NCBI GenBank assembly: GCA_029932015.1
Contig: JAOZQW010000001.1
Location: 1-39,201, forward strand
From: Candidatus Fermentibacteraceae bacterium
GTDB taxonomy: Bacteria; Fermentibacterota; Fermentibacteria; Fermentibacterales; JCC-6
Direction: 5' to 3'
DNA length: 39,201 nucleotides
Shown here: positions 1 to 39,201 of the stretch, one piece after another
Layout of the letters: each line of letters opens with the position of its first letter
How positions within the stretch are numbered: position 1 is the stretch's first letter
The notes under the pieces: model-generated
Seen by the model: the letters and a program-made list of their open reading frames with translations, nothing else
What the model was told of the DNA's origin: nothing
Databases searched by the model: none
Made by a program: the position numbers and the translations under genes

Positions 1-373
1 CTGGGTTTCTGAGGATGTATCTTACGGCCGCATATGTGTGCGCTTCATCCATGGCAGCGGAATAGTAGCGACCCTGGACCATTCTACCTTTTATATTATG
101 AATACTATTATAGCTACTTGTGTACCCCCAGAATGCCCTTCCCATCGCCTGAGATAGGCCATTCTCATCTGCAGGGACGGCAACCAGATGTACATGGTTC
201 GGCATAAGGCACCAGGCCTGTATTCTGATATTGAACTGTTGCATCCTTGCCGCAAGCATGCGGAGAAAGCGTATATGGTCATCTATACCTTCAAACAGAC
301 GTATCCCTCTCACGCCTCTCTGTGTGACGTGATGCGGGATGCCTGGAACAACGATCCTTATTCTTCTTGCCAT
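1..373 (-). CDS. IS200/IS605-type Y1 (HUH) transposase, REP-associated tyrosine transposase (RAYT)-like; N-terminal 124 codons only, C-terminus runs off the left window edge
   Basis: Absent from the supplied ORF track because it is open at the edge. Manual minus-strand translation from ATG 373-371 gives MARRIRIVVPGIPHHVTQRGVRGIRLFEGIDDHIRFLRMLAARMQQFNIRIQAWCLMPNHVHLVAVPADENGLSQAMGRAFWGYTSSYNSIHNIKGRMVQGRYYSAAMDEAHTYAAVRYILRNP. It has the HUH motif (NHVHLV) and the RYIxxNP tyrosine motif typical of COG1943/PF01797 transposases. Confidence 0.8.
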   Translation of the reverse strand, partial: MARRIRIVVPGIPHHVTQRGVRGIRLFEGIDDHIRFLRMLAARMQQFNIRIQAWCLMPNHVHLVAVPADENGLSQAMGRAFWGYTSSYNSIHNIKGRMVQGRYYSAAMDEAHTYAAVRYILRNP

Positions 374-434
374 TTCATTATCAGCTTACTCCCACTAGAG
401 GAAGTATTCAAGGGGCATGGTTCTCCGGTTGAAT

Positions 435-459
435 AAATTGGTGGGTGGCACCATTAAAT
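435..459. repeat. REP-like palindromic motif, copy 1 (AAATTGGTGGGTGGCACCATTAAAT)
   Basis: The 17-nt core TGGTGGGTGGCACCATT is identical to 19104-19120. It has hairpin potential (TGGTG / CACCA around a GGTGG loop). It lies 61 nt upstream of the RAYT start and 8 nt past the terminator hairpin. Confidence 0.6.
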
Positions 460-467
460 AAGGAGGA

Positions 468-492
468 AGCCCCCCGGCAGGGCCGGGGGGCT
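468..492 (-). terminator. Rho-independent-type terminator hairpin after the lipoprotein gene
   Basis: Perfect 11-bp GC-rich stem AGCCCCCCGGC-agg-GCCGGGGGGCT. On the minus strand it is followed by the T-rich TCCTCCTTATTTAAT. A second small hairpin (516-532) spans the stop codon. Confidence 0.65.
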
Positions 493-530
493 GCTTATCT
501 CGGGGCTCAGCTCACAGGACCAGGTTGGTC

Positions 531-1568
531 CTAGCTGTTCAGCATGTTCTCGATGACGACCATGAGGTCGGTCACGAAAGTTGCATCTTCTGGATCAAGA
601 GATCCACCATAGCCCAGGCTTGTGCAAAGTGACCATGCGAACCTGAAGGCCTGATCGGAGAATCCGATGGCCGCAGCTGTTCCCATGATCTGCACATTGT
701 CGATAGACTCCAGACCTGCGTATCTCTTGCCAAGACCGAACTGGTAGTTCGTGTTCAAGGATTCGAGACCACGGGCTGCAGCGGTGCCAAGAAGCCTGTC
801 ACCGTTGTCCCCGCGGATGTCCTGGAGCATGACGATACCCACGAGGGCATCGTAAGTGAACTGTGTTTCGCTACCTGATGCAGCGAACGTCCGATAAGCG
901 TAGCTTATCTGGTTGTCCACGTTAATCCAGGTGTCATAGAACTCACCCTGGACCTCAATGTTTGACCTTGGCACTGTCAGGTAGACCCAGTCACCAACGA
1001 TGCTGTCTACATCGATAGAGGCTACGGAGAACCCGTTCGCGACATCGAACATCGAAATGGCATCAGTCCTCGAGAAGCGATAAGGGATTGGAGTCGAGCC
1101 TACGATCGCGTAGATCTCGTCACCAACCCACTGGGCTCCCGAGTCTGCCGTCATCGCCAGGATAGGATCCAGTACCGCCGGTGGAAGATCGGTGTGGAGG
1201 CACTGGAAGACTGTCCACATGGTATCCTGCGTCAGAGTCTCCGATACTTCGAGCATCGGGAAGGTGCCAGCGTCATGCTGGATGGCCATGTAGAAGTAGT
1301 TGTCGGCTATACGCCAGTAATCCTCTCTGAAGAGGGCTGACCAGCCTGCACCCACATAGGCTTCTATTCCGCTCACATCGAGGTCGATGGCGTCCTTGAA
1401 GTACTCGAGCGCCTGCTCGTAATCTGCAGCTGCATATGCATCCCATCCCAGCTGAAGAAATCCGTTGACGCCATACGGGTCAGGGATGTCAGTGGGATCG
1501 TTTGCGCATCCGCTGAGGAGTACAAGGGAGCCAAGAATCGCGACGATTGCTGCGCTGATTAGTTTCAT
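531..1568 (-). CDS. Lipoprotein with TPR-like N-terminal segment, function unknown
   Basis: Signal peptide plus lipobox (LLSGC). TPR-like stretch ADYEQALEYFKDAIDLD. GGGAGGAGGGAG SD directly upstream of the ATG at 1568. Confidence 0.7.
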   Translation of the reverse strand: MKLISAAIVAILGSLVLLSGCANDPTDIPDPYGVNGFLQLGWDAYAAADYEQALEYFKDAIDLDVSGIEAYVGAGWSALFREDYWRIADNYFYMAIQHDAGTFPMLEVSETLTQDTMWTVFQCLHTDLPPAVLDPILAMTADSGAQWVGDEIYAIVGSTPIPYRFSRTDAISMFDVANGFSVASIDVDSIVGDWVYLTVPRSNIEVQGEFYDTWINVDNQISYAYRTFAASGSETQFTYDALVGIVMLQDIRGDNGDRLLGTAAARGLESLNTNYQFGLGKRYAGLESIDNVQIMGTAAAIGFSDQAFRFAWSLCTSLGYGGSLDPEDATFVTDLMVVIENMLNS

Positions 1569-1581
1569 TTCTCCCTCCTCC

Positions 1582-4017
1582 CTACTCTACTCGGAGCATC
1601 TTCTGAGTGACGGTCTGTCCTGCGGCCTGCAGCCTGCAGAAGTAGACGCCGGCTCCAACGGGATGTCCCGTGGAATCCATGCCGTCCCAGACCAGTGTGT
1701 GCTCTGCCGCCTGCATTTCAGTGTCGGAGAGCACTCTGACTATTCTTCCGCTCATATCGAAGACGGTTACGCTGACCCTGCCACTCACTGGCAGTGCGAA
1801 GCTAATAGCCGCCGAAGCACTGAACGGATTGGGATAGGTTCCGCTGAAACGGAAGTTCGCAGGTATCTCAGGGGAGGCAATGCCGGGGCCATCACCATAA
1901 ACGTAGATTCCTCCGTCATTGACGGATGCGAACATCCTGCTTCCCTGGAACCAGCTGTCCTGTCTGTCCCAGCCGTCAGAAGTGTAGCGGTAAACCGCGC
2001 CCTCAGAGGTAGCTGCAGGGAAGGAGAGCGTACCCGTTACATCCGGCATCGATATCGGGCCGGCGACAACACCGGTCATCTGACCCTCTACCGTCTCGAG
2101 GGATGCTGATGTCTCAATGGCGAGTCCGAGCATATCGACCTCGCACATGCTAACCATCGCACCCGGGGCAAGAGACCCACCGGGAATATCCAGCTGGATC
2201 TCATTGATCTCGAGTTCCGCACCATTGGCGGATGCCCAGGCTACGGAAGCTGAGATGCTGTTGCTGGCCGAGAGGCCTGTGCTGTCGTATCCAGCAACGG
2301 AAAGGGTATAGGCGCCATCATCCCAGGCACTGAACCTTGTGCTCCAGAGGGTTCCGTAGAATGAGGACATGTCGAAGGTGCCTGTGCTGTCCTCGTGAGC
2401 AGCGGTGAAGATTGGACCGTACCAGTCAAATCCCTCAGGGACGGCTTCGTAGAGCGTCGTGTAGAGAGTTATGTACTGGTCATTGATGTTGTTCTGGTGT
2501 GCACTGAGGAGTACATCCGGCACGTTGGTGTCCTGAGACAGAACATACCTTGCATCAGAAATGCCGCCCTCAATGTTGTTGGTTACCACCAGGTAGGCTT
2601 CATCAGCCTGGAGCTCAAAGGAGCCGTTATAGACATCGTTCAGCTCTACAGATTCGATCGAGTGGATCTCCTCTGCAGTAGTGTCTATTGAAACAACCCA
2701 GGCATCCCAGGCGGAGTTGATGATCGAACCTGATCCACCGCCATCGGAGAACATACCATTGAAGTACATGGTGGGAGTGGCGGAGTAGCCACTATTGAAG
2801 GCGCAGTACTGTATAGCCCAGATCGGAGCTTCCAGACCGGAACCCTCGGGGGCTATCCATATTTCATCAAGCGGGTAGCTGGCGAACGTGTGAGCGAACG
2901 CAGCTCCTGCACCGATGTGTCCGAACTGGTAATCACTGCCTGCAAGGAACTCGTATGTGTACTTGCCACCTTCCATACCATCGCGGAAGGCGCTTACGAG
3001 GTTGCAGATGATCCAGTCATTGTAGATAGGAACAACGTTTGTTTCTATCGCAAGACTATCGGCTACTGATGGATCAATCGCATGTGCGATGTTCAGCATG
3101 CCGGTAGTATCGGAGAGAGCGATATCACCGATGATGTCTTCGCCCTCACGCTGCATGAGGTACATGAACCACAGGAACTGCTGCCCCCTCGAACCGGCCC
3201 AGTTGCCCTTCGCGGGACTTGCGAGGGCAGTTGTCAGATCGATGTAGGGTGAGAGCCGGAACTGGCCCAGTATATAGTAGTGACCCATGTTGCCCGGGTC
3301 GGTCTGAGTGAAACCATAACTGAGGTACTGAGCAATGGCTCCAAGACCTCTGACGATCCACTCTTCCTCTGTTTGCATGCGGCTGAGTCGTGAAAGGATC
3401 GCAAGTCCATTGGGGACGTAGATCCTTCTCATCGCCTTGGCCTTACTCAGCGTAGAACCTACAGTAGCATACGTATGCAGGTTCACATAGAAGATGTCGT
3501 GACCATTGAACTCACCGTTCAGGTCCTGAGGGTCGACATAAACCATGTTGTTTCTCGGTCCCTGCGAAGATGGACCAGAGTTGTACTTGGTAGGGATGGT
3601 CGCAAGGACGACCCATATCTTCGGATCGCCATCGGTGTCCACGGGAGTACCCATGGTTCCGGTGACCGTCCCCCAGACATCGACGCCTCCACCCTCAAAT
3701 TCAGAGGTTAGAGTGTCGAGCTCGCCCTGTGTGAAGGTAACCCCCCAGCAGAGCGAATCGGTGAAAACCGTTCCTCCCTTTTTATCGCACGATACAGTGT
3801 CCTGTACAAGCCAGTAAGCATGCTCGGTCACAGCGCGGCAGGTGAACTGATGTGTCGCAGGCTCTTTCGGGAACTCCTCCAGGTTAGGAACCAGCAGGTT
3901 GATCGTATCCCCGACGTTCATGTCTGCACTTGCTATGCCGACTCCGAGAACTGGCAACAGGAGCGCTGTCAGGATGGTCAAGAGACCAGCCTTATGCGAT
4001 CCCGCGAAGAATACCAT
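1582..4017 (-). CDS. Large secreted protein with C-terminal T9SS/FlgD-Ig-like sorting domain, catalytic domain unrecognised
   Basis: C-terminus YPNPFSASAAISFALPVSGRVSVTVFDMSGRIVRVL...GVYFCRLQAAGQTVTQKMLRVE. I moved the start to ATG 4017 (MVFFAGSHKAGLLTILTALLLPVLGVGIASA signal peptide), which is preceded by GGAGGTTAAAT. The ORF-track start at 4128 has no signal peptide. No HExxH motif seen. Confidence 0.8.
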   Translation of the reverse strand: MVFFAGSHKAGLLTILTALLLPVLGVGIASADMNVGDTINLLVPNLEEFPKEPATHQFTCRAVTEHAYWLVQDTVSCDKKGGTVFTDSLCWGVTFTQGELDTLTSEFEGGGVDVWGTVTGTMGTPVDTDGDPKIWVVLATIPTKYNSGPSSQGPRNNMVYVDPQDLNGEFNGHDIFYVNLHTYATVGSTLSKAKAMRRIYVPNGLAILSRLSRMQTEEEWIVRGLGAIAQYLSYGFTQTDPGNMGHYYILGQFRLSPYIDLTTALASPAKGNWAGSRGQQFLWFMYLMQREGEDIIGDIALSDTTGMLNIAHAIDPSVADSLAIETNVVPIYNDWIICNLVSAFRDGMEGGKYTYEFLAGSDYQFGHIGAGAAFAHTFASYPLDEIWIAPEGSGLEAPIWAIQYCAFNSGYSATPTMYFNGMFSDGGGSGSIINSAWDAWVVSIDTTAEEIHSIESVELNDVYNGSFELQADEAYLVVTNNIEGGISDARYVLSQDTNVPDVLLSAHQNNINDQYITLYTTLYEAVPEGFDWYGPIFTAAHEDSTGTFDMSSFYGTLWSTRFSAWDDGAYTLSVAGYDSTGLSASNSISASVAWASANGAELEINEIQLDIPGGSLAPGAMVSMCEVDMLGLAIETSASLETVEGQMTGVVAGPISMPDVTGTLSFPAATSEGAVYRYTSDGWDRQDSWFQGSRMFASVNDGGIYVYGDGPGIASPEIPANFRFSGTYPNPFSASAAISFALPVSGRVSVTVFDMSGRIVRVLSDTEMQAAEHTLVWDGMDSTGHPVGAGVYFCRLQAAGQTVTQKMLRVE

Positions 4018-4124
4018 ATTTAACCTCCAATTTTGCAGCGGCTCTGTAACCGCATCAACGAAAACTTCAGCCTGCTTTGAAGTTGCTCTCTGACTGTTTG
4101 CAGGCATGTTAACCCTTTCGCCTC

Positions 4125-5468
4125 TCATTCCTGAAAGGAGTCAACCCCTCCGTAACCGGATGCACCGGTTACCGGAGCAAGCATGTCCTCCCAATTGGAA
4201 TAGCTGCTCTCCCCCTCTACGGTGGAGAATATCTGCTCATAAGAACCCGTTCCCGTTCTGTCGGCGAACACGAATCTATCGTTTCCGCTCTCATAGTAGG
4301 ACCAGATCTCATAAGGTATCTGGTCGATGGTGAACGGGACCGCTTCGATGTCATCAGGAGCGCCGTATATCACGTACACCCGTCCCCGATCGGTTTCCCA
4401 GCCCTCTTTAAAGGAACCGGAATATCTTGCGCTCTCCATACATCGCTGCTCGAAGGCCTGTCTGTCAGCGGTTCTGTCCTGCCAGTAGGCTGTGTAGAAC
4501 CGGACCTTCGCGGCATCGTCGAGATCCTCGTACAGGTCCATCTCGGCATCGGAAAGGATGAGCGTGAAGTGCTCTGGATAAGCGATCATCGAAACCTCAC
4601 CAGCGTAGAGTGAATCCCCTTGACTGGCTACAGTCTCGATGGCCCTTCCGACCATAAGCAGCTTGTCGACCTCAAGAGTATCATCCTGAATGACCATTCC
4701 CAGTACCATTCTATGCAGCCCTGAACCACGGACAACCTGAAGGTCCAGGCTGTCGATCAAAGCTATGACATCAGCCCCTTCCGGGACATCAACTGTCTTC
4801 CATGGTCTTGCGAAAATGGTCTCTCCGGACGAATTCTCAAGTCGACTCCGCAGCTTAACTGTCTGTCCTCCGACATCATAGACTTCCGCATAATAGTAGA
4901 GTGTGTGTTCTGCGGGAAGCATGTAACCCCCGTTTGCTGCCGGGTAGACCAGAAGCCCACCCTTCAGCAGGGGATTCGCTGAACTCTCAGGGGCCGGGAC
5001 AAGAGCCCTGGCCAGTTCGAGTTCACTGAGATGTCCGATTGCTGTTACCGAAAGAGGTCTGGAAACAGTTCCCTGTCGTCCGTTACCTCCATCGGTGACA
5101 ACGACATCGAGAATATACTCGCCAGACACTACCGGGATGGCAGTGCTGTTAACAACAGACCTTTCTTCCATCCATTCGACTTCTGAGAACCACTGGCTGA
5201 CGGCGACTGTATCGCCTGTCTCGGTTCTAAGTACAACCAGTGTTTCGAATCCGGCAATGGAGTCAGAATCCATCGAGAACTGGTCCACCAGCATCTGCTC
5301 GTAGACCTCTATGACGAGTGTATCGCTGTGATAGTAGTCGAAAAGCGCAGTATCGATTCCGAAATGAATTTCACCCTGGCTCATCGAGGCAAGGGAACCC
5401 GCTCCCACTACGGAGACAAGCATCAGAGAGACCAGGAAGAACATTGCTCTAGAGCTTCTCCCAGTCAC
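4125..5468 (-). CDS. GWxTD domain-containing protein
   Basis: C-terminal FKEGWETDRGRVYVIYGAPDDIE...PYEIWSYY...FVFADRTGTGSYEQI matches the GWxTD domain signature (TIGR04514-type). GTG start at 5468 is preceded by GGGAGGAGG. N-terminal signal peptide. Confidence 0.85.
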   Translation of the reverse strand: MTGRSSRAMFFLVSLMLVSVVGAGSLASMSQGEIHFGIDTALFDYYHSDTLVIEVYEQMLVDQFSMDSDSIAGFETLVVLRTETGDTVAVSQWFSEVEWMEERSVVNSTAIPVVSGEYILDVVVTDGGNGRQGTVSRPLSVTAIGHLSELELARALVPAPESSANPLLKGGLLVYPAANGGYMLPAEHTLYYYAEVYDVGGQTVKLRSRLENSSGETIFARPWKTVDVPEGADVIALIDSLDLQVVRGSGLHRMVLGMVIQDDTLEVDKLLMVGRAIETVASQGDSLYAGEVSMIAYPEHFTLILSDAEMDLYEDLDDAAKVRFYTAYWQDRTADRQAFEQRCMESARYSGSFKEGWETDRGRVYVIYGAPDDIEAVPFTIDQIPYEIWSYYESGNDRFVFADRTGTGSYEQIFSTVEGESSYSNWEDMLAPVTGASGYGGVDSFQE

Positions 5469-6591
5469 TTCGCACCTCCTCCCAGTCGGTCACGAGATCG
5501 AAAGCCCCAACTGCATAGTGATCGATAAAGACCACTTCGAGCGGAGGAGAGAAGTAGATCCATGTGATCGAGGGCAGCGTGGAAAGCTCCAGAGGCATAT
5601 CCTCGATCATATCTGGGGGTCCGAGAAGAGCGTAGACTCTGCCCTGATCCGATATTATTCCAAGTGAAGAGTGAACCGAGAAATGCTCCTCGATGTAGTC
5701 CAGTCTCTCCAGATACTCCTCGAGGTACTCGTTCCTTACAGTCCCGGGAGTGGGATCCCTCTGTGCCCAGAATTCCGCCATGACAGCGACTCTGGATGAG
5801 GGACCTTCCGCGTCCTCAAGAGCAGATATCTCTGCTGAGGATGCAATGGGTCTGACCAGGCTCCTCGTGAGCTCCGGGTCATCACCCCATATGTCCCAGG
5901 CCTGCATGATTGCGAGTTCCTCCCTTGCGGCGGAGACTATCTCCTCACCCTTCAGAAGAACGGCAAGCAGATCGTACTCACCTCCATCGAGTCCGGTAAG
6001 GCCGACATCGGCCCGGCACCGGAACCTGCCCTGTGAAAACTCTATACCCATCCATCCTTCGCGCTGGATAACCCCTGCATGATCCCGAAGCATCCATGCG
6101 GCGCTTACGGTATCCTGCTGGAGTTCAGCTTCCGGCGGATAGACGCTCCAGAAGACCTCGGTGGAGCCGAGAGCCCTCTGATACGTCCCATCCGTGAGCT
6201 GCAGAGAGCCCGATGACCAACTGACGCTGTCAATGCGAGGAACACTGATGTCCTCCTCCCATGTGAACTGCCTGCGTGTCTCGAGATCCCCCGCCAGAAT
6301 GGTGAGGACATGCTCTCCAGGGGGAACTGATGAAATAGTGAAAGTCTCCACCAGAGGAAGATCGTCCCTCCCGACTGCTCCGCTGTTCCTTTCGGTCATC
6401 ATACCGTCTATCGTGGCTGCAACCTCCCATGAGGCGGTCTCCACCCCATCATCCCTGACGAAGACAAGATCATCCGAATCAAGGATAACGGTCAGGTTCA
6501 CCGAGCCGTGAGCCTGGCCTCTGGCCGGCTCAACTTCCCAGGTGACCTGGAATCCGGTAAGCACCGTGAGCAGCATTGCCAAGAGCGTCAT
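5449..6591 (-). CDS. GWxTD-domain paralog with degenerate GWxTD motif
   Basis: FWAQRDPTPGTVRNEYLEEYLERLDYIEEHF...GIISDQGRVYALLGPPDMIE: same domain layout, but GWxTD is replaced by IISDQ. Overlaps the downstream GWxTD gene by 20 nt. SD GGAAGGAA. Confidence 0.75.
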   Translation of the reverse strand: MTLLAMLLTVLTGFQVTWEVEPARGQAHGSVNLTVILDSDDLVFVRDDGVETASWEVAATIDGMMTERNSGAVGRDDLPLVETFTISSVPPGEHVLTILAGDLETRRQFTWEEDISVPRIDSVSWSSGSLQLTDGTYQRALGSTEVFWSVYPPEAELQQDTVSAAWMLRDHAGVIQREGWMGIEFSQGRFRCRADVGLTGLDGGEYDLLAVLLKGEEIVSAAREELAIMQAWDIWGDDPELTRSLVRPIASSAEISALEDAEGPSSRVAVMAEFWAQRDPTPGTVRNEYLEEYLERLDYIEEHFSVHSSLGIISDQGRVYALLGPPDMIEDMPLELSTLPSITWIYFSPPLEVVFIDHYAVGAFDLVTDWEEVRSDWEKL

Positions 6592-6606
6592 TCATTCCTT
6601 CCGACC

Positions 6607-6627
6607 GGGGCGGGTACAACCCGCCCC
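6607..6627 (-). other. Intercistronic GC hairpin between the PorV-like and GWxTD genes
   Basis: GGGGCGGG-tacaa-CCCGCCCC, 8-bp perfect stem. No U-tract on the minus strand. Followed immediately by the SD of the next gene. Confidence 0.5.
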
Positions 6628-6642
6628 TTCAGTAAGACTCAG

Positions 6643-7626
6643 CTAAAACGCAAACCCCAGGCTGGCTCTGTGAACCATGTCCAGCCTGCTCCAGTCCGCA
6701 TAGGCGTAGTCAAGGGTCAGCGTCTTACCGCCGATCGGGATACGGAATCCCGCTCCTGCGGTCAGACCCTCTTCGTCTGTGTTGATTCTGTAGCCGCCGC
6801 GAAGGGCGAACATGTTGTTGTACCAGTATTCTGTGCCGATGCCGAGCTGCTCGACGTTGTCACTAGGATGAATACCATCGACCTCTACTGTAAGGAAGTG
6901 AGGTCCCCTGTTGATAACATCCATAGCCATGCCGAGCTTGAAGGTCATAGGCATAGAGTACGACTCGTAGGCCATCAGCGAGTCCTGCCCGCTGTTGTAA
7001 GTGGTGAACTCACCATCGGGGGTGAGCTCGCCGCCGAAGTGCTGGATGGCCATGCCGATGCGCAGGGTTTTGAAGCCGGTATCGTAGAGAGTACCCATGT
7101 CAACGGCTATCCCGCCGGCGGAGACATCGTCCCACTGCTCTCTGACGTACTTGATCGTCAGACCAGCGCTGAACCTGTCCGTTAGCATCCTGGAAAACGT
7201 AAGTCCTGCAACCATGTCGGTGCAGTTGAATGTTTCCCCGGTACCTTCGGGCTGCTCAACCGTGGTGACGTCCATATCCCCGGACTGGAGCATGGCAAAC
7301 GAAACTGCGAATGTTCCAATTCCCTGGAACTCGCTGCTCACGACCGCGCCCCCGTAGAGGACATCCGCAAACCACTGTGTCCCGGTGAACTGCACCTGGG
7401 TGCCGGGCACCCTTACGAGACACGCAGGATTCCAGAACACCGCGCTGGGATCATCAGCGGAGGCAACAAATGCGCCTCCCATAGCGATACCACGCGTGCC
7501 CAGTCCCAGTTTAAGGAACTGCGCTCCGGAGGTTCCGACCTTAGCAAAGGAACTAGCCTCGACTGTCGTCGGAAACAGCAGGAAGGCGGCGACCGCTGCG
7601 GTCAGGATTACACCTGTAAGCTTCAT
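6643..7626 (-). CDS. PorV/PorQ-family outer-membrane beta-barrel protein
   Basis: N-terminal GTRGIAMGGAFVASADDPSAVFWNPACL motif and a C-terminal aromatic residue (LGFAF). Start moved to ATG 7626 (MKLTGVILTAAVAAFLL signal peptide) behind AAGGGAGGAG. Confidence 0.65.
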   Translation of the reverse strand: MKLTGVILTAAVAAFLLFPTTVEASSFAKVGTSGAQFLKLGLGTRGIAMGGAFVASADDPSAVFWNPACLVRVPGTQVQFTGTQWFADVLYGGAVVSSEFQGIGTFAVSFAMLQSGDMDVTTVEQPEGTGETFNCTDMVAGLTFSRMLTDRFSAGLTIKYVREQWDDVSAGGIAVDMGTLYDTGFKTLRIGMAIQHFGGELTPDGEFTTYNSGQDSLMAYESYSMPMTFKLGMAMDVINRGPHFLTVEVDGIHPSDNVEQLGIGTEYWYNNMFALRGGYRINTDEEGLTAGAGFRIPIGGKTLTLDYAYADWSRLDMVHRASLGFAF

Positions 7627-7639
7627 GGTCACTCCTCCC

Positions 7640-9871
7640 TTATCTAATGACGGCAAACTTGCCGATTATGTAGTCATCATTGGTCTCAACACGATAGATG
7701 TAGAGCCCAGATGTGACTTCCTGATCGTTCCTGCTGATCAGGTCCCAGAACTCCGTGCCTTCTTCGCCGCCCCAGCTACGGTGTTCAAGGGTGATGACAT
7801 GGTCACCGGCAAGTGTGTAGATGTGAATGTTGCACATGGCTGGCAGATGTGTGAAGGCGATCTTGTCGAAGTATGTCTGCTCCCATGCGGCCGAACCCCT
7901 GTATGGGTTCGGGACTACCCGTACGTTCTCGGTCCAGTTCGCGTCGGTACCCATGACCGGAGTGACCGGAAGGGGAGTACCCTCGAGTGTCTGTTTGTAG
8001 TTGGACCTGGTACTCTCTACATCGGTCTCTTCGTCGTACGAACAGACCACATAGTAGTAGGGGAAACCGTTGGTGACTGTCTCGTCGGTGTAGTTGGTTG
8101 TACCAACCGGTCGAGTAGCAACGAGTTCCCAGCCAGCGGGTTCGAAGGTCGAGCGATAGATGTTGTACCCACCGAGGTCTGTGTAGCTCTCAGCATTGGA
8201 ACCCCACTCGAGGTGGACCTGTCCATTGCCGGCTTCGTAGAAGAGAATGGGCGATGGCGGAAGCTTGGGAACACCCCAACCACCGTCGCGGTAGTACGCA
8301 TCCAGCATCCCGTCGGCAACCTCTCTGGCACCTTCGAGACCCATGCCGATAAGATAGCCACCGACCATGTGCAGGCTGTCACCCTCCTGGAGGTTGACCG
8401 GACCCGCGCTGATCAGGAAGCGATAGTCGAACACCGGGTAATCCAGTGCAAGCGGGTTGTCATGAACGATAGGGAAAGGTCCCGGATTGCCCGGAGCTAT
8501 AGCCTCCGGCGCATGAGGATGCCCTACCCAGTCAGTCATGTATGCAGGTCCGCTGTACTGTCCGCTGGCATCCGGGTTCTGACCCCACATGAAGTTGTAC
8601 TGCTCGAGGTCAGTACCAGGATCGCTCTCCCAGTTCCACCAGCCATGCGACTGAGGAATGGGGTAGTCGAAGACATCGATGGGACGCTCAATTGTTCCAT
8701 TAGCCTTTTTGATCCAGAAATCAAGCAGACGCCAGCTAATGAAGCCATTGGCAGGTGGTACGAGTTCAGGCTCACCTGAATCGTCCGTACCTGAGGACGG
8801 ATTGTCCCCGTCCCAGATGTAGCTCATGTTCCTCGGAACCACATGGTAAACCGTGTCGCCCACGGTGTGCTCCCAGTGATTCTCAGGCATGCCATCAGAG
8901 AACAAAGCAAGACCGGACTCGTTAAGAGTCCAGACGGTATCTCCTCCGACAGTTCTGAAGAGGATGGTGAAATGGTCACTGACACCATTCCCATCGACAT
9001 CATTGTCTAGAATATCATCCGATCCGATGTAGTTGTAGTAGTACCAGATGTTCTCTGGATCATCTGATGCTCTCGTATTATCCGGGTTCTGCTGGTAGGT
9101 GTAGATGTCCTGGGCGCTGGCCAGAGTTCCGTCGTCAAAGACGTACTCGAAGGTTGCGTCAGGATCGTTGCACCAGATAGCATGGCCGTCGTAGTAGACC
9201 AGGTCATCGATGTGGCATTCAGACACGTCACCAGTTGCAGCATCGCAGTCAGCCTTCATCGACACCATGAAGGCGTCGAGCGGCTCACCGCTGCCGTGCT
9301 CGGGATGATGCGTCAGGATGAGGTCCTGGGCGATGAAGTCGTTGTAGCCCGGGGTGCCCCAGCCGTAGTTCTCATTGTAGATCCCGATACCGTATGGATC
9401 CGAGTTCTGGCCTGGATAGTTCCAGTCGTCGAAACCGTACTGGGTCTCTTCGAGAGCGGTGGGTCCGGGACTCAGCTTCTCAGCTGCGAATCCCTCGCTG
9501 GCCCACAATTCCCAGTTGCCGTAATCACTGCCGCTCATCCATTTTGCGACAGAGTCCGGATTAGGTGCTGTTACCGCACCGTACTGGCACGTCCAGAGAT
9601 CTCCTGTGAAGAGATAACTGCTGCCCTCACCGGCCGGCCACTCCATTGACGGGTAGTTCGCCCATGGATCGCCGTACATACCGATGTTCATGAGAGCGCT
9701 CCACATGTTGCTCAGGTTGTGGAGCATCCATACAGCCGGTGGCCGGGCATCGGTCGAGCCCTCCGGCATAGGTACCTCGCGCACCTCCCTGGCAAGGCCG
9801 GTGCCTGACAGTGCGAACACTGCCAGCACCGAGAGTACCAGGAACCCGCGAGTATAGCTGGAGTTCCTCAT
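7640..9871 (-). CDS. Large secreted protein with FN3-like domain and C-terminal T9SS-type sorting domain
   Basis: Signal peptide MRNSSYTRGFLVLSVLAVFALSGTGLA. FN3-like GQVHLEWGSNAESYTDLGGYNIYRS. C-terminus VRVVPNPYRGSAAWEQ...GLYIYRVETNDDYIIGKFAVIR. Start moved to ATG 9871, because the track start at 9889 is a TTG inside the GGAGG SD. Confidence 0.75.
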   Translation of the reverse strand: MRNSSYTRGFLVLSVLAVFALSGTGLAREVREVPMPEGSTDARPPAVWMLHNLSNMWSALMNIGMYGDPWANYPSMEWPAGEGSSYLFTGDLWTCQYGAVTAPNPDSVAKWMSGSDYGNWELWASEGFAAEKLSPGPTALEETQYGFDDWNYPGQNSDPYGIGIYNENYGWGTPGYNDFIAQDLILTHHPEHGSGEPLDAFMVSMKADCDAATGDVSECHIDDLVYYDGHAIWCNDPDATFEYVFDDGTLASAQDIYTYQQNPDNTRASDDPENIWYYYNYIGSDDILDNDVDGNGVSDHFTILFRTVGGDTVWTLNESGLALFSDGMPENHWEHTVGDTVYHVVPRNMSYIWDGDNPSSGTDDSGEPELVPPANGFISWRLLDFWIKKANGTIERPIDVFDYPIPQSHGWWNWESDPGTDLEQYNFMWGQNPDASGQYSGPAYMTDWVGHPHAPEAIAPGNPGPFPIVHDNPLALDYPVFDYRFLISAGPVNLQEGDSLHMVGGYLIGMGLEGAREVADGMLDAYYRDGGWGVPKLPPSPILFYEAGNGQVHLEWGSNAESYTDLGGYNIYRSTFEPAGWELVATRPVGTTNYTDETVTNGFPYYYVVCSYDEETDVESTRSNYKQTLEGTPLPVTPVMGTDANWTENVRVVPNPYRGSAAWEQTYFDKIAFTHLPAMCNIHIYTLAGDHVITLEHRSWGGEEGTEFWDLISRNDQEVTSGLYIYRVETNDDYIIGKFAVIR

Positions 9872-9988
9872 ACTTCCCTTTACCTCCAATTCCTAGATGA
9901 CTTCGTGGTTGCATCCCGAGTTCCATTATGGCTCTCGGTCCGCACATCCGCGATTCCGGTTATCTTCTCTTGCACTTTCATCATACGA

Positions 9989-10660
9989 TCAGTTTTCGAG
10001 ACTGAAGTTGTACGTGACGGTTGTCCATACACTCACTGGGATGCCGTTGTTCTGCGCGGGAGTCCACCTTGTGTTCCAGGCTGCCGACAGGGCCGCCTGA
10101 TCAAGTGCATTGACTCCGCTTGAATTGTAGAGCTGCACATCAACAACGCTTCCGCTAGAGTCGACGAACACCCATAGCACGACGCTGCCCTCTATCCCGG
10201 CCTGAAGGGCCATTGCCGGATAGTCGGGTCTTGGCTGATAGGTGCAGGTCGGAAATACCTCCGCCGGCATGAAACGCGGCGGTCCGGTGCCTTCCGACTC
10301 CTGCTCAGCAGCCTCGTCGCCCTGCTCGATCGTCGAAACCTCTTCGAGGCCTTCTGTCTCATCCTCGAGAGAGAGAGTCACATCGACGTCAAGTTCCTCA
10401 ACCTCCTGCTCGACTTCCTCCTCCTGCTCTTCCTGCTCCTCCTCGATCTCCTCTTCCTGCTCCTCGACGGTGTCATCGAAGGCGATGTCGGTTTCTACCG
10501 CCTCCATCTCGCTGTCCACCGTCCGCGTGGAGAGCCTACCAAGCTGGCTAGCCGGGATAAGCTCGAAGAAGATGATGAGTATCGCGAGGCCTATAACCAT
10601 GCCCCACTCGAAGTTGAGGGTGGAGTGCCTGTAATCGCCATTGCTGTCTTTGGACATCAT
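9989..10660 (-). CDS. tonB: Energy transducer TonB (C-terminal TonB domain, acidic linker)
   Basis: N-terminal TM segment. C-terminal YPAMALQAGIEGSVVLWVFVDSSGSVVDVQLYNSSGVNALDQAALSAAWNTRWTPA is a typical TonB_C domain. The linker is Glu-rich (EEQEEEIEEEQEEQEEEVEQEVEE) rather than Pro-rich. Confidence 0.8.
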   Translation of the reverse strand: MMSKDSNGDYRHSTLNFEWGMVIGLAILIIFFELIPASQLGRLSTRTVDSEMEAVETDIAFDDTVEEQEEEIEEEQEEQEEEVEQEVEELDVDVTLSLEDETEGLEEVSTIEQGDEAAEQESEGTGPPRFMPAEVFPTCTYQPRPDYPAMALQAGIEGSVVLWVFVDSSGSVVDVQLYNSSGVNALDQAALSAAWNTRWTPAQNNGIPVSVWTTVTYNFSLEN

Positions 10661-10668
10661 CCCCCCTC

Positions 10669-11130
10669 TCAGTAGAGTCCGAGTTCTTCAGCATTAAACT
10701 GAATACTGTATATCTCTTCAAACCTCATTGATCCGAAAAGATCGACCATTGCCTGCATCGGGACTCGCGAGTCGATGTTCAGCACAACAACGTCCAGACG
10801 CTTGTTCTGTTCGCGCCAGAACCTGTCGCTCAGAATGGACAGCTGCTCAGCGATCTGGGAGAGGGGCATATCGTAGTCCCCTATCCTTGCGACCAGCTCG
10901 CTGCTGTCATTGCCAGGCTCAACCTGCTTGACCCATACGGTGACCGTCAGGTACTGCTTGCCGAGCTCATTCATCACTTCGTGATGTGCCTGGGGGAAGC
11001 GGACCCGAAGGCCACCATCCTCCTTGAACAATGTAGTCGCCATGAAGAAAACCAGGAGCAGGAAAACGATGTCGGCCATCGTTCCCGTGAAGATATTTCC
11101 AGTAACCTTCATTCTTCTCTTGAATTTCAT
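10669..11130 (-). CDS. exbD: ExbD/TolR biopolymer transport protein
   Basis: 153 aa with N-terminal TM MADIVFLLLVFFMATTLF and typical ExbD length. ATGA overlap with the upstream gene. Confidence 0.8.
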   Translation of the reverse strand: MKFKRRMKVTGNIFTGTMADIVFLLLVFFMATTLFKEDGGLRVRFPQAHHEVMNELGKQYLTVTVWVKQVEPGNDSSELVARIGDYDMPLSQIAEQLSILSDRFWREQNKRLDVVVLNIDSRVPMQAMVDLFGSMRFEEIYSIQFNAEELGLY

Positions 11131-11879
11131 CAGGCATCACCTCCGAGTCTCTCCTGGATTGTGACTCCTGTCCTGCTCACGCCATTCAGGCGGAGAAGGT
11201 CAAGGGCAAATATCATGCCCTCATAATCACAATCCGGGAAGAACTTGAGGATCACGACCAGCTCGCTCTCTCGGACAACAGAGGCTATTTCGCCCTGCCG
11301 CACATCTGAGAGAACAAGTGTGTCACCGAAAGCGATCTCTCCGAAGATGGGATCCATCTCCAGCGGTATCCGGCTGCCCATGATGGTCCGCAGAATGCCG
11401 GGTCTCACCATGGGTACGAGATTTTCCGCACTAATCGCGGTTTCAAGTGAGCTGTACGTCCCGGAAGGAACGCCCTTAGCCACCTGGAGGTTGCTCAGAA
11501 GCCTGTCGAGCGATGCCGACATTGCTTCCACCCTCTGGGAGGCCAGCGTTCTTATTCCGTTATGCAGGCTCGTGTCCTGGAGGCTCACGTCCTCACCGGC
11601 TCTCGCCCTTTGCAGGGGGCCCTCGGGCGGCGCCTGATCGATCAGGGCCACATACTCGTGGGCTCCCCACTGCTTGATGGTCATGACGAGTCTGTTCGTC
11701 TCGTCGATGACCACTTCCTGGGTCTCCGAATCAGGCTTCTTTGGAAGCTTGAAAGAGATCCCTTTCTGCACCTCAAAAGTGGTCGTGACCAGGAAGAAGA
11801 TAAGCAGCAGGAACGCAATGTCGGACATTGAGGCATCGGGGATATCCCCGCTTGCTCTCGGTCTGTTACGTATCCGCAT
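11130..11879 (-). CDS. ExbD-like protein with ~100-aa internal insertion
   Basis: ExbD-type N-terminus SMSDIAFLLLIFFLVTTTF and C-terminal ExbD-like fold segment, but 249 aa long. AAGGAG SD. Confidence 0.7.
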   Translation of the reverse strand: MRIRNRPRASGDIPDASMSDIAFLLLIFFLVTTTFEVQKGISFKLPKKPDSETQEVVIDETNRLVMTIKQWGAHEYVALIDQAPPEGPLQRARAGEDVSLQDTSLHNGIRTLASQRVEAMSASLDRLLSNLQVAKGVPSGTYSSLETAISAENLVPMVRPGILRTIMGSRIPLEMDPIFGEIAFGDTLVLSDVRQGEIASVVRESELVVILKFFPDCDYEGMIFALDLLRLNGVSRTGVTIQERLGGDA

Positions 11880-11897
11880 CCGTGCTCCTTCTTACCA

Positions 11898-12737
11898 TTA
11901 CAGCTGCTTGAGGTGCTCCATGTCCGACAGCTTATCCACGAGGAAAATGCTGGCTTCTTCCATATCGATCACGAATCGTCCGATCTTGGCGATGAAGTAG
12001 TTATGGGCCATCTGGATCGGAATCGCGATTGTAAGACCAGTCGCAGTTGTGATGAGGGCTTCCTGGATACCACCGGCGACGAGGCTGGCCTCGACGTTCT
12101 TCGCAGCGGCAATCTCACCGAAAGCCTTGATCATTCCAGAAACCGTACCAAGGAATCCAAGCATCGGTGCGATGCTCGAGACCGAAGCAAGTACAACGAT
12201 ACCCTTCTCGAGGAAGGCCATTTCAATACCGCCTGCGCTCTCGACAGCCTTCTCGACGGCTTCAAGTCCCTTGTCGTGTCGGACAAGTCCGGCATGCATT
12301 ATCGATGCAACAGGTCCACTTGTCCTGGCGCAGAGATCCTCAGCGCCTTTGATATCGCCCTTACGGATGAAGCCACCGACCTTCTCGAGGAAGGAGTTGA
12401 CATCAATCCGGAGTTTGCCGTAGGTGATAAACCTCTCTACAGCAACAGCGATTCCGATAAGAAGCGAGAGAAGGAGCGGATACATGAAGGGTCCGCCTGC
12501 AAGGAAGAGGTCCTTGAGGTCCATGCTGGCGCTCTCCGCGCGCTCTACTTCCTCACCTACTGGAGCATCGGCCACGGGCTCCTGTACAACAGGTTCCTCG
12601 ATAACCGGCTCTTCAACTACAGGCTCCTCGATGACCTCGGTCACCTCTTCAATTGGAGCCTCTTCTGTTCCGGGTTCCTCTGGCTGTGCCCACGCTATGG
12701 CTGTGAGCACGAGGAACAGCAGCAGGAATTTACGCAT
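11898..12737 (-). CDS. exbB: MotA/TolQ/ExbB proton-channel protein with signal peptide and acidic repeat extension
   Basis: C-terminal SIAPMLGFLGTVSGMIKAF...GGIQEALITTATGLTIAIP is the MotA/ExbB signature. N-terminus has a signal peptide plus EEPV(V/I) repeats. Confidence 0.85.
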   Translation of the reverse strand: MRKFLLLFLVLTAIAWAQPEEPGTEEAPIEEVTEVIEEPVVEEPVIEEPVVQEPVADAPVGEEVERAESASMDLKDLFLAGGPFMYPLLLSLLIGIAVAVERFITYGKLRIDVNSFLEKVGGFIRKGDIKGAEDLCARTSGPVASIMHAGLVRHDKGLEAVEKAVESAGGIEMAFLEKGIVVLASVSSIAPMLGFLGTVSGMIKAFGEIAAAKNVEASLVAGGIQEALITTATGLTIAIPIQMAHNYFIAKIGRFVIDMEEASIFLVDKLSDMEHLKQL

Positions 12738-12773
12738 CTAGTTCTCTCCTTATGTCATTCCAGTCAAGTGCCA

Positions 12774-12797
12774 TGGGACCGGCAGAAGCCGGTCCCA
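12774..12797 (-). other. Intercistronic hairpin between TBDR-1 and exbB
   Basis: TGGGACCGGC-agaa-GCCGGTCCCA, 10-bp perfect stem. No clear U-tract follows on the minus strand. Confidence 0.5.
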
Positions 12798-12818
12798 CGG
12801 ACAGTTGTTCTTCTCAGG

Positions 12819-15593
12819 CTACCACTCGATACCGAGGCCGAACCTGATCATTCTGGGTCTGCTGAAGACGTACGGATTACCTGCAGATCCCTTGGGATCG
12901 TGATCGGGCTGGCCGTCGCCGTTCATGTCGGCATCGTACCAGGCCGGATCAATGATGGTGTTGATATTCTGCCTGTCGAACAGGTTGTTGACCTGACAGT
13001 AGGCATCAAGGATCAGATCACCGACCCAGAAGGTCTTGTTGACCTTGAGGGTGGTCATCATGGTCCATGGATATCTCTGACCATTGATCTCCGGCTGGGC
13101 GGTTCCCTGATCAGCCTGGCTGTAGGGGAATCCGCTGCCGTAGTTCCAGGAGAGATGAAGACCGAAGCCTTCGAGGAACGGGGTTTCACCGATCCTGGGA
13201 CCCTCACCCTGTGGAATGCGGAAATCGAATTCCGCGTTGACACTGTGCCTCTGGTCCCAATTGAGATAGGACTCCTTCTTGGGAATTATCCAGCCGGCCC
13301 ATGTGTACTGGTAGTTCTGGGTCGAGCCGGAGCTCTTGCCCATGGCAATTGCGTAAGTGTAGTTGACGCTGCCTGACCAGAAATTGCTCGGCCTTCTCTG
13401 AAGAGTCAGCTCTGCACCTCTGATATTACCGTAGTCACCATTGATGAAGAGGTCGTAGGCATCAACCGCAGAGTAGAAGTTCTGCTGCATGTCGACGAGA
13501 CCGGTGATGTCCTTGTAGTAGCCCGTTACGTCGATCATGGTGATGTCGTCGAACTGATGCTTCACACCGATCTCGTAGGAGATGGTCTCCTCAGGAGACA
13601 GGTCGGGATTGCCAACCTGCGGGAAGGCGCCCGAGAGGTCGAAGTCAGCCCCGCGGAACATACGGTCGAATGCAGGGGTCTGGAAGTAGTGACCGTATGT
13701 GAAGTGAAGGACATCGCGCTCGGTGATGGGATGGGAGAATCCAACACGCGGACTCAGGTGGTACTTCACCGGAACGCTGACTGGATTGATGATGTGATCC
13801 GGATCGCCGGCCTCTGTCCCGGGATTAACGGGGTTCGTGGGATCGGCGGGATACTCATCAAAATTGGGATCGAAGTAATCGAAGCGAAGACCGGCATTAA
13901 CGATCATGCCGCGATACTCCATCTTGTCCTGGATATACGCCGCACCCGAATTGGGGAAGGCGTGATATCTGTTGGCATAGATGTTGCCACCTGAGGCCGT
14001 ATCGATGCTGTAATCGAAGATGTCGTAGTACTTGCCCTCAATACCGGCCTTGAGCTGATGCTCCTGATTGATCTGGCTTGTGAGATCCATCCTGAAAGTG
14101 GAGGTTGTGCTCACCGTCTCGCCCCACGCCATACGGCTTGCACCCTGACGGTAGAACCCGTCGGTGTCCTGTATCCTGGAGGGCGTGTAATTCTGCCAGT
14201 CGTCCCAGCTCCAGTCCTCACCGAGCCACTCTGTCTGAAGAGTGGGATCGGTGGCATCTGGATTATTTCTGATCTTGTAGCTGAAAGCCGCCTGGTACTG
14301 GTTGAGTTTGACTTCCATGAATGTGGCGTCGCTGAGAGTCTGGGTGACGCTAATGCCGACACTGTAGTTGTTCCAGAACCTTGTAGGCAGACCGTAGAGA
14401 ATGTCCTTGCCCCAGGCGAGAGTGTCGCCATAAGCCGAGGAGGTGGTATCCGTGTCGATGTAGGGATTCTCGAACCTGTGCCATCCCCAATCGCTCCAGC
14501 CGGCCATGCGATCCATGTAGTAACCGGTAAGGTTGATCTTGGTTCTGGGGTTGGGCTTGTAAGTGAGCTTGACGTTACCGGTGTAGGTCTGACCCCAGTC
14601 GTTGTAACCGTAGCCGTACCTTCCGTTCTCGCCTCCACCTGTCTGAAGGTATTCACCGACGAGGAAGAGGTTCATGTCGCCGGGGATGTCGAGACCGATG
14701 GCGGGTAGAAGGTAGCTTGTGATGGGCTCGGGTCCGCCCAGGGAGGCCTCGGCATTAAGCCTGGCTTCCGCAAAGGGACCGATATTGCTCCATCTCCATC
14801 CGCTATCGGGTGCAGCTGGATCGATACCGCCCCAGTGCCAGTCGCTGGCAAGGCCGAGGGCATCAAAATTGTTGCCGTTCGCGCTGATCTCACCATGGTA
14901 CGAACGTCCACCCTCGCGGGTGACGATGTTGACCACACCGGACTGCGCATTACCGTACTCTGCTCCAAAACCACCACTTATGATGGAGGTCTCGGCAACA
15001 GCTGACATCGGGATGTCACTGTTGAAAACATTGTTCGTCGGGTCGATCTGAGCGACGCCGTCAACGAGGTAAACGACCTCGCCGCTGCGGCCACCGCGCA
15101 TGTGGAGGCCGCCCCTGTTGGTGGCGCCTGCCTGCCTGCCGACCACATCTGCAATACCGGCGACGGGCATGGTCCTTATCTCATCTCGACCGACGACCGA
15201 AACGGACTCGCTCGAGTTGAAAAGGATCGCATCCCTTGAGCCGGACACCTGTATAAAGGTCTCTCCGACTGTTCCGCCGCTATTCAGCGAAAAGTTCAGC
15301 GGGGATGTCTGGTCAACGATGACCATCACACCCTGCGCTGTCTGGTCCTGCATACCGACCATTCGAGCCTGTACATCGTACTGGCCAGGCTGCAGGTTGA
15401 TGATGAAGTACTCTCCATTGGCATCCGTCATTGCGCCGTAGGAAGTCCCTACGACCATCACGGTGGCACCGATGAGCGGCTCTCCTGAGCCGTCGGTGAT
15501 TCTTCCGGCTATCTTGCCGGTGGTACCAGCCGTTGCTGACAGAGCCACGAACAGCACTAGGACAATGGACAGTAACGTTGCTTTTCTAGGCAC
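12819..15593 (-). CDS. TonB-dependent receptor with N-terminal carboxypeptidase-regulatory-like domain (paralog 1)
   Basis: N-terminal GKIAGRITDGSGEPLIGATVMVVGTSYGAMTDANGEYFIINLQPGQY (CarbopepD_reg-like), a plug-like region, a long beta-barrel and a C-terminal aromatic residue (GLGIEW). GTG start at 15593 behind GGAAGGGAG. Confidence 0.85.
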   Translation of the reverse strand: MPRKATLLSIVLVLFVALSATAGTTGKIAGRITDGSGEPLIGATVMVVGTSYGAMTDANGEYFIINLQPGQYDVQARMVGMQDQTAQGVMVIVDQTSPLNFSLNSGGTVGETFIQVSGSRDAILFNSSESVSVVGRDEIRTMPVAGIADVVGRQAGATNRGGLHMRGGRSGEVVYLVDGVAQIDPTNNVFNSDIPMSAVAETSIISGGFGAEYGNAQSGVVNIVTREGGRSYHGEISANGNNFDALGLASDWHWGGIDPAAPDSGWRWSNIGPFAEARLNAEASLGGPEPITSYLLPAIGLDIPGDMNLFLVGEYLQTGGGENGRYGYGYNDWGQTYTGNVKLTYKPNPRTKINLTGYYMDRMAGWSDWGWHRFENPYIDTDTTSSAYGDTLAWGKDILYGLPTRFWNNYSVGISVTQTLSDATFMEVKLNQYQAAFSYKIRNNPDATDPTLQTEWLGEDWSWDDWQNYTPSRIQDTDGFYRQGASRMAWGETVSTTSTFRMDLTSQINQEHQLKAGIEGKYYDIFDYSIDTASGGNIYANRYHAFPNSGAAYIQDKMEYRGMIVNAGLRFDYFDPNFDEYPADPTNPVNPGTEAGDPDHIINPVSVPVKYHLSPRVGFSHPITERDVLHFTYGHYFQTPAFDRMFRGADFDLSGAFPQVGNPDLSPEETISYEIGVKHQFDDITMIDVTGYYKDITGLVDMQQNFYSAVDAYDLFINGDYGNIRGAELTLQRRPSNFWSGSVNYTYAIAMGKSSGSTQNYQYTWAGWIIPKKESYLNWDQRHSVNAEFDFRIPQGEGPRIGETPFLEGFGLHLSWNYGSGFPYSQADQGTAQPEINGQRYPWTMMTTLKVNKTFWVGDLILDAYCQVNNLFDRQNINTIIDPAWYDADMNGDGQPDHDPKGSAGNPYVFSRPRMIRFGLGIEW

Positions 15594-16164
15594 CGCAGTA
15601 GCTCCCTTCCATTTCGCGACCTCCCAGTCGCGGTTGAAACAAGACCTCGACTCCGCGAAGAAGCATGCTGCACACCCCCTTCTACACTCCTCCAGGAGTC
15701 ATACAATTCGTTGCGTTGCAAAGTGTTAGAGAAATCTGAAACTGATTCTGAGAGTATACCTCCCCTGCTCGTATTTGTTGATTCGACTTGAGCATACGCC
15801 CCGTTGAAACCGGAGTCAAGACAACCAGATCCAGCTATTGAAAAGGGGGCATGGCAATCCCGCAGCAGCCATCTATATCGTGCTTCTTGTATAGGATTGC
15901 AGTGAGCTAAGTGAGCTTCGCATGGAGGTGCCCTTCCACCACCAAATTCGGTAGTGGATACGCTATCCCCATACTTTCCGGGAAGAGACGGCATTTCCGT
16001 CCTCCATCCTTCCTCCCGTATGTAAAACCAGAAGTAAGGCAGACAGTTCCCTAGAATTGTTCTCGGAATTGCCTTCAATGACTGCATCAAGTGCTTTCGA
16101 ATGAAGTAGTTGCAACAGGGAGAAGGGATTAGAGTGGCAGATCAGCACATTGCATCCTTCCCGA
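15594..16164 (-). promoter_or_regulatory. Long (570 nt) non-coding spacer / 5' leader between the two TBDR paralogs
   Basis: Only implausible ORFs. Mutually exclusive helices lie just upstream of the SD: 15615-15632 CGCGAC/GTCGCG versus 15628-15633 with 15653-15658. Direct repeat AGTGAGCT-A-AGTGAGCT at 15901-15917. Confidence 0.4.
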
Positions 16165-19011
16165 TCACCATTCGAGCCCGAGTCCGAAGGATATCGTTCG
16201 AGGTCTGCTGAAGGCGTACATGTTGTTCAGGGGGCCAGTGGGATCATGACCTGCCCCACCGCACTCATCCATTCCCATATCTGCATCGTACCACTCTACA
16301 TCGGCAATGAAGTCGACATTGTGACTGTTGAACAGGTTATCCACCTCGCACCAGGCATTCAGGGTCATGTCCCCGAGCCAGAAGGCTCTGCTTACTTTGA
16401 GGTCAGCTATCAACGTAGAGGGGTATCGCTCTCCGTTGATGACAGGCCGGGCGGTTCCCTGATTAGTCTGGCTGTAGGGGAATCCGCTGCCGTAGCGGCA
16501 TGACAGATGAGTATCGAGGCCCTCAAAAACGGGGACACCCGCTATCCGCAATCCCCTGCCTCTGGGCACCCTGTGGTTGAGTTCGATACTGACGGTATGC
16601 CGCTGGTCCCAGTCCAGATAGTGCTCACGGATCAGTGGTTCCCAACCCTCAGTTACCGTACGGTACCCCAGCAGAACGTTGGAGCTGCTTCCTTTTGCGA
16701 CTGAGTATGTGTAGCCGATGCTGCCGGAAAGGAAGGAATCAGCATACTTTCGGAGCAGGACATCGAACCCGGATGCATCTGCATAGTCGAGGTTGTCGTA
16801 TATGAAGAAGTCAGGCTCAGATCCACCGGATGAGTAAACCGGCCTTGTGTCAACAAGACCTGACATATCGCGGTAGAATGCAGTGATGTCGAAGTATGCA
16901 TCATTACCAAGCTCATGCCGCAGTCCCGCTTCATATGCGACCGTCACTTCGTGGGAAAGATCGGGATCACCAAGAACTGGTATCTCCCCGGGTTTGCTCG
17001 ACGGCTGTCCTCCGCCGTACATCAGATCGAGCCTTTGATGCCGACTGTAATGACAATACGAAACGTGCAATACACCCTGCTCACTCAGAATGTACGACAC
17101 TCCAAGTCTGGGGTTTAGCCTGAACTTGGGTGAACCGGTCAGAGAGTCAGCCAGGGTTGGTGGATAATCCGGCCCCGGATCGACCGGGCCGGATGGAGGG
17201 TCGATATCCTGATTCGGATCGAAGTAATCGAGCCGGGCGCCGATGTCCAGAACAACACCGTCCAGCCACATTCTGTCCCGCAGGTATAATGCCCCGGAGT
17301 TGGGAAATGCATGGTACCTGTTGAAATGTGCCGCACCTGCTGAGGGTACATCCACGCTGTAATGGAATACGTCAAAATACTTGAGCTCAATACCGGCCTT
17401 GAGCTGGTTCCTTCTGCTGATCATTGTAGTCAGATCGGTCCTGAGAGTTGATACAATACTCTCGGTCTCGCTCCAGGCATGCCGGCTGGTTCCAGCTCTA
17501 TAGAATCCCTCTTCATCCACTGAGCGCTGCGGATCGTAAGCCTGCCATTGCTCCTCTCCCCAGCCTTCCCCAAGCCACTCGGTATCGTACGGACCTTGGG
17601 GATCGTTCCGTATCCTGCGGTCGAAGGAGGTTCGATAGCTGTTGAGAGCAACATCGATATAAGTGACATCACTCAGTGTCTGCATGAAATTCAGCCCAAT
17701 GGCGGAATTCTCCCAGCTCCTGGTAGGAAGACCGTAGAGGATGTCCCGTCCCCAGGCCAGGGTGTCCCCATAGGCTGGCGAGAGGGAGTCGGTGTCGATG
17801 TAAGGCTCCTCGTACCTGCTCCAGTTCCAGAAGTCTCCGATACCGAACCAGCCTTCAGTCCTGTCCATTTTGAAATAGGTCAGACTGAACATTGTTCCAG
17901 AATAGGGTCTATATGTCAGCTTCACATTACCAGTGTACGAAGTGAGCCATTCATCGAAGCCGTAGCCGTACCTTCCATCCTCACCTCCCCCGGTCTGTCG
18001 GAATCCGCCTGACGCAAATACTCGAACATCACCGGGAATGTCTATGCCAATGGCCGGAAGGAGGTAATTCGCAATGGGCTCCGGTCCTCCAATGGAGACC
18101 TCGGCATTGAATCTGGCGTCCGAGAAGGGGCTCACATTGCTCCATCTCCAGCCGCTGTCAGGAGATGCTGGATCAAAGCCTCCCCAGTGAGAGTCGCTGG
18201 CAAGACCGAGGGCCTGCCAGTCATTTCCACCAATGTTTATCGAACCATGATATGAAGACCTGCCCTCTGGAGTAATGATATTGACTGCATCGGATTGAGC
18301 ACTACCGTACAATGTGTCAAATCCGTCACGGTGGAGCGAGATCCTGCTGATTGCGGACATCGGGATGTCGCTGCTGAAGAAACCGGTAGTCGGATCTGTA
18401 TGTTCAACACCATCGACTGTATATACAGCCTCCCCGGCTCTACTTCCCCGGAAATGGAGAGTGCTTCCAATTGCTGAAGCATCCCGCACACCCAGCCACT
18501 CAGTATATGGACTGTCGTGTCCGACCTCACCCCAGCGCTCACCGCAGTTGGTGACGCTCACCGTCCCTGCGATGAAGTCCTGAATACCGGCAACGGGCAG
18601 TGGGGTTATGTCTTCTGGACTCGAAACAATTACTGCATTGTCATTAATTAAAGTACTGCCTGAGACAACGATGCGAGTATCGCAGGCGACTTCCTCTTTG
18701 AGAAAGAAGTCAACTGACACAGTATCCCCCGCGAGTACATGTACAACAGGGGATGTTTCGGCTTCAAAACAGATCATAGCAGCCTGAAGTTCATATACGC
18801 CCTTGGGGAGGTTGATTATTATGTACTCACCATTGGCATCAGTCATTGCGCCGTACGAAGTCCCAATGACCATCACGGTAGCAGTGAACCGAGGTTCACC
18901 AGACTCATCCCATACATGCCCGACAATGGTGCCTGTATCGCCTGCGACTGCAATCGAGGTGGCCGACAGCAGAGTCATCAGTACGATTCCCGTTACGGCT
19001 CTGACACCCAT
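16165..19011 (-). CDS. TonB-dependent receptor with carboxypeptidase-regulatory-like domain (paralog 2)
   Basis: Collinear with paralog 1 over its whole length and ends GLGLEW. Preferred start is ATG 19011 (MGVRAVTGIVLMTLLSATSIAVA), 8 nt after GAAGGGA. ATG 19020 and TTG 19035 are alternatives. Confidence 0.85.
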   Translation of the reverse strand: MGVRAVTGIVLMTLLSATSIAVAGDTGTIVGHVWDESGEPRFTATVMVIGTSYGAMTDANGEYIIINLPKGVYELQAAMICFEAETSPVVHVLAGDTVSVDFFLKEEVACDTRIVVSGSTLINDNAVIVSSPEDITPLPVAGIQDFIAGTVSVTNCGERWGEVGHDSPYTEWLGVRDASAIGSTLHFRGSRAGEAVYTVDGVEHTDPTTGFFSSDIPMSAISRISLHRDGFDTLYGSAQSDAVNIITPEGRSSYHGSINIGGNDWQALGLASDSHWGGFDPASPDSGWRWSNVSPFSDARFNAEVSIGGPEPIANYLLPAIGIDIPGDVRVFASGGFRQTGGGEDGRYGYGFDEWLTSYTGNVKLTYRPYSGTMFSLTYFKMDRTEGWFGIGDFWNWSRYEEPYIDTDSLSPAYGDTLAWGRDILYGLPTRSWENSAIGLNFMQTLSDVTYIDVALNSYRTSFDRRIRNDPQGPYDTEWLGEGWGEEQWQAYDPQRSVDEEGFYRAGTSRHAWSETESIVSTLRTDLTTMISRRNQLKAGIELKYFDVFHYSVDVPSAGAAHFNRYHAFPNSGALYLRDRMWLDGVVLDIGARLDYFDPNQDIDPPSGPVDPGPDYPPTLADSLTGSPKFRLNPRLGVSYILSEQGVLHVSYCHYSRHQRLDLMYGGGQPSSKPGEIPVLGDPDLSHEVTVAYEAGLRHELGNDAYFDITAFYRDMSGLVDTRPVYSSGGSEPDFFIYDNLDYADASGFDVLLRKYADSFLSGSIGYTYSVAKGSSSNVLLGYRTVTEGWEPLIREHYLDWDQRHTVSIELNHRVPRGRGLRIAGVPVFEGLDTHLSCRYGSGFPYSQTNQGTARPVINGERYPSTLIADLKVSRAFWLGDMTLNAWCEVDNLFNSHNVDFIADVEWYDADMGMDECGGAGHDPTGPLNNMYAFSRPRTISFGLGLEW

Positions 19012-19058
19012 TTCAGCCATCCCTTCGGTCAGCAATTCAATTGATATAGATAATTGAG

Positions 19059-19086
19059 TATGTAGAGTGTACTACTTCGCAGTCAA
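19059..19086 (-). promoter_or_regulatory. Candidate sigma70-type promoter for the TBDR/Ton/T9SS-cargo block
   Basis: On the minus strand, TTGACT (19086-19081), a 16-nt spacer, then TACATA (19064-19059). It lies about 40-50 nt upstream of the TBDR-2 start. Confidence 0.3.
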
Positions 19087-19099
19087 CCGAAAAAAGGTG

Positions 19100-19124
19100 A
19101 AAATGGTGGGTGGCACCATTTAAT
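19100..19124. repeat. REP-like palindromic motif, copy 2 (AAAATGGTGGGTGGCACCATTTAAT)
   Basis: Same orientation and same 17-nt core as 439-455. AATGGTG-ggtgg-CACCATT forms a 7-bp stem. It sits between the upstream terminator and the candidate -35. Confidence 0.6.
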
Positions 19125-19160
19125 GGGGCGGGTCTTGGGGCAAGGCAAAGGATAAGGATA

Positions 19161-19189
19161 GGGGACATGCACCGCCGGTGCATGTCCCC
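19161..19189 (-). terminator. Terminator hairpin ending the 12-gene gcv-to-membrane-protein array
   Basis: GGGGACATGCACC-gcc-GGTGCATGTCCCC, 13-bp stem. On the minus strand it is followed by TATCCTTATCCTTT. It lies 24 nt after the stop codon that begins at 19214. Confidence 0.6.
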
Positions 19190-19213
19190 AATGGGCTAAG
19201 AGGCTTTGATCTG

Positions 19214-19873
19214 CTAGGCCCCTCCTCCTATCCCAAGTATCCTCGGGATGGTGGGGAGCCACTCGAACATGAGGAACTGAGACTGCCCGATAAGCAGACT
19301 GAGTCTGGCCATTATCGTGTATCCGAAGCTGGCACCGAAGGCTACCATCAGTATGGTGATGCCAAGGTTTGCGGTACCTCCGATAATCCCCGTATGCTCC
19401 TTCGAGAAGAAGAAGTAAACGAGACCGGATACGACACCGACCACCAGCACGAGGCTGCTGAACATCTCAAAAGCACTGCCAGCCGAGATGGAGATGATAC
19501 TTCCCTCCACCTGTGCAAGTGCATTCGTCTGGAAGACGCTGACCATGCCGAGTCCGGCACCAGCGCCGACGATCATGCCCAGGGCGAGCCTGGACAGTCC
19601 TGCGATCTTCGGGACTATCCTGGCCAGCATGAAGAAGGCGAAGATGCCAGGTATGACCCACACTATCTGGAAGCCGCCCTCCGCCGGGAACATGCGCTGC
19701 CACCAGTTGGGCTTGAGCACGTTCTCGATCGTGTAGATGACCCAGTAGCCTGCACTCATTCCTACGAAGAGGTGCTCGGCGAACTTGTAGAAGGGGTTAT
19801 CGCGGTACAGGAAACTGTAGAGCGAGAGCGATAGAAGAGCCCCTATCCATATACCCAGTATCTCCCAGTTCAT
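19214..19873 (-). CDS. Polytopic integral membrane protein, unknown function (membrane module gene 4)
   Basis: 219 aa with about 6 hydrophobic helices and no recognisable family motif. ATGA overlap with the upstream gene. Confidence 0.7.
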   Translation of the reverse strand: MNWEILGIWIGALLSLSLYSFLYRDNPFYKFAEHLFVGMSAGYWVIYTIENVLKPNWWQRMFPAEGGFQIVWVIPGIFAFFMLARIVPKIAGLSRLALGMIVGAGAGLGMVSVFQTNALAQVEGSIISISAGSAFEMFSSLVLVVGVVSGLVYFFFSKEHTGIIGGTANLGITILMVAFGASFGYTIMARLSLLIGQSQFLMFEWLPTIPRILGIGGGA

Positions 19874-20733
19874 TTCACACCTCCTTTCCGCTTCTTCTCA
19901 GCAAAATAGGCAACGTTACCCATCACTATCAGGAGCATTATCACCAGGTGCGCCACTGACTGCGGGGCCATTCCCGCAACAGCTCTTCCGCCCTCTGCCC
20001 CGACAGCGTCAGGGTGCTCGCGGACGAGAGTCTCGTAATCCGCTGCGCCCTTGAGGCCTCCGAGGAGGCCGACCAGCTGTCCCGTCCCGAGATAGGGATA
20101 GAACTGCGGGGCGCTGACAGCGGTACAGCCACCTCCGATAGGCACTCCGAATCGATCCCCAGCCATCATTATCCATGCGGGGATACCGGGGTCACCGGCG
20201 GAGAGCGAGAGGACCATATCGAAATCCTGCAGAGTGGAGTAAGCAGCAAGCATGGGGATCTCACTCCATGGCACATTGTCCTTGTCGGTGGGAAACACCG
20301 CCTGAATACCTGAACCGAGACGGACTATCATCACACCGCCGCCGGTCTTGTATCCGAGCATACACCAGTCCTCGTACTGGACCTTGCCGAGACTGTCTCC
20401 GACCGAGGACATGGCGTCCTGCCCGAGACTCGCCCCCATAGGCCACAGAGCCATTCCAACAACCTTGACGTCGTTCCTGAAGAGGTGCTGGAGCATTGCC
20501 ATTGCCATCGGCTGCAGCTCAGGCATCGTCGAAGGATCGTAGTCGAAACTCAGGAGAACGCTCGAACCAGCGGGGAGGGCTTCGACGTAGTCGAAAAGCG
20601 CTCTGCTGGGCTCGGCACCCACGGGATTCGGAAAAATCAGCCCGAGTGCCAGTGGGATGATCACGGAGAGGGCAATGAGAATGAAGATTATTCTCCTGTC
20701 CAGGTTGCCCATCTTCTCTATCATGCCGGCCAT
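19870..20733 (-). CDS. Bitopic membrane protein (N- and C-terminal TM helices flanking a ~220-aa soluble domain), unknown function (module gene 3)
   Basis: TM helices RIIFILIALSVIIPLALGLIF and VAHLVIMLLIVMGNVAYFA. The start overlaps the stop of the upstream gene (TGATG). Confidence 0.7.
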   Translation of the reverse strand: MAGMIEKMGNLDRRIIFILIALSVIIPLALGLIFPNPVGAEPSRALFDYVEALPAGSSVLLSFDYDPSTMPELQPMAMAMLQHLFRNDVKVVGMALWPMGASLGQDAMSSVGDSLGKVQYEDWCMLGYKTGGGVMIVRLGSGIQAVFPTDKDNVPWSEIPMLAAYSTLQDFDMVLSLSAGDPGIPAWIMMAGDRFGVPIGGGCTAVSAPQFYPYLGTGQLVGLLGGLKGAADYETLVREHPDAVGAEGGRAVAGMAPQSVAHLVIMLLIVMGNVAYFAEKKRKGGVK

Positions 20734-21356
20734 CAGTCCGTACCTCCAAGATAACTCCGCTCGATCCCGAAGATCATGCGGAGGGAGGTGGCGACCACGC
20801 CCATGGCGGCCCCGATCATCACCGCTCGCTGTCCAGCGGTGTTGGGAACGCTCATCAGCCAGACCTTGGCCAGAGGGATCTTATCCCAGATCATGGCGCC
20901 TATCGGCACCTGACCGAGCATGACGATGAAGGCCGAGGTGAGAAGCAGCGTCGCACGCCAGTTGGATGCCCTGAAGGCCCTGAAGGCGGCGGATGCCACG
21001 AAGAAGGCCAGCAGACTGAACATGGTGGCACCCATCGGAACTACAGCACTCTGGAACAGGTAGTCGAAAGGCATACCTTCGACCACTCCGTAGATGATGC
21101 CCGTGACGAGCATCATCAGGAAACCGATTATGGTGACCGGGCTGTATTTCCAGTTCTTCAGCTTGAGACGGATCTTCCTGAAGTGTACGTGGAGCAGATT
21201 CATCGCCCCGAGGAAGATTGCGGCCGAAGCCACTATCATGTACCATTCCTGCAGGTTGTCTCCGAGGAGCTTGAACGGCTCATGAGGTACAAAAAAGTTA
21301 AGCACCATTATCATGCCGGCCACGAATGTTATGGCCAGCGGTATCACTATTCTCAT
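20733..21356 (-). CDS. Polytopic integral membrane protein, unknown function (module gene 2)
   Basis: 207 aa with about 5-6 TM helices. GGAGG SD 5 nt upstream of ATG 21356. Confidence 0.7.
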   Translation of the reverse strand: MRIVIPLAITFVAGMIMVLNFFVPHEPFKLLGDNLQEWYMIVASAAIFLGAMNLLHVHFRKIRLKLKNWKYSPVTIIGFLMMLVTGIIYGVVEGMPFDYLFQSAVVPMGATMFSLLAFFVASAAFRAFRASNWRATLLLTSAFIVMLGQVPIGAMIWDKIPLAKVWLMSVPNTAGQRAVMIGAAMGVVATSLRMIFGIERSYLGGTD

Positions 21357-21365
21357 GCCGGCCTC

Positions 21366-22649
21366 CTAACTTACCGCGACCAGGCTGCGGAGGAAGTCCG
21401 CAACACTGCTCAATGGTGCCCAGAATTGACCTATCGTGGCAGCGATCACACCAAGGAGGATCAGGATGATGAAGAAGAGCTTACCGGCATCCTGCCCCTT
21501 GAGGCTTCCAAGGAGTTTTGGCTCTCTGGACAGGTATGCGCTGGCTGCAAAGAGCTCCTCCCCGATGAGTGTGTAGTCGCATGCGGCTACGAAGAAAGGT
21601 ATCTGACTGGGCATGGCGGTGCCGGCTATCTGGATAGCTCCTACGCTCCGGCCTGTCTCCGCGAGGATGAGGCTTTCCGCGTAGAAAGTACCCAGCATGA
21701 AGATGGCGGCAGGCTTCTCCCGCACCATAATACCGTCAACACCGGCTGCATACCCGAACTGGTCATCTGTAAGGTACTGGATATCCTCTCTGTTGAAGGC
21801 GTCGGGGCGTCCTGCCTGGAGGTAGGATTCCTTGACAACCTCCTGAGCCACACTCATCACGACGCTCCTGGCGGTCGGGACCATGAGTGCAGAACCGTAC
21901 TCCGCGGTCTTGATGGCTACTCTGCCGAGGATCACCATGCTCGCGATCGTCTGTATGTCATCCATATCCATGATGCCGGGGATGTATAGGACCGGCTTGC
22001 CCATTTCCGTAGCTCGTCCTACTGCATCGTCAACGGCGGCAAGTCCCGCGATCTCCCGGATGTACAGCTTCTTACCACGCTTGGCCGTCTCGATGTAGTA
22101 GATAATGATGAGGGAAAGTGCGGCGAGTATGATAAGCATAGCTACACGGCCGGAGTGGATCCACTGGGCAGAGGACGAAGCGTCAGCTTCATCAGAGACC
22201 GCTGCAGGGGTCCCGTCCGGTCTGAGTGATTCTATCCAGTAGCTGTACGAATCCCCATCGGAAACTGTGGTGTCAGTGTACCTTGTTGAAATACCCCCGA
22301 GAGTGGCGATCCTCTCCTCCACCCCGGAAGGACCGCGACGGATAACCGCAAGTGAATCGGGAACTTCATCCTTGATGTCGAAGTCCCATGCGAGACTCAC
22401 CGACCCGCCGGCATCGTTGGGGTGATCTGTGGCCTGGAGGTCGAACACCCTGTCGAGAGCCGCCACGCGGACGGTATTTGTCAGATGGGCCGGAGCGATG
22501 ACTACTTCTTCAGGACCGGACGGCCGCTCCTCCCCTCCGGTTTCCTCCTCAACTGCCGACTCTGGTCTCTCAGGCGGATCTACCCCCTGAGCTGCCACCG
22601 TGCCGACCGCAAGGAGGAGCAGCGCCAGCAGAACAGCCGTACGCCTCAT
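21366..22649 (-). CDS. Membrane protein: signal peptide, extracytoplasmic FN3/Ig-like domain, TM, ~230-aa domain, C-terminal TM; unknown function (module gene 1)
   Basis: MRRTAVLLALLLLAVGTVAAQG signal peptide. SVSLAWDF...YTDTTVSDGDSYSYWIESL is FN3-like. TM helices VAMLIILAALSLIIIYYI and LFFIILILLGVIAATIG. SD AGGGAGGGAG. Confidence 0.7.
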   Translation of the reverse strand: MRRTAVLLALLLLAVGTVAAQGVDPPERPESAVEEETGGEERPSGPEEVVIAPAHLTNTVRVAALDRVFDLQATDHPNDAGGSVSLAWDFDIKDEVPDSLAVIRRGPSGVEERIATLGGISTRYTDTTVSDGDSYSYWIESLRPDGTPAAVSDEADASSSAQWIHSGRVAMLIILAALSLIIIYYIETAKRGKKLYIREIAGLAAVDDAVGRATEMGKPVLYIPGIMDMDDIQTIASMVILGRVAIKTAEYGSALMVPTARSVVMSVAQEVVKESYLQAGRPDAFNREDIQYLTDDQFGYAAGVDGIMVREKPAAIFMLGTFYAESLILAETGRSVGAIQIAGTAMPSQIPFFVAACDYTLIGEELFAASAYLSREPKLLGSLKGQDAGKLFFIILILLGVIAATIGQFWAPLSSVADFLRSLVAVS

Positions 22650-22670
22650 GCTCCCTCCCTTCGAGAGGAC

Positions 22671-22715
22671 CCTGAGAAAGCGCCCCGGGCGGTCACCCGG
22701 GGCGCAGTTCTCAGG
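22671..22715 (-). other. Strong composite hairpin in the only sizeable gap of the 12-gene array
   Basis: CCTGAGAA-a-GCGCCCCGGG-cggtca-CCCGGGGCGC-ag-TTCTCAGG, 18 paired positions. On the minus strand the inner stem is followed by TTTCT. Confidence 0.55.
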
Positions 22716-22739
22716 TCCGATCAGTTGTTACTGTCATTC

Positions 22740-23864
22740 CTACTCTTCTATCAGCTCCACGTTGGCACGCGGAACCGTTGCTTTTTCGCCGTCCTCGAAT
22801 TCGACATCGAGAACTCTGACTTTCGCTTCAGAATCAAGGACCTGCAGCTCAGCTGGGAGTGCAAGAACTTTCCCGAGTCTGCCGAAGTACGGAGCCCTGA
22901 TACATCTAATTGGTGAACCGATATCCATGGCTCCAGCCTGCTTGTCCTCTGTACTGGAGGATACGATGTCCTCTCCGACAGGGATCACAACTTCCGGCCG
23001 CATGACACCGGCCCTGATCTGTGTAGCACCGTTGACGCTGGCGAGCATTCCCTTCCTGGCTTTCAGGAGGTCGAATGTCCCGTGAGCCATCGTCATCCTG
23101 CCGAAACCCTCGGTGAGCACGAGAGTTATACCCTTCTTCTCATGGCCGGTTATGGCCACACCGAGATCATATCCGAGGAACTCCTTGAGATCCTTGTCGT
23201 CGAACCCTCCAACCACGATGGCCTTCACACCGATGTCGATGGCCTTCCTGAGCGTGGCGCTGGAAACAAAGGAGCCTCCGAGGAGAACCTTGCCCTTGCA
23301 GGTATCATCGAGAAGGTCTGCGGTGAGTTCCTGTTCAGGGGATTCAACAATGACGTCAAGCTCGCCCCTGACCTCCCCACCGATGCCGAAGATGCCCTGG
23401 ACAAAGGTTGCTCTGGATTCGACCACAACGCCCTCATTGCCGAGTACTTCTACGACCGTGCCTTTGACATATGCATCTATCTCGACCGGTATCGGCGGCT
23501 CCCTCAGGACGGCCTGACCGGTTATCTCGTTGTAGCTCTCGAAGGTTCCTTCTATAGGTGATCTGACGGAATTCTTAAAAAGACCCCACAGCCCCTTTGT
23601 CTGACCAAGAACCTCGTCCTCCGCAATGGCATCACCCGGGGATTTGATGAGGATACTCGGGATGTCACTTGGTGGAAGACCGAGAACATTGGCGATATTC
23701 AGCATCTTGACGTTGCCGGGAAGTTCTGTCCTGGCAACGACGGATTCAGCGGTGACTTCCTGCCCCTTCTCGACGAGTGTCTCACCGGTCAGGGGAAGCC
23801 GTCTCTCTTTACGGACGATGGTAACATCTGCGACCCTCAGACCGGGTGTGTATGCGAACGCCAT
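22740..23864 (-). CDS. Uncharacterised 374-aa protein: N-terminal barrel-sandwich-hybrid (lipoyl-like) fold, central Rossmann-like segment, C-terminal KOW/SH3-like segment
   Basis: Start moved to ATG 23864 (MAFAYTPGLRVADVTIV...), 1 nt after the GlmL-like stop. The track's N-terminal extension overlaps that gene and is Arg/Ser-rich junk. Fold guesses come from sequence patterns only. Confidence 0.65.
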   Translation of the reverse strand: MAFAYTPGLRVADVTIVRKERRLPLTGETLVEKGQEVTAESVVARTELPGNVKMLNIANVLGLPPSDIPSILIKSPGDAIAEDEVLGQTKGLWGLFKNSVRSPIEGTFESYNEITGQAVLREPPIPVEIDAYVKGTVVEVLGNEGVVVESRATFVQGIFGIGGEVRGELDVIVESPEQELTADLLDDTCKGKVLLGGSFVSSATLRKAIDIGVKAIVVGGFDDKDLKEFLGYDLGVAITGHEKKGITLVLTEGFGRMTMAHGTFDLLKARKGMLASVNGATQIRAGVMRPEVVIPVGEDIVSSSTEDKQAGAMDIGSPIRCIRAPYFGRLGKVLALPAELQVLDSEAKVRVLDVEFEDGEKATVPRANVELIEE

Positions 23865-23865
23865 A

Positions 23866-25743
23866 CTACTCTTCCCCCCCCATGCTGAGGAAACGCTCAG
23901 GATATGTGTCCAGGGCCTTCGACCACTCCTGGAGCTTGGCCACACGGGTGGCCTCGTCCTCAGGAAGCTCGAACGGCCGACGGCCACGTCCATCGAGTAT
24001 CAGGCCAACTACCCCCCCCTCAAGCTCACCAGCCCACATCTCACCTAAACCGGCTCCTGCATCGATGTGCTTGGCGGGGACTATCTCCGCCTGCACCTTC
24101 TCACCTACTCCCAGAGGGATGAGCTCTATACGGTCGATCTCGATGGGGTGCTCCTCCAGCGAACCATCTGACCTGGTCATCTTCAGAGTCGCCAGAACTT
24201 TCGCCTTCTTTGCCGGACCGGTCGGGGCAACACATGTCCCGAGCTTGATCAGACAGTCCTTGTCGAATACTTCGGTAGCAGCTTTGGGATGCACTTCGGA
24301 GAGTACTCCGAGCTGCGGCATCATGAATATCGAGTCCACCGCTAGCATTGTGATACCCTCAGGAAGGAAAGCATCGATCAGCATGTGTGCGGCCTGGCAT
24401 CTTCTTGGAGCATGCGACAGGACCCCTCCTGAGCCGATCAGAAGATTCAGTCCCATCATGTCCACCAGAGTACCGCCGGACTGAGTCTGCTCGAATGCAT
24501 CTCCGATGGTCCGCTCCTGAGCCACTCCCTTGAGACCTGTCGCCAGTTCCCTGTGCTGGATAAGCGCCAGTCTCAGCGCTTCTCTTGCTATTGCCTGCTC
24601 TATTATGAGCTCCTCCAGCAACTGCGGTATCGTGGTAGGCCGTATCATCTTGTTCCTGATACGGTTCCTCAGATCGGCTTCATCCATCATGAACGGGACC
24701 CAGCGCATGACATTGTCGAGCCCTGCGCTGGCAAGAACGTTTGAAACGCTGTAGCTCATACCGAGATTGGCTGAGACCGTCCTGTTGAAAACGGGAGCAC
24801 CTTCACTGGTGAAAACGCTGAACACGTCAGTGGTAGCCCCACCGATATCAACGCCCATCACTTCGATCTCCTCGTTCTTCGCCACGGACTCTATGAGTTT
24901 ACCAACAGCTCCGGGAGTGGGCATGATGGGAAGCTGTTTCCACTCACCTTCAACAAAATGACCGGCCCAACTCATCAATCTTGCGTAGCCCGGAGCCTGC
25001 GCCATCACGTGCTCCATGAACAGCTCGTGTATCTCATCTCTGGCCGGTCCGAGGTTCTCCCTCTCCAGCACAGGTCTGAGGTTGTCAACGACCTTGAGTT
25101 CCATGGAGTCAGACAGCTCACCTGCCACAGCATCCGTTGCATCCTTGTTGCCTGCATAGATGACCGGCAGCTTGTAGCCTACCCCGAACCGGGGCTTTGG
25201 ATCAGCGGCCCTGACCACCTCGGCCAGTTCAATAACATGGTCGATCGTTCCACCGTCGATGCCGCCGGAAAGAAGGATCATATCCGGCCTGAGCCTTCTG
25301 ATGTCGGCGACCTTCTCGTGGGGAAGCCTTCCATCGTTTGAGGCCACGACGTCCATTACAATAGCTCCTGCCCCGAGCGCGGCCCTCTGGGCGCTCTCTC
25401 CCGTCATGGACTTCACGACACCTGCAACGGTCATCTGAAGTCCTCCTCCGGCGGATGAGGTCGACATGTATATGTCAACGCCTTTGTCTCCGTCGGCCGA
25501 GACGTTCACGCCATCCTTGGCATCATTAAGCAGTTCAATACCTTCGAGATCCTCGATCTCTCCTACTGCGTTCAGCACACCCTTGGTTACATCCTCAGCC
25601 GGAGCCTCGACCGTGGTCGGGGCCTCTCCTCTGCGAATGAGACGGAACTCACCATCCCGCTTCTCGATGAGAATGGCCTTGGTGGTGGTGCTGCCGCAGT
25701 CAGTCGCCAGTATCCTGGTGATCTCCTTGCTGGCCACCGCCAT
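23866..25743 (-). CDS. GlmL/MutL-like ASKHA-superfamily ATPase (glutamate-mutase-accessory-like), 625 aa
   Basis: N-terminal ILATDCGSTTTKAILI (phosphate-1) and MGVDIGGATTDVFSV (phosphate-2) motifs typical of the GlmL/EutA-type ASKHA family. It is about 150 aa longer than classical GlmL. AAGGAGG SD. Confidence 0.7.
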   Translation of the reverse strand: MAVASKEITRILATDCGSTTTKAILIEKRDGEFRLIRRGEAPTTVEAPAEDVTKGVLNAVGEIEDLEGIELLNDAKDGVNVSADGDKGVDIYMSTSSAGGGLQMTVAGVVKSMTGESAQRAALGAGAIVMDVVASNDGRLPHEKVADIRRLRPDMILLSGGIDGGTIDHVIELAEVVRAADPKPRFGVGYKLPVIYAGNKDATDAVAGELSDSMELKVVDNLRPVLERENLGPARDEIHELFMEHVMAQAPGYARLMSWAGHFVEGEWKQLPIMPTPGAVGKLIESVAKNEEIEVMGVDIGGATTDVFSVFTSEGAPVFNRTVSANLGMSYSVSNVLASAGLDNVMRWVPFMMDEADLRNRIRNKMIRPTTIPQLLEELIIEQAIAREALRLALIQHRELATGLKGVAQERTIGDAFEQTQSGGTLVDMMGLNLLIGSGGVLSHAPRRCQAAHMLIDAFLPEGITMLAVDSIFMMPQLGVLSEVHPKAATEVFDKDCLIKLGTCVAPTGPAKKAKVLATLKMTRSDGSLEEHPIEIDRIELIPLGVGEKVQAEIVPAKHIDAGAGLGEMWAGELEGGVVGLILDGRGRRPFELPEDEATRVAKLQEWSKALDTYPERFLSMGGEE

Positions 25744-26167
25744 CTACCTCCTTCTTATTGACTGAGCCTCTGCCCCTGAAAAGGCGGCTCCACAGGGAAC
25801 CCCTCTCCTTCCGCAATGCCTTACGGGATGCCTTCTGCTCCCGTTTGAGTGTTGCGTCACGGGCATTTTCCTCTTCTATGGCCAGGGTGAGTTTTTCGAT
25901 GTTCTCCCTGTCCTCTATCATTCGTACAAATCTGTAGTACTCACCGGAGCTGACAACCAGTGAAACCACCGGATTGGCAAATATCAGAAGCTGGTTACCG
26001 AGAAATGATAACGGTTTTATCGATTCCAGGAAAATGATGGCAGGTACAGTAAGCTGTCTCTGCACAATGCCTTTAGCCAGCTTATCAATAAGCGATGTGA
26101 AGTCCTCTGTACCGTCGACATCGGTCAGGCTACTGATCCCCGGCGGTATGTGCCCTGATGTATCCAA
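25700..26167 (-). CDS. Small (about 155 aa) membrane-associated protein, unknown function
   Basis: Hydrophobic core LTVPAIIFLESIKPLSFLGNQLLIFANPVVSLVV and a basic C-terminal tail. No ATG is available after the upstream stop. I propose the TTG start at 26167 behind GAGAGGAAG. It overlaps the neighbouring genes by 38 and 44 nt. Confidence 0.5.
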   Translation of the reverse strand: MDTSGHIPPGISSLTDVDGTEDFTSLIDKLAKGIVQRQLTVPAIIFLESIKPLSFLGNQLLIFANPVVSLVVSSGEYYRFVRMIEDRENIEKLTLAIEEENARDATLKREQKASRKALRKERGSLWSRLFRGRGSVNKKEVDGGGQQGDHQDTGD

Positions 26168-26609
26168 GGACTTCCTCTCTGTTGCCGGAGAACTGCACTG
26201 ACAGCCCTCTGAACTTTGCCAGCCTTGTTGGCTGAGGGAATGGACTGAGAAGGACTCCGTACCTGTCAGGCACAATACTCCTGACCTGCTTCCATGTCTT
26301 GCGTTCAACGCCGAAGACTGATTTCTTGCTCACACCTTCAGCATCCATTCTGAACCGGCATGGCATGAAGTAGCTCCACATCGAGAGCAGAAGAAGCAGG
26401 ATCCCGATGAGCCCCCACCAGGCATTTTCACCGGTAAGGGCAGCTACCGTTCCGGCCAGCAATATCATGAAGACCAGAAGCAGTGTCGCAAGCGGTCTCT
26501 CTCTGGCCGGATGGGAAACCCACTCCAGGAGTTGAATTCCGGACCCTTCGGTCCCGCTAAGCTCTGCTGCTCTCTCCTCAGTCAGCTTACTCCTCCACCC
26601 TCGGTTCAA
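26130..26609 (-). CDS. Two-TM membrane protein with bacterial PH (bPH/YdbS-like) domain, tentative
   Basis: Two TM helices (LATLLLVFMILLAGTVAAL and WGLIGILLLLLSMWSYF), then a domain of about 80 aa (FRMDAEGVSKKSVFGVERKTWKQVRSIV...). The start is uncertain: TTG at 26609, with no ATG before the first TM helix. Confidence 0.5.
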   Translation of the reverse strand: MNRGWRSKLTEERAAELSGTEGSGIQLLEWVSHPARERPLATLLLVFMILLAGTVAALTGENAWWGLIGILLLLLSMWSYFMPCRFRMDAEGVSKKSVFGVERKTWKQVRSIVPDRYGVLLSPFPQPTRLAKFRGLSVQFSGNREEVLGYIRAHTAGDQ

Positions 26610-28035
26610 CTATGCAGAGTTCCTTGACCGCTGCCACCTCGTCGAGCCTGAGTACGGGTGTATTGACGGGCGCATCGGTCACAAGGTGCGGCTTCTCTTC
26701 AACCTCACGGGCTATTGATTCCATTGCTGCGATGAAGCTGTCCAGGTCCTCGATGCCCTCCGTCTCGGTAGGCTCGATCATCATCGCTTCATGGACGATG
26801 AGCGGAAAGTAGATCGTTGGCGCGTGGAAGCCGTAATCAAGGAGTCTCTTGGCAATATCAAGGGTTTTTACACCCTTCTCAAGCTGCCTGTCTCCCGAGA
26901 GTACGAATTCGTGCATACACGGACCGTCATCAAAGGGCAGTTCAAAGATCCCCTTCAGCTTCTCCTTGAGATAATTGGCGTTGATCAGAGCGTTCTCGGT
27001 GACTTCGCACAGGCCATCAGCACCGAGCGTCCTGATATAGGCATATGCCCTGTACAGAACTCCCACGTTCCCGTGGAACGCAAGCAGCCGTCCAAAGGAT
27101 CGATCAGGTTTTTGAAGGAAGTACCTGCCATCGGAGTCCTTCGAAACGATAGAGTCCGGCAGGTACCTCTCGAGGTCGGAGATGCAGGCGACCGGTCCGG
27201 AACCGGGACCTCCTCCTCCGTGCGGTGTACCGAATGTCTTGTGTAAATTCAGATGACAGACATCGAAGCCCATATCACCAGGTCTGGCTACTCCAAGAAG
27301 GGCATTCATATTGGCGCCGTCCATGTAGTTGAGACCTCCGGCCTCATGTACGATGGAGGTCAGCTCACCTATTTTTGACTCAAACAGGCCAAGGGTGTTC
27401 GGATTGGTCAGCATGAAAGCAGCAGTGTTGGGGCCGACCTTTCGCCTGAGATCCTCCGGGTCAACCTCTCCCCGGTCGTTTGAGCTGACACCGATAACCT
27501 TGCATCCGGCGAGCGTGGAGGTCGCTGGATTCGTACCATGTGCCGAATCCGGCATCAAAACCTCATTGCGATGTCCCTCTCCCCGGTCCCTGTGGTAGCT
27601 TGTTATGAGCATAAGGCCACAGAACTCGCCCTGCGCACCTGCCGCCGGCTGGAGCGTAATAGCTTCGAAGCCGGTTATCTCGCAGAGGTACCCGGAGAGC
27701 CTGTGCATGAGTTCCAGGGTTCCCTGTGCCATCGCATCGGGAGAGAGCGGATGAAGCCCGGCAAGCCCGGGCATCCTGGCTATATCCTCGTTCTGTCTGG
27801 GATTGTACTTCATCGTACATGAACCAAGAGGGTACATTCCCTTATCAACATGATAATTGGCATTGCTCAGCTCGATGAAGTGCCTCATCACCTGGCCCTC
27901 TGTAACTTCGGGAAGACCGATACTACCGGACTCCCTCTCCAGACCCTCGGGCAGCTCTGCGGACGGTGGTACATCCAGAGCAGGGAGCGAAACGCCCATT
28001 CTGCCACTGCTGCTCATGCTGAATACGGTCTTCAT
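26587..28035 (-). CDS. gcvPB: Glycine dehydrogenase (aminomethyl-transferring) subunit 2
   Basis: 482 aa with the PLP-lysine motif CHLNLHKTFGTPHGGGGPG. ATGA overlap with gcvPA. Confidence 0.95.
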   Translation of the reverse strand: MKTVFSMSSSGRMGVSLPALDVPPSAELPEGLERESGSIGLPEVTEGQVMRHFIELSNANYHVDKGMYPLGSCTMKYNPRQNEDIARMPGLAGLHPLSPDAMAQGTLELMHRLSGYLCEITGFEAITLQPAAGAQGEFCGLMLITSYHRDRGEGHRNEVLMPDSAHGTNPATSTLAGCKVIGVSSNDRGEVDPEDLRRKVGPNTAAFMLTNPNTLGLFESKIGELTSIVHEAGGLNYMDGANMNALLGVARPGDMGFDVCHLNLHKTFGTPHGGGGPGSGPVACISDLERYLPDSIVSKDSDGRYFLQKPDRSFGRLLAFHGNVGVLYRAYAYIRTLGADGLCEVTENALINANYLKEKLKGIFELPFDDGPCMHEFVLSGDRQLEKGVKTLDIAKRLLDYGFHAPTIYFPLIVHEAMMIEPTETEGIEDLDSFIAAMESIAREVEEKPHLVTDAPVNTPVLRLDEVAAVKELCIVEPRVEE

Positions 28036-29387
28036 CGGGACACCTCCACGTCGCAGATGGATGCGACCGCGTTAATGTAGGCGTCCATCTCCTCTTTTGT
28101 CCGCTTCTCTGTCGCAGTTATGAGCATAACGCCCTCTCCCAGCTCCTGAAGCGGGAGCCCTGCAAGAATGGACATTTCTGCGAGCTTCTGCAGGATTTCA
28201 ACTGAAGAGACGGGGAAGCGGAGAGTGAATTCCCTGAAGAACGGTGTGTTTCCGAACACAGGCTCGACACCTTCTATTCCAATCAGACCGGAATAGAGGT
28301 AATGACTCTTCTGGAAACACTGGGTGGATATCTCCCTGAAGCCCTGCTCACCCGTAAGAGAGAGATACACAGCATTGGCGAGAGCCATCAGTGCCTGGTT
28401 GGTGCAGATGTTGCTGGTCGCCTTCTCTCTTCTGATGTGCTGCTCCCTGGTCTGAAGTGTCAGGACATATCCCGTCTCACCGGCTCGGTCCACAGTACGC
28501 CCGATGATCCTTCCGGGCATCTTGCGGGCATACTTGAGTTTCGAGGACATGAATCCCGCAAAGGGGCCGCCATACGAGAGGGGAAGCCCCATGCTCTGAC
28601 CCTCGCCTACAACTATGTCCGCACCAGCATCTCCAGGTGAACGCAAGAGTGGAAGAGCAACAGGATCTGCTGCTGCTATCAGAAGCCCACCTGCTGAATG
28701 TATGAGTTCAGCCATTGGTTCAATATCCTGTATGAGGCCGAAATAATCTGGGTACTGGACGAGAAGTGCTGCTGCACCACCCTCGGTCAGAGAGGATGCT
28801 GCATCAAGGTCCAGAAGTCCGTTTTCCAGGAAAGGGATCTCGTTGATCTCGAACCCCTCACGATCGAGGTATGTCCTGATGACCCGAGCCCATCGCGGAT
28901 TCATAGAACCAGCAATAAGTATCCTGTTCTTCCTCGTAACACGGAGAGCCATCAGGCAGGCTTCAGCTGCGGCAGTCGCACCATCGTAGACCGAGGCGTT
29001 GGCCATCTCCATGCCTGTCAGGCGACTGATCATTGTCTGGTACTCGAATATCGCGTGGAGGGTTCCCTGACTGACTTCGGCCTGGTACGGGGTGTAGGCA
29101 GTGAAGAACTCGCTCCGGAGAAGAATGTGATCGATGGCTGAGGGTACGAAATGATCATAGGCTCCGCCGCCGAGGAAGCAGATATGGTCCGCGCCGGTAT
29201 CGCGGGAAGTAATGACTGCCATATCACGTTGCAGCTCAAGCTCGGAGAGCGCGGGAGGGAGAGATAGTTCACCCTTGAGCATGTACTCATCCGGTATAGG
29301 TTTCAGGAGATCCTCAAAGGAATCCACACCGATCTCGTCGAGCATTCGACGACGATGCTCTTCCCGGTTAGGGATGTACCTGCTCAT
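28032..29387 (-). CDS. gcvPA: Glycine dehydrogenase (aminomethyl-transferring) subunit 1
   Basis: 451 aa with TAYTPYQAEVSQGTLHAIFEYQTMI, the conserved P-protein alpha-subunit motif. Starts 2 nt after the gcvH stop. Confidence 0.95.
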   Translation of the reverse strand: MSRYIPNREEHRRRMLDEIGVDSFEDLLKPIPDEYMLKGELSLPPALSELELQRDMAVITSRDTGADHICFLGGGAYDHFVPSAIDHILLRSEFFTAYTPYQAEVSQGTLHAIFEYQTMISRLTGMEMANASVYDGATAAAEACLMALRVTRKNRILIAGSMNPRWARVIRTYLDREGFEINEIPFLENGLLDLDAASSLTEGGAAALLVQYPDYFGLIQDIEPMAELIHSAGGLLIAAADPVALPLLRSPGDAGADIVVGEGQSMGLPLSYGGPFAGFMSSKLKYARKMPGRIIGRTVDRAGETGYVLTLQTREQHIRREKATSNICTNQALMALANAVYLSLTGEQGFREISTQCFQKSHYLYSGLIGIEGVEPVFGNTPFFREFTLRFPVSSVEILQKLAEMSILAGLPLQELGEGVMLITATEKRTKEEMDAYINAVASICDVEVSR

Positions 29388-29389
29388 TC

Positions 29390-29773
29390 TTACTCACCGA
29401 TGAAGGTTGCGTACTCGGCAGCTGTCTTGAGCTTGTCAAAACCGGAGGAGTCATCGGTGGAGACGACTATCAGCCAGCCTTTACCGTAGGCATCCTCGTT
29501 GATAAGCGCAGGTTCATCCTCGAGAGTCTCGTTCACTCTGACTATTTTGCCGTCGAATGGAGCGTAGAAGTCCTCTGCGGTTTTTACAGCTTCTAAAGAT
29601 CCAAAGACGTCACCGGCCGCGAATTCCTCGAGAGCCGGGAATTCAACCATTACTATCTCACCCATCTGATCCTGGGCGTAGTCAGTGAGTCCCATCATGT
29701 ACTCTCCGCCGCCAAGGCTCTTCACCCATTCATGGGTCTCAGTGTAATGAAGCTCCTCAGGTATGCTCGCCAT
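29390..29773 (-). CDS. gcvH: Glycine cleavage system H protein
   Basis: YTETHEWVK...GSLEAVKTAEDFYAPFDG contains the lipoyl-lysine motif. Start moved to ATG 29773 behind GGGAGGAA. Confidence 0.9.
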   Translation of the reverse strand: MASIPEELHYTETHEWVKSLGGGEYMMGLTDYAQDQMGEIVMVEFPALEEFAAGDVFGSLEAVKTAEDFYAPFDGKIVRVNETLEDEPALINEDAYGKGWLIVVSTDDSSGFDKLKTAAEYATFIGE

Positions 29774-29839
29774 GCTGTTTCCTCCCATGTGATATCAGTG
29801 ACTGACAGTTGTGACACCCTGCAAGGGTGTCATGGTTTA

Positions 29840-30937
29840 TTACTTTCGGCTTCCATCCTTGTAGAAAGGCAGCTTGACCGTACTGACCGGCACTCGCCGA
29901 CCTCTGACCTCGGCCTCGAGATCAGTTCCCGATTTATGGAAACCTCTCTCCACAATTGCGAGACAGACACCATGACCGAGTGCAGGAGCCAGGGAACCGC
30001 TGGTGACAATACCAACCTTGCGGTCGCCATCGTACAGCTCGGCGCCGTGGCGCGGGAAGCCTTTACCTGTGACCTTGAGGCCGACGATGTACCTTGCCGG
30101 TTTATCCCTCTTCTGACGGCTCATGACCTCACGGCCTATGAAATCCTTATCAGTCTTCAGCTTGACGACCCAGCCGAGTTTTGCCTCTATTGGTGTCGTG
30201 GTGTGGTCGATATCGCTGCCATAGAGTACATAGCCGACCTCGAGCCGGAGCGTATCTCTTGCACCGAGACCAACCGGTTTTATACCGAATTCGTCTCCAG
30301 CTTCCATGACCGCTGCCCAGACATCCGGGGCATCTTCCGATTTTATGTAGATCTCGAAACCGTCCTCACCCGTATAGCCGGTTCTGGCTATCAGTGCTAT
30401 CTTGCCGGCAAATGTACCCATCACATGGGCGTAGTAGTCAATCTCATCCAGATCTGCATCTGTGAGCTTCGCAGCTACTTTCTGGGCATCGGGACCCTGT
30501 ATGGCCACCAGAGCGGTTTCATCGCTCTCATTGGTCAACTCGATGCTGTACCCTGCAGTATGGCTGTTCACCCACGCCCAGTCCTTCTCGATATTCGAGG
30601 CGTTGACAACCATGAGGTACTCATTCGTGCCGATGTGGTAGACGATCAGATCATCGACTATCCCGCCATCAGGATAACACATGGTGGAGTAGAAGGCTTT
30701 ACCGGGAGGAACGTCCGAGTCGTTCGTCAGAATGAAGTCCAGGAAGCGGCCGGCGTCGGGGCCCTTGACCCTGAATTCACCCATATGGGAGAGGTCGAAT
30801 ACACCGACATTATTCCGTACAGCATTGTGCTCCTCCTTTACGGAGGAGTACTTTATTGGCATTATGTAACCGGCAAAAGATTCCATCCTGCCGCCCAGAG
30901 CGACATGTATGTCGTGAAGCGAGGTCTTCTTGTCCAT
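29840..30937 (-). CDS. gcvT: Aminomethyltransferase (glycine cleavage T protein)
   Basis: 365 aa, MDKKTSLHDIHVALGGRMESFAGYIMPIKYSS...VGVFDLSHMGEFRVKG, a typical GcvT N-terminus. AGGAGAAGGG SD. Confidence 0.95.
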   Translation of the reverse strand: MDKKTSLHDIHVALGGRMESFAGYIMPIKYSSVKEEHNAVRNNVGVFDLSHMGEFRVKGPDAGRFLDFILTNDSDVPPGKAFYSTMCYPDGGIVDDLIVYHIGTNEYLMVVNASNIEKDWAWVNSHTAGYSIELTNESDETALVAIQGPDAQKVAAKLTDADLDEIDYYAHVMGTFAGKIALIARTGYTGEDGFEIYIKSEDAPDVWAAVMEAGDEFGIKPVGLGARDTLRLEVGYVLYGSDIDHTTTPIEAKLGWVVKLKTDKDFIGREVMSRQKRDKPARYIVGLKVTGKGFPRHGAELYDGDRKVGIVTSGSLAPALGHGVCLAIVERGFHKSGTDLEAEVRGRRVPVSTVKLPFYKDGSRK

Positions 30938-31141
30938 TGACCCTTCTCCTGTGTGCTGGTGATAACGGGGAAACTACGAGAATATACGACATGGAATTTA
31001 CCGGAATTGGAAAGAAAATGCAATGATGAGCGCTCCCGTTCCAGCGTATCTGAGACTGGAGGAAATGCAGCAGTGATATTAGGTAATCCGACCCACAGGC
31101 GTATCACCCGCAGGGCTCGCAAATCGCGTCTGGAAGGGGGA

Positions 31142-31651
31142 GTGGACATCCTCCGGGCGGAGGCGTGCGCCAGACACTGGTTTCTTGGGATGGGAGTGCC
31201 GTGCTGGAGCGATCCTTTTCCCCCCGGAGAGGCAGGCCGATACGGACTGCTGTTCCAGGGAGCAAGAAGGGCTCTCGTCCTCCCGGAGGAGGGTCCTGCC
31301 GCTGAGTTGTCTTTCGATGGGATAATGAAGGCGAAGTGCGATTACCTTGTCTCCGTAAGACTCGATGGAGAGAGAGAAGGAATCCCAACAGGTTTCCTGT
31401 ACTGGTTCGACCTCGATGCAGAGGAAGGGATTGATCGTAATATCAGAACCTCCACCCTCCTGCTTCGCAGGATGACGGACTTCCCTGAACTCATGAATGC
31501 ACCTCAGTGTTTCAGACGAGCTTTCCTCTATGGCTCTCTCATGCTGCTTCTCAGGGGTGAGCCTGCAGTGCCCGCTATTCTGACCCGTGATTATGTTCAG
31601 ACCACTATGAAGCCGATGACTCAAGATTATTCGAAAGGACATTCCGGATGA
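31142..31651 (+). CDS. Hypothetical protein (start uncertain: GTG 31142 or ATG 31190)
   Basis: The plus-strand ORF ends in an ATGA overlap with the next plus-strand gene, and its composition is more protein-like than the antisense 187-aa ORF. The N-terminal third of the track ORF (30953-31141) was discarded as the divergent promoter region. Confidence 0.45.
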   Translation: MDILRAEACARHWFLGMGVPCWSDPFPPGEAGRYGLLFQGARRALVLPEEGPAAELSFDGIMKAKCDYLVSVRLDGEREGIPTGFLYWFDLDAEEGIDRNIRTSTLLLRRMTDFPELMNAPQCFRRAFLYGSLMLLLRGEPAVPAILTRDYVQTTMKPMTQDYSKGHSG

Positions 31652-32250
31652 AATTCAAAGCAGCAGTTCCGATCCTCCTGGTCTTCGCACTGACTCTCAC
31701 AGGCTGTCTCGGGACTTTCCAGACGGCGAGGGTAGTTCCTCTCAGGATCGGAGCGCTCTATTACGGAGCAGCGGGCACTGATGCTGACAATTCACTCGCG
31801 ATGCCGGGATTGTTCATTGAAGGCGGATGGCCGGCAGGACCGGGCAGATTCGGTATTGGCCTCAACCTCAAGCTCCTGACGGATGTTGGAAGCGGCGACA
31901 ACAACTCTTTCCTCGGAGTATGGGGAGCAAAGCTGCAGCTGCCGGAGAATCCGCTGCTGGATATAGCCGTGGGCGTTGATGTCTGGGCGTACTACCCGGG
32001 TGAACTCAAGCTATTCCTCTCGCGAAGGATTGGAATACTGGAGCCCTACGCCTGCGTAGGAGCTGCCAACTTCCTCAGGGATGACGATGATGATGACATT
32101 GATTTCTTCGGAGACGGCATATTCACTTTCACTGGTGGAACCATGGTCAGGCTAGGCTCCGATTCCGGCTGGCTCATCGGCGCTGAGGTAGAGGGTGGAT
32201 CGGCATGGAATAGCACGGGATTCGGGTTTTCCCTGCTGAAGGAATTCTAA
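31648..32250 (+). CDS. Small outer-membrane lipoprotein / beta-barrel-like protein
   Basis: Lipobox LTLTGC, Gly/aromatic-rich alternating strands, a poly-Asp loop (DDDDDDID) and a C-terminal ...SLLKEF. Confidence 0.6.
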   Translation: MKFKAAVPILLVFALTLTGCLGTFQTARVVPLRIGALYYGAAGTDADNSLAMPGLFIEGGWPAGPGRFGIGLNLKLLTDVGSGDNNSFLGVWGAKLQLPENPLLDIAVGVDVWAYYPGELKLFLSRRIGILEPYACVGAANFLRDDDDDDIDFFGDGIFTFTGGTMVRLGSDSGWLIGAEVEGGSAWNSTGFGFSLLKEF

Positions 32251-32292
32251 TCCGAACCGGAAAGCTCTTGAAGAGTCTGAGGAGTCTGAGAT

Positions 32293-32970
32293 TTGCGCGC
32301 TGAGAGATATGTAGTTCCCGGAACCATCCAGGCGAAGTCCGATGAGTGGCTTGGCCACATCAGGGGCATAGTCAGACCCAGGTCCGATCTCATCCTCAAA
32401 CCTGAAAAATGCGCCCTTCTCATCATAGACATGGTGCGCTACTTCGCTCATCCTGGTGGCAGGGGATACCTGCCCGCTTCGGATGCGGTCACTCCCAGGA
32501 TCGCGGCGCTTCTACATCTATGGAGGTCTCTTGGAGGACTGGTGATCTTCACCAGGCACTGCCACATGAATGCTGATGATCTCGGCATGCTGGGGAAGTT
32601 CTACACCGATCATATCAACTGTGACGAGAGGGATTCACACCTGATAGGGGAGCTCTCTCCCTTAAAAGATGAGAGGGTTTTCAGAAAAGATACATATGAC
32701 TCCTTTTACGGCACAGGCCTGGAGGAGTATCTCAGGGCATCCGGGATCGAGCAGGTGCTTGTCACCGGTGTACTGACGCAGCTCTGTTGTGAGACGGCGG
32801 CAAGGAGCGCATTCGTTCGCGGATTCGAAGTCTACCTGGCGGCTGACGCAATGGCCACAACGACAGAGGAGCTCCATCTCGGAAGCCTTCTCGGACTGGC
32901 CAGCGGTTTCGCAGTGATCGGGGATACCGCTGAGATACTGGAGAAGAACAGTGGCCGTCAAGATATCTGA
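32293..32970 (+). CDS. Isochorismatase-family cysteine hydrolase
   Basis: Catalytic triad context: ALLIIDMV (Asp), FRKDTYDSF (Lys), VLVTGVLTQLCCETAARSA (Cys). TTG start behind GAGGAG, spacer 8 nt. Confidence 0.8.
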   Translation: MRAERYVVPGTIQAKSDEWLGHIRGIVRPRSDLILKPEKCALLIIDMVRYFAHPGGRGYLPASDAVTPRIAALLHLWRSLGGLVIFTRHCHMNADDLGMLGKFYTDHINCDERDSHLIGELSPLKDERVFRKDTYDSFYGTGLEEYLRASGIEQVLVTGVLTQLCCETAARSAFVRGFEVYLAADAMATTTEELHLGSLLGLASGFAVIGDTAEILEKNSGRQDI

Positions 32971-33859
32971 TGTTGTTGTGGTCGGAGCGGGTCCGGGAGG
33001 CTGTGCTGCCGCCGTGCAGTGCGCCAGACTCGGCCTCGCTGTTAAGCTGTTGGACAAGACCGGCAGAGCAGGCGGACTGATAAAGGAAGCCAGGCTGATC
33101 GAGAATTGCCCTGCTCTGGCAGACCCTGTCACAGGCGAGGAATTTGCGGACAGGCTATGTACCAGTCTGGAGCGTCTCTCCATCAGTGTGATGCGGGAGT
33201 CTGTCGAGAGTGTTGAGCGCTCCGAGTCAGGATTCAGTCTGCACACATCGCATGGTCGGCATGACTGCCGGACAGTCATCCTGGCCACCGGAACGGAACC
33301 GGTGGATTTTACACTGAGCGGTGATACAGGAATCGTCCTCCGTTCCTTCCTGGATCTCCCCGGGCATCTCTCCGGCATGAGCATAGCGGTCATAGGCGGC
33401 GGTGAGGCAGCGCTCGATTATGCCCTCCACGCCGCCGATCTGGGCGCAAACGTCAGTCTTCTGATCAGAGGTAATTCCCCGAGAGCTACAGGCACGCTTC
33501 TGGAGGCCGTCCTTGTCCGTGATGAGATACGACTGATGTACGATACGGACCCGATGTCACTCGTCCGTGAGGGGAGCCGGACTTTCCTGCAGATCCGATC
33601 AAATGGAATCTCGACCAGATTAAGTGTTGATGCCGTACTCGCCGCAGTGGGGAGGAGAGCAGTGCTGCCTGAGCTTCCGGAATTATGCGAAGACCTTTCA
33701 AGTGCTATAATCACTGCTTCCCCGGCACCAGGTATTTTCATATGCGGAGACGCACTGCTTGGAAGCCTGGGTCAGGCCGGTACGGCAATTGGTCAGGGAC
33801 TTCAGGCGGCGATGGGCTGTATGAGATACCTTTGTGATGGAGCAGGAGGAGACCCATGA
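32951..33859 (+). CDS. Thioredoxin-reductase-like FAD/NAD(P) oxidoreductase lacking the redox-active CxxC
   Basis: DVVVVGAGPGGCAAA (FAD GxGxxG) and IAVIGGGEAALDYA (second Rossmann fold). LRSFLDLPG occupies the position where TrxB has CATCDG. GTG start, 20-nt overlap with the upstream gene. Confidence 0.75.
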   Translation: MAVKISDVVVVGAGPGGCAAAVQCARLGLAVKLLDKTGRAGGLIKEARLIENCPALADPVTGEEFADRLCTSLERLSISVMRESVESVERSESGFSLHTSHGRHDCRTVILATGTEPVDFTLSGDTGIVLRSFLDLPGHLSGMSIAVIGGGEAALDYALHAADLGANVSLLIRGNSPRATGTLLEAVLVRDEIRLMYDTDPMSLVREGSRTFLQIRSNGISTRLSVDAVLAAVGRRAVLPELPELCEDLSSAIITASPAPGIFICGDALLGSLGQAGTAIGQGLQAAMGCMRYLCDGAGGDP

Positions 33860-34779
33860 GGGTCGTGGCAAGCACCGGCGAGTCGGATCTGGCCACCGTA
33901 TATGTCGGCGAGCTTGACGATGGAGAGCGGATCGAATTCGTCGAGTCTGTCCAGCCGCCCGTGCCCAGGGAGCAGAAGTGGGTGCTGATAGTCTCCACGC
34001 TGAGGGGCTGCCCTGTAAACTGCCCCATCTGCGATGCCGGCGTCCGCTTCGGGGGCAGGCTTACTGCTGATGAGATCCTCTGGCAGATCGACTACATGGT
34101 GCGCCTGAGATTTCCCACAGCAAATGTCTCTGTACCAAAGTTCAAGATCCAATTCGCCAGAATGGGTGATCCGGCATTCAATCAGGCCGTACTGGATGTG
34201 CTGGAGAGCCTGCCACTCATTTATCCCGAGGCGCCTGGTCTGCTGCCGAGTATCTCTACAATTGCTCCCACCGGGACAGATGAATTCTTCGAAAGGCTTC
34301 CAGATATTAAAGAAAGACTGTTCCCTGACGGTCGCTTCCAGATGCAGTTCTCCCTGCATACATCTGACGAATCCAGAAGATTCGAGCTCATCCCGGCAAA
34401 GACATGGTCCTTCAGCCGGATGGCCGAATGGGGAACCTCCTTCCATCACCGGAATGACAGGAAAGTCTCACTGAACTTCGCCCCGGTAGAGGGATTTCCT
34501 CTGGATGCAGGTTCCATCGCGAGTATCTTCAGTCCGGAGCACTTCATGGTAAAGCTGACCCCGGTCAATCCGACATTTGAATCTTCGAGACGCGGTATGC
34601 ATGGTGTAATAGATCCGGATAGGCCGGAAACTGCTTCTATGCTGGTCTCGGCCTTCAGAAAATTCGGTTTCGACACTCTCCTGAGCATAGGCGAGACAAG
34701 GGAGAATCTGATCGGCTCGAACTGCGGTATGTACGTTGGCAGGATGAAGGAGAAAGAAGAAGAAGAAGAAGAAGAGTAG
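33856..34779 (+). CDS. Radical SAM enzyme of the RlmN/Cfr superfamily, truncated/divergent, with poly-Glu tail
   Basis: CPVNCPICD (CxxxCxxC). Collinear RlmN-like blocks are present: DGERIEFV, FARMGDPAFN, SISTIAP, QFSLHTSDESRR, VKLTPVNP and IGSNCGMY. ATGA overlap with the upstream gene. Confidence 0.75.
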   Translation: MRVVASTGESDLATVYVGELDDGERIEFVESVQPPVPREQKWVLIVSTLRGCPVNCPICDAGVRFGGRLTADEILWQIDYMVRLRFPTANVSVPKFKIQFARMGDPAFNQAVLDVLESLPLIYPEAPGLLPSISTIAPTGTDEFFERLPDIKERLFPDGRFQMQFSLHTSDESRRFELIPAKTWSFSRMAEWGTSFHHRNDRKVSLNFAPVEGFPLDAGSIASIFSPEHFMVKLTPVNPTFESSRRGMHGVIDPDRPETASMLVSAFRKFGFDTLLSIGETRENLIGSNCGMYVGRMKEKEEEEEEE

Positions 34780-34783
34780 CTTC

Positions 34784-35278
34784 TCAGTTCCCTGTTACGG
34801 CCGCTCCAGAACCCAGCAGGACCTCCTCCGGGGGTGAGAGAACGGCGAATGCCCTCTCCTGGGTAAATATGCTGCTCAAAATCCACCAGTACGGGTTCTG
34901 CGGAACGAAACTGAACAGATGCTGCTCAGGTCCTGACCAGCCGTCGATGCACCACACATAGCACCCGCTGTTCTGGAAAGGTCCCCAGGCCTCGGTGTCT
35001 ATGCCGGCATCCCACAGCATAAGGAGTTCATACCTCTGCGGCATCCTCCAATCACCCTCAAGTGCATCTATCCACTGGTTCGCGGAGAGCCAGTCCGTAT
35101 CTATGTCAGGTCCAACGCGCCATTTCAGATCTGATTCTGTATCGGTTATCACGGAATCCTCTGAAACGGAGAATCGCTCGTCTATTAGGACAGGATCACC
35201 CCATCCGAGAAAGAACGAAACGAGAAGAAGAACTGTGAACAACGGGACTACCCTCACTGAGCTCGAGCTGACCATCAC
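34784..35278 (-). CDS. DUF1566 (Lcl C-terminal domain)-like secreted/anchored protein
   Basis: N-terminal hydrophobic anchor. WLSANQWIDALEGDWRMPQRYELLMLW...YVWC resembles the DUF1566 signature. The start is GTG 35278 or ATG 35275 and overlaps the ABC gene stop. Confidence 0.6.
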   Translation of the reverse strand: MMVSSSSVRVVPLFTVLLLVSFFLGWGDPVLIDERFSVSEDSVITDTESDLKWRVGPDIDTDWLSANQWIDALEGDWRMPQRYELLMLWDAGIDTEAWGPFQNSGCYVWCIDGWSGPEQHLFSFVPQNPYWWILSSIFTQERAFAVLSPPEEVLLGSGAAVTGN

Positions 35279-37371
35279 TCCCCGGCTTCCTCTTCAGCAC
35301 CGGCGTACTGAAGCAGATAGAGATTGTAGTAGATGCCCCGCCTGGCTAGGAGTTCCTGGTGACTTCCTCTCTCGAGTATTCTGCCATCATCAATGACAAG
35401 TATCTGGTCGGCCTTCTGGATGGTACTCAGTCTGTGGGCGACAATGATACTGGTCCTGTTCTGCATCAGCACCTCGATGGCATTCTGAATGAGCTGCTCA
35501 GTTGCGGGATCGACACTGCTGGTTGCCTCATCCAGTATCAGTATTCTGGGATCATGGGCAAGTGCACGAGCAAAGCATATGAGCTGCTTCTGACCGGTGG
35601 ACAATGTCGCGCCTCTTTCTGCCATCACAGTGTCAAAGCCCTCCGGCAGCTTCTCAATGAATGGCGTGGCCTGGACCATGTCCGCAGCTCTGACGACGTC
35701 CTCTCTTGAGAGATCGAGACCGAGCCTGATGTTATCCTCGATACTCCTGCTGAAGATGAATGCATCCTGCAGAACGATGGAGATACTCTTGCGGAGTGAG
35801 GAGATCGGGGTTTCCCGGAGATCTCTGCCGTCAATGAAAATGCGTCCGCTGTCGACATCATAGAACCGGCAGAGAAGGCTGATAATGGAGGACTTCCCTG
35901 CTCCGGTCGGCCCTACAAGGGCGACACTGCGTCCGGGTTCGACTTCGAACCCAACATGTCTGAGCACCTTCTTCTCTTCTACATACGAGAATGAGACATT
36001 CTCGAACTCAACCCGACCCTCGATGCGGGGTTCATCCGACCCGTCACCTGGGTCGACTATCATGGGCTCAGTATCCATTATCCCGAATATTCTCTCACCG
36101 GCAGCCATTGCGCTCTGCATGATGTTGAACTTCTGACTGATGTCGGCCAGGGGCTGGAACATCTGTCTGACATAGCTGATGAAAGCAACCAGAGCGCCGA
36201 TGGTCAGGCCCCCGGAGAGGACGCTGCCGCCTCCGTAGATAAGCACGAGCGCCACGCCGGCAGATGCGGTGATCTCAATGAGTGGCCGGAATACACCGAA
36301 GATGACCAGCTGCCGCATGTTGGCCCCGAAGTAGCTGGTATTCGTCGCTTTGTACTCGGCGCGTCTCTTCCGCTCCTGCCTGAAGGCCTGGACGACCTTG
36401 ATGCCGCTCAGATCCTCGGCGAGATTGGAGTTCAGTTTCGCAAGGTATTTCCTGACCTGTCTGTACGCTCCTCTGGCCTTGACCCTGAAAATGATGGTGA
36501 CGACCAGGAATACCGGGGATACTGCGAGGGCAATCAGTGCAAGTCTCCAGTTCAGTACGAAGAGTATTATGGCTGTACCGATTATCAGAAGAAAATCCTT
36601 GACCAGATTGACCAGCACCGCGGTGAACATCTCGTTAAGGGCTTCAACATCATTCGTGACCCTGGTCACCAGTCGACCTATGGGGTTCTTTGAATAGAAA
36701 TCCAGTGAGAGCTCCTGAATATGCCTGAAGAGTTCTGTCCGAACATCGAACATCGATCTCTGACCGGCGACAACCAGCGTCATGACATGACCGTATCCGG
36801 CGGTAAGGCTTATCGCTATCAGAACTCCAAGCAGGAGGGCCAGCCTGGTTATGCCCTTGAGATCTTCTCCTCTTACATCGAGAATAACCCCCAGCGGAAC
36901 ACTGGACAGGTCCTTCTCGGGCACGAGCCAGTGATCGCTCAGAACAAGGCCTGTGCCTCCGGTGAAACGGTCTCCGGGAAAGAGGTAGAATGTCCCGGGA
37001 TAAAGTGTCCCCTCGCTTTCAACAGACCGACGCTCGGCAGGATCCATTTTATCCAGTGCAGCCTTCCTGACGAGGACTGAATCTGGAGCCAGCTGCATAA
37101 GATCCGTCGAATCCGGAAATGCTGATGCAAACTCGTCGCAGACCTCAGGAGGAGCTTCATAGACCTGGTAGAGCTTGGCCAGATACAGATCAATGCCCTG
37201 CTTCGTGATGTAAGGGATGATGAGTTCAACGCAGGCGGTGAGTAGCATGAAGAACATCGCCAGAAATATGAGTCGACGATGGGGCTTCACATACCTGAGA
37301 AGACGGCGGATGAGTTTCCTGTCGTAGACCTTGCCTCCTGCTGCGTCCTCTACCATGGGATTACCGTGCAT
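35275..37371 (-). CDS. ABC exporter half-transporter (TMD-NBD), consensus Walker B, non-canonical signature, large extracytoplasmic insertion
   Basis: Walker A GPTGAGKSS, signature LSTGQKQL, Walker B ILILDEATS, H-loop VAHRLST. There are about 110 extra residues between TM1 and TM2. Confidence 0.9.
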   Translation of the reverse strand: MHGNPMVEDAAGGKVYDRKLIRRLLRYVKPHRRLIFLAMFFMLLTACVELIIPYITKQGIDLYLAKLYQVYEAPPEVCDEFASAFPDSTDLMQLAPDSVLVRKAALDKMDPAERRSVESEGTLYPGTFYLFPGDRFTGGTGLVLSDHWLVPEKDLSSVPLGVILDVRGEDLKGITRLALLLGVLIAISLTAGYGHVMTLVVAGQRSMFDVRTELFRHIQELSLDFYSKNPIGRLVTRVTNDVEALNEMFTAVLVNLVKDFLLIIGTAIILFVLNWRLALIALAVSPVFLVVTIIFRVKARGAYRQVRKYLAKLNSNLAEDLSGIKVVQAFRQERKRRAEYKATNTSYFGANMRQLVIFGVFRPLIEITASAGVALVLIYGGGSVLSGGLTIGALVAFISYVRQMFQPLADISQKFNIMQSAMAAGERIFGIMDTEPMIVDPGDGSDEPRIEGRVEFENVSFSYVEEKKVLRHVGFEVEPGRSVALVGPTGAGKSSIISLLCRFYDVDSGRIFIDGRDLRETPISSLRKSISIVLQDAFIFSRSIEDNIRLGLDLSREDVVRAADMVQATPFIEKLPEGFDTVMAERGATLSTGQKQLICFARALAHDPRILILDEATSSVDPATEQLIQNAIEVLMQNRTSIIVAHRLSTIQKADQILVIDDGRILERGSHQELLARRGIYYNLYLLQYAGAEEEAGE

Positions 37372-39189
37372 CTATTCCTCACCCCCTTCCTCAGTCGAAT
37401 CGTCTGACAACCTCGCCTCTTCTTCGAGCTGCTGCATCCGATAGAGCTCCGTGTAGAAGCCTTCATGGGCCAGCAGCTCAGCATGTGTACCCTTCTCAAC
37501 CATCCTGCCGTCATCCATGACGATGATGACATCAGCATTCTGGATAGTGCTTATCCTGTGGGCGATGATCACGCTTGTGAGATTGCCTATGTCGGAGCCA
37601 AGTCTTGAGAGGATCGCGGCTTCAGTCCCTGTATCGACGCTGGAAAGGGCATCATCAAGCACCAGTATCCTGGGATTCACAGCCAATGCTCTCGCGATGG
37701 CAACCCTCTGCTTCTGTCCGCCTGAGAGCGTGACCCCTCTCTCTCCAACAGTTGTGTCGTAGGAATCAGGAAAACTCTCTATCTCGGATGCGATATCAAC
37801 CGTCTCTGCAAGTTCCCTTACCCGCTCAGGTGAAAGTCCATCTGTACCGAAGGCGATATTGTCAGATATCGACATCGCGAACAGAAAGGTTTCCTGAGGT
37901 ACATATCCGAACTGTCCCCTGATGGCCGAAAGACTCAGATCCCTTACATCCGTCCCCCCCAGGAACACCTTTCCTCTGGGCGGATCGTACAAACGCATGA
38001 GGAGTTCAACGAGGGAGGTCTTGCCAGAACCGGTTCGACCCACTATCCCCAGTGTACCTCCTGCAGGCAGGCTGAAGGTGACATCTCTCAGAACCTCTGT
38101 CTCCGTGCCGGGATAACTGAAGGTAAGGTCTTCAATTCTGATTGCAGGCTCGGAGACTTCCTGCACATGTCCTCCTACGATGTCCGGCTCAGTACCGAAT
38201 ATCTTCTGGAGCCTGCCCATACTGGCAGCGCCGCGCTGCAGCAGGTTGACCACCCAGCCAATGGCGATCATGGGCCAGATAAGCATCATCAGATAACTGG
38301 AGAAGGCCACGAATCCTCCAAGGGAAAGACTCCCCTTGATGACCATGGTCCCGCCGGCGCCGAGGAGTATGGCCATACTGGTCATCGCCAGGGCCCCTAT
38401 CATCGGCTGGAACATGCCCCAGACCCTTGCAAGTTTGACGTTCTGCTCAACACATTCGCCGGCTTTCTCCGAGAAGTAGCTCTCCTCAGAATGCTCATCA
38501 CCATATGCTTTTATCACACGGACGCCGGAGAGGGATTCCTGCGCCTTCTCAGTGAGCGTGGAGAATGCCTTCTGGACCGATTCGAACCTTACATGAATGA
38601 GGTCTCCGAATTTCAGCATCATCAGCGCTATCACAGGAAGGGGTATCATGGTGAGCAGTGTTAACTTCCAGTTCATCAGGAGCATGATGGTGATACTCGA
38701 CAGGGAGAGAAAAATCGCATCGAATGAGGCGATAGTCGCTATGCCCGTCCCCATCCTGACCGCGCTGATGTCGTTGGTTGCATGGGCCATGATATCCCCG
38801 ACCTTGGTCTGGTCATAGTACTGCGGGGAGAGGCTCTGAAGGTGATCGTACAGCTCCTGGCGGATATTTCTGTCTATCCTGTGACTGGTTCCAATCACCA
38901 GGTAGCGCCAGAAGAAGCGGAAGATGCCCATGACGCAGTAGATACCGAGTACAGCGAGTCCAAGCCTGAAGATGTAGTCCGATGTGGCCGTTCCACTGGC
39001 CAGTCCATCTATCACACGCTGGAATATCTGTGGAACAAGGAGCTGCAGAGCATCGACGACGATAAGCGTCAGTAGACCGATGCCGACCCGTTTCCTGTGC
39101 TTCCATATTCGAAGAAGGAGCAGCTTCAGGCTGGTCCTGTCCATCTTCTTCCGCTTGTCCCCCTGGCCGGACTCCGATTTCCGCTTCAC
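37372..39189 (-). CDS. ABC exporter half-transporter (TMD-NBD) with degenerate Walker B (Asp for catalytic Glu)
   Basis: Walker A GRTGSGKTS, signature LSGGQKQR, Walker B ILVLDDALS, H-loop IAHRIST. GTG start at 39189 (ATG alternative at 39144). The stop abuts the next gene's ATG (TAGATG). Confidence 0.9.
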   Translation of the reverse strand: MKRKSESGQGDKRKKMDRTSLKLLLLRIWKHRKRVGIGLLTLIVVDALQLLVPQIFQRVIDGLASGTATSDYIFRLGLAVLGIYCVMGIFRFFWRYLVIGTSHRIDRNIRQELYDHLQSLSPQYYDQTKVGDIMAHATNDISAVRMGTGIATIASFDAIFLSLSSITIMLLMNWKLTLLTMIPLPVIALMMLKFGDLIHVRFESVQKAFSTLTEKAQESLSGVRVIKAYGDEHSEESYFSEKAGECVEQNVKLARVWGMFQPMIGALAMTSMAILLGAGGTMVIKGSLSLGGFVAFSSYLMMLIWPMIAIGWVVNLLQRGAASMGRLQKIFGTEPDIVGGHVQEVSEPAIRIEDLTFSYPGTETEVLRDVTFSLPAGGTLGIVGRTGSGKTSLVELLMRLYDPPRGKVFLGGTDVRDLSLSAIRGQFGYVPQETFLFAMSISDNIAFGTDGLSPERVRELAETVDIASEIESFPDSYDTTVGERGVTLSGGQKQRVAIARALAVNPRILVLDDALSSVDTGTEAAILSRLGSDIGNLTSVIIAHRISTIQNADVIIVMDDGRMVEKGTHAELLAHEGFYTELYRMQQLEEEARLSDDSTEEGGEE

Positions 39190-39201
39190 ATCGTCCCTTC
39201 G

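Follow-up and report, generated by a model that had tools for sequence, protein, structure and literature searches.

The stretch of DNA analysed here (the window) is an entire contig of 39,201 nt, and matching DNA is present in hydrothermal-vent and marine-sediment metagenomes. Positions 531–19035 form a single minus-strand block in which Pfam searches identified two TonB-dependent receptors, ExbB, two ExbD proteins and TonB, along with T9SS-tailed proteins, a PorV-like barrel and GWxTD proteins. Such a gene content suggests a bacterium of the FCB group. The two receptor genes (956 and 924 aa) are tandem paralogs with 70–79% identity, and the 956-aa receptor corresponds to the listed open reading frame 16165–19035, which starts at TTG. 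The edge of the contig carries part of a gene for a HUH/Y1 tyrosine transposase (Table 1), truncated because the window is the whole contig and ends there. Two copies of a short repeat (units U and T) lie between genes at the two sides of the minus-strand block.

Table 1. Features in the window, dispersed repeat units of the same population, and repeats flanking orthologous Y1 genes.
Feature	Sequence	Position	Strand	Description
HUH/Y1 tyrosine transposase gene, TIRYT / subclass 2.1 type by sequence	Window	2..373	-	First 124 codons of 218 aa; the contig end cuts the gene
Repeat unit U	Window	435..459 (core 439-455)	-	Upstream end-repeat of the Y1 gene; reads ATTTAATGGTGCCACCCACCAATTT in the gene's orientation
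Terminator-like G+C-rich hairpin	Window	469..491	-	GCCCCCCGG-CAGGG-CCGGGGGGC; ends the upstream T9SS/TonB operon; read from the sequence
3.05-kb segment	Window	16052..19099	-	956-aa TonB-dependent receptor paralog and upstream region; absent in L142 (blastn)
Repeat unit T	Window	19100..19124 (core 19104-19120)	-	Dispersed solo copy; reads ATTAAATGGTGCCACCCACCATTTT in the same orientation
Terminator-like hairpin	Window	19161..19189	-	Inverted repeat I6; upstream 12-gene operon; kept in L142; outside the repeat
Solo unit	L124			Convergent gap
Doublet, 11-nt spacer	L125			Convergent gap
Doublet, 9-nt spacer	L127			Convergent gap
Solo unit	L129			Starts right behind a stop codon
Tight doublet	13,053-nt X1 contig			12.4x
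Y1 flanks	L130			Perfect doublets of AATTCGTACCACCCACCATATGAA on both sides
Y1 flanks	L131-133			Upstream AATAGTGCCACCCA...CACTATT; downstream inverted AAAAGTGCCACCCACCATT
Y1 flanks	L134-135			Upstream AACAGTGCCACCCACTATT; inverted partner downstream
Y1 flanks	L140			AATTCGTACCACTTACGAATT on both sides, inverted
Y1 flank	L139			AATGGGGACACAATA
Y1 flank	L141			GGGGACAGGATA

The same population yielded two longer contigs, L115 and L116, through an exact-protein look-up of an 848-aa neighbour, and from these we recovered the full Y1 gene. The gene codes for 218 aa (L115, 12358–13014), and its product matches the Pfam family PF01797 (Y1_Tnp) with an E value of 1.8e-7 for the part contained in the window and 6.8e-7 in another Pfam run. 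Y1_Tnp was the sole domain that Pfam reported in the protein, with no helix-turn-helix (HTH) or DnaA-like C-terminal domain. The only NCBIfam match of the full protein was to NF047646 (REP_Tyr_transpos), at 59.6 bits (E 3e-16) and under that model's cut-off of 80; the match to the transpos_IS200 model was insignificant (E 0.055). The catalytic motifs are intact (NHVH at residues 59–62 and YILRNP at residues 119–124, the latter with the class 2 signature Y---NP). The protein also carries a conserved Q-G-R block, a WSS motif and a tail that is basic. In an alignment with 22 homologs, it matches all of the invariant columns. Comparison with an 88% identical ortholog gave a dN/dS of 0.16 at a dS of 0.40, with all three flanking 17-mers unchanged. 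The gene is intact and under purifying selection. Each run contained only one contig context for the gene, and tblastn detected no second copy in any fetched locus of this organism. A phmmer search with the Y1 protein found no Y1 structure in the PDB.

The repeat was defined from its two copies in the window. As the preliminary description had reported, the two 25-mers share an identical 17-nt core, TGGTGGGTGGCACCATT, which is exact in both, on the same strand and intergenic (Table 1). The spacings to neighbouring features were also borne out: unit U lies 61 nt from the ATG at 373, and the G+C-rich hairpins are 9 and 36 nt away from the respective copies. The likeness between the two copies is limited to ~27–32 nt. 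There is no third match to the core with up to three mismatches within the 39,201-nt window, where shuffled sequences lead to an expectation of 0.12. The unit consists of a 7-bp stem (AATGGTG/CACCATT) and a 5-nt loop, which reads CCACC in the gene's orientation. Because this loop is asymmetric, the repeat unit has an orientation. The core had been called self-complementary, which is true of the 7-bp stem but not of the asymmetric loop, and copy 1 pairs over 5 bp only.

As a solo hairpin, the repeat is weak (-4 to -6.5 kcal/mol). Unit U forms a 5-bp hairpin with a DNA fold of -4.0 kcal/mol (z -3.0), and it is kept, with a perfect stem, at the locus of the 88% ortholog (L118). Unit T has an 8-bp stem and a DNA fold of -6.5 kcal/mol (z -4.0); it is unchanged across four runs and lies ~65 nt upstream of an ATG proposed at 19019. 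The hairpin at 469–491 is outside the repeat, as other copies of the repeat are without it. Some other identities for the motif were tried and rejected. A tRNA fragment, att site or known RNA was discarded because the searches returned no tRNAs and no Rfam match, and a sigma-54 promoter (TGGCAC) because no copy has TTGC at the right spacing and the genes are on the opposite strand. A literature search with the letters of the motif retrieved unrelated primers only.

In the longer contigs, the Y1 gene is bracketed by the motif, since two further exact copies follow the stop codon and one unit lies upstream. The exact cores in L115 are at 12276–12292 (+), 13029–13045 (+) and 13087–13103 (-). Unit U is 66 nt upstream of the gene when measured from the 17-nt core and 61 nt when measured from the 25-mer, and the exact cores past the stop form an inverted doublet 14–90 nt away that folds at -27.3 kcal/mol (z -6.8). 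L116 shows the same layout, as does the metagenome contig carrying the 88% ortholog (L118).

The same unit is dispersed in the population. From reads and contigs (~11–12x in run X1), we documented exact units, at least 12 in number, at no fewer than 8 loci between genes; both counts are lower bounds, since solo units escape the comparison with Logan contigs, which finds doublets only. A metagenome scan for AATGGTGCCACCCACCAWT returned only 13 loci, among them L124, L125, L127 and L129 on four contigs from a single metagenome. We assigned the units to one population because their loci share 100% identity and a similar depth in X1: the L124, L125, L127 and L129 loci were covered at 8.8–12x and the window region at 10.6–11.3x. 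The existence of these additional exact copies outside the window places the motif beyond chance; two exact 17-mers in 39 kb are by themselves only weakly significant. The motif is therefore not confined to the two loci from which it had been proposed, nor is it equally frequent inside coding sequences, as none of the documented units lies in one and all of them are intergenic.

The units occur as singles and as three tight inverted doublets (Table 1). Folding energies of the doublets range from -23 to -27 kcal/mol, with z values from -7 to -10. The units at L124, L125 and L127 are in gaps of 49–135 nt between convergent genes. No GTAG or CGTC tag stands beside any of the 12 units, whose flanks are A/T-rich and variable, in agreement with the preliminary description of a motif without a GTAG head. 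No degenerate copies (up to three mismatches) were detected in ~100 kb of these loci, which could instead mean that the motif is a sequence-specific site under selection. At position 2418 of L129, a 976-nt contig from run X3 matches L129 only from 2 nt before the core, its other part being unrelated sequence; this is a strain-level rearrangement or insertion abutting the unit. L124 also contains a 30-nt word (10160–10189) at the 3' end of a gene that in X1 is common to a third contig (18.9x) and breaks the assembly; this word has nothing to do with the repeat family.

Comparisons with two relatives provided additional information about the T site. Unit T is present at the orthologous site of L142, which is 93–94% identical to the window. 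The blastn alignment of this relative with the window runs at 93.9% identity up to position 19100 and picks up again at 16051, and one breakpoint of the segment missing from L142 (19099/19100) exactly abuts the edge of unit T. In the relative L137, unit T is missing and both flanking genes are kept; divergence between these genes is too great for an empty site to be delimited exactly. Most of the 570 nt separating the two receptor genes of the window (15594–16164), from ~16051 down, align with the long leader of the single receptor gene in L142 and partly with that in L137. The L142 breakpoint, the divergence at L129 in X3 and the unit-less L137 are hints of activity or recombination at the units rather than proof of transposition, and no event of transposition, excision or cleavage was seen.

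More distant homologs of the Y1 protein (P0142, P0143, P0144 and P0146, the last of them named 'Candidatus Fermentibacteraceae') have 47–55% identity and are encoded at the same chromosomal site. This site lies past the last gene of the T9SS block (345–355 aa) and is followed by a PD40/Tricorn-like gene, aroA and an RNase T gene. Conservation of the site at such identities indicates that the Y1 gene is single-copy and vertically inherited. One upstream (+) and one downstream (-) repeat accompany the gene in L131–L135, L139, L140 and L141, and the flanking boxes (Table 1) have GT[GA]CCAC as their common part. The box variants of the clade include GTGCCACCCACCA, GTACCACCCACCATATG and TTCGTACCACTTACGAA, and one variant has a compensatory change in the stem (from AATGGTG/CACCATT to AATAGTG/CACTATT). 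Across the clade, the flanking box changes together with the Y1 ortholog. The co-occurrence of repeat and transposase proposed in the preliminary description therefore extends to relatives, with the same bracket around the 88% ortholog in L118 and separate box variants at the distant syntenic orthologs.

Two observations concern individual homologs. The 256-aa gene calls for the Fermentibacteraceae Y1 ortholog in L134 (2544–3314) and L135 (4001–4771) extend over the repeat unit on the upstream side; translation probably begins instead at a later ATG, which yields ~219 aa, as in L131. A Planctomycetota Y1 homolog (L136, 43% identical) has five tandem TATCCCCTTAACTCC units before the gene (2565–2934) and scattered ATGTCCCC repeats after it (3601–4218). 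These represent a different type of end-repeat within the same protein family.

To which type of Y1 enzyme the protein belongs is suggested by end-to-end blastp alignments with the reference sequences of tyrosine transposases associated with terminal inverted repeats (TIRYTs; Additional file 5 of Di Nocera et al., 2013; PMC3733652). The best match was bbt5382 (42% over 220 aa, E 8e-52), followed by pca3049 (38%), gsu2396 (37%) and aba2776 (36%), and the C-terminal tail can also be aligned with those of gsu2396 and bbt5382. The E. coli RAYT (b228) aligned over 92 aa only (27%). We therefore classify the protein, from its sequence, as a TIRYT rather than a GTAG-reading enzyme of the E. coli type. 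The TIRYTs and their TIRtrons (PMC3733652) correspond to TnpA_Y1 subclass 2.1 (PMC6006769) and to RAYT group 1 (PMC5581495), and no GTAG head is expected for an enzyme of this type.

Repeats of this kind have precedents. In the surroundings of such genes, Di Nocera et al. (2013; PMC3733652) describe families of TIRs, some of them self-complementary and dimeric. Those associated with ORF1152 of S. maltophilia are portrayed there as partly self-complementary and dimer-forming members of a moderately small family, and a GGGGWSAS box as present in many, not all, TIRYT TIRs (PMC3733652). The repeat is therefore a REP-like family with a cognate tyrosine transposase, of a kind already described. The suggestion that it could be a new class of REP is not upheld, as the enzyme is of the TIRYT type and TIR-type families are already on record (PMC3733652).

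We also scanned genome contigs for the 17-mer. Among the matches listed, most were in coding sequences for LVGGTI, at least ~35 were in Pirellulaceae, and the window's own genome was absent. We examined ten Pirellulaceae loci (L028, L060, L066, L068, L080, L087, L088, L090, L102 and L107), and all ten carry a Y1 gene (~386 aa where complete) with the motifs SNH[LMI]H, FWEGRFK and YVDLNPVRA. These genes were found with the published TIRYT sequences as queries and were missed by tblastn with the window's Y1 protein, with which their product is barely alignable (E ~1e-3). The upstream side has one or two copies of the motif, at least one of them exact and mostly 69–138 nt away, followed by TTGAC. 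The downstream side has copies at five loci, where one or two inverted copies lie ~184–253 nt past the stop. Stieleria magnilauensis contains two copies of the Y1 gene that are 99.7% identical and 1.4 Mb apart.

In our view, the motif is likely to be a hairpin repeat whose cognate enzyme is the Y1 (HUH) tyrosine transposase encoded next to it, repeat and gene together forming a 'REPtron/TIRtron'. The bracketing of the gene, the dispersal of the units and the box variants at syntenic orthologs thus support the original proposal of a REP-like palindrome with an adjoining cognate Y1 transposase. The hairpin would form where the repeat is single-stranded, for example in the lagging-strand template, and would be bound there by the enzyme, which would read the asymmetric loop and the top of the stem (GTGCCAC). 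Cutting and rejoining beside the hairpin could then occasionally copy or move units or doublets, in trans, to new intergenic sites, while the Y1 gene itself would stay put. The part assigned to the enzyme in spreading the units draws on biochemical knowledge of IS608 TnpA and E. coli TnpA-REP. Some points speak against this reading: the solo hairpin is weak, the documented exact units amount to about a dozen, degenerate copies were absent from ~100 kb, and a survey met no REP-like sequences for this subclass (PMC6006769). The copy at 19100–19124 would be a dispersed unit of this sort that has come to sit between a terminator and the following operon. As a by-product, the doublets between convergent genes probably also serve as bidirectional terminators or RNA-stabilising hairpins.

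It is very unlikely, in our judgment, that the locus is instead an autonomous IS-like TIRtron in which the Y1 gene and its inverted ends move together, the solo units and doublets elsewhere being footprints or decayed ends rather than units mobilised in trans. [quoted passage not shown] However, the gene has a single location here, held down to 47–55% protein identity, with one contig context per run and no second copy by tblastn in the fetched loci of this organism. The spacers of the tight doublets (6–11 nt) also leave no room for a lost gene, and there are no gene remnants.

The exactness of all copies over 17 nt, with no degenerate ones seen in ~100 kb, is what would be expected of a site for a host factor or a structural signal under selection (an operator, a terminator or a nucleoid-protein site), the copies flanking the Y1 gene then reflecting autoregulation or coincidence. 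Units U and T do lie 60–85 nt upstream of gene starts, the Pirellulaceae unit is directly followed by a -35-like hexamer (TTGAC), the 17-mer is common to two barely related Y1 lineages, and the doublets between convergent genes could terminate transcription. Yet at three of the eight loci the neighbouring genes converge, a setting in which an operator would be pointless, and one unit is directly behind a stop codon. The number and spacing of the units vary (solos as well as doublets whose spacers measure 6, 11 and 41 nt), the hairpins have no consistent T-run behind them, the T-site copy is absent in L137 with both flanking genes kept, and box and Y1 ortholog vary together through the clade. 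We therefore regard a host-factor or structural site as very unlikely, too. The probability that the motif is a functionless 17-mer repeated by chance is practically negligible. By our estimate, the a priori expectation for an exact 17-mer pair in 39 kb is roughly 0.1, and many of the 17-mer matches listed from genome contigs code for LVGGTI; chance does not account for at least 12 copies that are exact and intergenic within one population, with three surrounding a single gene, or for units conserved in orthologs at a dS of 0.40.

Under the preferred reading of a cognate hairpin repeat, the locus can be compared with characterized systems. It resembles TIRYT systems in the motifs of the protein (NHVH, (F/V)Q-G-R, Y[IV]xxNP, WSS and a GRP.G...F tail), which fit the published motif table (PMC6006769), and in the inverted repeats that flank the gene ~45–85 nt from the coding sequence. 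The repeat is like the ORF1152 TIRs of S. maltophilia in being partly self-complementary, in pairing into dimers and in making up a moderately small family. Its documented exact copies number about a dozen, in agreement with the 16-mers flanking group 1 genes, which average 12 occurrences per replicon (Bertels et al., 2017; PMC5581495). The box of the window (GGTGCCAC) departs from the GGGGWSAS box given in the TIR descriptions of PMC3733652, fitting it at six of eight positions, whereas those of L139 (GGGGACAC) and L141 (GGGGACAG) match it exactly and in the same place. Additional differences are the lack of an HTH or DnaA-like C-terminal domain in Pfam searches of the protein, a gene that is syntenic and single-copy over deep divergence, and a host from an uncultured lineage of the FCB group that is probably Fermentibacteraceae-like. 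Furthermore, REP-like units are present here, whereas the survey of Quentin et al. (2018; PMC6006769) came up with none for subclass 2.1.

The system also shares several features with classical REP/REPIN-RAYT pairs, represented by E. coli TnpA-REP/YafM (subclass 2.2) and by group 3 of Pseudomonas. There, as here, the Y1 gene is single-copy, passed on vertically and accompanied on its flanks by extragenic palindromes of its own; solo units and REPIN-like inverted doublets are scattered between genes, often at convergent 3' ends; and the protein has the class 2 signature Y---NP. In contrast to those pairs, the units lack GTAG or CGTC and are short (19–25 nt), and the documented exact copies number about a dozen rather than hundreds, far below classical REP families. 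The protein differs as well, having 218 aa with a C-terminal tail and scoring below the NCBIfam equivalog cut-off. With the IS200/IS605 elements (TnpA_IS200, subclass 1.1), the locus has in common the HUH/Y1 fold family (PF01797), a family that recognises DNA hairpins near the ends of the element. It differs from them in having Y---NP rather than Y---Q, ends that are inverted rather than co-oriented, a single-copy and syntenic gene, and repeats that are spread without the gene.

The locus thus provides a clean example of a subclass 2.1 / group 1 TIRYT with a dispersed hairpin family and REPIN-like doublets in a subclass that one large survey had reported as REP-less. The example comes from an uncultured vent-sediment bacterium of a phylum-level lineage known solely via metagenomes. 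The combination of a fixed gene and a drifting box among the orthologs offers a natural series for learning which residues read which bases of the hairpin. Annotators should not take the 'transposase' gene by the end of the contig for evidence of a mobile island, nor treat the palindrome upstream of the TonB-receptor operon as an operator.

The recurrence of the 17-nt box AATGGTGCCACCCACCA in Pirellulaceae raises a more doubtful idea, namely that the box is a shared and exceptionally constrained end-signal of two barely related Y1 lineages in two phyla. The lineages are distinct, one having a 218-aa, single-copy and fixed gene (Fermentibacteraceae-like) and the other a 386-aa, multi-copy and IS-like gene (Pirellulaceae). 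We hold a shared end-signal to be unlikely. If true, it would mean that reading the hairpin falls to some conserved portion of the Y1 core or to a host factor, likewise conserved, at the replication fork or, alternatively, that the units cross phyla and recruit whichever Y1 enzyme is resident. It would also mean that the two structural breakpoints located exactly on unit edges are real cuts made by the enzyme. Four other matches to the 17-mer (L003, L031, L032 and L104) come from metagenome-assembled genomes that bear the labels Roseiflexaceae, Chloroflexi and Singulisphaera, and the ~75 nt surrounding the motif are almost the same in all four. This context is a conserved element or a cross-bin contaminant and, as far as seen, is separate from the Y1 systems.

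Follow-up and report, generated by a model that had tools for sequence, protein, structure and literature searches.

The window, i.e., the whole 39,201-nucleotide stretch of DNA that was analysed, carries four membrane-protein genes on its minus strand, here called A (22649..21366, 427 aa), B (21356..20733, 207 aa), C (20733..19870, 287 aa) and D (19873..19214, 219 aa). The ORF listing agrees with the genes described in an earlier sequence-only reading, as do their junctions, i.e., 9 nt between A and B (TAG-GAGGCCGGC-ATG), TGATG between B and C, and ATGA between C and D. When junctions were compared across 58–68 loci, the spacing in other genomes was mostly 9–11 nt for A to B and mostly −1 or −4 for B to C, and for C to D 56 of 64 loci showed −4. 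The four products are membrane proteins from tightly coupled genes that form a fixed quartet. A perfect 13-bp hairpin (19161..19189, minus strand; dG −26.6 kcal/mol, z −5.6) lies 25 nt past the D stop codon, and a terminator scan placed a weaker terminator-like hairpin after D on the same strand (19121-19101); together these likely mark the end of the transcription unit.

Searches of Pfam, NCBIfam and PDB sequences assigned A–D to no family of transporters or of secretion, respiratory or motility systems, in line with the sequence-only reading, which had recognised no such signature. It had also described the whole quartet as lacking a family, which holds for B, C and D but not for A. Residues 160-410 of A match nearly the whole Pfam DUF6754 model (PF20539; E 1.2e-121), scoring 405 bits where the Pfam cut-off is 27 bits, and the domain was present in every A homologue examined. 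DUF6754 is a sequence family only, with no assigned function, whose model covers neither the A ectodomain nor the partners B, C and D, and the literature searched held no mention of it. By hydropathy and the positive-inside rule, A begins with a signal peptide (~aa 1-22), as had been claimed, and has two TM helices (aa 169-187 and aa 391-409) that are 203 residues apart; the ectodomain is predicted to be periplasmic, the DUF6754 domain cytoplasmic and the short tail periplasmic. The proposed FN3-like ectodomain (~aa 50-150) is weakly borne out by a profile match to PDB 3mpc, a 'Fn3-like protein' (E 0.001), and by matches of A homologues with longer ectodomains to Pfam fn3 (E 4e-24). However, it is not an addition to this one protein, but the N-terminal portion that varies throughout the A family: while DUF6754 stays constant, BamB-like beta-propellers occur in 18 of 62 long members and fn3 in 3 of the 62.

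The same hydropathy criteria place two TM helices in C, 226 residues apart, and the spacers in A and C thus agree with the suggested bitopic layout of a soluble domain of ~220 aa between two TM helices. C is predicted to run from an N-in TM helix through a periplasmic domain (~aa 40-240) and a second TM helix to a basic cytoplasmic tail. AlphaFold models the domain as a Rossmann-like alpha/beta fold (pLDDT 87.8, pTM 0.81); in a Foldseek comparison with the PDB this model found generic Rossmann-like matches only (best E 1.1e-3, TM ≤ 0.37) and no specific one, and a fold this generic says nothing about a substrate. B and D each have ~6 TM helices by hydropathy and the positive-inside rule, in keeping with the five to six expected of them. 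B is predicted to be N-in/C-in and its TM4 (LLAFFVASAAFRAFR) is nearly invariant; its AlphaFold model was unusable (pLDDT 53.7). D is predicted to be N-out/C-out, and homologues that carry an additional TM helix at the N-terminus or a signal peptide support this orientation; D also has the conserved motifs SFLYxDNPFYKFAEHLF and FGASFGYTVMARxSLLxG. In Planctomycetota, B carries an FHA domain within a predicted periplasmic loop, an insertion that conflicts with the topology model.

The sequence-only reading saw in the quartet a duplicated pair, with A resembling C and B resembling D. The strings it quoted for A and C, AGTAMPSQIPFF...LFAASAY and GGCTAVSAPQFYPY...LKGAADY, are indeed present, and the F..(D/E)xPF(K/Y) motif of B and D is approximated by FVPHEPFK and FLYRDNPFY, respectively. 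The layouts are also alike in pairs (TM, alpha/beta domain of ~200-225 aa, TM; then ~6 TM), and the modelled strand-helix order of C resembles the alternating pattern discerned by eye in the A domain. However, these resemblances did not exceed chance in any test run, leaving the duplicated-pair layout with no sequence support: BLASTP gave E ≥ 2 for both pairs, full-length profile-profile hhalign gave probabilities of 7.1% (A vs C) and 0.4% (B vs D), and further A-C hhalign runs, with domains only and with diverse profiles (143 diverse A-domain sequences), gave 0.06-2.5%. In addition, if the pairs were related their members would have opposite membrane orientations, the A domain being predicted cytoplasmic and that of C periplasmic, B N-in and D N-out. 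An ancient duplication giving rise to both pairs is thus improbable.

Upstream of A, the sequence-only reading had placed a pair of ATPases. One of these is a GlmL/MutL-family ASKHA (actin-fold) ATPase of 625 aa (23866..25743, minus strand), while for its partner, the 374-aa soluble protein P374 (22740..23864, minus strand), no evidence of ATPase character was obtained. The ATPase matches Pfam MutL (PF13941), the family of the GlmL/MutL accessory proteins, end to end (E 1.4e-122) and keeps the nucleotide-binding motifs of ASKHA proteins, with invariant phosphate-1, phosphate-2 and adenosine motifs (DxGSTxTK, DIGGATTD and GSGG). GlmL/MutL accessory proteins serve B12-dependent glutamate mutase and ornithine aminomutase. 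In contrast to these, the ATPase has membrane proteins as its linked genes and is extended at the C-terminus by a domain of ~130 aa, and its scores fall far short of the NCBIfam equivalog cut-offs for GlmL and Or-4 (221 vs 475 and 205 vs 600). No significant Pfam match to a B12-mutase was found among the 28 window ORFs scanned; the ATPase itself gave a sub-threshold B12-binding match (E 0.077).

P374 starts at the ATG at 23864, a 417-aa ORF call being over-extended, and synteny makes it the genetic partner of the ATPase. Its N-terminal half may hold a barrel-sandwich hybrid domain, weakly supported, with an alpha/beta region after it; the window protein has a Biotin_lipoyl stretch at aa 127-150, and no PDB sequence relative was found. 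Across 17 members of the family, weak matches were to Biotin_lipoyl (11), RnfC_N (8, best 3.8e-5) and NQRA_N (4), and two matched NCBIfam rnfC. These matches bear on whether the module is a cofactor-less relative of Rnf/Nqr, with B and D as RnfA/RnfE, C as RnfG/NqrC and P374 as NqrA or the RnfC N-terminus. The likeness extends to a pair of ~200-aa subunits, each with 6 TM helices and predicted to be inverted relative to one another, to a periplasmic subunit that is bitopic and to a soluble one containing a barrel-sandwich hybrid domain. However, the barrel-sandwich hybrid fold is widespread, none of 35 B and 28 D homologues matched Rnf-Nqr (PF02508) at E ≤ 5, and when the A, B, C, D and P374 profiles were aligned by hhalign with E. 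coli RsxA/B/C/D/E/G, probabilities were ≤ 4%. Moreover, C is Rossmann-like with no FMN_bind match, conserved cysteine clusters of the kind that would bind Fe-S are missing, and there is no equivalent of RnfD/NqrB. A relationship to Rnf/Nqr is largely refuted and we consider it very improbable.

Two further small membrane proteins belong to the module, both on the minus strand. X (25700..26167, ~155 aa), which probably starts at the TTG at 26167 that follows AGAGGAAG, consists of a hydrophobic hairpin with a charged tail and overlaps both neighbouring genes, Y at its end and the ATPase gene at its start. Y (26130..26609, ~159 aa, start uncertain) has two to three hydrophobic segments and a domain of ~75 aa. 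X homologues adjoin the ATPase and/or A-B-C-D in other lineages, and Y homologues were found in loci L087, L088, L091 and L092.

The quartet was complete in 53 of the 54 loci with at least 2.3 kb of sequence downstream of A. It spans many phyla of uncultivated bacteria, its carriers being Fermentibacteria, WOR-3/Stahlbacteria, TA06, Latescibacteria, Zixibacteria, Coatesbacteria and one Planctomycetota MAG, i.e., the four genes are fixed in at least seven phylum-level lineages, some of which have two copies. Matching stretches numbered at least 579 in species-representative genomes, and more than 150 clusters at 50% identity matched at E < 1e-104. The four genes clearly do co-occur elsewhere, which favours the proposal that they encode a candidate membrane complex. 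The quartet usually has the actin-fold ATPase as a linked gene: the genes X-ATPase-P374 immediately precede A in Fermentibacteria, Latescibacteria, L066 and L087, the order in Planctomycetota is ATPase-P374-A-B-C-D, and in Zixibacteria and Coatesbacteria the ATPase genes lie between two paralogous A-B-C-D copies.

No MutL/P374 gene was found within 10 kb of the quartet in WOR-3/Stahlbacteria, TA06, approximately one third of Fermentibacteria loci, or L086, L088, L089 and L092, so the ATPase could be dispensable, or its gene could lie elsewhere. X and Y remain with A-B-C-D where the ATPase is missing (L088 and L092). Furthermore, a GC-rich hairpin followed by UUUCU lies between P374 and A (22680..22705, minus strand; dG −32.6 kcal/mol, z −4.7) and looks like an internal terminator or attenuator. 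A hairpin is also found at this point in 13 other Fermentibacteria loci; its stem sequence differs between them, and in most a U-rich tract comes after it, so the two halves of the module may be expressed separately. These observations all suit an A-B-C-D complex that works independently of the ATPase, e.g., one that is passive or driven by proton motive force, next to which MutL/P374 would reflect co-regulation only. However, a distant genomic location of MutL/P374 is not absence, the MutL-P374-A order recurs in FCB-group candidate phyla and in Planctomycetota, and two quartet copies sandwich the ATPase genes in Zixibacteria and Coatesbacteria. We regard such independence as unlikely, and the ATPase/P374 pair as probably a functional partner of the quartet.

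Most of the genes that neighbour the A-B-C-D loci relate to the envelope. ExbB-ExbD-ExbD-TonB, in some cases together with a TonB-dependent receptor, adjoins the quartet in Fermentibacteria, WOR-3/Stahlbacteria, TA06 and L089, and other neighbours include bactofilin, MacB/FtsX (as a pair beside one locus) and MurJ/LptA/LptB. The presence of ExbBD-TonB and TonB-dependent receptor genes, seen in four lineages, would be expected beside the inner-membrane leg of an uptake route. On this reading MutL/P374 would act in solution as an ATP-dependent enzyme, or as the activator of one, like members of the hydantoinase/oxoprolinase/GlmL branch, and A-B-C-D would be the inner-membrane transporter dedicated to its substrate. 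The ATPase does belong to the hydantoinase-related MutL family, and the periplasmic alpha/beta domain of C, broadly of binding-protein type, could be a tethered substrate-binding domain. Yet no transporter family was detected even at E ≤ 5, no consistent metabolic companion gene was found across the loci examined, and the variable A ectodomain (FN3, beta-propeller) looks suited to protein or envelope contact rather than to small-molecule handling. Identity across phyla is ~59% for A, ~52% for B, ~47% for C and ~47% for D, 55% for P374 and ~66% for the ATPase, and this range of 47-66% is far above that usual for substrate-specific transporters. A metabolite transporter with its enzyme is accordingly a minority possibility.

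The 66% conservation of the ATPase is the level seen for cytoskeletal proteins, and the gene layout, in which an actin-fold ATPase precedes membrane proteins that are alternately bitopic and small polytopic, recalls the MreB-MreC-MreD elongasome core, which is likewise very highly conserved. By analogy with this core, or with FtsA and the divisome proteins, the actin-fold protein could assemble on the membrane complex as a morphogenetic or cytoskeleton-linked scaffold that positions envelope synthesis. A weak MreB-like_C match in the ATPase (E 0.0015), the bactofilin gene adjoining the Zixibacteria cluster and the FHA domain in Planctomycetota B, as in phospho-regulated envelope machines, are consistent with this. 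However, the ATPase is from a different ASKHA branch, that of MutL and hydantoinases, in which no polymerisation is known; searches for MreB, MreC, MreD, FtsA and RodZ families gave no match, the module has eight components rather than three, and many loci have no ATPase nearby. The scaffold is hence an unlikely reading.

Given the gene coupling, the co-occurrence of the quartet and the lack of a match to known systems, the candidate novel membrane complex of the sequence-only reading is supported, shorn of its duplicated-pair layout, and a genuine conserved complex is likely. The best explanation, which we hold tentatively, is that A-B-C-D form the membrane core of a conserved inner-membrane multi-subunit complex, with conserved domains predicted on both membrane faces, i.e., DUF6754 of A in the cytoplasm and the C domain and A ectodomain in the periplasm. 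Counting against this explanation, GlmL-family proteins are otherwise tied to soluble B12-dependent mutases and not to membranes. More speculatively still, the complex could be an ATP-driven envelope machine. The ATPase/P374 pair, with X and perhaps Y as its tether, would dock on the cytoplasmic DUF6754 domain of A, and ATP hydrolysis would cause a conformational change through the 16-helix A-B-C-D core. This change could then do work in the periplasm via the C domain and A ectodomain, either by transporting a substrate through the membrane or by mechanical action on a component of the envelope. The Type VII ABC mechanotransducers (MacB, LolCDE, FtsEX) combine a cytoplasmic ATPase, membrane subunits and an envelope-acting periplasmic domain between two TM helices, and the logic of the module may be similar to such mechanotransmission. 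The likeness is in possible working only: A-D had no matches to FtsX or MacB_PCD, and in place of an ABC ATPase, which the module lacks, the candidate motor would be the actin-fold ATPase. If this is true, the module would represent a new ATP-coupled inner-membrane machine acting on the cell envelope.

The four membrane-protein genes, designated A to D, follow one another on the minus strand as open reading frames of 427 aa (A; 22649..21366), 207 aa (B; 21356..20733), 287 aa (C; 20733..19870) and 219 aa (D; 19873..19214). A and B are separated by 9 nt, B and C are joined by TGATG, and C and D by ATGA, exactly as the sequence-only reading had described, and the motif strings which it quoted were found in the four proteins. 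From hydropathy and the positive-inside rule, A is predicted to begin with a cleavable signal peptide and an acidic ectodomain (its N-terminal periplasmic part); two transmembrane (TM) helices, the first with KRGKK behind it, then enclose a domain of 203 residues. In C, a basic N-terminus precedes two predicted TM helices with an acidic domain of 226 residues between them, and a KKRK tail ends the protein. B has six predicted TM helices with both N- and C-termini inside, and D approximately six with the N-terminus outside, an orientation supported by homologues that have either a further TM helix or a signal peptide at the N-terminal end. In a Planctomycetota MAG, the B homologue (L085:4594-5856; L numbers denote related loci in other genomes) has an FHA/YscD-cytoplasmic-like domain within the loop between TM3 and TM4, for which a periplasmic location is predicted, and an unrelated 128-aa acidic insert occupies the same site in another B homologue (L092:11559-12599). 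Lineage-specific inserts were also seen in C and D homologues, in loops predicted to be periplasmic. The proteins are predicted to place conserved domains on both membrane faces, together with a periplasmic ectodomain that varies between lineages.

The proposal that these genes encode a membrane complex had been made dependent on their occurring together in other genomes, and they do. Relatives of A were scanned in one genome per species, giving at least 579 encoding stretches; the 80 loci retained show B, C and D downstream of A in unchanged order, and the lengths of the junctions are kept across loci. Of the 54 loci that have 2.3 kb or more of sequence downstream of A, 53 carry all three further genes complete. 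The quartet was found in Fermentibacteria, WOR-3, Stahlbacteria, Latescibacteria, Coatesbacteria, Zixibacteria, TA06, one Planctomycetota MAG and several further lineages, with identities between phyla of 59% for A, approximately 52% for B and approximately 47% for C and D, which is unusually high. The window itself comes from a member of Candidatus Fermentibacteria/Aegiribacteria. Searching 1.84 billion cluster representatives returned more than 150 clusters (50% identity) at E < 1e-104, and when clustered at 90% identity A accounts for at least 8,000 clusters and B for about 7,900. Zixibacteria, Coatesbacteria and TA06 hold two paralogous A-B-C-D sets that are 44-53% identical to each other. 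A-B-C-D is a fixed, translationally coupled quartet, very highly conserved across distant phyla, and we consider it likely to form a genuine complex.

One locus has an extra copy of C (L088), and in two Fermentibacteria loci the genes appear truncated or split (B and C in L058; A, C and D in L059), which could be due to frameshifts, assembly errors or pseudogenes. A contig labelled Candidatus Methanocomedens, an archaeon (L024; QBUR01000191.1), carries Fermentibacteria-like A-B-C-D genes with approximately 70% identity as well as a TonB-dependent-receptor-like gene, and is probably mis-binned.

The four proteins had been thought to belong to no recognisable family. This holds for B, C and D against Pfam, NCBIfam and PDB sequences, but not for A, which matches Pfam DUF6754 (PF20539) at 405.2 bits (gathering score 27 bits; E 1.2e-121) over residues 160-410, i.e., model positions 2-252 of 257. 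Across the eight proteins considered here, namely A-D and the four encoded upstream (Y, X, an ATPase and P374), the only Pfam and NCBIfam matches were DUF6754 in A and MutL in the ATPase; B, C and D had none even when 28-35 homologues of each were scanned one by one at E <= 5. Weak matches of B homologues to TMD0_ABC, DUF998 and DUF7549 were judged to be hydrophobic noise. Furthermore, profile searches of PDB sequences with A, B, C, D, P374 and the ATPase returned nothing except FN3 for the ectodomain of A. The AlphaFold2 model of C (66 sequences; pLDDT 87.8, pTM 0.81) has a six-stranded Rossmann-like alpha/beta domain held by two long TM helices, and Foldseek against the PDB matched it to generic Rossmann-like proteins only (E >= 1e-3, TM <= 0.37), including GT-B halves, SDRs and UDP-GlcNAc 2-epimerases. 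As modelled, C appears to have an ordinary fold class without a specific relative among these matches. The model of B was of low confidence (pLDDT 53.7), which may mean that B needs partners to fold.

The layout had also been read as a duplicated pair, with A related to C and B to D, and this was not borne out by BLASTP or hhalign. BLASTP of A against C and of B against D gave chance alignments only (E >= 2), and hhalign of full-length profiles gave probabilities of 7% and 0.4%, respectively. Restricting the A-C comparison to the soluble domains (about 1%), or using 143 diverse representatives of the A domain (1-2%), gave values within 0.06-2.5%. The sole reproducible local match was between the first TM helix of A with its basic flank and the last TM helix of C with its basic flank, and within each pair the two members are predicted to have opposite membrane orientations. 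A fold-level relationship between the A domain and C may still exist, though unsupported by every test run, since the alternating strand-helix pattern of the A domain, read by eye, is that of the AlphaFold model of C.

While the TM-DUF6754-TM part of A is constant, its ectodomain ranges from almost nothing to approximately 700 residues among the more than 150 clusters (50% identity). The A family profile matched the PDB entry 3mpc, a 'Fn3-like protein', at E 0.001; A from the window has no Pfam fn3 match at E <= 1, and homologues with longer ectodomains match fn3 at 4e-24, such that the ectodomain can weakly be called FN3-like from its sequence. Long members contain BamB-like (PQQ_2) beta-propellers (18 of 62), fn3 domains (3 of 62) or unrecognised regions. 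Three giant proteins of 3,882-5,376 aa (cluster representatives P0361, P0364 and P0396) each carry 31-45 repeats matching the ectodomain profile of A, which would make the ectodomain a widespread FN3-type repeat module.

Upstream of A on the same strand lie genes for two small membrane proteins, Y (26609..26130) and X (about 26167..25700), a 625-aa ATPase of the MutL/GlmL-family ASKHA type (25743..23866) and P374 (23864..22740), a 374-aa protein of no family. The 417-aa and 202-aa calls for P374 and X are over-extensions; X probably starts at a TTG at 26167, within the 3' end of Y (38-nt overlap), and stops 44 nt inside the ATPase reading frame, so that the Y, X and ATPase genes overlap. The ATPase matches Pfam MutL (PF13941) above the gathering score (410 bits, E 1.4e-122), is approximately 66% identical across phyla, and all 17 sequences compared keep its three nucleotide-binding motifs, D15-x-G-S-T-T-T-K22, D299-IGGATTD306 and G437-SGG440, unchanged. 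It shares this Pfam family with GlmL and Or-4 but differs from both in scoring well under the NCBIfam cut-offs (220.9 bits against 475 for the GlmL equivalog NF040745; 205 against 600 for Or-4), and it likewise does not reach that of TIGR01319 (162 against 204). A B12-binding match on the ATPase was sub-threshold (E 0.077, 13 bits against a cut-off of 32), no significant Pfam match to a B12-mutase domain was found among the 28 window ORFs scanned, and no mutase genes were seen in related loci having gene lists. An arrangement of a metabolite transporter plus an enzyme, for which the MutL family of the ATPase and the alpha/beta domain of C might be considered, is in our opinion unlikely.

Gene order ties these proteins to the quartet. 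X-ATPase-P374-A-B-C-D is found in many Fermentibacteria, in Latescibacteria and in L066, Y-X-ATPase-P374-A-B-C-D in L087, and ATPase-P374-A-B-C-D in Planctomycetota. In Zixibacteria and Coatesbacteria the two paralogous sets flank the ATPase genes (L072, L074, L077/L083, L079 and L080) in the order A-B-C-D, X, ATPase, a DUF6134-like gene, P374, A'-B'-C'-D', and in TA06 they lie in tandem (L081). Judged by this synteny, the quartet is recurrently linked to P374, X, Y and an ASKHA ATPase with intact motifs, and we lean towards regarding the ATPase as a functional partner. The opposing explanation, a complex that works independently of the ATPase, draws on loci in which Y and X stay with A-B-C-D though the ATPase is not adjacent (L092, with Y-X-A-B-C-D, and L088), and on WOR-3/Stahlbacteria, TA06 and approximately one third of Fermentibacteria loci, which have no ATPase within 10 kb of A-B-C-D; given the recurrent linkage elsewhere, we hold it to be rather improbable.

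The two halves of the cluster may also differ in expression level, as a GC-rich hairpin (22680-22705, minus strand; -32.6 kcal/mol) followed by UUUCU lies between P374 and A. Thirteen other Fermentibacteria loci (L001, L005-L008, L010-L015, L018 and L019) likewise have a hairpin here; their stem sequences differ, pairing is kept and a U-rich tract stands behind most of them. This element could act as an internal terminator or attenuator and so balance the ATPase genes against the membrane genes. A perfect 13-bp hairpin (-26.6 kcal/mol, minus strand) stands 3' of D, with a second terminator-like hairpin after it.

Downstream of D, the minus strand encodes two paralogous TonB-dependent-receptor-like proteins of 924 and 956 aa (12819-15593 and 16165-19035; 49% identical), followed by canonical ExbB, two copies of ExbD and TonB (12737..9989), encoded apart from A-D. 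The receptor-like proteins have no PDB sequence match by phmmer and align to TA06 genes with CarboxypepD_reg, Plug and TonB_dep_Rec_b-barrel domains. Fermentibacteria, WOR-3/Stahlbacteria, TA06 and L089 have ExbB-ExbD-ExbD-TonB no more than a few kb downstream of the quartet, often with receptor-like genes (window 9989-19035; L061, L062, L063, L070, L076, L081 and L089), and in TA06 and L089 the gene ahead of ExbB resembles a lipoate-protein ligase (LplA-B_cat). Bactofilin and PmbA/TldD genes are neighbours in Zixibacteria, and further neighbours are a MacB/FtsX pair, MurJ/LptA/LptB, and proteins with HEAT or TPR repeats; envelope functions run through the set, but none of its members is universal. 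Within 531-9889 (minus strand) the window also encodes a protein of 848 aa that carries a C-terminal sorting domain of type IX secretion, two proteins with GWxTD domains and an outer-membrane protein resembling FadL/PorV, pointing to an extended run of envelope genes in one direction.

Comparison with known systems agreed with the view that the proteins bear no transporter, secretion, respiratory or motility signature. An Rnf/Nqr-like complex came into question through P374, whose homologues weakly match Biotin_lipoyl (11 of 17), RnfC_N (8 of 17; best 3.8e-5) and NQRA_N (4 of 17), the latter two below their cut-offs, and hhalign against RsxC, the RnfC/NqrA-type soluble subunit, gave a 4% probability. 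At the level of sequence profiles these matches would support a generic barrel-sandwich hybrid motif only, which was the one lead from the pooled weak Pfam and NCBIfam matches of B, C, D and P374 homologues. PF02508 (RnfA/RnfE, NqrD/NqrE type) was absent from 35 B and 28 D homologues at E <= 5, hhalign against E. coli RsxA, RsxE and RsxD gave at most 0.5%, and C had no FMN_bind match at E <= 5 and 0.6% against RsxG (RnfG/NqrC). With Pfam and the E. coli Rsx proteins both negative, we regard this explanation as highly improbable.

None of the eight proteins had an above-threshold match to ABC_tran, ABC_membrane, ABC2 or FtsX; TMD0_ABC, found below threshold in 19 of 35 B homologues scanned singly (best 1.3e-5), is read as hydrophobic similarity. 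Regarding MotA/ExbB-ExbD/TolQR stators, A-D had no MotA_ExbB match, and three of 35 B homologues matched ExbD at E 0.72. A morphogenetic scaffold could be entertained on account of a weak MreB-like_C match on the ATPase (E 0.0015, below cut-off), but A-D contained no MreC or MreD match, and we give this explanation little credence. A defence system was dropped from consideration, as the module has one or two copies, looks like a core gene set and is much too conserved between phyla. In the literature searched, no relevant paper was found for DUF6754, PF20539, PF13941 or GlmL, and no module component had a known function, a solved structure, a relative of solved structure or a mention. Since these comparisons placed the module in no known transporter, secretion, respiratory, motility or morphogenetic class, we judge the module to be new.

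As to mechanism, we infer that Y, X, the ATPase, P374 and A-D would assemble together, with the ATPase/P374 pair docking on the cytoplasmic DUF6754 domain of A. ATP hydrolysis would then be transmitted via a B/D core to the domain of C and the ectodomain of A, which would either exert an effect on a component of the envelope or transport a substrate. This ATP-driven envelope mechanism is put forward tentatively. More doubtful, though conceivable, is that the eight genes represent an unrecognised class of ATP-powered envelope machine. In many uncultivated phyla of the FCB group and some Planctomycetota it would have a housekeeping task, be it envelope biogenesis, transport or maintenance. If true, it would be the first polytopic, periplasm-acting membrane complex driven by an actin-fold ATPase, rather than by an ABC, AAA+ or P-type ATPase.

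Were the ATPase linked through regulation alone, the quartet together with Y and X would still be a widespread membrane complex and a good target for structure determination. The module is conserved almost as strongly as core cell machinery, and it spans several phyla with few or no cultured members. Should the envelope machine driven by an actin-fold ATPase prove true, it would represent a new way for bacteria to couple energy to work across their inner membrane, and could account for how an envelope task done elsewhere by ABC-type systems is accomplished in these lineages.

Follow-up and report, generated by a model that had tools for sequence, protein, structure and literature searches.

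A glycine-cleavage operon joined to a conserved ATPase and membrane-cassette module in Fermentibacterota and other bacterial phyla

In the window, a 39,201-nt stretch of contig JAOZQW010000001.1 from a Candidatus Fermentibacteraceae bacterium, a canonical glycine-cleavage operon is joined to a cross-phylum module without a characterised member, and together they form a composite array of 12 minus-strand genes running from 30937 down to 19214. The module is made up of two small membrane-associated proteins (g5 and g6), an ATPase (g7), its partner (g8) and a four-gene membrane cassette (g9–g12). The neighbourhood in which gcvPB adjoins g5/g6-g7-g8 is old and has been maintained by selection in several phyla of the FCB group, and it is no local accident. 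The account that we favour, and hold to be somewhat better than even, is of a two-unit composite with an old and maintained join at gcvPB, coupled transcription, and an ATPase set that acts on the membrane cassettes.

All four glycine-cleavage genes of the array pass family tests, as in the two-subunit gcvT-gcvH-gcvPA-gcvPB operons of Bacillus and Thermus. The 365-aa aminomethyltransferase encoded by gcvT (29840–30937) carries both T-protein domains (PF01571, 6.1e-96; PF08669, 9.5e-21), the 132-aa lipoyl carrier H-protein encoded by gcvH (29390–29788, with a possible start at Met6) scores above its equivalog cut-off (TIGR00527, 124.8 bits against 115.85; NF002270, 142.6 bits), and the P-protein is encoded as a 451-aa alpha subunit, gcvPA (28032–29387; NF001696, 584.5 bits against a cut-off of 364), and a 482-aa beta subunit, gcvPB (26587–28035; PF21478, 5.4e-29; PF02347, 3.1e-10), the latter as a single copy in the whole genome. 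The system is completed by an L-protein (dihydrolipoamide dehydrogenase) gene on contig C441 (TIGR01350, 465.7 bits against a cut-off of 408.8), a separation that is common elsewhere too. Unlike operons of the Bacillus/Thermus type, the present one has no glycine riboswitch upstream of gcvT (no Rfam match to RF00504 at E ≤ 1 within 18500–32500), and gcvPB is not its last gene but overlaps the first of eight more.

The junctions, read from the sequence, agree with the first-pass annotation, which had described 12 co-directional genes with overlaps or gaps of at most 9 nt except at gcvT/gcvH and g8/g9. These two exceptions measure 51 nt (66 nt if the second Met is the start of gcvH) and 90 nt, respectively. 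Elsewhere, 2 nt lie between gcvH and gcvPA, gcvPA and gcvPB overlap by 4 nt, gcvPB overlaps g5 such that the sole in-frame ATG/GTG/TTG start of g5 falls within gcvPB, overlaps are found at both g5/g6 and g6/g7, 1 nt separates g7 from g8, 9 nt separate g9 from g10, and g10/g11 and g11/g12 overlap by 1 nt and 4 nt. Since dozens of independent assemblies repeat the same order, the 12-gene arrangement is not an assembly artefact.

Two of the eight genes that had been listed as unknown do match Pfam families, g7 to PF13941 (1.4e-122) and g9 to DUF6754/PF20539 (1.2e-121), both families being functionally uncharacterised in the present context. The ATPase set begins with two small proteins whose starts are uncertain. 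g5 (26130–26609, from a TTG at 26609) has two predicted transmembrane helices, with hydropathy peaks at residues 40–58 and 66–84, and a C-terminal domain; it matches no family at E < 0.01, and is kept after gcvPB in Fermentibacterota and Eisenbacteria and missing in WOR-3/TA06. g6 (25700–26167) combines a charged tail with a segment that is amphipathic or hydrophobic, matched no family, and stands directly upstream of g7 without exception in all phyla sampled. g7 itself (23866–25743, 625 aa) is a GlmL/MutL-family actin-fold (ASKHA) ATPase that aligns to all 450 positions of the PF13941 profile (1–450), with intact ASKHA nucleotide motifs and 243 of 625 positions at least 95% identical across 117 sequences, including two phosphate motifs and a GSGG motif. 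Its Pfam matches to MreB-like_C are weak and sub-threshold. Assignment as a GlmL equivalog was rejected (220.9 bits against the NF040745 cut-off of 475, and 162.3 bits against the TIGR01319 subfamily cut-off of 204.05), as was assignment as the ornithine degradation protein Or-4 (205 bits against the NF040744 cut-off of 600).

The partner g8 (22740–23864) is a 374-aa soluble protein whose AlphaFold2 model (mean pLDDT 83.5) starts with a beta region resembling a barrel-sandwich, continues with an alpha/beta domain and ends in a KOW/SH3-like barrel; this C-terminal barrel alone finds folds in the PDB. Relatives of g8 show weak matches to RnfC_N and NqrA_N. g8 itself has a marginal profile match to RraA (E = 0.049), a swivel-fold protein, which would fit an alpha/beta domain of swivel type. 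Reading by eye revealed no conserved lipoyl-lysine-type motif in g8. On contig C219, paralogues of g7 and g8 are fused into one 1091-aa open reading frame, directly adjoined by membrane cassettes.

The cassette genes follow on the same strand. g9 (21366–22649, 427 aa) encodes a signal peptide, an Fn3-like ectodomain, a transmembrane helix, a DUF6754 domain (residues 160–410, 405.2 bits against a gathering score of 27) and a second transmembrane helix. The Fn3 domain (residues 68–158) is modelled confidently and matches Fn3 folds in the PDB, the DUF6754 part has no PDB match by fold or by profile, and across relatives the DUF6754 domain is conserved while the ectodomain varies. By hydropathy, g10 (20733–21356, 207 aa) and g12 (19214–19873, 219 aa) are polytopic membrane proteins of about six transmembrane helices each, and g11 (19870–20733, 287 aa) has a domain of about 220 aa between two such helices. 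None of the three matched a family above cut-off, and profile searches found no PDB relative for g10 or g11. The predicted picture is thus of a four-protein inner-membrane cassette, g9–g12, encoded behind a cytoplasmic, membrane-tethered set, g5–g8. Within g5–g12, Pfam and profile searches found neither an ABC_tran nor a permease family, so that these genes do not qualify as an ABC/ECF-type primary transporter; no family of the PADLOC anti-phage defence models matched at E ≤ 0.01, and family, fold and motif searches gave no pointer to a substrate.

Cassettes and ATPase sets occur together but differ in number. g6–g8 and membrane cassettes occur together in 53 of 61 WOR-3 genomes, and co-occurrence extends to nearly every genome. 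DUF6754 cassettes are present in 2–5 copies per genome, beside the ATPase set or elsewhere; WOR-3 genomes have one ATPase set for 2–5 cassettes, the present genome has two sets for three cassettes, and one related locus (L062) has a single g8 followed by three tandem cassettes.

The join to gcvPB is conserved far beyond the present genome. Among 65 Fermentibacterota genomes surveyed, 58 could be resolved (the other seven being contig-end cases), and each of these 58 has gcvPB upstream of g7 and co-directional with it, at a distance of 800–870 nt in 56 and of 982 nt and 1683 nt in the remaining two. The order gcvPB-(g5)-g6-g7-g8 also occurs in Eisenbacteria, TA06, WOR-3 and unlabelled MAGs, which places the join in at least four bacterial phyla. 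In WOR-3, 33 of 53 genomes carry it (274–425 nt upstream of g7 in 32 and 1263 nt in one), gcvPB lies within 3.5 kb of g7 in three more, and the two are separate in 17–20. Within the same sample gcvPA directly precedes gcvPB in only eight genomes, is clearly elsewhere in at least 24 and is ambiguous in 20; in WOR-3 and TA06 the gcv operon has been broken up, yet gcvPB remained with g6–g8 rather than with gcvPA. Eisenbacteria-type loci have the module bracketed by gcv and the lipoate-protein ligase gene lplA, which lies immediately after g12 in eight of nine loci by Pfam and in the ninth by tblastn; in two more loci lplA abuts g6 or g7. The first-pass annotation had called the arrangement non-standard and, as one option, a lineage-specific operon fusion. 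The former is incorrect, the join being standard in Fermentibacterota and the other phyla that bear it, and the latter is too narrow for a join that recurs across phyla; its hint of a functional link, in turn, is backed by these comparisons.

Outside these lineages the module also stands by itself. In at least ten other phyla a long distance separates it from gcvPB, about 200 kb in the case of one complete chromosome, and gcvPB was found elsewhere in all 20 such genomes tested, indicating that the module does not depend on gcv. Separation from gcv had been named beforehand as an argument against a functional link; it is found in these phyla. Neighbours of unlinked modules include oligopeptide ABC components and peptidases, but share no common theme, the tallies being heterogeneous and including CdsA, Wzz and patatin.

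Next, we considered where transcripts may end. No terminator-like structure follows gcvPB, as had been claimed (the fold of 26560–26640 has z = +1.15), and the gcvT/gcvH spacer (29789–29839, minus strand) holds a 9-bp hairpin (MFE −17.8 kcal/mol, z −2.9). The 90-nt g8/g9 spacer folds at −51.4 kcal/mol (z −6.6) into a GC-rich intercistronic stem-loop (22671–22715, minus strand), its helix extending beyond a perfect 11-bp GC stem. Its tail, TTTCTCAG, has fewer than five U within the 8 nt after the stem, the number asked of an intrinsic terminator, and the terminator scan missed the hairpin because of this short U-tract. A hairpin is kept at this position, with differing sequences, in about 12 Fermentibacterota loci, and in sister lineages 1–7.5 kb of unrelated genes, some on the opposite strand, are inserted at the same site. 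It could be a real terminator that splits the array. The hairpin at about 19161–19189 (minus strand), which had been taken as the terminator, is real (13-bp stem, −27.5 kcal/mol) and presumably marks the end of the array after g12, but the g8/g9 hairpin is far stronger. Past the 19161–19189 hairpin, a promoter-like TTGACT-18-CATACT (19086–19057) precedes a TonB-dependent receptor gene; two such receptors and ExbB-ExbD-ExbD-TonB lie downstream of the array, here and in relatives.

Known systems resemble the module in part. g7 matches PF13941 end to end with its ASKHA motifs kept, like GlmL/MutL of B12-dependent glutamate mutase and Or-4, but falls far below both equivalog cut-offs and exceeds the family in length by about 165 aa. 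Mutase genes (glmS or glmE) are absent from the array and from about 170 related loci, where the neighbours are g6, g8, cassettes and gcvPB, with g6 and g8 invariable and membrane cassettes usual. The pairing of an actin-fold ATPase with a second protein resembles the reactivases of radical B12 enzymes (DdrAB/PduGH, EutA), whereas the present pair has no B12 enzyme, keeps a PLP enzyme subunit as its conserved enzyme neighbour, and is tied to membrane proteins. Group II ECF transporters share one energising module among several membrane components encoded at scattered sites, and, by analogy only, ATPase sets are likewise fewer than cassettes here (two against three); the ATPase, however, has an actin fold and does not belong to the P-loop ABC proteins, each ‘component’ comprises four proteins, and no sequence or fold similarity was found. 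Docking of actin-fold proteins on bitopic partners in the membrane is known from PilM-PilN, FtsA and MreB-MreC-MreD. The resemblance, again an analogy, lies in an ASKHA protein encoded with small membrane-anchored and polytopic partners, but g7 belongs to the GlmL/hydantoinase branch and not to the cytoskeletal families.

Adjacency of genes can stay conserved without a biochemical link, and the module might be unrelated to glycine cleavage, having been inserted once behind gcvPB in an ancestor of the FCB group and having persisted there because genes that overlap and are translationally coupled do not come apart easily, and because a constitutive housekeeping promoter is useful to it. Group II ECF transporters, whose energising genes adjoin ribosomal-protein genes, offer an analogy. 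The overlap at gcvPB/g5, the unlinked modules in at least ten phyla with gcvPB elsewhere in every genome tested, and the loss of the link in about a third of WOR-3 genomes all fit this account, and the weak deep nodes of the g7 tree would allow one ancient join followed by several losses. Against it, the adjacency outlived the break-up of the gcv operon in WOR-3 and TA06, a second lipoyl/glycine-cleavage gene, lplA, is found beside or inside the module elsewhere among the lineages, and an AU test disfavours a single clade of all gcv-linked g7 sequences (p = 0.03). We regard it as possible but doubtful.

If the link is instead to glycine itself, the cassette and ATPase might import glycine or glycine-containing peptides, or move NH4+ or CO2/HCO3−. 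The first-pass annotation had proposed uptake or export of glycine, ammonia, CO2 or one-carbon units, or energy coupling, and nothing in the family, fold and motif searches bears on any of these. gcv operons commonly carry transporter genes, downstream of the array come two TonB-dependent receptors and ExbB-ExbD-ExbD-TonB, unlinked modules have oligopeptide ABC components and peptidases nearby, and a variable g9 ectodomain beside a conserved DUF6754 is what a specificity element might look like. Nevertheless, the searches revealed no resemblance to known transporter families or folds, no actin-fold ATPase is known to drive a transporter, several paralogous cassettes with Fn3 ectodomains suit small inorganic solutes poorly, and the neighbour tallies are heterogeneous, making so specific a role unlikely. 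Less likely still is direct upkeep of the PLP-dependent P-protein by g6-g7-g8, as an ATP-dependent chaperone or a factor akin to the reactivases, by analogy with GlmL, EutA and DdrAB and their linked B12 enzymes, with the g8 barrel-sandwich docking at the H-protein site. Membership of g7 in the GlmL family, the specific link to the PLP-bearing gcvPB, kept also where gcvPA, gcvT and gcvH have other locations, and the lipoyl/biotinyl-like barrel-sandwich of g8 (with weak RnfC_N/NqrA_N/Biotin_lipoyl matches) speak for such a factor; the constant company of membrane cassettes, which even flank the fused paralogue, the resemblance of g5 and g6 to membrane anchors, the lack of a link to gcv in many phyla and of a visible lipoyl-lysine-type motif in g8 speak against it.

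In the two-unit composite that we prefer, transcription would start upstream of gcvT and continue through the overlapping, translationally coupled junctions at least to g8, and the ATPase set would therefore be made whenever the glycine-cleavage enzymes are. The g8/g9 hairpin may attenuate transcription or stabilise the upstream mRNA, with read-through yielding less of g9–g12; the g9 start follows the hairpin by only about 21 nt, which include the ribosome-binding site and leave no space for a promoter. g5 and g6 would tether the g7–g8 pair to the membrane, where it may hydrolyse ATP and act on the cassette via the cytoplasmic DUF6754 domain and, with three cassettes for two ATPase sets, probably on other cassettes of the genome as well. 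A regulatory or functional link of the module to glycine cleavage is likely. With low confidence, we suggest that the module serves a membrane process driven by ATP, nutrient uptake being the likeliest, under regulation shared with the catabolism of amino acids and glycine. The recurring join to gcv is the first contextual clue to the function of a widespread and never-studied module.

The twelve open reading frames between positions 30937 and 19214 of the window, which comes from an Aegiribacteria-like Fermentibacterota MAG of 2.7 Mb in 548 contigs, all lie on the minus strand. The first four, gcvT (PF01571, 6e-96), gcvH (TIGR00527, over its cut-off), gcvPA (NF001696, 584 bits versus a cut-off of 364) and gcvPB (PF21478 and PF02347), form a standard glycine-cleavage operon with a two-subunit P-protein, and this part of the array is ordinary; no glycine riboswitch was found upstream of gcvT. 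Junctions along the array are overlaps or gaps of 9 nt or less, save for gcvT/gcvH (51 or 66 nt, set by the choice of gcvH start) and g8/g9 (90 nt), where g5 to g12 denote the eight genes that follow gcvPB. Folding gave no RNA structure 3' of gcvPB (z = +1.15), and g5 can start only within gcvPB or at a non-canonical codon just 3' of it. The first-pass annotation had described a co-directional twelve-gene array with tight junctions, two exceptions and no terminator-like structure after gcvPB, and each of these features is borne out.

On the upstream side of gcvT (30938-31078 and beyond), two ORFs overlap on opposite strands, one of 187 aa (31079-31642, minus) and one of 232 aa (30953-31651, plus), with no Pfam match for either. 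Directly downstream of the array, the minus strand of 9989-19035 carries a pair of paralogous TonB-dependent receptor genes (956 and 924 aa, both proteins bearing CarboxypepD_reg domains), followed 3' by genes for ExbB, two ExbD proteins and TonB. Almost every Fermentibacterota or Eisenbacteria-type locus has a receptor gene of this type after g9-g12, with a lipoate-protein ligase gene (lplA) intervening in the Eisenbacteria-type loci.

The eight further genes are an independent module, comprising an ATPase set (g6-g7-g8, with g5 in some lineages) and a membrane cassette (g9-g10-g11-g12). Synteny searches by tblastn, covering 80 loci retrieved through g9 and 80 retrieved through a g7 from Bacillota, showed g6-g7-g8 and g9-g10-g11-g12 recurring in Fermentibacterota, Eisenbacteria, WOR-3, TA06, Zixibacteria, Marinimicrobia/Fidelibacterota, Latescibacterota, Gemmatimonadota, Sumerlaeota, Edwardsbacteria, Riflebacteria, Wallbacteria, Muiribacteria, Synergistia, Chloroflexota, Bacillota and others, in gene orders that vary by lineage (5-6-7-8-9-12, 9-12-6-7-8 or 7-8-6-9-12). 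The module matches no described system, and none of its members has been characterised or has a solved structure. In the library searched, the literature makes no mention of DUF6754 or PF13941, and nothing in it treats GlmL together with glycine cleavage.

The highly conserved g7 is a 625-aa actin-fold protein with a full-length match to PF13941 (MutL/GlmL) that nevertheless scores far under the GlmL and Or-4 equivalog cut-offs. Its phosphate-1 (DCGSTTTK), phosphate-2 (DIGGATTD) and GSGG motifs are invariant, and 243 of its 625 positions (39%) are at least 95% identical among 117 homologues from ~20 phyla. Its partner g8 (374 aa) matched no family; the AF2 model (pLDDT 83.5) starts with a beta-rich region, followed by an alpha/beta domain and a C-terminal KOW/SH3-like barrel, the barrel being the only part with PDB fold matches in Foldseek. 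Relatives of g8, which fall into at least 8000 sequence clusters, show weak barrel-sandwich matches to RnfC_N/NqrA_N. The cassette is headed by g9, a DUF6754 protein (1e-121) with a signal peptide, an Fn3 ectodomain and a highly conserved domain of ~200 aa between two TM helices; Foldseek matched only the ectodomain of its AF2 model to PDB folds. Of the other cassette proteins, g10 and g12 are polytopic and g11 consists of a domain with two TM anchors, while g5 has a small domain plus two TM helices and g6 is a small amphipathic protein. Comparison of g7 to g11 with PDB sequences by phmmer and profile searches returned nothing significant. A role in defence was considered and dropped, as no module protein matched the PADLOC defence models and, within Fermentibacterota, the genes occur almost universally and in conserved order.

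Cassettes outnumber ATPase sets, with two to five DUF6754 copies per genome; at one locus (L062), a single g8 is followed by three tandem cassettes. The second ATPase set of the source genome is a fused g7-g8 gene encoding 1091 aa (contig C219, locus L093, 12731-16006, minus; PF13941 8e-95 plus a weak NqrA_N match), a fusion which argues that g7 and g8 act together. Two further, tandem DUF6754 cassettes lie on contig C117 (locus L094, 1-6485), one with all of g9-g10-g11-g12 and both outer copies cut by the contig ends, so that this genome holds three cassettes for two ATPase sets. In several Fermentibacterota and WOR-3 genomes, the g7 read-through frame contains a single stop (one TAG or one TAA) and is then open for ~1000-1070 aa. 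This suggests that in these lineages g7 and g8 share one frame split by one stop codon, which is compatible with occasional read-through or with a path to the fused paralogue. The divergent neighbour of the fused gene on C219 encodes histidine ammonia-lyase (PF00221, 1e-154). An amino-acid lyase is ruled out as its constant neighbour, since this gene is confined to a sub-lineage (the source genome and 5 of 20 relatives sampled); in other genera, DUF6754 cassettes flank the fused paralogue.

Within Fermentibacterota, the attachment to gcvPB holds in every genome where the region can be resolved. Orthologous g7 is present in 65 of 70 genomes sampled from 14 genera, and 58 of these have gcvPB on the contig and strand that carry g7, while the other seven are contig-end cases; no counter-example was found among the 65. 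The gap between gcvPB and g7 is 800-870 nt in 56 of the 58, and 982 and 1683 nt in the remaining two. The full order gcvT-H-PA-PB-5-6-7-8-9-12 is also found in Eisenbacteria and several unlabelled MAGs, and a shorter gcvPB-6-7-8 order in WOR-3 and TA06, where the sole gcvPB remains ahead of g6-g7-g8 with gcvPA on another contig. Among 61 evenly drawn WOR-3 genomes, 53 have both genes; in 33 of them gcvPB immediately precedes g7 (by 274-425 nt in 32 and 1263 nt in one), and in three more it is within 3.5 kb. By comparison, gcvPA directly precedes gcvPB in 8 of 52 WOR-3 genomes and is clearly elsewhere in at least 24, with 20 left undecided; the two genes are thus usually non-adjacent in WOR-3, an uncommon arrangement for the subunits of a single enzyme.

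Many other phyla carry the module unlinked. No gcv genes occurred within its loci in Riflebacteria, Wallbacteria, Muiribacteria, Synergistia, Bacillota, Chloroflexota, Marinimicrobia, Zixibacteria, Sumerlaeota, Latescibacterota or Gemmatimonadota, and gcvPB was elsewhere in the genome in 20 of 20 unlinked-module genomes tested, for example ~200 kb off on a complete chromosome. A Pfam tally of the genes next to such modules (85 upstream, 84 downstream) was heterogeneous, with CdsA (in 8), Opp-type ABC parts, TldD/PmbA and M20 peptidases upstream, and Wzz, patatin and restriction-modification methylases downstream, and so yielded no common metabolic partner. Since gcvPB lies elsewhere and the neighbours are this varied, the module needs no adjoining gcv genes. 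Whether relatives keep the eight genes beside gcv, a point raised by the first-pass annotation, therefore has a divided answer: gcvPB is linked in all 58 resolvable Fermentibacterota genomes, and the module stands apart in many other phyla. Mapped onto a tree of g7, linkage to gcv requires at least six changes, with deep nodes weak and gains indistinguishable from losses; together with an AU test against a single clade of gcv-linked g7 (p = 0.03), this disfavours a single origin.

The weld to gcv involves g5/g6-g7-g8 and leaves out the cassette. Folding of the 90 nt between g8 and g9 gives a very stable hairpin (-51.4 kcal/mol, z = -6.6), and the hairpin after g12, read as a terminator, is weaker (-27.5 kcal/mol). 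The g8/g9 hairpin has a short U-tract, fails a terminator scan and ends only ~21 nt before the g9 start codon, with the ribosome-binding site inside this interval. GC-rich hairpins of differing sequence occupy the same site in ~12 Fermentibacterota loci and are not consistently present outside the phylum. In this window, g9-g12 would most likely be reached by read-through past the hairpin, which may serve as an attenuator or mRNA stabiliser. In sister lineages, this site holds inserts of 1-7.5 kb whose genes are unrelated and partly lie on the opposite strand, and the ATPase and cassette halves can therefore be expressed separately.

A second contextual association concerns lipoate. In Eisenbacteria-type loci, the gene after g12 encodes lipoate-protein ligase (PF21948) in 8 of 9 by Pfam and in the ninth by tblastn; lplA (PF21948/PF03099) is directly 3' of g12 in L112, L113, L119, L122, L124, L142, L163 and L164. 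At two other loci the gene separates gcvPB from g6 (L108, 8848-9540) or comes directly after g7 (L111, 11798-12328). A homologue in the source genome is at the end of a small contig (C483). The idea that the module imports lipoate for LplA, forced by auxotrophy, is not supported, because lipoyl synthase (LipA) is present in the source genome and 39 of 41 relatives. Replacement of the L-protein is ruled out, as a proper lipoamide dehydrogenase is encoded on contig C441.

On the best-supported reading, a canonical gcv operon has been joined to an ATPase-plus-membrane module that is widespread and undescribed; this join is old, is maintained in several FCB-group phyla and is strongest at gcvPB-g6-g7-g8. 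Such a join favours real regulatory or physiological coupling over chance or lineage-specific fusion, although it does not reveal the mechanism; of the two options offered by the first-pass annotation, the functional link thus gains and the lineage-specific fusion loses ground. Three rival explanations, each judged less likely, are hitch-hiking without a functional link, a direct chaperone or reactivase-like action on the PLP-dependent P-protein, and a transport role specific to glycine-related solutes. A more ambitious and, in our judgement, improbable proposal is that g6-g7-g8 partners specifically with the beta subunit of glycine decarboxylase and links glycine cleavage (or glycine synthesis by the reverse reaction) to four-protein membrane cassettes, which would make it a novel type of membrane machine, powered by an actin-fold ATPase and serving a core amino-acid/one-carbon pathway. 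Possible actions of such a partner are substrate delivery, removal or supply of CO2 or ammonium, or upkeep of P-protein at the membrane.

This large and conserved module has yet to be studied, and its conserved weld to gcvPB, and to lplA in some lineages, offers the first clue from gene context to its function, one that is concrete and testable. It poses the questions of whether the ATPase pair binds or affects the P-protein, and whether the module alters glycine or amino-acid use. Should the ATPase energise the cassettes, the module would represent an undescribed type of primary membrane machine, one powered by an actin-fold ATPase; even with a purely regulatory link, the database label 'glutamate mutase accessory protein' would be corrected for thousands of genes.

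Follow-up and report, generated by a model that had tools for sequence, protein, structure and literature searches.

A long-form MutL/GlmL-family ATPase and its partner point to an undescribed cell system rather than to a vitamin B12 enzyme helper

A 625-aa ASKHA ATPase of the PF13941 (MutL/GlmL-like) type and a 374-aa partner protein (P374) point to a hitherto undescribed system of the cell rather than to a helper of a vitamin B12 enzyme, since the ATPase is accompanied across many uncultured bacterial phyla by this unnamed partner and often by four unnamed membrane proteins. The pair was studied in a window of 39,201 nt, the whole stretch of DNA analysed, from Candidatus Fermentibacteraceae bacterium (contig JAOZQW010000001.1); its features are listed in Table 1. 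Public records list long-form ATPases under the name 'glutamate mutase L', and no literature on an ATPase-partner-module system was found.

The two genes are coupled. The ATPase stop codon TAG (23868-23866) is separated from the partner ATG at 23864 by the single base 23865, the 1-nt gap given in the original prediction. The Shine-Dalgarno sequence GGGGGGAAGAG lies directly 5' of the partner ATG, and AAGGAGG is found 4 nt 5' of the ATPase ATG. As also predicted, the pair is flanked by small proteins (s2, then s1, upstream of the ATPase) and by a four-gene membrane module (the DUF6754 gene, then m1, m2 and m3, downstream of the partner). At its 3' end, s2 shares 44 nt with the start of the ATPase gene. 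The gap between the P374 and DUF6754 genes (90 nt) holds a stem-loop of -43.9 kcal/mol (z -6.8; none of 200 shuffles as good); stable RNA structures were found at this place in some relatives only. Judged by sequence pattern only, transcription of the unit probably ends at the hairpin 3' of m3.

In line with the earlier claim, the large ORFs of the window gave no match to a B12 mutase, aminomutase or lyase family. They encode T9SS-tail and GWxTD proteins, PorV/FadL-like and TonB/ExbBD proteins, two TonB-dependent receptors, two ABC exporters, an isochorismatase and a flavoprotein reductase. Searches with PADLOC (eight proteins) and PHROGs (ATPase, partner and DUF6754 protein) gave no match to defence or phage models.

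Table 1. Features of the ATPase-partner locus (window coordinates)
Feature	Position	Strand	Basis
Long-form PF13941 (MutL/GlmL-like) ASKHA ATPase, 625 aa	23866..25743	-	ORF call, PF13941 match
ASKHA core, residues 11-497	24253..25713	-	Pfam span, invariant motif columns, Foldseek
ATPase C-terminal beta-rich domain and terminal helix, residues 498-625	23869..24252	-	AF2, end of GlmL alignment
Partner P374, 374 aa, predicted cytoplasmic	22740..23864	-	ORF call
P374 N-terminal all-beta region, residues ~1-175	23340..23864	-	AF2, Pfam matches of relatives
P374 central alpha/beta domain, residues ~185-300	22965..23312	-	AF2 beta-alpha pattern
P374 C-terminal KOW/Tudor/SH3-like beta barrel (predicted), residues ~315-374	22743..22922	-	Foldseek
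GC-rich stem-loop between P374 and DUF6754 genes	22667..22718	-	RNA fold
DUF6754 protein, 427 aa	21366..22649	-	PF20539 match
m1, six-TM membrane protein, 207 aa	20733..21356	-	ORF call, hydropathy
m2, 287 aa	19870..20733	-	ORF call, hydropathy
m3, five- to six-TM membrane protein, 219 aa	19214..19873	-	ORF call, hydropathy
Terminator-like hairpin and T-run 3' of m3	19101..19121	-	consensus scan, pattern match only
s2, small conserved protein	25700..26308	-	ORF call, conservation
s1, small two-TM protein	26130..26609	-	ORF call, hydropathy
gcvT-gcvH-gcvPA-gcvPB, tightly packed, upstream	26587..30937	-	similarity to Pfam-annotated L002 genes

The ATPase and P374

The ATPase matched PF13941 end to end (profile 1-450 of 450, residues 11-497, 410.2 bits, E 1.4e-122, against a gathering threshold of 27 bits). 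Both motifs named beforehand were present, DCGSTTTKA at residues 15-23 and DIGGATTDV at residues 299-307, and in an alignment of 16 sequences D15-K22, D299-D306 and the GSGG stretch G437-G440 were invariant. With its phosphate-1, phosphate-2 and adenosine motifs invariant and an ASKHA fold in the model, the protein is predicted to be ATP-competent. The AF2 models used here were of moderate quality (pLDDT 81 and 72, built from 14-16 sequences). In a Foldseek search with the ATPase model, the best 50 of 145 matches (E <= 0.001) were all ASKHA-type and were headed by hydantoinase-A type ATPases, with TM-scores of 0.33 or less throughout.

The ATPase scored 220.9 bits with the GlmL equivalog NF040745 (cut-off 475), 162.3 bits with the GlmL subfamily model TIGR01319 (cut-off 204.05) and 205 bits with NF040744, the Or-4 model (cut-off 600). 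Identity to true GlmL was 26-31% (27.8% to that of P. acidaminophilum) and extended only over residues ~10-496; within the long form it was 43-70% over the full length, in at least eight phyla. By these comparisons the long-form ATPase represents a distinct branch of the MutL/GlmL family and not GlmL itself, and its description as an orphan GlmL relative was borne out. Several named identities were rejected: GlmL, for which all three NCBIfam cut-offs were missed and the glmS and glmE neighbours are lacking; Or-4, with no aminomutase nearby; and hydantoinase/oxoprolinase A, for which PF01968 and PF05378 gave 18.1 and 19.3 bits against thresholds of 22.9 and 25.2, with no HyuB-like neighbour.

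Because the full PF13941 profile ends at residue 497, the additional C-terminal part amounts to about 128-130 aa, fewer than the about 150 first estimated. In the AF2 model it has seven strands, with pLDDT mostly above 80-90, and it contains the conserved motif GGVVGxIxDGRGRxPF. This domain is family-specific and is lacking from true GlmL (about 460 aa). Between phyla the ATPase was 62-70% identical, as compared with 52-56% for the neighbouring gcvPB; that it is more conserved than the glycine-cleavage P protein suggests an important, unstudied cell function.

P374 gave no Pfam, NCBIfam, PHROG, PADLOC or PDB sequence match, and so fits its earlier description as a protein of unknown family. 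More than 8000 homologues were found, in 2536 clusters at 50% identity. In the AF2 model residues 11-171 are all-beta, in a region of putative barrel-sandwich-hybrid type, and several relatives passed Pfam thresholds that P374 itself did not reach: P0315 matched RnfC_N (34.2 bits), P0345 matched NqrA_N (33 bits) and Biotin_lipoyl_2 (32.7 bits), and P0313 matched Biotin_lipoyl_2 (34.3 bits). The C-terminal ~60 aa superposed on Spt5 KOW5 chains in Foldseek (target TM 0.84-0.85, probability 1.00, rmsd 1.3-1.4 A over ~60 columns), and a weak Pfam match to KOW was obtained for one relative; the C-terminus, which closes with a conserved PRxNxE, is thus modelled as a KOW/Tudor-like SH3 barrel, a match of fold only. 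Both the barrel-sandwich and the KOW-like character proposed for the partner agree with these matches.

Conservation in P374 is concentrated in a few motifs. QGxFGxGGExxG (residues 156-167) is deeply conserved, and in the central domain the TGxE, TEGFG and GxTQxRAGxxRPE loops are near-invariant (at least 95% among 105 representatives). The near-invariant polar residues are E164, E242, T251, E252, T281, Q282, R284, R289 and E291. Two of the conserved central-domain loops have a pLDDT below 50 in the monomer model, which suggests that they become ordered within a complex. Two candidate domains were rejected. A lipoyl/biotinyl carrier (PF00364) would require a hairpin lysine, and none is conserved (of 106 representatives, 45 have Lys at the position of K90 and 35 at that of K97). 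For a B12-binding domain (PF02310), which is marked by DxHxxG...SxL...GG, there was no Pfam match and only TGxE is conserved, close homologues having T, S or N in place of His241 of the TGHE stretch.

Gene neighbourhoods of the pair and of the membrane module

Pairing was scored in 41 genome loci that are centred on the partner gene and reach at least 8 kb to either side, and in 36 pair loci in all. The ATPase gene adjoined the partner gene in 18 of the 41; no ATPase lay within 10 kb in the other 23. In the pair loci the ATPase gene stands beside the partner gene on the same strand, usually immediately upstream, and another gene lies between them in L001, L067, L082 and L091. ATPase-partner fusions, 995-1003 aa long, were found in two lineages, on many separate contigs; P0266 and P0318 are such fused proteins. 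The adjacency in 18 of 41 loci, together with the fusions, argues that the pairing is not due to chance. The pair occurs among housekeeping genes in Clostridia, with no module within 10 kb, and likewise without a module in Armatimonadota; Poribacteria and many WOR-3 have the partner gene alone.

True GlmL is located between glmS and glmE. A B12 enzyme was not consistently adjacent in the 36 pair loci or in 16 Pfam-annotated neighbourhoods, nor was a recurrent B12 family found among 130 neighbour clusters.

The DUF6754 protein matched PF20539 (E 1.2e-121) and is laid out as a signal/TM segment, a ~145-aa outer domain, a TM segment, a highly conserved domain of ~200 aa and a final TM segment. 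The conserved domain carries the motifs GRATEMG, AESLxLAETG, CDYTLIGEE and AASAYLS and is predicted to be cytoplasmic by the positive-inside rule, because a basic AKRGKK stretch directly follows TM2. The m1 gene always comes after DUF6754; m2 consists of a TM segment, a predicted periplasmic domain of ~225 aa and a second TM segment; m3 is the last gene of the module. No Pfam family was found for m1 (78 members scanned), m2 or m3. Across 80 DUF6754-centred loci, the order D-m1-m2-m3 (where D is DUF6754) was fixed wherever the contig sufficed. The conserved part of s2, whose true start is uncertain, is approximately its last 135 aa; a charged helix comes after a hydrophobic hairpin in this protein. 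Homologues of s2 stand directly before the ATPase, or directly before DUF6754 where the pair is absent. The s1 protein has two TM segments and a C-terminal domain of ~70 aa, is usually encoded just upstream of s2, and in one member gave a weak YcxB-like match only.

These six to eight genes occur in at least four arrangements. The order s2-A-P-D-m1-m2-m3 (A, ATPase; P, partner) was found in Fermentibacteria, Eisenbacteria, Zixibacteria, Ignavibacteria and other MAGs. In L085, L087, L088 and L093 the order was D-m1-m2-m3-A-P, with a partner only 33-36% identical, and elsewhere a fused A~P preceded the module. A Planctomycetes MAG has one pair and two modules, and within 13 kb locus L175 has two diverged pairs and as many diverged modules. 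Up to three modules stand in tandem in one locus, and lone modules exist as well. The link proposed between the pair and the membrane genes was borne out in that it recurs in several phyla and gene orders; judged by gene neighbourhoods, however, it is not an obligatory one, the module being present in only 15 of 41 partner-centred loci and the pair lying within 10 kb in only 2 of 15 wide DUF6754-centred loci and being absent from the other 13. In one comparison, identity decreased from the ATPase (55-56%) to the partner (48-53%), the DUF6754 protein (46-47%) and m1-m3 (28-36%).

The original prediction had overlooked that the glycine-cleavage operon, which lies directly upstream, is conserved together with the pair in some of the phyla. 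The gcvTHP genes were directly upstream in 13 of the 41 partner-centred loci, and the linkage is kept in Fermentibacteria, Eisenbacteria, TA06 and some further MAGs; none of the 80 DUF6754-centred loci and none of the distant loci showed it. No glycine riboswitch was found at the gcv operon. In some other loci the upstream gene encodes LplA or a DAO flavoprotein.

Possible functions

The sequence evidence leads us to favour, with about even confidence, a cytoplasmic ATP-using unit of ATPase and partner that works with, and perhaps energises, the membrane module. The role suggested by the original prediction, an engine or chaperone for the membrane complex, is a hypothesis. The two proteins would be made together by translational coupling and would act as a complex within an eight-gene system (s1-s2-ATPase-partner-DUF6754-m1-m2-m3). 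The pair may dock on the conserved domain of the DUF6754 protein, and the ASKHA ATP cycle, relayed via the partner, would drive or gate transport or assembly by the inner-membrane module of four proteins. A single pair may act on several modules encoded at other sites, like a shared energising unit; this idea fits the lone and tandem modules, the lone pairs and the gradient of conservation from the ATPase down to m1-m3. The pair would not serve a B12 enzyme. Against the proposal stands the adjacency of pair and module, which is far from universal, and we know of no ASKHA-powered membrane transporter.

A bolder form, which we consider rather unlikely, is that the pair is the energising unit of an unrecognised class of inner-membrane machine composed of the DUF6754 protein, m1-m3 and s1/s2. 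If so, it would be a primary transporter or envelope-assembly device run by an actin-fold ATPase and not by an ABC, P-type, AAA+ or rotary ATPase, widespread in the FCB group and in further phyla that are mostly uncultured, and one pair could serve several paralogous modules.

To a soluble function we likewise assign a minor share of belief. The pair would be a self-contained ATP-dependent enzyme (for instance a kinase, carboxylase or hydrolase comparable to the A subunits of hydantoinase or acetone carboxylase), the partner bearing the substrate site and the module being no more than an often co-transcribed transporter of its substrate or product, possibly linked to glycine or C1 metabolism. 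The enzymes that top the Foldseek list for the ATPase (N-methylhydantoinase, acetophenone and acetone carboxylase, caprolactamase) are consistent with this, as are the weak Hydantoinase_A and Hydant_A_N matches, the polar P374 motifs, which resemble an active site, the pairs without a module in Clostridia and Armatimonadota, and the upstream gcvTHP, LplA or DAO flavoprotein genes. However, the hydantoinase scores are sub-threshold, the TM-scores are low, a HyuB-type partner is lacking, the gcv linkage is limited to some lineages, and pair and module have been duplicated together in L175.

It is improbable that the ATPase is an actin-like, filament-forming ASKHA protein with the partner as adaptor to the membrane complex, comparable to MreB-MreCD, FtsA or PilM-PilNO. 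The fold, the unusually high conservation between phyla, a weak MreB-like_C match (E 0.0015), FtsA at Foldseek rank 31 and the bitopic and polytopic membrane proteins encoded alongside would suit such a role, but the nearest folds are enzymes and chaperones, not actins, and the modules occur in up to three copies per locus. We regard tandem copies as more usual for transporters than for anchors of a cytoskeleton.

Least probable of all, and very doubtful, is a reactivating chaperone of the GlmL type for a coenzyme B12 enzyme encoded elsewhere in the genome: GlmL/MutL has been described as a glutamate mutase reactivation chaperone by analogy with diol dehydratase reactivase (PMC4682846), the ATPase is a full-length PF13941 member and that reactivase (Foldseek rank 23) likewise pairs a ~600-aa ASKHA protein with a smaller subunit, but the family cut-offs, the identities, the neighbourhoods and the variable His241 all speak against it, published Fermentibacteria genomes reportedly lack amino-acid catabolism (PMC5030696), and the extra C-terminal domain and module synteny would be left unaccounted for.

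The annotation is corrected for thousands of public proteins named 'glutamate mutase L' or 'GlmL-related' without a B12 enzyme: the long-form ATPase is a separate, very conserved family with an unnamed partner. The pair and its adjoining membrane genes, among which only DUF6754 has a Pfam placeholder name, are conserved in at least a dozen phyla, and the lineages that carry them are dominant in sediments, digesters and sponges. Should the pair power the module, a new kind of ATPase would join the short list of those that drive membrane transport or assembly. Experimental handles are offered by the fusion proteins, the compact operons and a cultured Clostridium with the pair.

Comparison with known systems

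GlmL/MutL (PF13941; NF040745) shares with the window ATPase the same Pfam domain end to end and the same ASKHA phosphate and adenosine motifs; the window protein is ~130 residues longer and has the conserved partner and module context in place of glmS/glmE. Or-4 (NF040744) and the ASKHA proteins of lysine/ornithine aminomutase clusters belong to the same PF13941 fold family, whereas the Fusobacterium relative has 462 aa and is 27% identical, and the window has no aminomutase genes. The diol/glycerol dehydratase reactivase DdrAB (and EutA) is an ATP-dependent unit of two subunits, a ~600-aa ASKHA protein and a smaller one, and 2d0o appeared in the Foldseek list; the resemblance, with a TM of 0.27, is one of fold only, neither a dehydratase nor an ammonia-lyase lies nearby, and the window partner is a 374-aa protein with predicted barrel-sandwich and KOW-like domains. 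Hydantoinase-A type ATPases, including oxoprolinase, are the best structural matches, yet with sub-threshold Pfam scores and no HyuB-type partner.

For P374, NqrA and RnfC offer an analogy, not membership. They are soluble proteins with, as predicted for P374, an N-terminal barrel-sandwich hybrid followed by an alpha/beta domain, and are encoded with several small polytopic membrane proteins, and longer P374 relatives pass the NqrA_N and RnfC_N thresholds. In contrast, they are absent among the best 50 Foldseek PDB matches of P374, no flavin or Fe-S motifs were seen, and the membrane proteins of the module match no Nqr or Rnf Pfam family.

At the level of gene-neighbourhood logic only, and with no homology, the pair and module may be compared with ECF EcfAA'T, shared ABC ATPases, MreB-MreCD and PilM-PilNO, which likewise have a conserved cytoplasmic NTPase unit encoded with, or apart from, one or several membrane modules, the soluble part being more strongly conserved than the membrane parts.

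Gene layout of the window

ORFs were called in the window and in related loci by a simple scheme (first start codon, greedy non-overlap). The minus-strand order was gcvT, gcvH, gcvPA, gcvPB, two small proteins (s1 and s2), the ATPase (an ASKHA protein), its partner, a 90-nt gap, and then the membrane module, consisting of DUF6754 and the membrane proteins m1, m2 and m3. The single-nucleotide gap between the ATPase stop and the partner start, and the motifs DCGSTTTKA (ATPase residues 15-23) and DIGGATTDV (residues 299-307), all read earlier from the sequence, were confirmed by the two ORFs.

Features of the window and their coordinates
Feature	Coordinates	Strand	Remarks
gcvT-H-PA-PB	26587-30937	-	immediately upstream of s1/s2 and the ATPase
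s1, two-TM small protein	26130-26609	-	
s2, second small protein	ends 25700	-	44-nt overlap with ATPase start (25700-25743)
ATPase ORF, 625 aa	23866-25743	-	AAGGAGG four bases ahead of the ATG
Partner ORF, 374 aa	22740-23864	-	ATG one base past the ATPase TAG stop; G-rich Shine-Dalgarno in front
Stem-loop, GC-rich	22667-22718	-	-43.9 kcal/mol, z -6.8; fills the partner-DUF6754 gap
DUF6754	21366-22649	-	90-nt gap separates it from the partner
m1 (207 aa), m2 (287 aa), m3 (219 aa)	downstream of DUF6754	-	ends overlapping or near-touching
Terminator-like site	after m3	-	
Two TonB-dependent receptors (956 and 924 aa, carboxypeptidase-regulatory-like N-termini), 177-aa ORF, ExbB-ExbD-ExbD-TonB	9989-19035	-	directly downstream of the module
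Envelope-gene run: 848-aa T9SS C-terminal-sorting-domain protein, two GWxTD proteins, PorV/FadL-like outer-membrane protein	531-9889	-	

The overlap of s2 with the ATPase (22 nt in the related locus L002) suggests translational coupling; for s2, no in-frame ATG, GTG or TTG was found just after the s1 stop. The very stable stem-loop might act as a partial terminator or affect mRNA stability, and so set how much soluble relative to membrane protein is made. In some related loci (L004, L015, L018 and L129), not in all, stable structures were also seen in the same gap. An Rfam scan of the whole window returned neither a glycine riboswitch nor any other family. The 345-aa and 749-aa ORFs within the envelope-gene run were without a Pfam match; an isochorismatase, a flavoprotein reductase and two ABC exporters were also encoded in the window. 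By best hits, the contig belongs to Candidatus Fermentibacteria/Aegiribacteria. The first TonB-dependent receptor was kept at the same position in other Fermentibacteria loci, with weak matches (24-30%) in some Eisenbacteria and other MAG loci.

Linkage to the glycine-cleavage genes gcvTHP, in fixed order, was found in 13 of 41 partner-centred loci (Fermentibacteria, Eisenbacteria, TA06 and some MAGs); none of the DUF6754-centred or distant loci carried gcvTHP. We take this linkage to reflect an operon order passed on by descent and do not count it as strong evidence of function. At L002:4556-9654, gcvT-H-PA-PB and a lipoate-protein ligase directly preceded s1/s2 and the ATPase.

The partner protein and its pairing with the ATPase

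The ATPase was found in 18 of the 41 partner-centred genome loci (at least 8 kb on each side), always on the strand of the partner and mostly immediately upstream, sometimes with one gene inserted; here as elsewhere, the locus samples were skewed towards the queries used. ATPase-partner fusions with the order kept were present in two independent lineages, one as a 995-aa protein on many separate contigs and the other as a 1003-aa protein in Ca. Ozemobacteraceae. The two genes are translationally coupled and are encoded with the fixed membrane module repeatedly, though not in every locus. Examples of an inserted gene are a 23S-rRNA-intervening-sequence-protein gene (PF05635) in an Armatimonadota locus (L091, 9595-9975) and a 266-aa gene in L001:8621-18610 (Zixibacteria chromosome LS998015). 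In the latter, a DAO-type flavoprotein preceded the pair and a Tol-Pal-like cluster followed it directly (ExbB/TolQ, ExbD/TolR, TonB_2, PD40 TolB-like, OmpA/Pal and YfiO/CpoB-like).

Lone partner genes were found in Poribacteria, many WOR-3 and Hydrothermus. A conserved neighbour was sought for those of Poribacteria and WOR-3, and the neighbours were unrelated (ECF sigma factor, ABC-2 permeases, PhyH, TMEM260-like). In many WOR-3 loci (L016-L060, for example L021, L028, L040, L045 and L060) a 937-aa TMEM260-like (O-mannosyltransferase-type) TPR protein preceded the lone gene. In Hydrothermus (L174:10001-13587) and in two Clostridia-type loci (L086:6595-13201 and L089:10001-15897), the partner gene lay shortly ahead of prfA-prmC, which encode release factor 1 and its methyltransferase; this adjacency may simply reflect chance among housekeeping genes.

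Homologues of the partner number more than 8000 and fall into 2536 clusters at 50% identity, with 55-61% identity between phyla; the partner was without a match in Pfam, NCBIfam, PHROG, PADLOC or PDB sequences. Its AF2 model (pLDDT 81) is all-beta in the N-terminal region, followed by a beta-alpha domain (residues ~185-300) and a small C-terminal barrel, which superposes on Spt5 KOW5 with a TM of 0.85. Among the Foldseek matches listed against the PDB, only this KOW-like end was covered and none extended over the whole protein. Relatives of greater length (~450 aa) scored above threshold in Pfam for RnfC_N, NqrA_N and Biotin_lipoyl_2, so that the earlier description of the partner as barrel-sandwich/KOW-like is probably right at the level of the fold. 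Near-invariant residues in 105 representatives cluster in QGxFGxGGExxG, TGxE, TEGFG, GxTQxRAGxxRPE and PRxNxE. Two of the conserved loops are modelled with low confidence in the monomer, as would be expected of a site requiring a partner or ligand. A role as lipoyl/biotinyl carrier was ruled out because there is no conserved lysine, and one as B12-binding domain because neither the motif nor a Pfam match was present.

The membrane module and a proposed function

The DUF6754-m1-m2-m3 module was present in 15 of 41 partner-centred loci, spread over Fermentibacteria, Eisenbacteria, Zixibacteria, Latescibacterota, Ignavibacteria, UBP2 and others. It was downstream of the pair in some loci, downstream of the ATPase-partner fusion in another arrangement, and upstream of the pair in L024, L067, L085, L087, L088 and L093; in the distant loci among these (L085, L087, L088 and L093) the partner is only 33-36% identical. 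A DUF6754-centred sample of 80 metagenome loci was also analyzed; it is skewed to relatives of one query and the loci carry no taxonomy. In these 80 loci the four membrane genes were always together and in constant order, often with s1-s2 directly upstream of DUF6754, and the pair, where present, was either between s2 and DUF6754 or after m3. No pair was found within 10 kb in 13 of the 15 wide loci, and no alternative conserved cytoplasmic partner was found beside the lone modules.

Modules also occurred in tandem, in up to three copies; three were found in L119, without a pair within 10 kb, and two follow a single pair in a Planctomycetes MAG (L090, 8165-18506). Tandem modules were also seen in L128, L130, L136, L140, L145 and L158. 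A 590-kb metagenome contig (L175:8128-21131) carries two diverged, convergent pairs beside two diverged modules within 13 kb (identity of the copies: ATPase 70%, partner 56%, DUF6754 51%, m1 40%, m2 41%), which suggests that the whole system was duplicated long ago and that the copies stayed side by side. Paralogy among the system components was not detected by hhalign.

The reading we favour, to which we give an even chance, is that the pair docks on DUF6754 and powers or gates the module. The two proteins would form a cytoplasmic complex docking on the DUF6754 domain, whose predicted cytoplasmic location is based on the basic stretch after TM2. Through its ASKHA ATP cycle this complex would then power or gate a transport or assembly process, with one pair serving several modules. 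Such a shared unit would account for the lone modules, the lone pairs, the tandem modules and the conservation gradient (ATPase > partner > DUF6754 > m1-m3). Within the module, conservation is highest in the predicted cytoplasmic domain of DUF6754 (residues ~188-390), and the outer domain of DUF6754 is variable. We lean towards a role in uptake or transport, given the multi-copy modules, the variable outer domain and, in Fermentibacteria, the downstream TonB-dependent receptors and ExbBD-TonB. A more novel reading, in which pair and module together would make up an ASKHA-powered membrane machine, is put forward tentatively and is rather unlikely.

Alternatively, the pair could be a self-contained soluble ATP-dependent enzyme whose substrate is moved by the module; we consider this alternative rather unlikely. 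The pair occurred without the module, amid housekeeping genes, in two Clostridia-type loci.

What we take to be new in the system is the ASKHA subfamily, the obligate partner and the system context. The ATPase belongs to Pfam PF13941; no family name exists for the partner or for five of the remaining six system proteins, and DUF6754 is only a placeholder. Searches with the small proteins (Pfam, NCBIfam, PHROGs and PADLOC) gave no match, and those with the membrane proteins (Pfam, NCBIfam and PADLOC) were empty except for DUF6754. The partner and DUF6754 were without a match in 72,556 plasmid records, and among 8 million papers and preprints no account of this system turned up under DUF6754, PF13941, TIGR01319 or 'glutamate mutase L'.

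The ATPase family compared with GlmL

The phosphate-1, phosphate-2 and adenosine motifs of the ASKHA fold are invariant in the ATPase alignment. The long-form homologues (582-631 aa) align over their full length, including the C-terminal domain, with identities of 69% (Zixibacteria), 61% (Planctomycetes MAG), 58% (Armatimonadota), 47% (cultured Clostridium) and 43-50% (most distant loci); across phyla, identity was 62-69% for the ATPase against 52-56% for the adjacent gcvPB. PDB sequence and profile searches gave no match for the ATPase or the partner. When the AF2 model of the ATPase (pLDDT 72) was compared with the PDB using Foldseek, the matches listed were generic ASKHA folds only, all with a TM of 0.33 or less, hydantoinase-A type ATPases ranking first, then Hsp70, Ppx/GppA and sugar kinases, with diol dehydratase reactivase at rank 23. 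An actin-like filament, with the partner as adaptor, is an improbable reading of the pair.

Least probable of all is a trans-acting B12 reactivase. The original prediction had noted that no B12 mutase, aminomutase or lyase is encoded in the window, and this held. Neither a Pfam scan of 130 neighbour-cluster representatives from 36 pair loci nor 16 Pfam-annotated neighbourhoods returned a B12 family (the former among recurrent families), no further neighbour family recurred in more than 7 of the 36 loci, and the partner matched no known enzyme subunit. The two observations that would have refuted the original prediction, a consistently adjacent B12 enzyme and a partner explained by a known enzyme subunit, were not made in these loci. 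Published Fermentibacteria genomes are, moreover, described as lacking amino-acid catabolism (PMC5030696). For GlmL itself, a function as reactivating chaperone is only an assumption, drawn by analogy from the factor of diol dehydratase (PMC4682846).

The PF13941 (MutL) profile covers ATPase residues 11-497 end to end (Pfam, E 1.4e-122). The C-terminal extension proposed earlier was therefore present, at ~130 aa and not the 150 first estimated. In NCBIfam, the ATPase reached 221 bits for the GlmL equivalog (cut-off 475) and 205 bits for Or-4 (cut-off 600), and it reached 162 bits for TIGR01319 (cut-off 204). Since it fell below all three cut-offs, its annotation as a glutamate mutase accessory protein is unwarranted; on these profile scores its family is separate from GlmL and a new subfamily of the ASKHA family. 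True GlmL proteins are 26-31% identical to the ATPase (tblastn), over residues ~10-496 only. The GlmL of Peptoclostridium (461 aa) is encoded within glmS-glmL-glmE-mal, adjoining a corrinoid adenosyltransferase gene. Residues 498-625 of the ATPase are confidently modelled (AF2) as a beta-rich domain with a terminal helix that GlmL does not have.

Follow-up and report, generated by a model that had tools for sequence, protein, structure and literature searches.

A cysteine hydrolase, a flavoprotein and an RlmN-like radical SAM enzyme encoded as a conserved gene trio in bacteria and archaea

Three consecutive genes of a Candidatus Fermentibacteraceae genome encode an isochorismatase-family cysteine hydrolase, an FAD/NAD(P)H flavoprotein of the thioredoxin reductase (TrxR) fold and a radical SAM (rSAM) enzyme with a minimal RlmN fold. 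They lie at positions 32293-34779 of the window, that is, the whole stretch of 39,201 nucleotides that was analysed. The synteny of this trio goes far beyond chance in a sample of 80 related loci, which come from Thermoplasmatota archaea and roughly a dozen phyla of bacteria. We give an even chance to the view that the three genes form an accessory module, whose enzymes would act in a single complex, with a small and soluble compound as substrate and not ribosomal RNA. The module is regarded as accessory because its phyletic presence is patchy and because sites with the same flanks are empty or differently filled, and an RNA substrate is disfavoured because the rSAM family is acidic and lacks the N-terminal domain of RlmN, and because the genome has a separate, true rlmN.

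Organization of the locus

Table 1. Genes of the array and its convergent neighbour (window positions).
Gene	Position	Strand	Features
hyp1	30953/31142..31651	+	169 aa from GTG 31142; ORF open from 30953
Lipobox protein	31648..32250	+	200 aa; signal peptide with LTG|C
Isochorismatase-family cysteine hydrolase	32293..32970	+	225 aa; TTG start; PF00857
TrxR-fold FAD/NAD(P)H flavoprotein	32951..33859	+	302 aa; PF07992; without CxxC
Radical SAM (rSAM) enzyme, minimal RlmN fold	33856..34779	+	307 aa
Lcl_C-like exported protein	34784..35278	-	PF07603 at 6e-5, below cut-off; convergent with rSAM gene

The initial annotation had described five linked plus-strand genes, and the ORF list agrees with it exactly: the first and last junctions are ATGA overlaps, while 42 nt separate the second gene from the third and the third overlaps the fourth by 20 nt (Table 1). 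Its family calls for the last three genes are likewise borne out by profile scores and fold comparison. The GTG of hyp1 at 31142 is preceded by GGAAGGGGGA. Inside the array no promoter or terminator consensus was seen, which is uninformative. The hyp1 product has no match in Pfam, NCBIfam or PADLOC. The lipobox protein ends in a C-terminal Phe, and its AlphaFold2 model is poor (pLDDT 57) and all-beta with about 10 strands, so that it is probably a small all-beta outer-membrane protein.

Are the five genes then a single operon-level system with a step at the outer membrane, as the initial annotation had supposed? Their tight junctions and the identical order in one further locus (L042) speak for it, but the relatives lead us to consider it most improbable. 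Relatives without the trio keep the gcv operon, hyp1 and the ABC exporter as flanks, while the slot between them is empty or filled with unrelated genes; there the hyp1 homologues adjoin gcvT, and in L090 hyp1 and the ABC exporter gene are immediate neighbours that nothing separates. Some relatives have about 2-3 kb between hyp1 and the lipoprotein or hydrolase gene. The lipoprotein gene accompanies the trio in 12 of the 80 loci, all from the Aegiribacteria/Fermentibacteria lineage; it is missing from the other 68, from every other phylum and from the empty sites. Since the trio-less relatives retain these flanks, hyp1 is a backbone gene beside gcvT and outside the cassette, whereas the lipoprotein gene that precedes the trio is cargo confined to its lineage. 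The Lcl_C-like gene, found in 18 loci of the same lineage only and also missing from empty sites, is a further neighbour in the variable slot and not a member of the trio. Thus, the conserved core is the last three genes, and the five are not one functional unit; the trio sits here as cargo, with the lineage-specific lipoprotein and Lcl_C-like genes, between the glycine-cleavage operon with hyp1 and the ABC exporter.

Conservation and distribution of the trio

In 70 of 73 loci the gene immediately upstream of the rSAM gene is that of the flavoprotein, and in 56 of 68 the next one upstream is that of the hydrolase; the junctions overlap in 41 of 68 and 41 of 53 cases, respectively. Where the hydrolase gene is not adjacent, full-length orthologues (200-234 bits) are present elsewhere in five of seven genomes, and a sixth has a fragment at a contig end. 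The surroundings of the trio are not consistent, as no family among the 202 flanking ORFs outside it occurs in more than nine loci. The initial annotation had seen a cassette in these three genes and had proposed to look for their co-occurrence in other genomes, lack of synteny being what would speak against it; across phyla, synteny holds in 56-70 of about 70 loci. It had also known of no described pathway of such composition, and no publication describing the hydrolase/flavoprotein/rSAM trio was found in the literature.

Pairs of the three proteins are also fused in other lineages. The flavoprotein is fused to the rSAM enzyme in P0122-P0125, L045 and L093, and the hydrolase to the flavoprotein in P0126-P0128 and L092, the last of which is followed by an rSAM gene whose product is 57% identical to that of the window. 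Fusions of the rSAM enzyme to the hydrolase form five clusters at 50% identity, so that all three pairwise fusions of the trio occur in nature.

The rSAM family comprises approximately 150 clusters at 50% identity and is strongly conserved, identity between its members from bacteria and archaea exceeding 50%. It is present in 53 of 70 genomes of the window's phylum, missing from one whole genus (0 of 8), and found in one of 301 genomes sampled from one class of Chloroflexota. Could the trio make p-aminobenzoate (pABA), or some other co-substrate for dihydropteroate synthase (DHPS, FolP), by a route that needs no oxygen? Among 43 trio-bearing genomes, 41 have FolP while 12 have any TrpE/PabB-family gene and only one has such a gene above the PabB cut-off; the trio-less class sample has a TrpE/PabB-family gene in 180 of 301 genomes (Fisher p = 1e-4). 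Within the window's phylum, however, FolP (67 of 70 genomes) without PabB is universal, trio or not: a PabB-family gene occurs in 3 of 53 trio-positive and 2 of 17 trio-negative genomes (p = 0.59), and in the genus without the trio FolP is present, and PabB missing, in each of the eight genomes. Clear PabB is absent from 86% of the class-sample genomes, although just one of the 301 holds the trio, and no folate genes are seen among the 202 neighbouring ORFs. The pABA route, which failed this phyletic test, is therefore hardly to be believed. A substitute for thymidylate synthase, considered as another function of the trio, failed a phyletic test as well.

The radical SAM enzyme

The rSAM protein has no Pfam match and reaches 26-29 bits against the RlmN/Cfr models of NCBIfam, whose cut-offs are 290-550 (27.1 bits to TIGR00048, cut-off 290; 28.6 bits to NF000424, cut-off 530). 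A profile search of the PDB nevertheless returned RlmN/Cfr only, and the ten best Foldseek hits in the PDB for its AlphaFold2 model (pLDDT 92.9) are all RlmN/Cfr (E 9e-16 to 1e-10, TM 0.60-0.72), the first other folds appearing at 1e-5. RlmN and Cfr are class A radical SAM methyl synthases that act on A2503 of 23S rRNA and A37 of tRNA. Besides their partial TIM-barrel fold (3rfa, 5hr6, 6fz6, 9p0p; at best E 9e-16 and TM 0.72), the protein has in common with RlmN/Cfr the cluster motif Cx3Cx2C, the SAM-binding motifs MG[DE]P, xSTxxP/G, S[LI]H and NP and the Cys of the C-terminal CG(M/Q). The cluster ligands C52/C56/C59 are invariant in 81 sequences. Also invariant is C290 (SNCGM), which occupies the position of the methyl-carrying C355 of E. 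coli RlmN and aligns with the Cys of AACGQL in the genome's own RlmN.

Several features separate the protein from RlmN and Cfr. At the place of E. coli RlmN C118, the resolving Cys seven residues before the cluster motif, it has Ile45, and this position is Ile, Val or Met, never Cys, in the 42 family and superfamily members inspected. The N-terminal RNA-binding domain of RlmN (about 70 aa) is lacking, and the alignment begins at about RlmN position 70-77. The pI is 5.0, with a family median of 5.7, against 9.5 for the genome's own RlmN. Unlike RlmN/Cfr, the enzyme is paired, and sometimes fused, with a flavoprotein and a hydrolase. A poly-Glu tail is specific to this genome. The initial annotation had held that the enzyme is not for ribosome housekeeping, unless it proved to be an RlmN orthologue in a genome without another rlmN; the missing N-domain and C118 equivalent, the low pI and the low score agree with its view, and a bona fide rlmN (348 bits) lies on another contig of the same genome.

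Nevertheless, the enzyme might still modify RNA, for instance adenine C2 of tRNA position 37 or another base of rRNA or tRNA, if its partners replaced the N-domain and the resolving Cys. RlmN/Cfr are its sole matches in sequence and fold, the methyl-carrier Cys is invariant in the family, and an MtaB gene is directly upstream in two loci of Myxococcota (L061, L075) while a true RlmN gene is adjacent in L073; these neighbours would be compatible with a tRNA A37-type substrate. They are seen, however, in just three of about 60 loci, and a family that is acidic, devoid of the RNA-binding domain, well below the RlmN cut-off in score (about 27 bits against 290) and accessory and patchy in distribution, with a cysteine amidohydrolase of no obvious role on RNA as its partner, makes RNA quite an unlikely substrate in our judgement.

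Short RlmN-like proteins are also known from phages. The family phrog_24834 has the same truncated RlmN-like architecture and scores 70 bits with the rSAM enzyme, more than RlmN does, though identity of this family and other short RlmN-like rSAM proteins to the window's enzyme is only 26-30%. The phage genes stand alone, without flavoprotein or hydrolase, and gp133 of Salmonella phage Arash keeps both Cys residues, unlike the enzyme described here.

The flavoprotein and the hydrolase

Profile hits of the flavoprotein are PF07992 (4e-25) and TIGR01292 (128 bits, cut-off 343), and its best PDB matches are all thioredoxin reductases (93 bits). It shares with low-Mr thioredoxin reductase (TIGR01292) the two-Rossmann TrxR fold, the FAD motif GxGxxG, ENYPG, the NAD(P)H motif GGGxxA and a conserved Arg. 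In the family GxGxxG, GGL..ENYPG, GGGEAA.DYA, R173 and GD are kept, and G12xG14xxG17, GGL..ENYPG, G149xG151xxA, R173 and G266-D267 are invariant or nearly so. The redox CxxC that thioredoxin reductases have in the NADPH domain is absent, however: in 69 family sequences no Cys is conserved at its place, where the window protein reads RSFLD, and no other Cys is conserved. Therefore, the protein is not a disulfide reductase. Lack of CxxC fits the TrxR-type ferredoxin/flavodoxin-NADP+ reductases, which hand single electrons to an Fe-S or flavin partner, although the solved ferredoxin-NADP+ reductases are more distant in sequence, scoring no more than 40-46 bits where TrxR reaches 93. The partner is an rSAM enzyme here, and not thioredoxin or ferredoxin as in the known TrxR-type reductases.

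The hydrolase covers the full length of PF00857 (7e-41, 140.6 bits, cut-off 27) and shares with isochorismatase-like cysteine hydrolases this domain and the Asp-Lys-Cys triad, which is invariant as D46/K132/C165 in 56 family members; C166, next to the nucleophile, is conserved in 91% of them. Its best PDB matches are EntB (2fq1, 139 bits) and the cysteine hydrolase 3irv (133 bits); in contrast to EntB, it retains the Cys nucleophile. It falls in none of the characterised NCBIfam equivalogs compared (score/cut-off: BiuH 69/370, RutB 52/378, YcaC 25/310, PncA 16/174). By profile it is nearest to EntB-type isochorismatases and not to nucleobase amidases, a point against the scheme proposed below.

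The invariant Cys and its neighbour also raise the thought that, instead of a free metabolite, the trio modifies a protein or peptide, possibly the Cys165-Cys166 pair of the hydrolase itself or another protein side chain; the fusions imply that the enzymes are physically coupled, which would allow such modification within the complex. We hold this to be improbable, as no gene for a precursor peptide or protein partner is conserved beside the trio, and the CC-E-T-T motif (CCETT) is also present in 3irv, a stand-alone enzyme.

A possible reaction of the trio

What could the three enzymes do together on a small soluble substrate? Every step of the following scheme is inferred. NAD(P)H would reduce the FAD of the flavoprotein; from there, as the fusions suggest, electrons might go straight to the [4Fe-4S] cluster of the rSAM enzyme bound to it. 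The 5'-deoxyadenosyl radical and Cys290 would then alter an sp2 carbon in an N-heterocycle that resembles a nucleobase, with Cys290 serving either as S-methyl carrier, as in RlmN, or as hydrogen-atom donor. Because the rSAM enzyme has no second Cys, the flavoprotein probably also gives the hydride, or two electrons, needed to complete the turnover. Finally, the cysteine hydrolase would break a C-N bond, of amide or ureido type, in the substrate or product. The flavoprotein could instead have the substrate rather than the cluster as its target, and the role of Cys290 may be unrelated to methyl transfer.

A more specific version of this scheme would make the trio a radical SAM system of a new mechanistic class, in which a methylene or methyl group is passed from S-methyl-Cys290 to the sp2 carbon of a free, nucleobase-like heterocycle. 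The flavoprotein without CxxC, bound to the rSAM enzyme, would prime the [4Fe-4S] cluster from NAD(P)H and its hydride would replace the resolving Cys of RlmN, while the hydrolase would supply or remove an amide on the same molecule. ThyX and TrmFO, which reduce an exocyclic methylene, offer an analogy for the hydride step. We put this version forward as a speculation, with the chances clearly against it.

Hints to a nucleobase-like small substrate come from distant relatives of the rSAM enzyme (137-155 bits), which belong to a different subfamily, so that their contexts may not transfer to the window's family. Some are fused to a QueT-like transporter domain and to MTA/SAH nucleosidase; on one phage-like contig the gene is beside those for QueF, QueC and QueD, and on another beside those for NAMPT, NUDIX and NAD kinase. 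By analogy, these QueT fusions and phage modules for nucleotides and cofactors might indicate what the trio handles. Because of the fusions to QueT-like domains, the queuine lyase QueL was also considered, a radical SAM enzyme (C. difficile Q186P0) that is listed under IPR006638 (Table S6, PMC11130926).

Concluding remarks

Here, we have described a module of three enzymes that recurs, with its order kept, across bacteria and archaea. To our knowledge, RlmN and Cfr are the only class A radical SAM methylases described; both have RNA as substrate and require a pair of cysteines, while the present family keeps one of the two cysteines of RlmN and recruits a flavoprotein and a hydrolase. The natural fusion proteins are ready-made constructs for biochemistry and structures. 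Once solved, the reaction of the trio would prove either to finish radical methyl transfer in a novel manner or to be a novel radical conversion of a small metabolite, and a gene set present in hundreds of uncultivated anaerobes would gain its annotation.

The gene array and its conserved core

The five co-directional open reading frames that the initial annotation had read as one coupled modification operon are all present in the ORF list and in the sequence (see the table), and their junctions are exactly those it described: an ATGA overlap, a 42-nt gap, a 20-nt overlap and again an ATGA overlap. A scan for promoters and terminators gave no signal inside the five-gene array. At its downstream end, 4 nt separate the stop codon of the radical SAM (rSAM) gene from the Lcl_C-like gene, which is convergent with it. 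A GAA run (34750-34779) gives the rSAM protein a C-terminus KEKEEEEEEE, which is missing in all the aligned homologues and is therefore specific to this genome.

Features of the window and of other loci (L-numbers, other loci; P-numbers, homologous proteins; G000, genome of the window)
Feature	Position	Strand	Remarks
hyp1	31142..31651	+	GTG start after GGAAGGGGGA; frame open from 30953
Lipobox protein	31648..32250	+	ORF list
Isochorismatase-family hydrolase	32293..32970	+	PF00857 at 7e-41
Flavoprotein	32951..33859	+	PF07992; TIGR01292, 128 bits
rSAM protein	33856..34779	+	no Pfam match; RlmN/Cfr models, 26-29 bits
Lcl_C-like gene	34784..35278	-	convergent with rSAM gene
MtaB-type gene	L061:4038-5309		Myxococcota
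MtaB-type gene	L075:5051-6343		Myxococcota
True RlmN gene	L073:4662-5687		Pseudomonadota MAG; convergent with family member
AIRS/HypE-like gene	L022:5816-6871	-	divergent from flavoprotein-rSAM pair
hyp1, trio-less region	L090:859-1266		exporter gene ends at 847
Slot genes, trio-less region	L088:13266-18303		PAS-GGDEF, unknown, metallo-beta-lactamase fold
Slot genes, trio-less region	L089:884-5074		TIR, FGE-sulfatase, TPR-S
QueT-like + rSAM (P0253)	L094:6001-8445		single polypeptide; Bacilli MAG
QueT-like + rSAM (P0266)	L100:3423-5885		single polypeptide
Short RlmN-like rSAM	L095:6001-7008		335 aa; phage-like contig
Related rSAM	L096:7001-8041		phage-like contig
Arash gp133	L087:5923-6852		Salmonella phage
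MTATph1 rSAM gene	L086:5836-6798		Moorella phage; annotated as two ORFs
ThyX	G000:C378:2604-3644		tandem double-domain ORF

Which of these genes belong together? Homologues of the rSAM protein number more than 5000, nearly all in metagenome-assembled genomes, and a scan of one genome per species gave 351 loci, of which 80 were kept. These come from Aegiribacteria/Fermentibacteria, Krumholzibacteria, Eisenbacteria, Gemmatimonadota, Myxococcota, Chloroflexota, Cloacimonadota, a Cyanobacteria-labelled genome, Kapabacteria, Phycisphaerales and Thermoplasmatota archaea. When the window's proteins were searched against them by tblastn, the rSAM gene proved, in 70 of the 73 loci with enough upstream DNA, to be immediately preceded by the flavoprotein gene, and the latter to be immediately preceded by the hydrolase gene in 56/68, so that the trio is indeed syntenic elsewhere, as the initial annotation had asked to be checked. 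Overlapping junctions are common, both between flavoprotein and rSAM genes (41/68) and between hydrolase and flavoprotein genes (41/53). Where the hydrolase gene is not adjacent, a full-length orthologue (200-234 bits) is encoded elsewhere in five of seven genomes checked and a contig-end fragment was found in a sixth; generic isochorismatase paralogues score at most 110 bits. The remaining neighbours, namely the lipoprotein (12 loci), hyp1 (9), the Lcl_C-like gene (18) and an ABC exporter (20), are bound to the window's own lineage. A conserved cassette thus exists, and it is one of three genes and not of five, as judged from synteny across the loci and from the occurrence of hyp1 in relatives that have no trio. 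We found no publication on the trio, in line with the initial annotation, to which no described pathway of such a composition was known.

The three proteins are also found joined in every pairwise combination. Flavoprotein and rSAM are fused in L045, P0122-P0125 and L093, the last of which is preceded by a hydrolase gene of its own; hydrolase and flavoprotein are fused in P0126-P0128 and in L092, where the fusion is followed by an rSAM gene whose product is 57% identical to that of the window; and rSAM and hydrolase are fused in five clusters at 50% identity. Since all three pairwise fusions occur, there is strong evidence that hydrolase, flavoprotein and rSAM protein act as one physical unit.

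No conserved fourth gene emerged from blastp clustering of 975 ORFs, and a Pfam tally of 202 ORFs that flank the genes in 60 diverse loci showed no family in more than nine loci. Nine is reached by a mixed group of other rSAM enzymes, among them two MtaB and one RlmN: an MtaB-type methylthiotransferase gene stands immediately upstream of the trio in two Myxococcota loci, and in a Pseudomonadota genome the family member has a true RlmN gene convergent with it. Five related loci (L021, L022, L043, L047 and L052), and only these, have an uncharacterised AIR-synthase-related (HypE/ThiL-like) gene upstream of the flavoprotein-rSAM pair and divergent from it; all five are without an adjacent hydrolase gene, and the match of this neighbour to HypE (88 bits) is below the cut-off.

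A variable slot beside the glycine cleavage genes

The rSAM family is present in 53/70 species genomes of the window's phylum (34/46 of the high-quality ones) and is missing from one whole genus (0/8, with eight high-quality genomes) and from several other genera. With the ABC exporter orthologue as the landmark, the flanking DNA of trio-less relatives was retrieved and four regions were compared. In each of the four the exporter still bounds the slot at one end, and gcvPB-PA-H-T with hyp1 at the other; hyp1 is thus a part of the backbone. In L090 the slot is empty, hyp1 and the end of the exporter gene being direct neighbours; in L088 the slot is filled by three other genes, and in L089 by three that are defence-like in look. 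Lipoprotein, trio and Lcl_C-like gene are therefore, by this comparison, one of several alternative cargos, and the slot between hyp1 and the exporter has the character of an accessory-gene hot spot. Linkage of the trio to gcv genes is limited by lineage, to Fermentibacteria-type loci and L084/L085, with a weak gcvT-like match in L072.

The outer-membrane step that had been proposed from the two leading genes finds no evidence here, as hyp1 is backbone and the lipoprotein occurs in 12 loci of one lineage. The latter has a lipobox and a C-terminal Phe, and its model is all-beta but poor (pLDDT 57, too low for a fold search). As for anti-phage defence, PADLOC gave no match, and one relative has TIR and TPR-S genes in the slot. 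Mobile carriage was not seen for the trio family either, with no plasmid match and no family member in IMG/VR; the phage homologues are distant ones.

The radical SAM protein and its partners

The rSAM protein scores 26-29 bits against RlmN/Cfr models whose cut-offs are 290-550. Its AlphaFold2 model (pLDDT 92.9, pTM 0.91) has RlmN or Cfr as all of its ten best PDB structure matches (E 9e-16 to 1e-10), the next folds being SuiB and spore photoproduct lyase at 1e-5, and a profile search of PDB sequences returned RlmN/Cfr only. Predicted structure and sequence thus both point to RlmN/Cfr. The same genome has a true RlmN (L081, 348 bits to TIGR00048), the additional rlmN that was to be looked for, and an alignment with it reveals that the family is without the first ~70 residues of RlmN. 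Ile45 occupies the place of the resolving Cys (C118 in Escherichia coli), while Cys290 in the motif SNCGM is invariant and aligned with the Cys of RlmN AACGQL (E. coli C355); across 81 sequences no cysteines other than C52, C56, C59 and C290 are invariant. Members are acidic: their median pI is 5.7, and the window's protein has 5.0, vs 9.5 for the genome's RlmN. The acidity, the missing N-terminal part and the separate true RlmN together speak for the earlier view that the cassette does not serve ribosome maintenance. The C118A variant of RlmN reportedly remains covalently cross-linked to its RNA, and an enzyme without the resolving Cys would therefore need another way to finish the reaction, or a different chemistry.

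In the hydrolase D46, K132 and C165 are retained, and 91% of the family have a second cysteine, Cys166. It falls far below every NCBIfam equivalog. By profile, the solved structures nearest to it are EntB (139 bits) and 3irv (133 bits), an uncharacterised cysteine hydrolase with which it shares a CCETT motif. The flavoprotein is well below the TIGR01292 cut-off of 343, and its best solved relatives are thioredoxin reductases. Its FAD and NAD(P)H motifs are retained, as is a conserved Arg, and no Cys is conserved in the family at the place of CxxC.

Functional readings and distant relatives

What might the trio make? A substitute for thymidylate synthase was considered and rejected, as 36/43 trio-bearing genomes encode ThyX and two of those without it have a clear ThyA. 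ThyX in the window's genome, and in most of the other trio-bearing genomes (G001-G038), is a tandem ORF with two Thy1 domains (frames of ~360-540 aa). A route to pABA and folate would agree with the trio-bearing genomes, which have FolP in 41/43 and a TrpE/PabB-family gene in 12/43 (one over the cut-off), vs 180/301 in a sample of one Chloroflexota class that served as the trio-less comparison (p = 1e-4). The phylum itself, however, has FolP (dihydropteroate synthase) without PabB throughout, alike with or without the trio: FolP is found in 67/70 genomes, a PabB-family gene in 3/53 trio-positive vs 2/17 trio-negative genomes (p = 0.59), and in the trio-less genus FolP is present and PabB absent in 8/8. 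Within the class sample 86% are without a clear PabB and 1/301 has the trio. Because of this phylum pattern and of the class sample, the pABA lead is not supported. None of the TrpE/PabB-family genes in 5/70 phylum genomes exceeds the PabB cut-off.

For the wider superfamily, a full search of 1.84 billion representatives found 157 clusters with E <= 1e-30, and 611 when the limit was E <= 1e-10. Against the family profile the distant relatives score 137-155 bits, against RlmN 37-65 bits, and they likewise have no Cys at the C118 position. In P0232, P0253 and P0266 a QueT-like membrane domain is fused ahead of a short RlmN-like rSAM domain, which is followed in two of them by an MTA/SAH nucleosidase domain (224 bits, over the cut-off); such proteins may combine, in one chain, a salvage system for a queuosine-precursor-like base. 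Their identity as queuine lyase was not established, since InterPro has the characterised enzyme, QueL, under another entry, IPR006638 (PMC11130926, Table S6). On the phage-like contig L095, a short RlmN-like rSAM gene lies in a 7-deazaguanine cluster with QueF, QueC, PTPS/QueD, formyltransferase, dCTP deaminase and dUTPase genes, and no canonical QueE was seen in the 13 kb read. On another, L096, a related rSAM gene stands between the gene for NAMPT (nicotinamide phosphoribosyltransferase) and those for NUDIX and NAD kinase, which form a phage NAD-salvage module. GenBank phage homologues at 26-30% identity belong to phrog_24834, with no function assigned, and are N-terminally truncated and RlmN-like; gp133 of Salmonella phage Arash retains both RlmN cysteines, and the gene of Moorella phage MTATph1, without the first Cys, adjoins a thymidylate synthase gene.

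The present analysis contributes the comparison of empty sites, the rSAM::hydrolase fusion, the hydrolase orthologues at unlinked sites, two phyletic tests with a negative outcome, and the QueT-fused and phage-borne relatives. The superfamily contexts speak for small molecules of a nucleobase- or cofactor-like kind, and, as the QueT and phage contexts belong to other subfamilies, they give only a hint for the trio. For the whole we infer a mechanism in which the flavoprotein would be a dedicated NAD(P)H-driven reductase that probably also stands in for the resolving Cys, the rSAM protein would use Cys290 to modify a small heterocycle, and the hydrolase would cleave an amide on that heterocycle.
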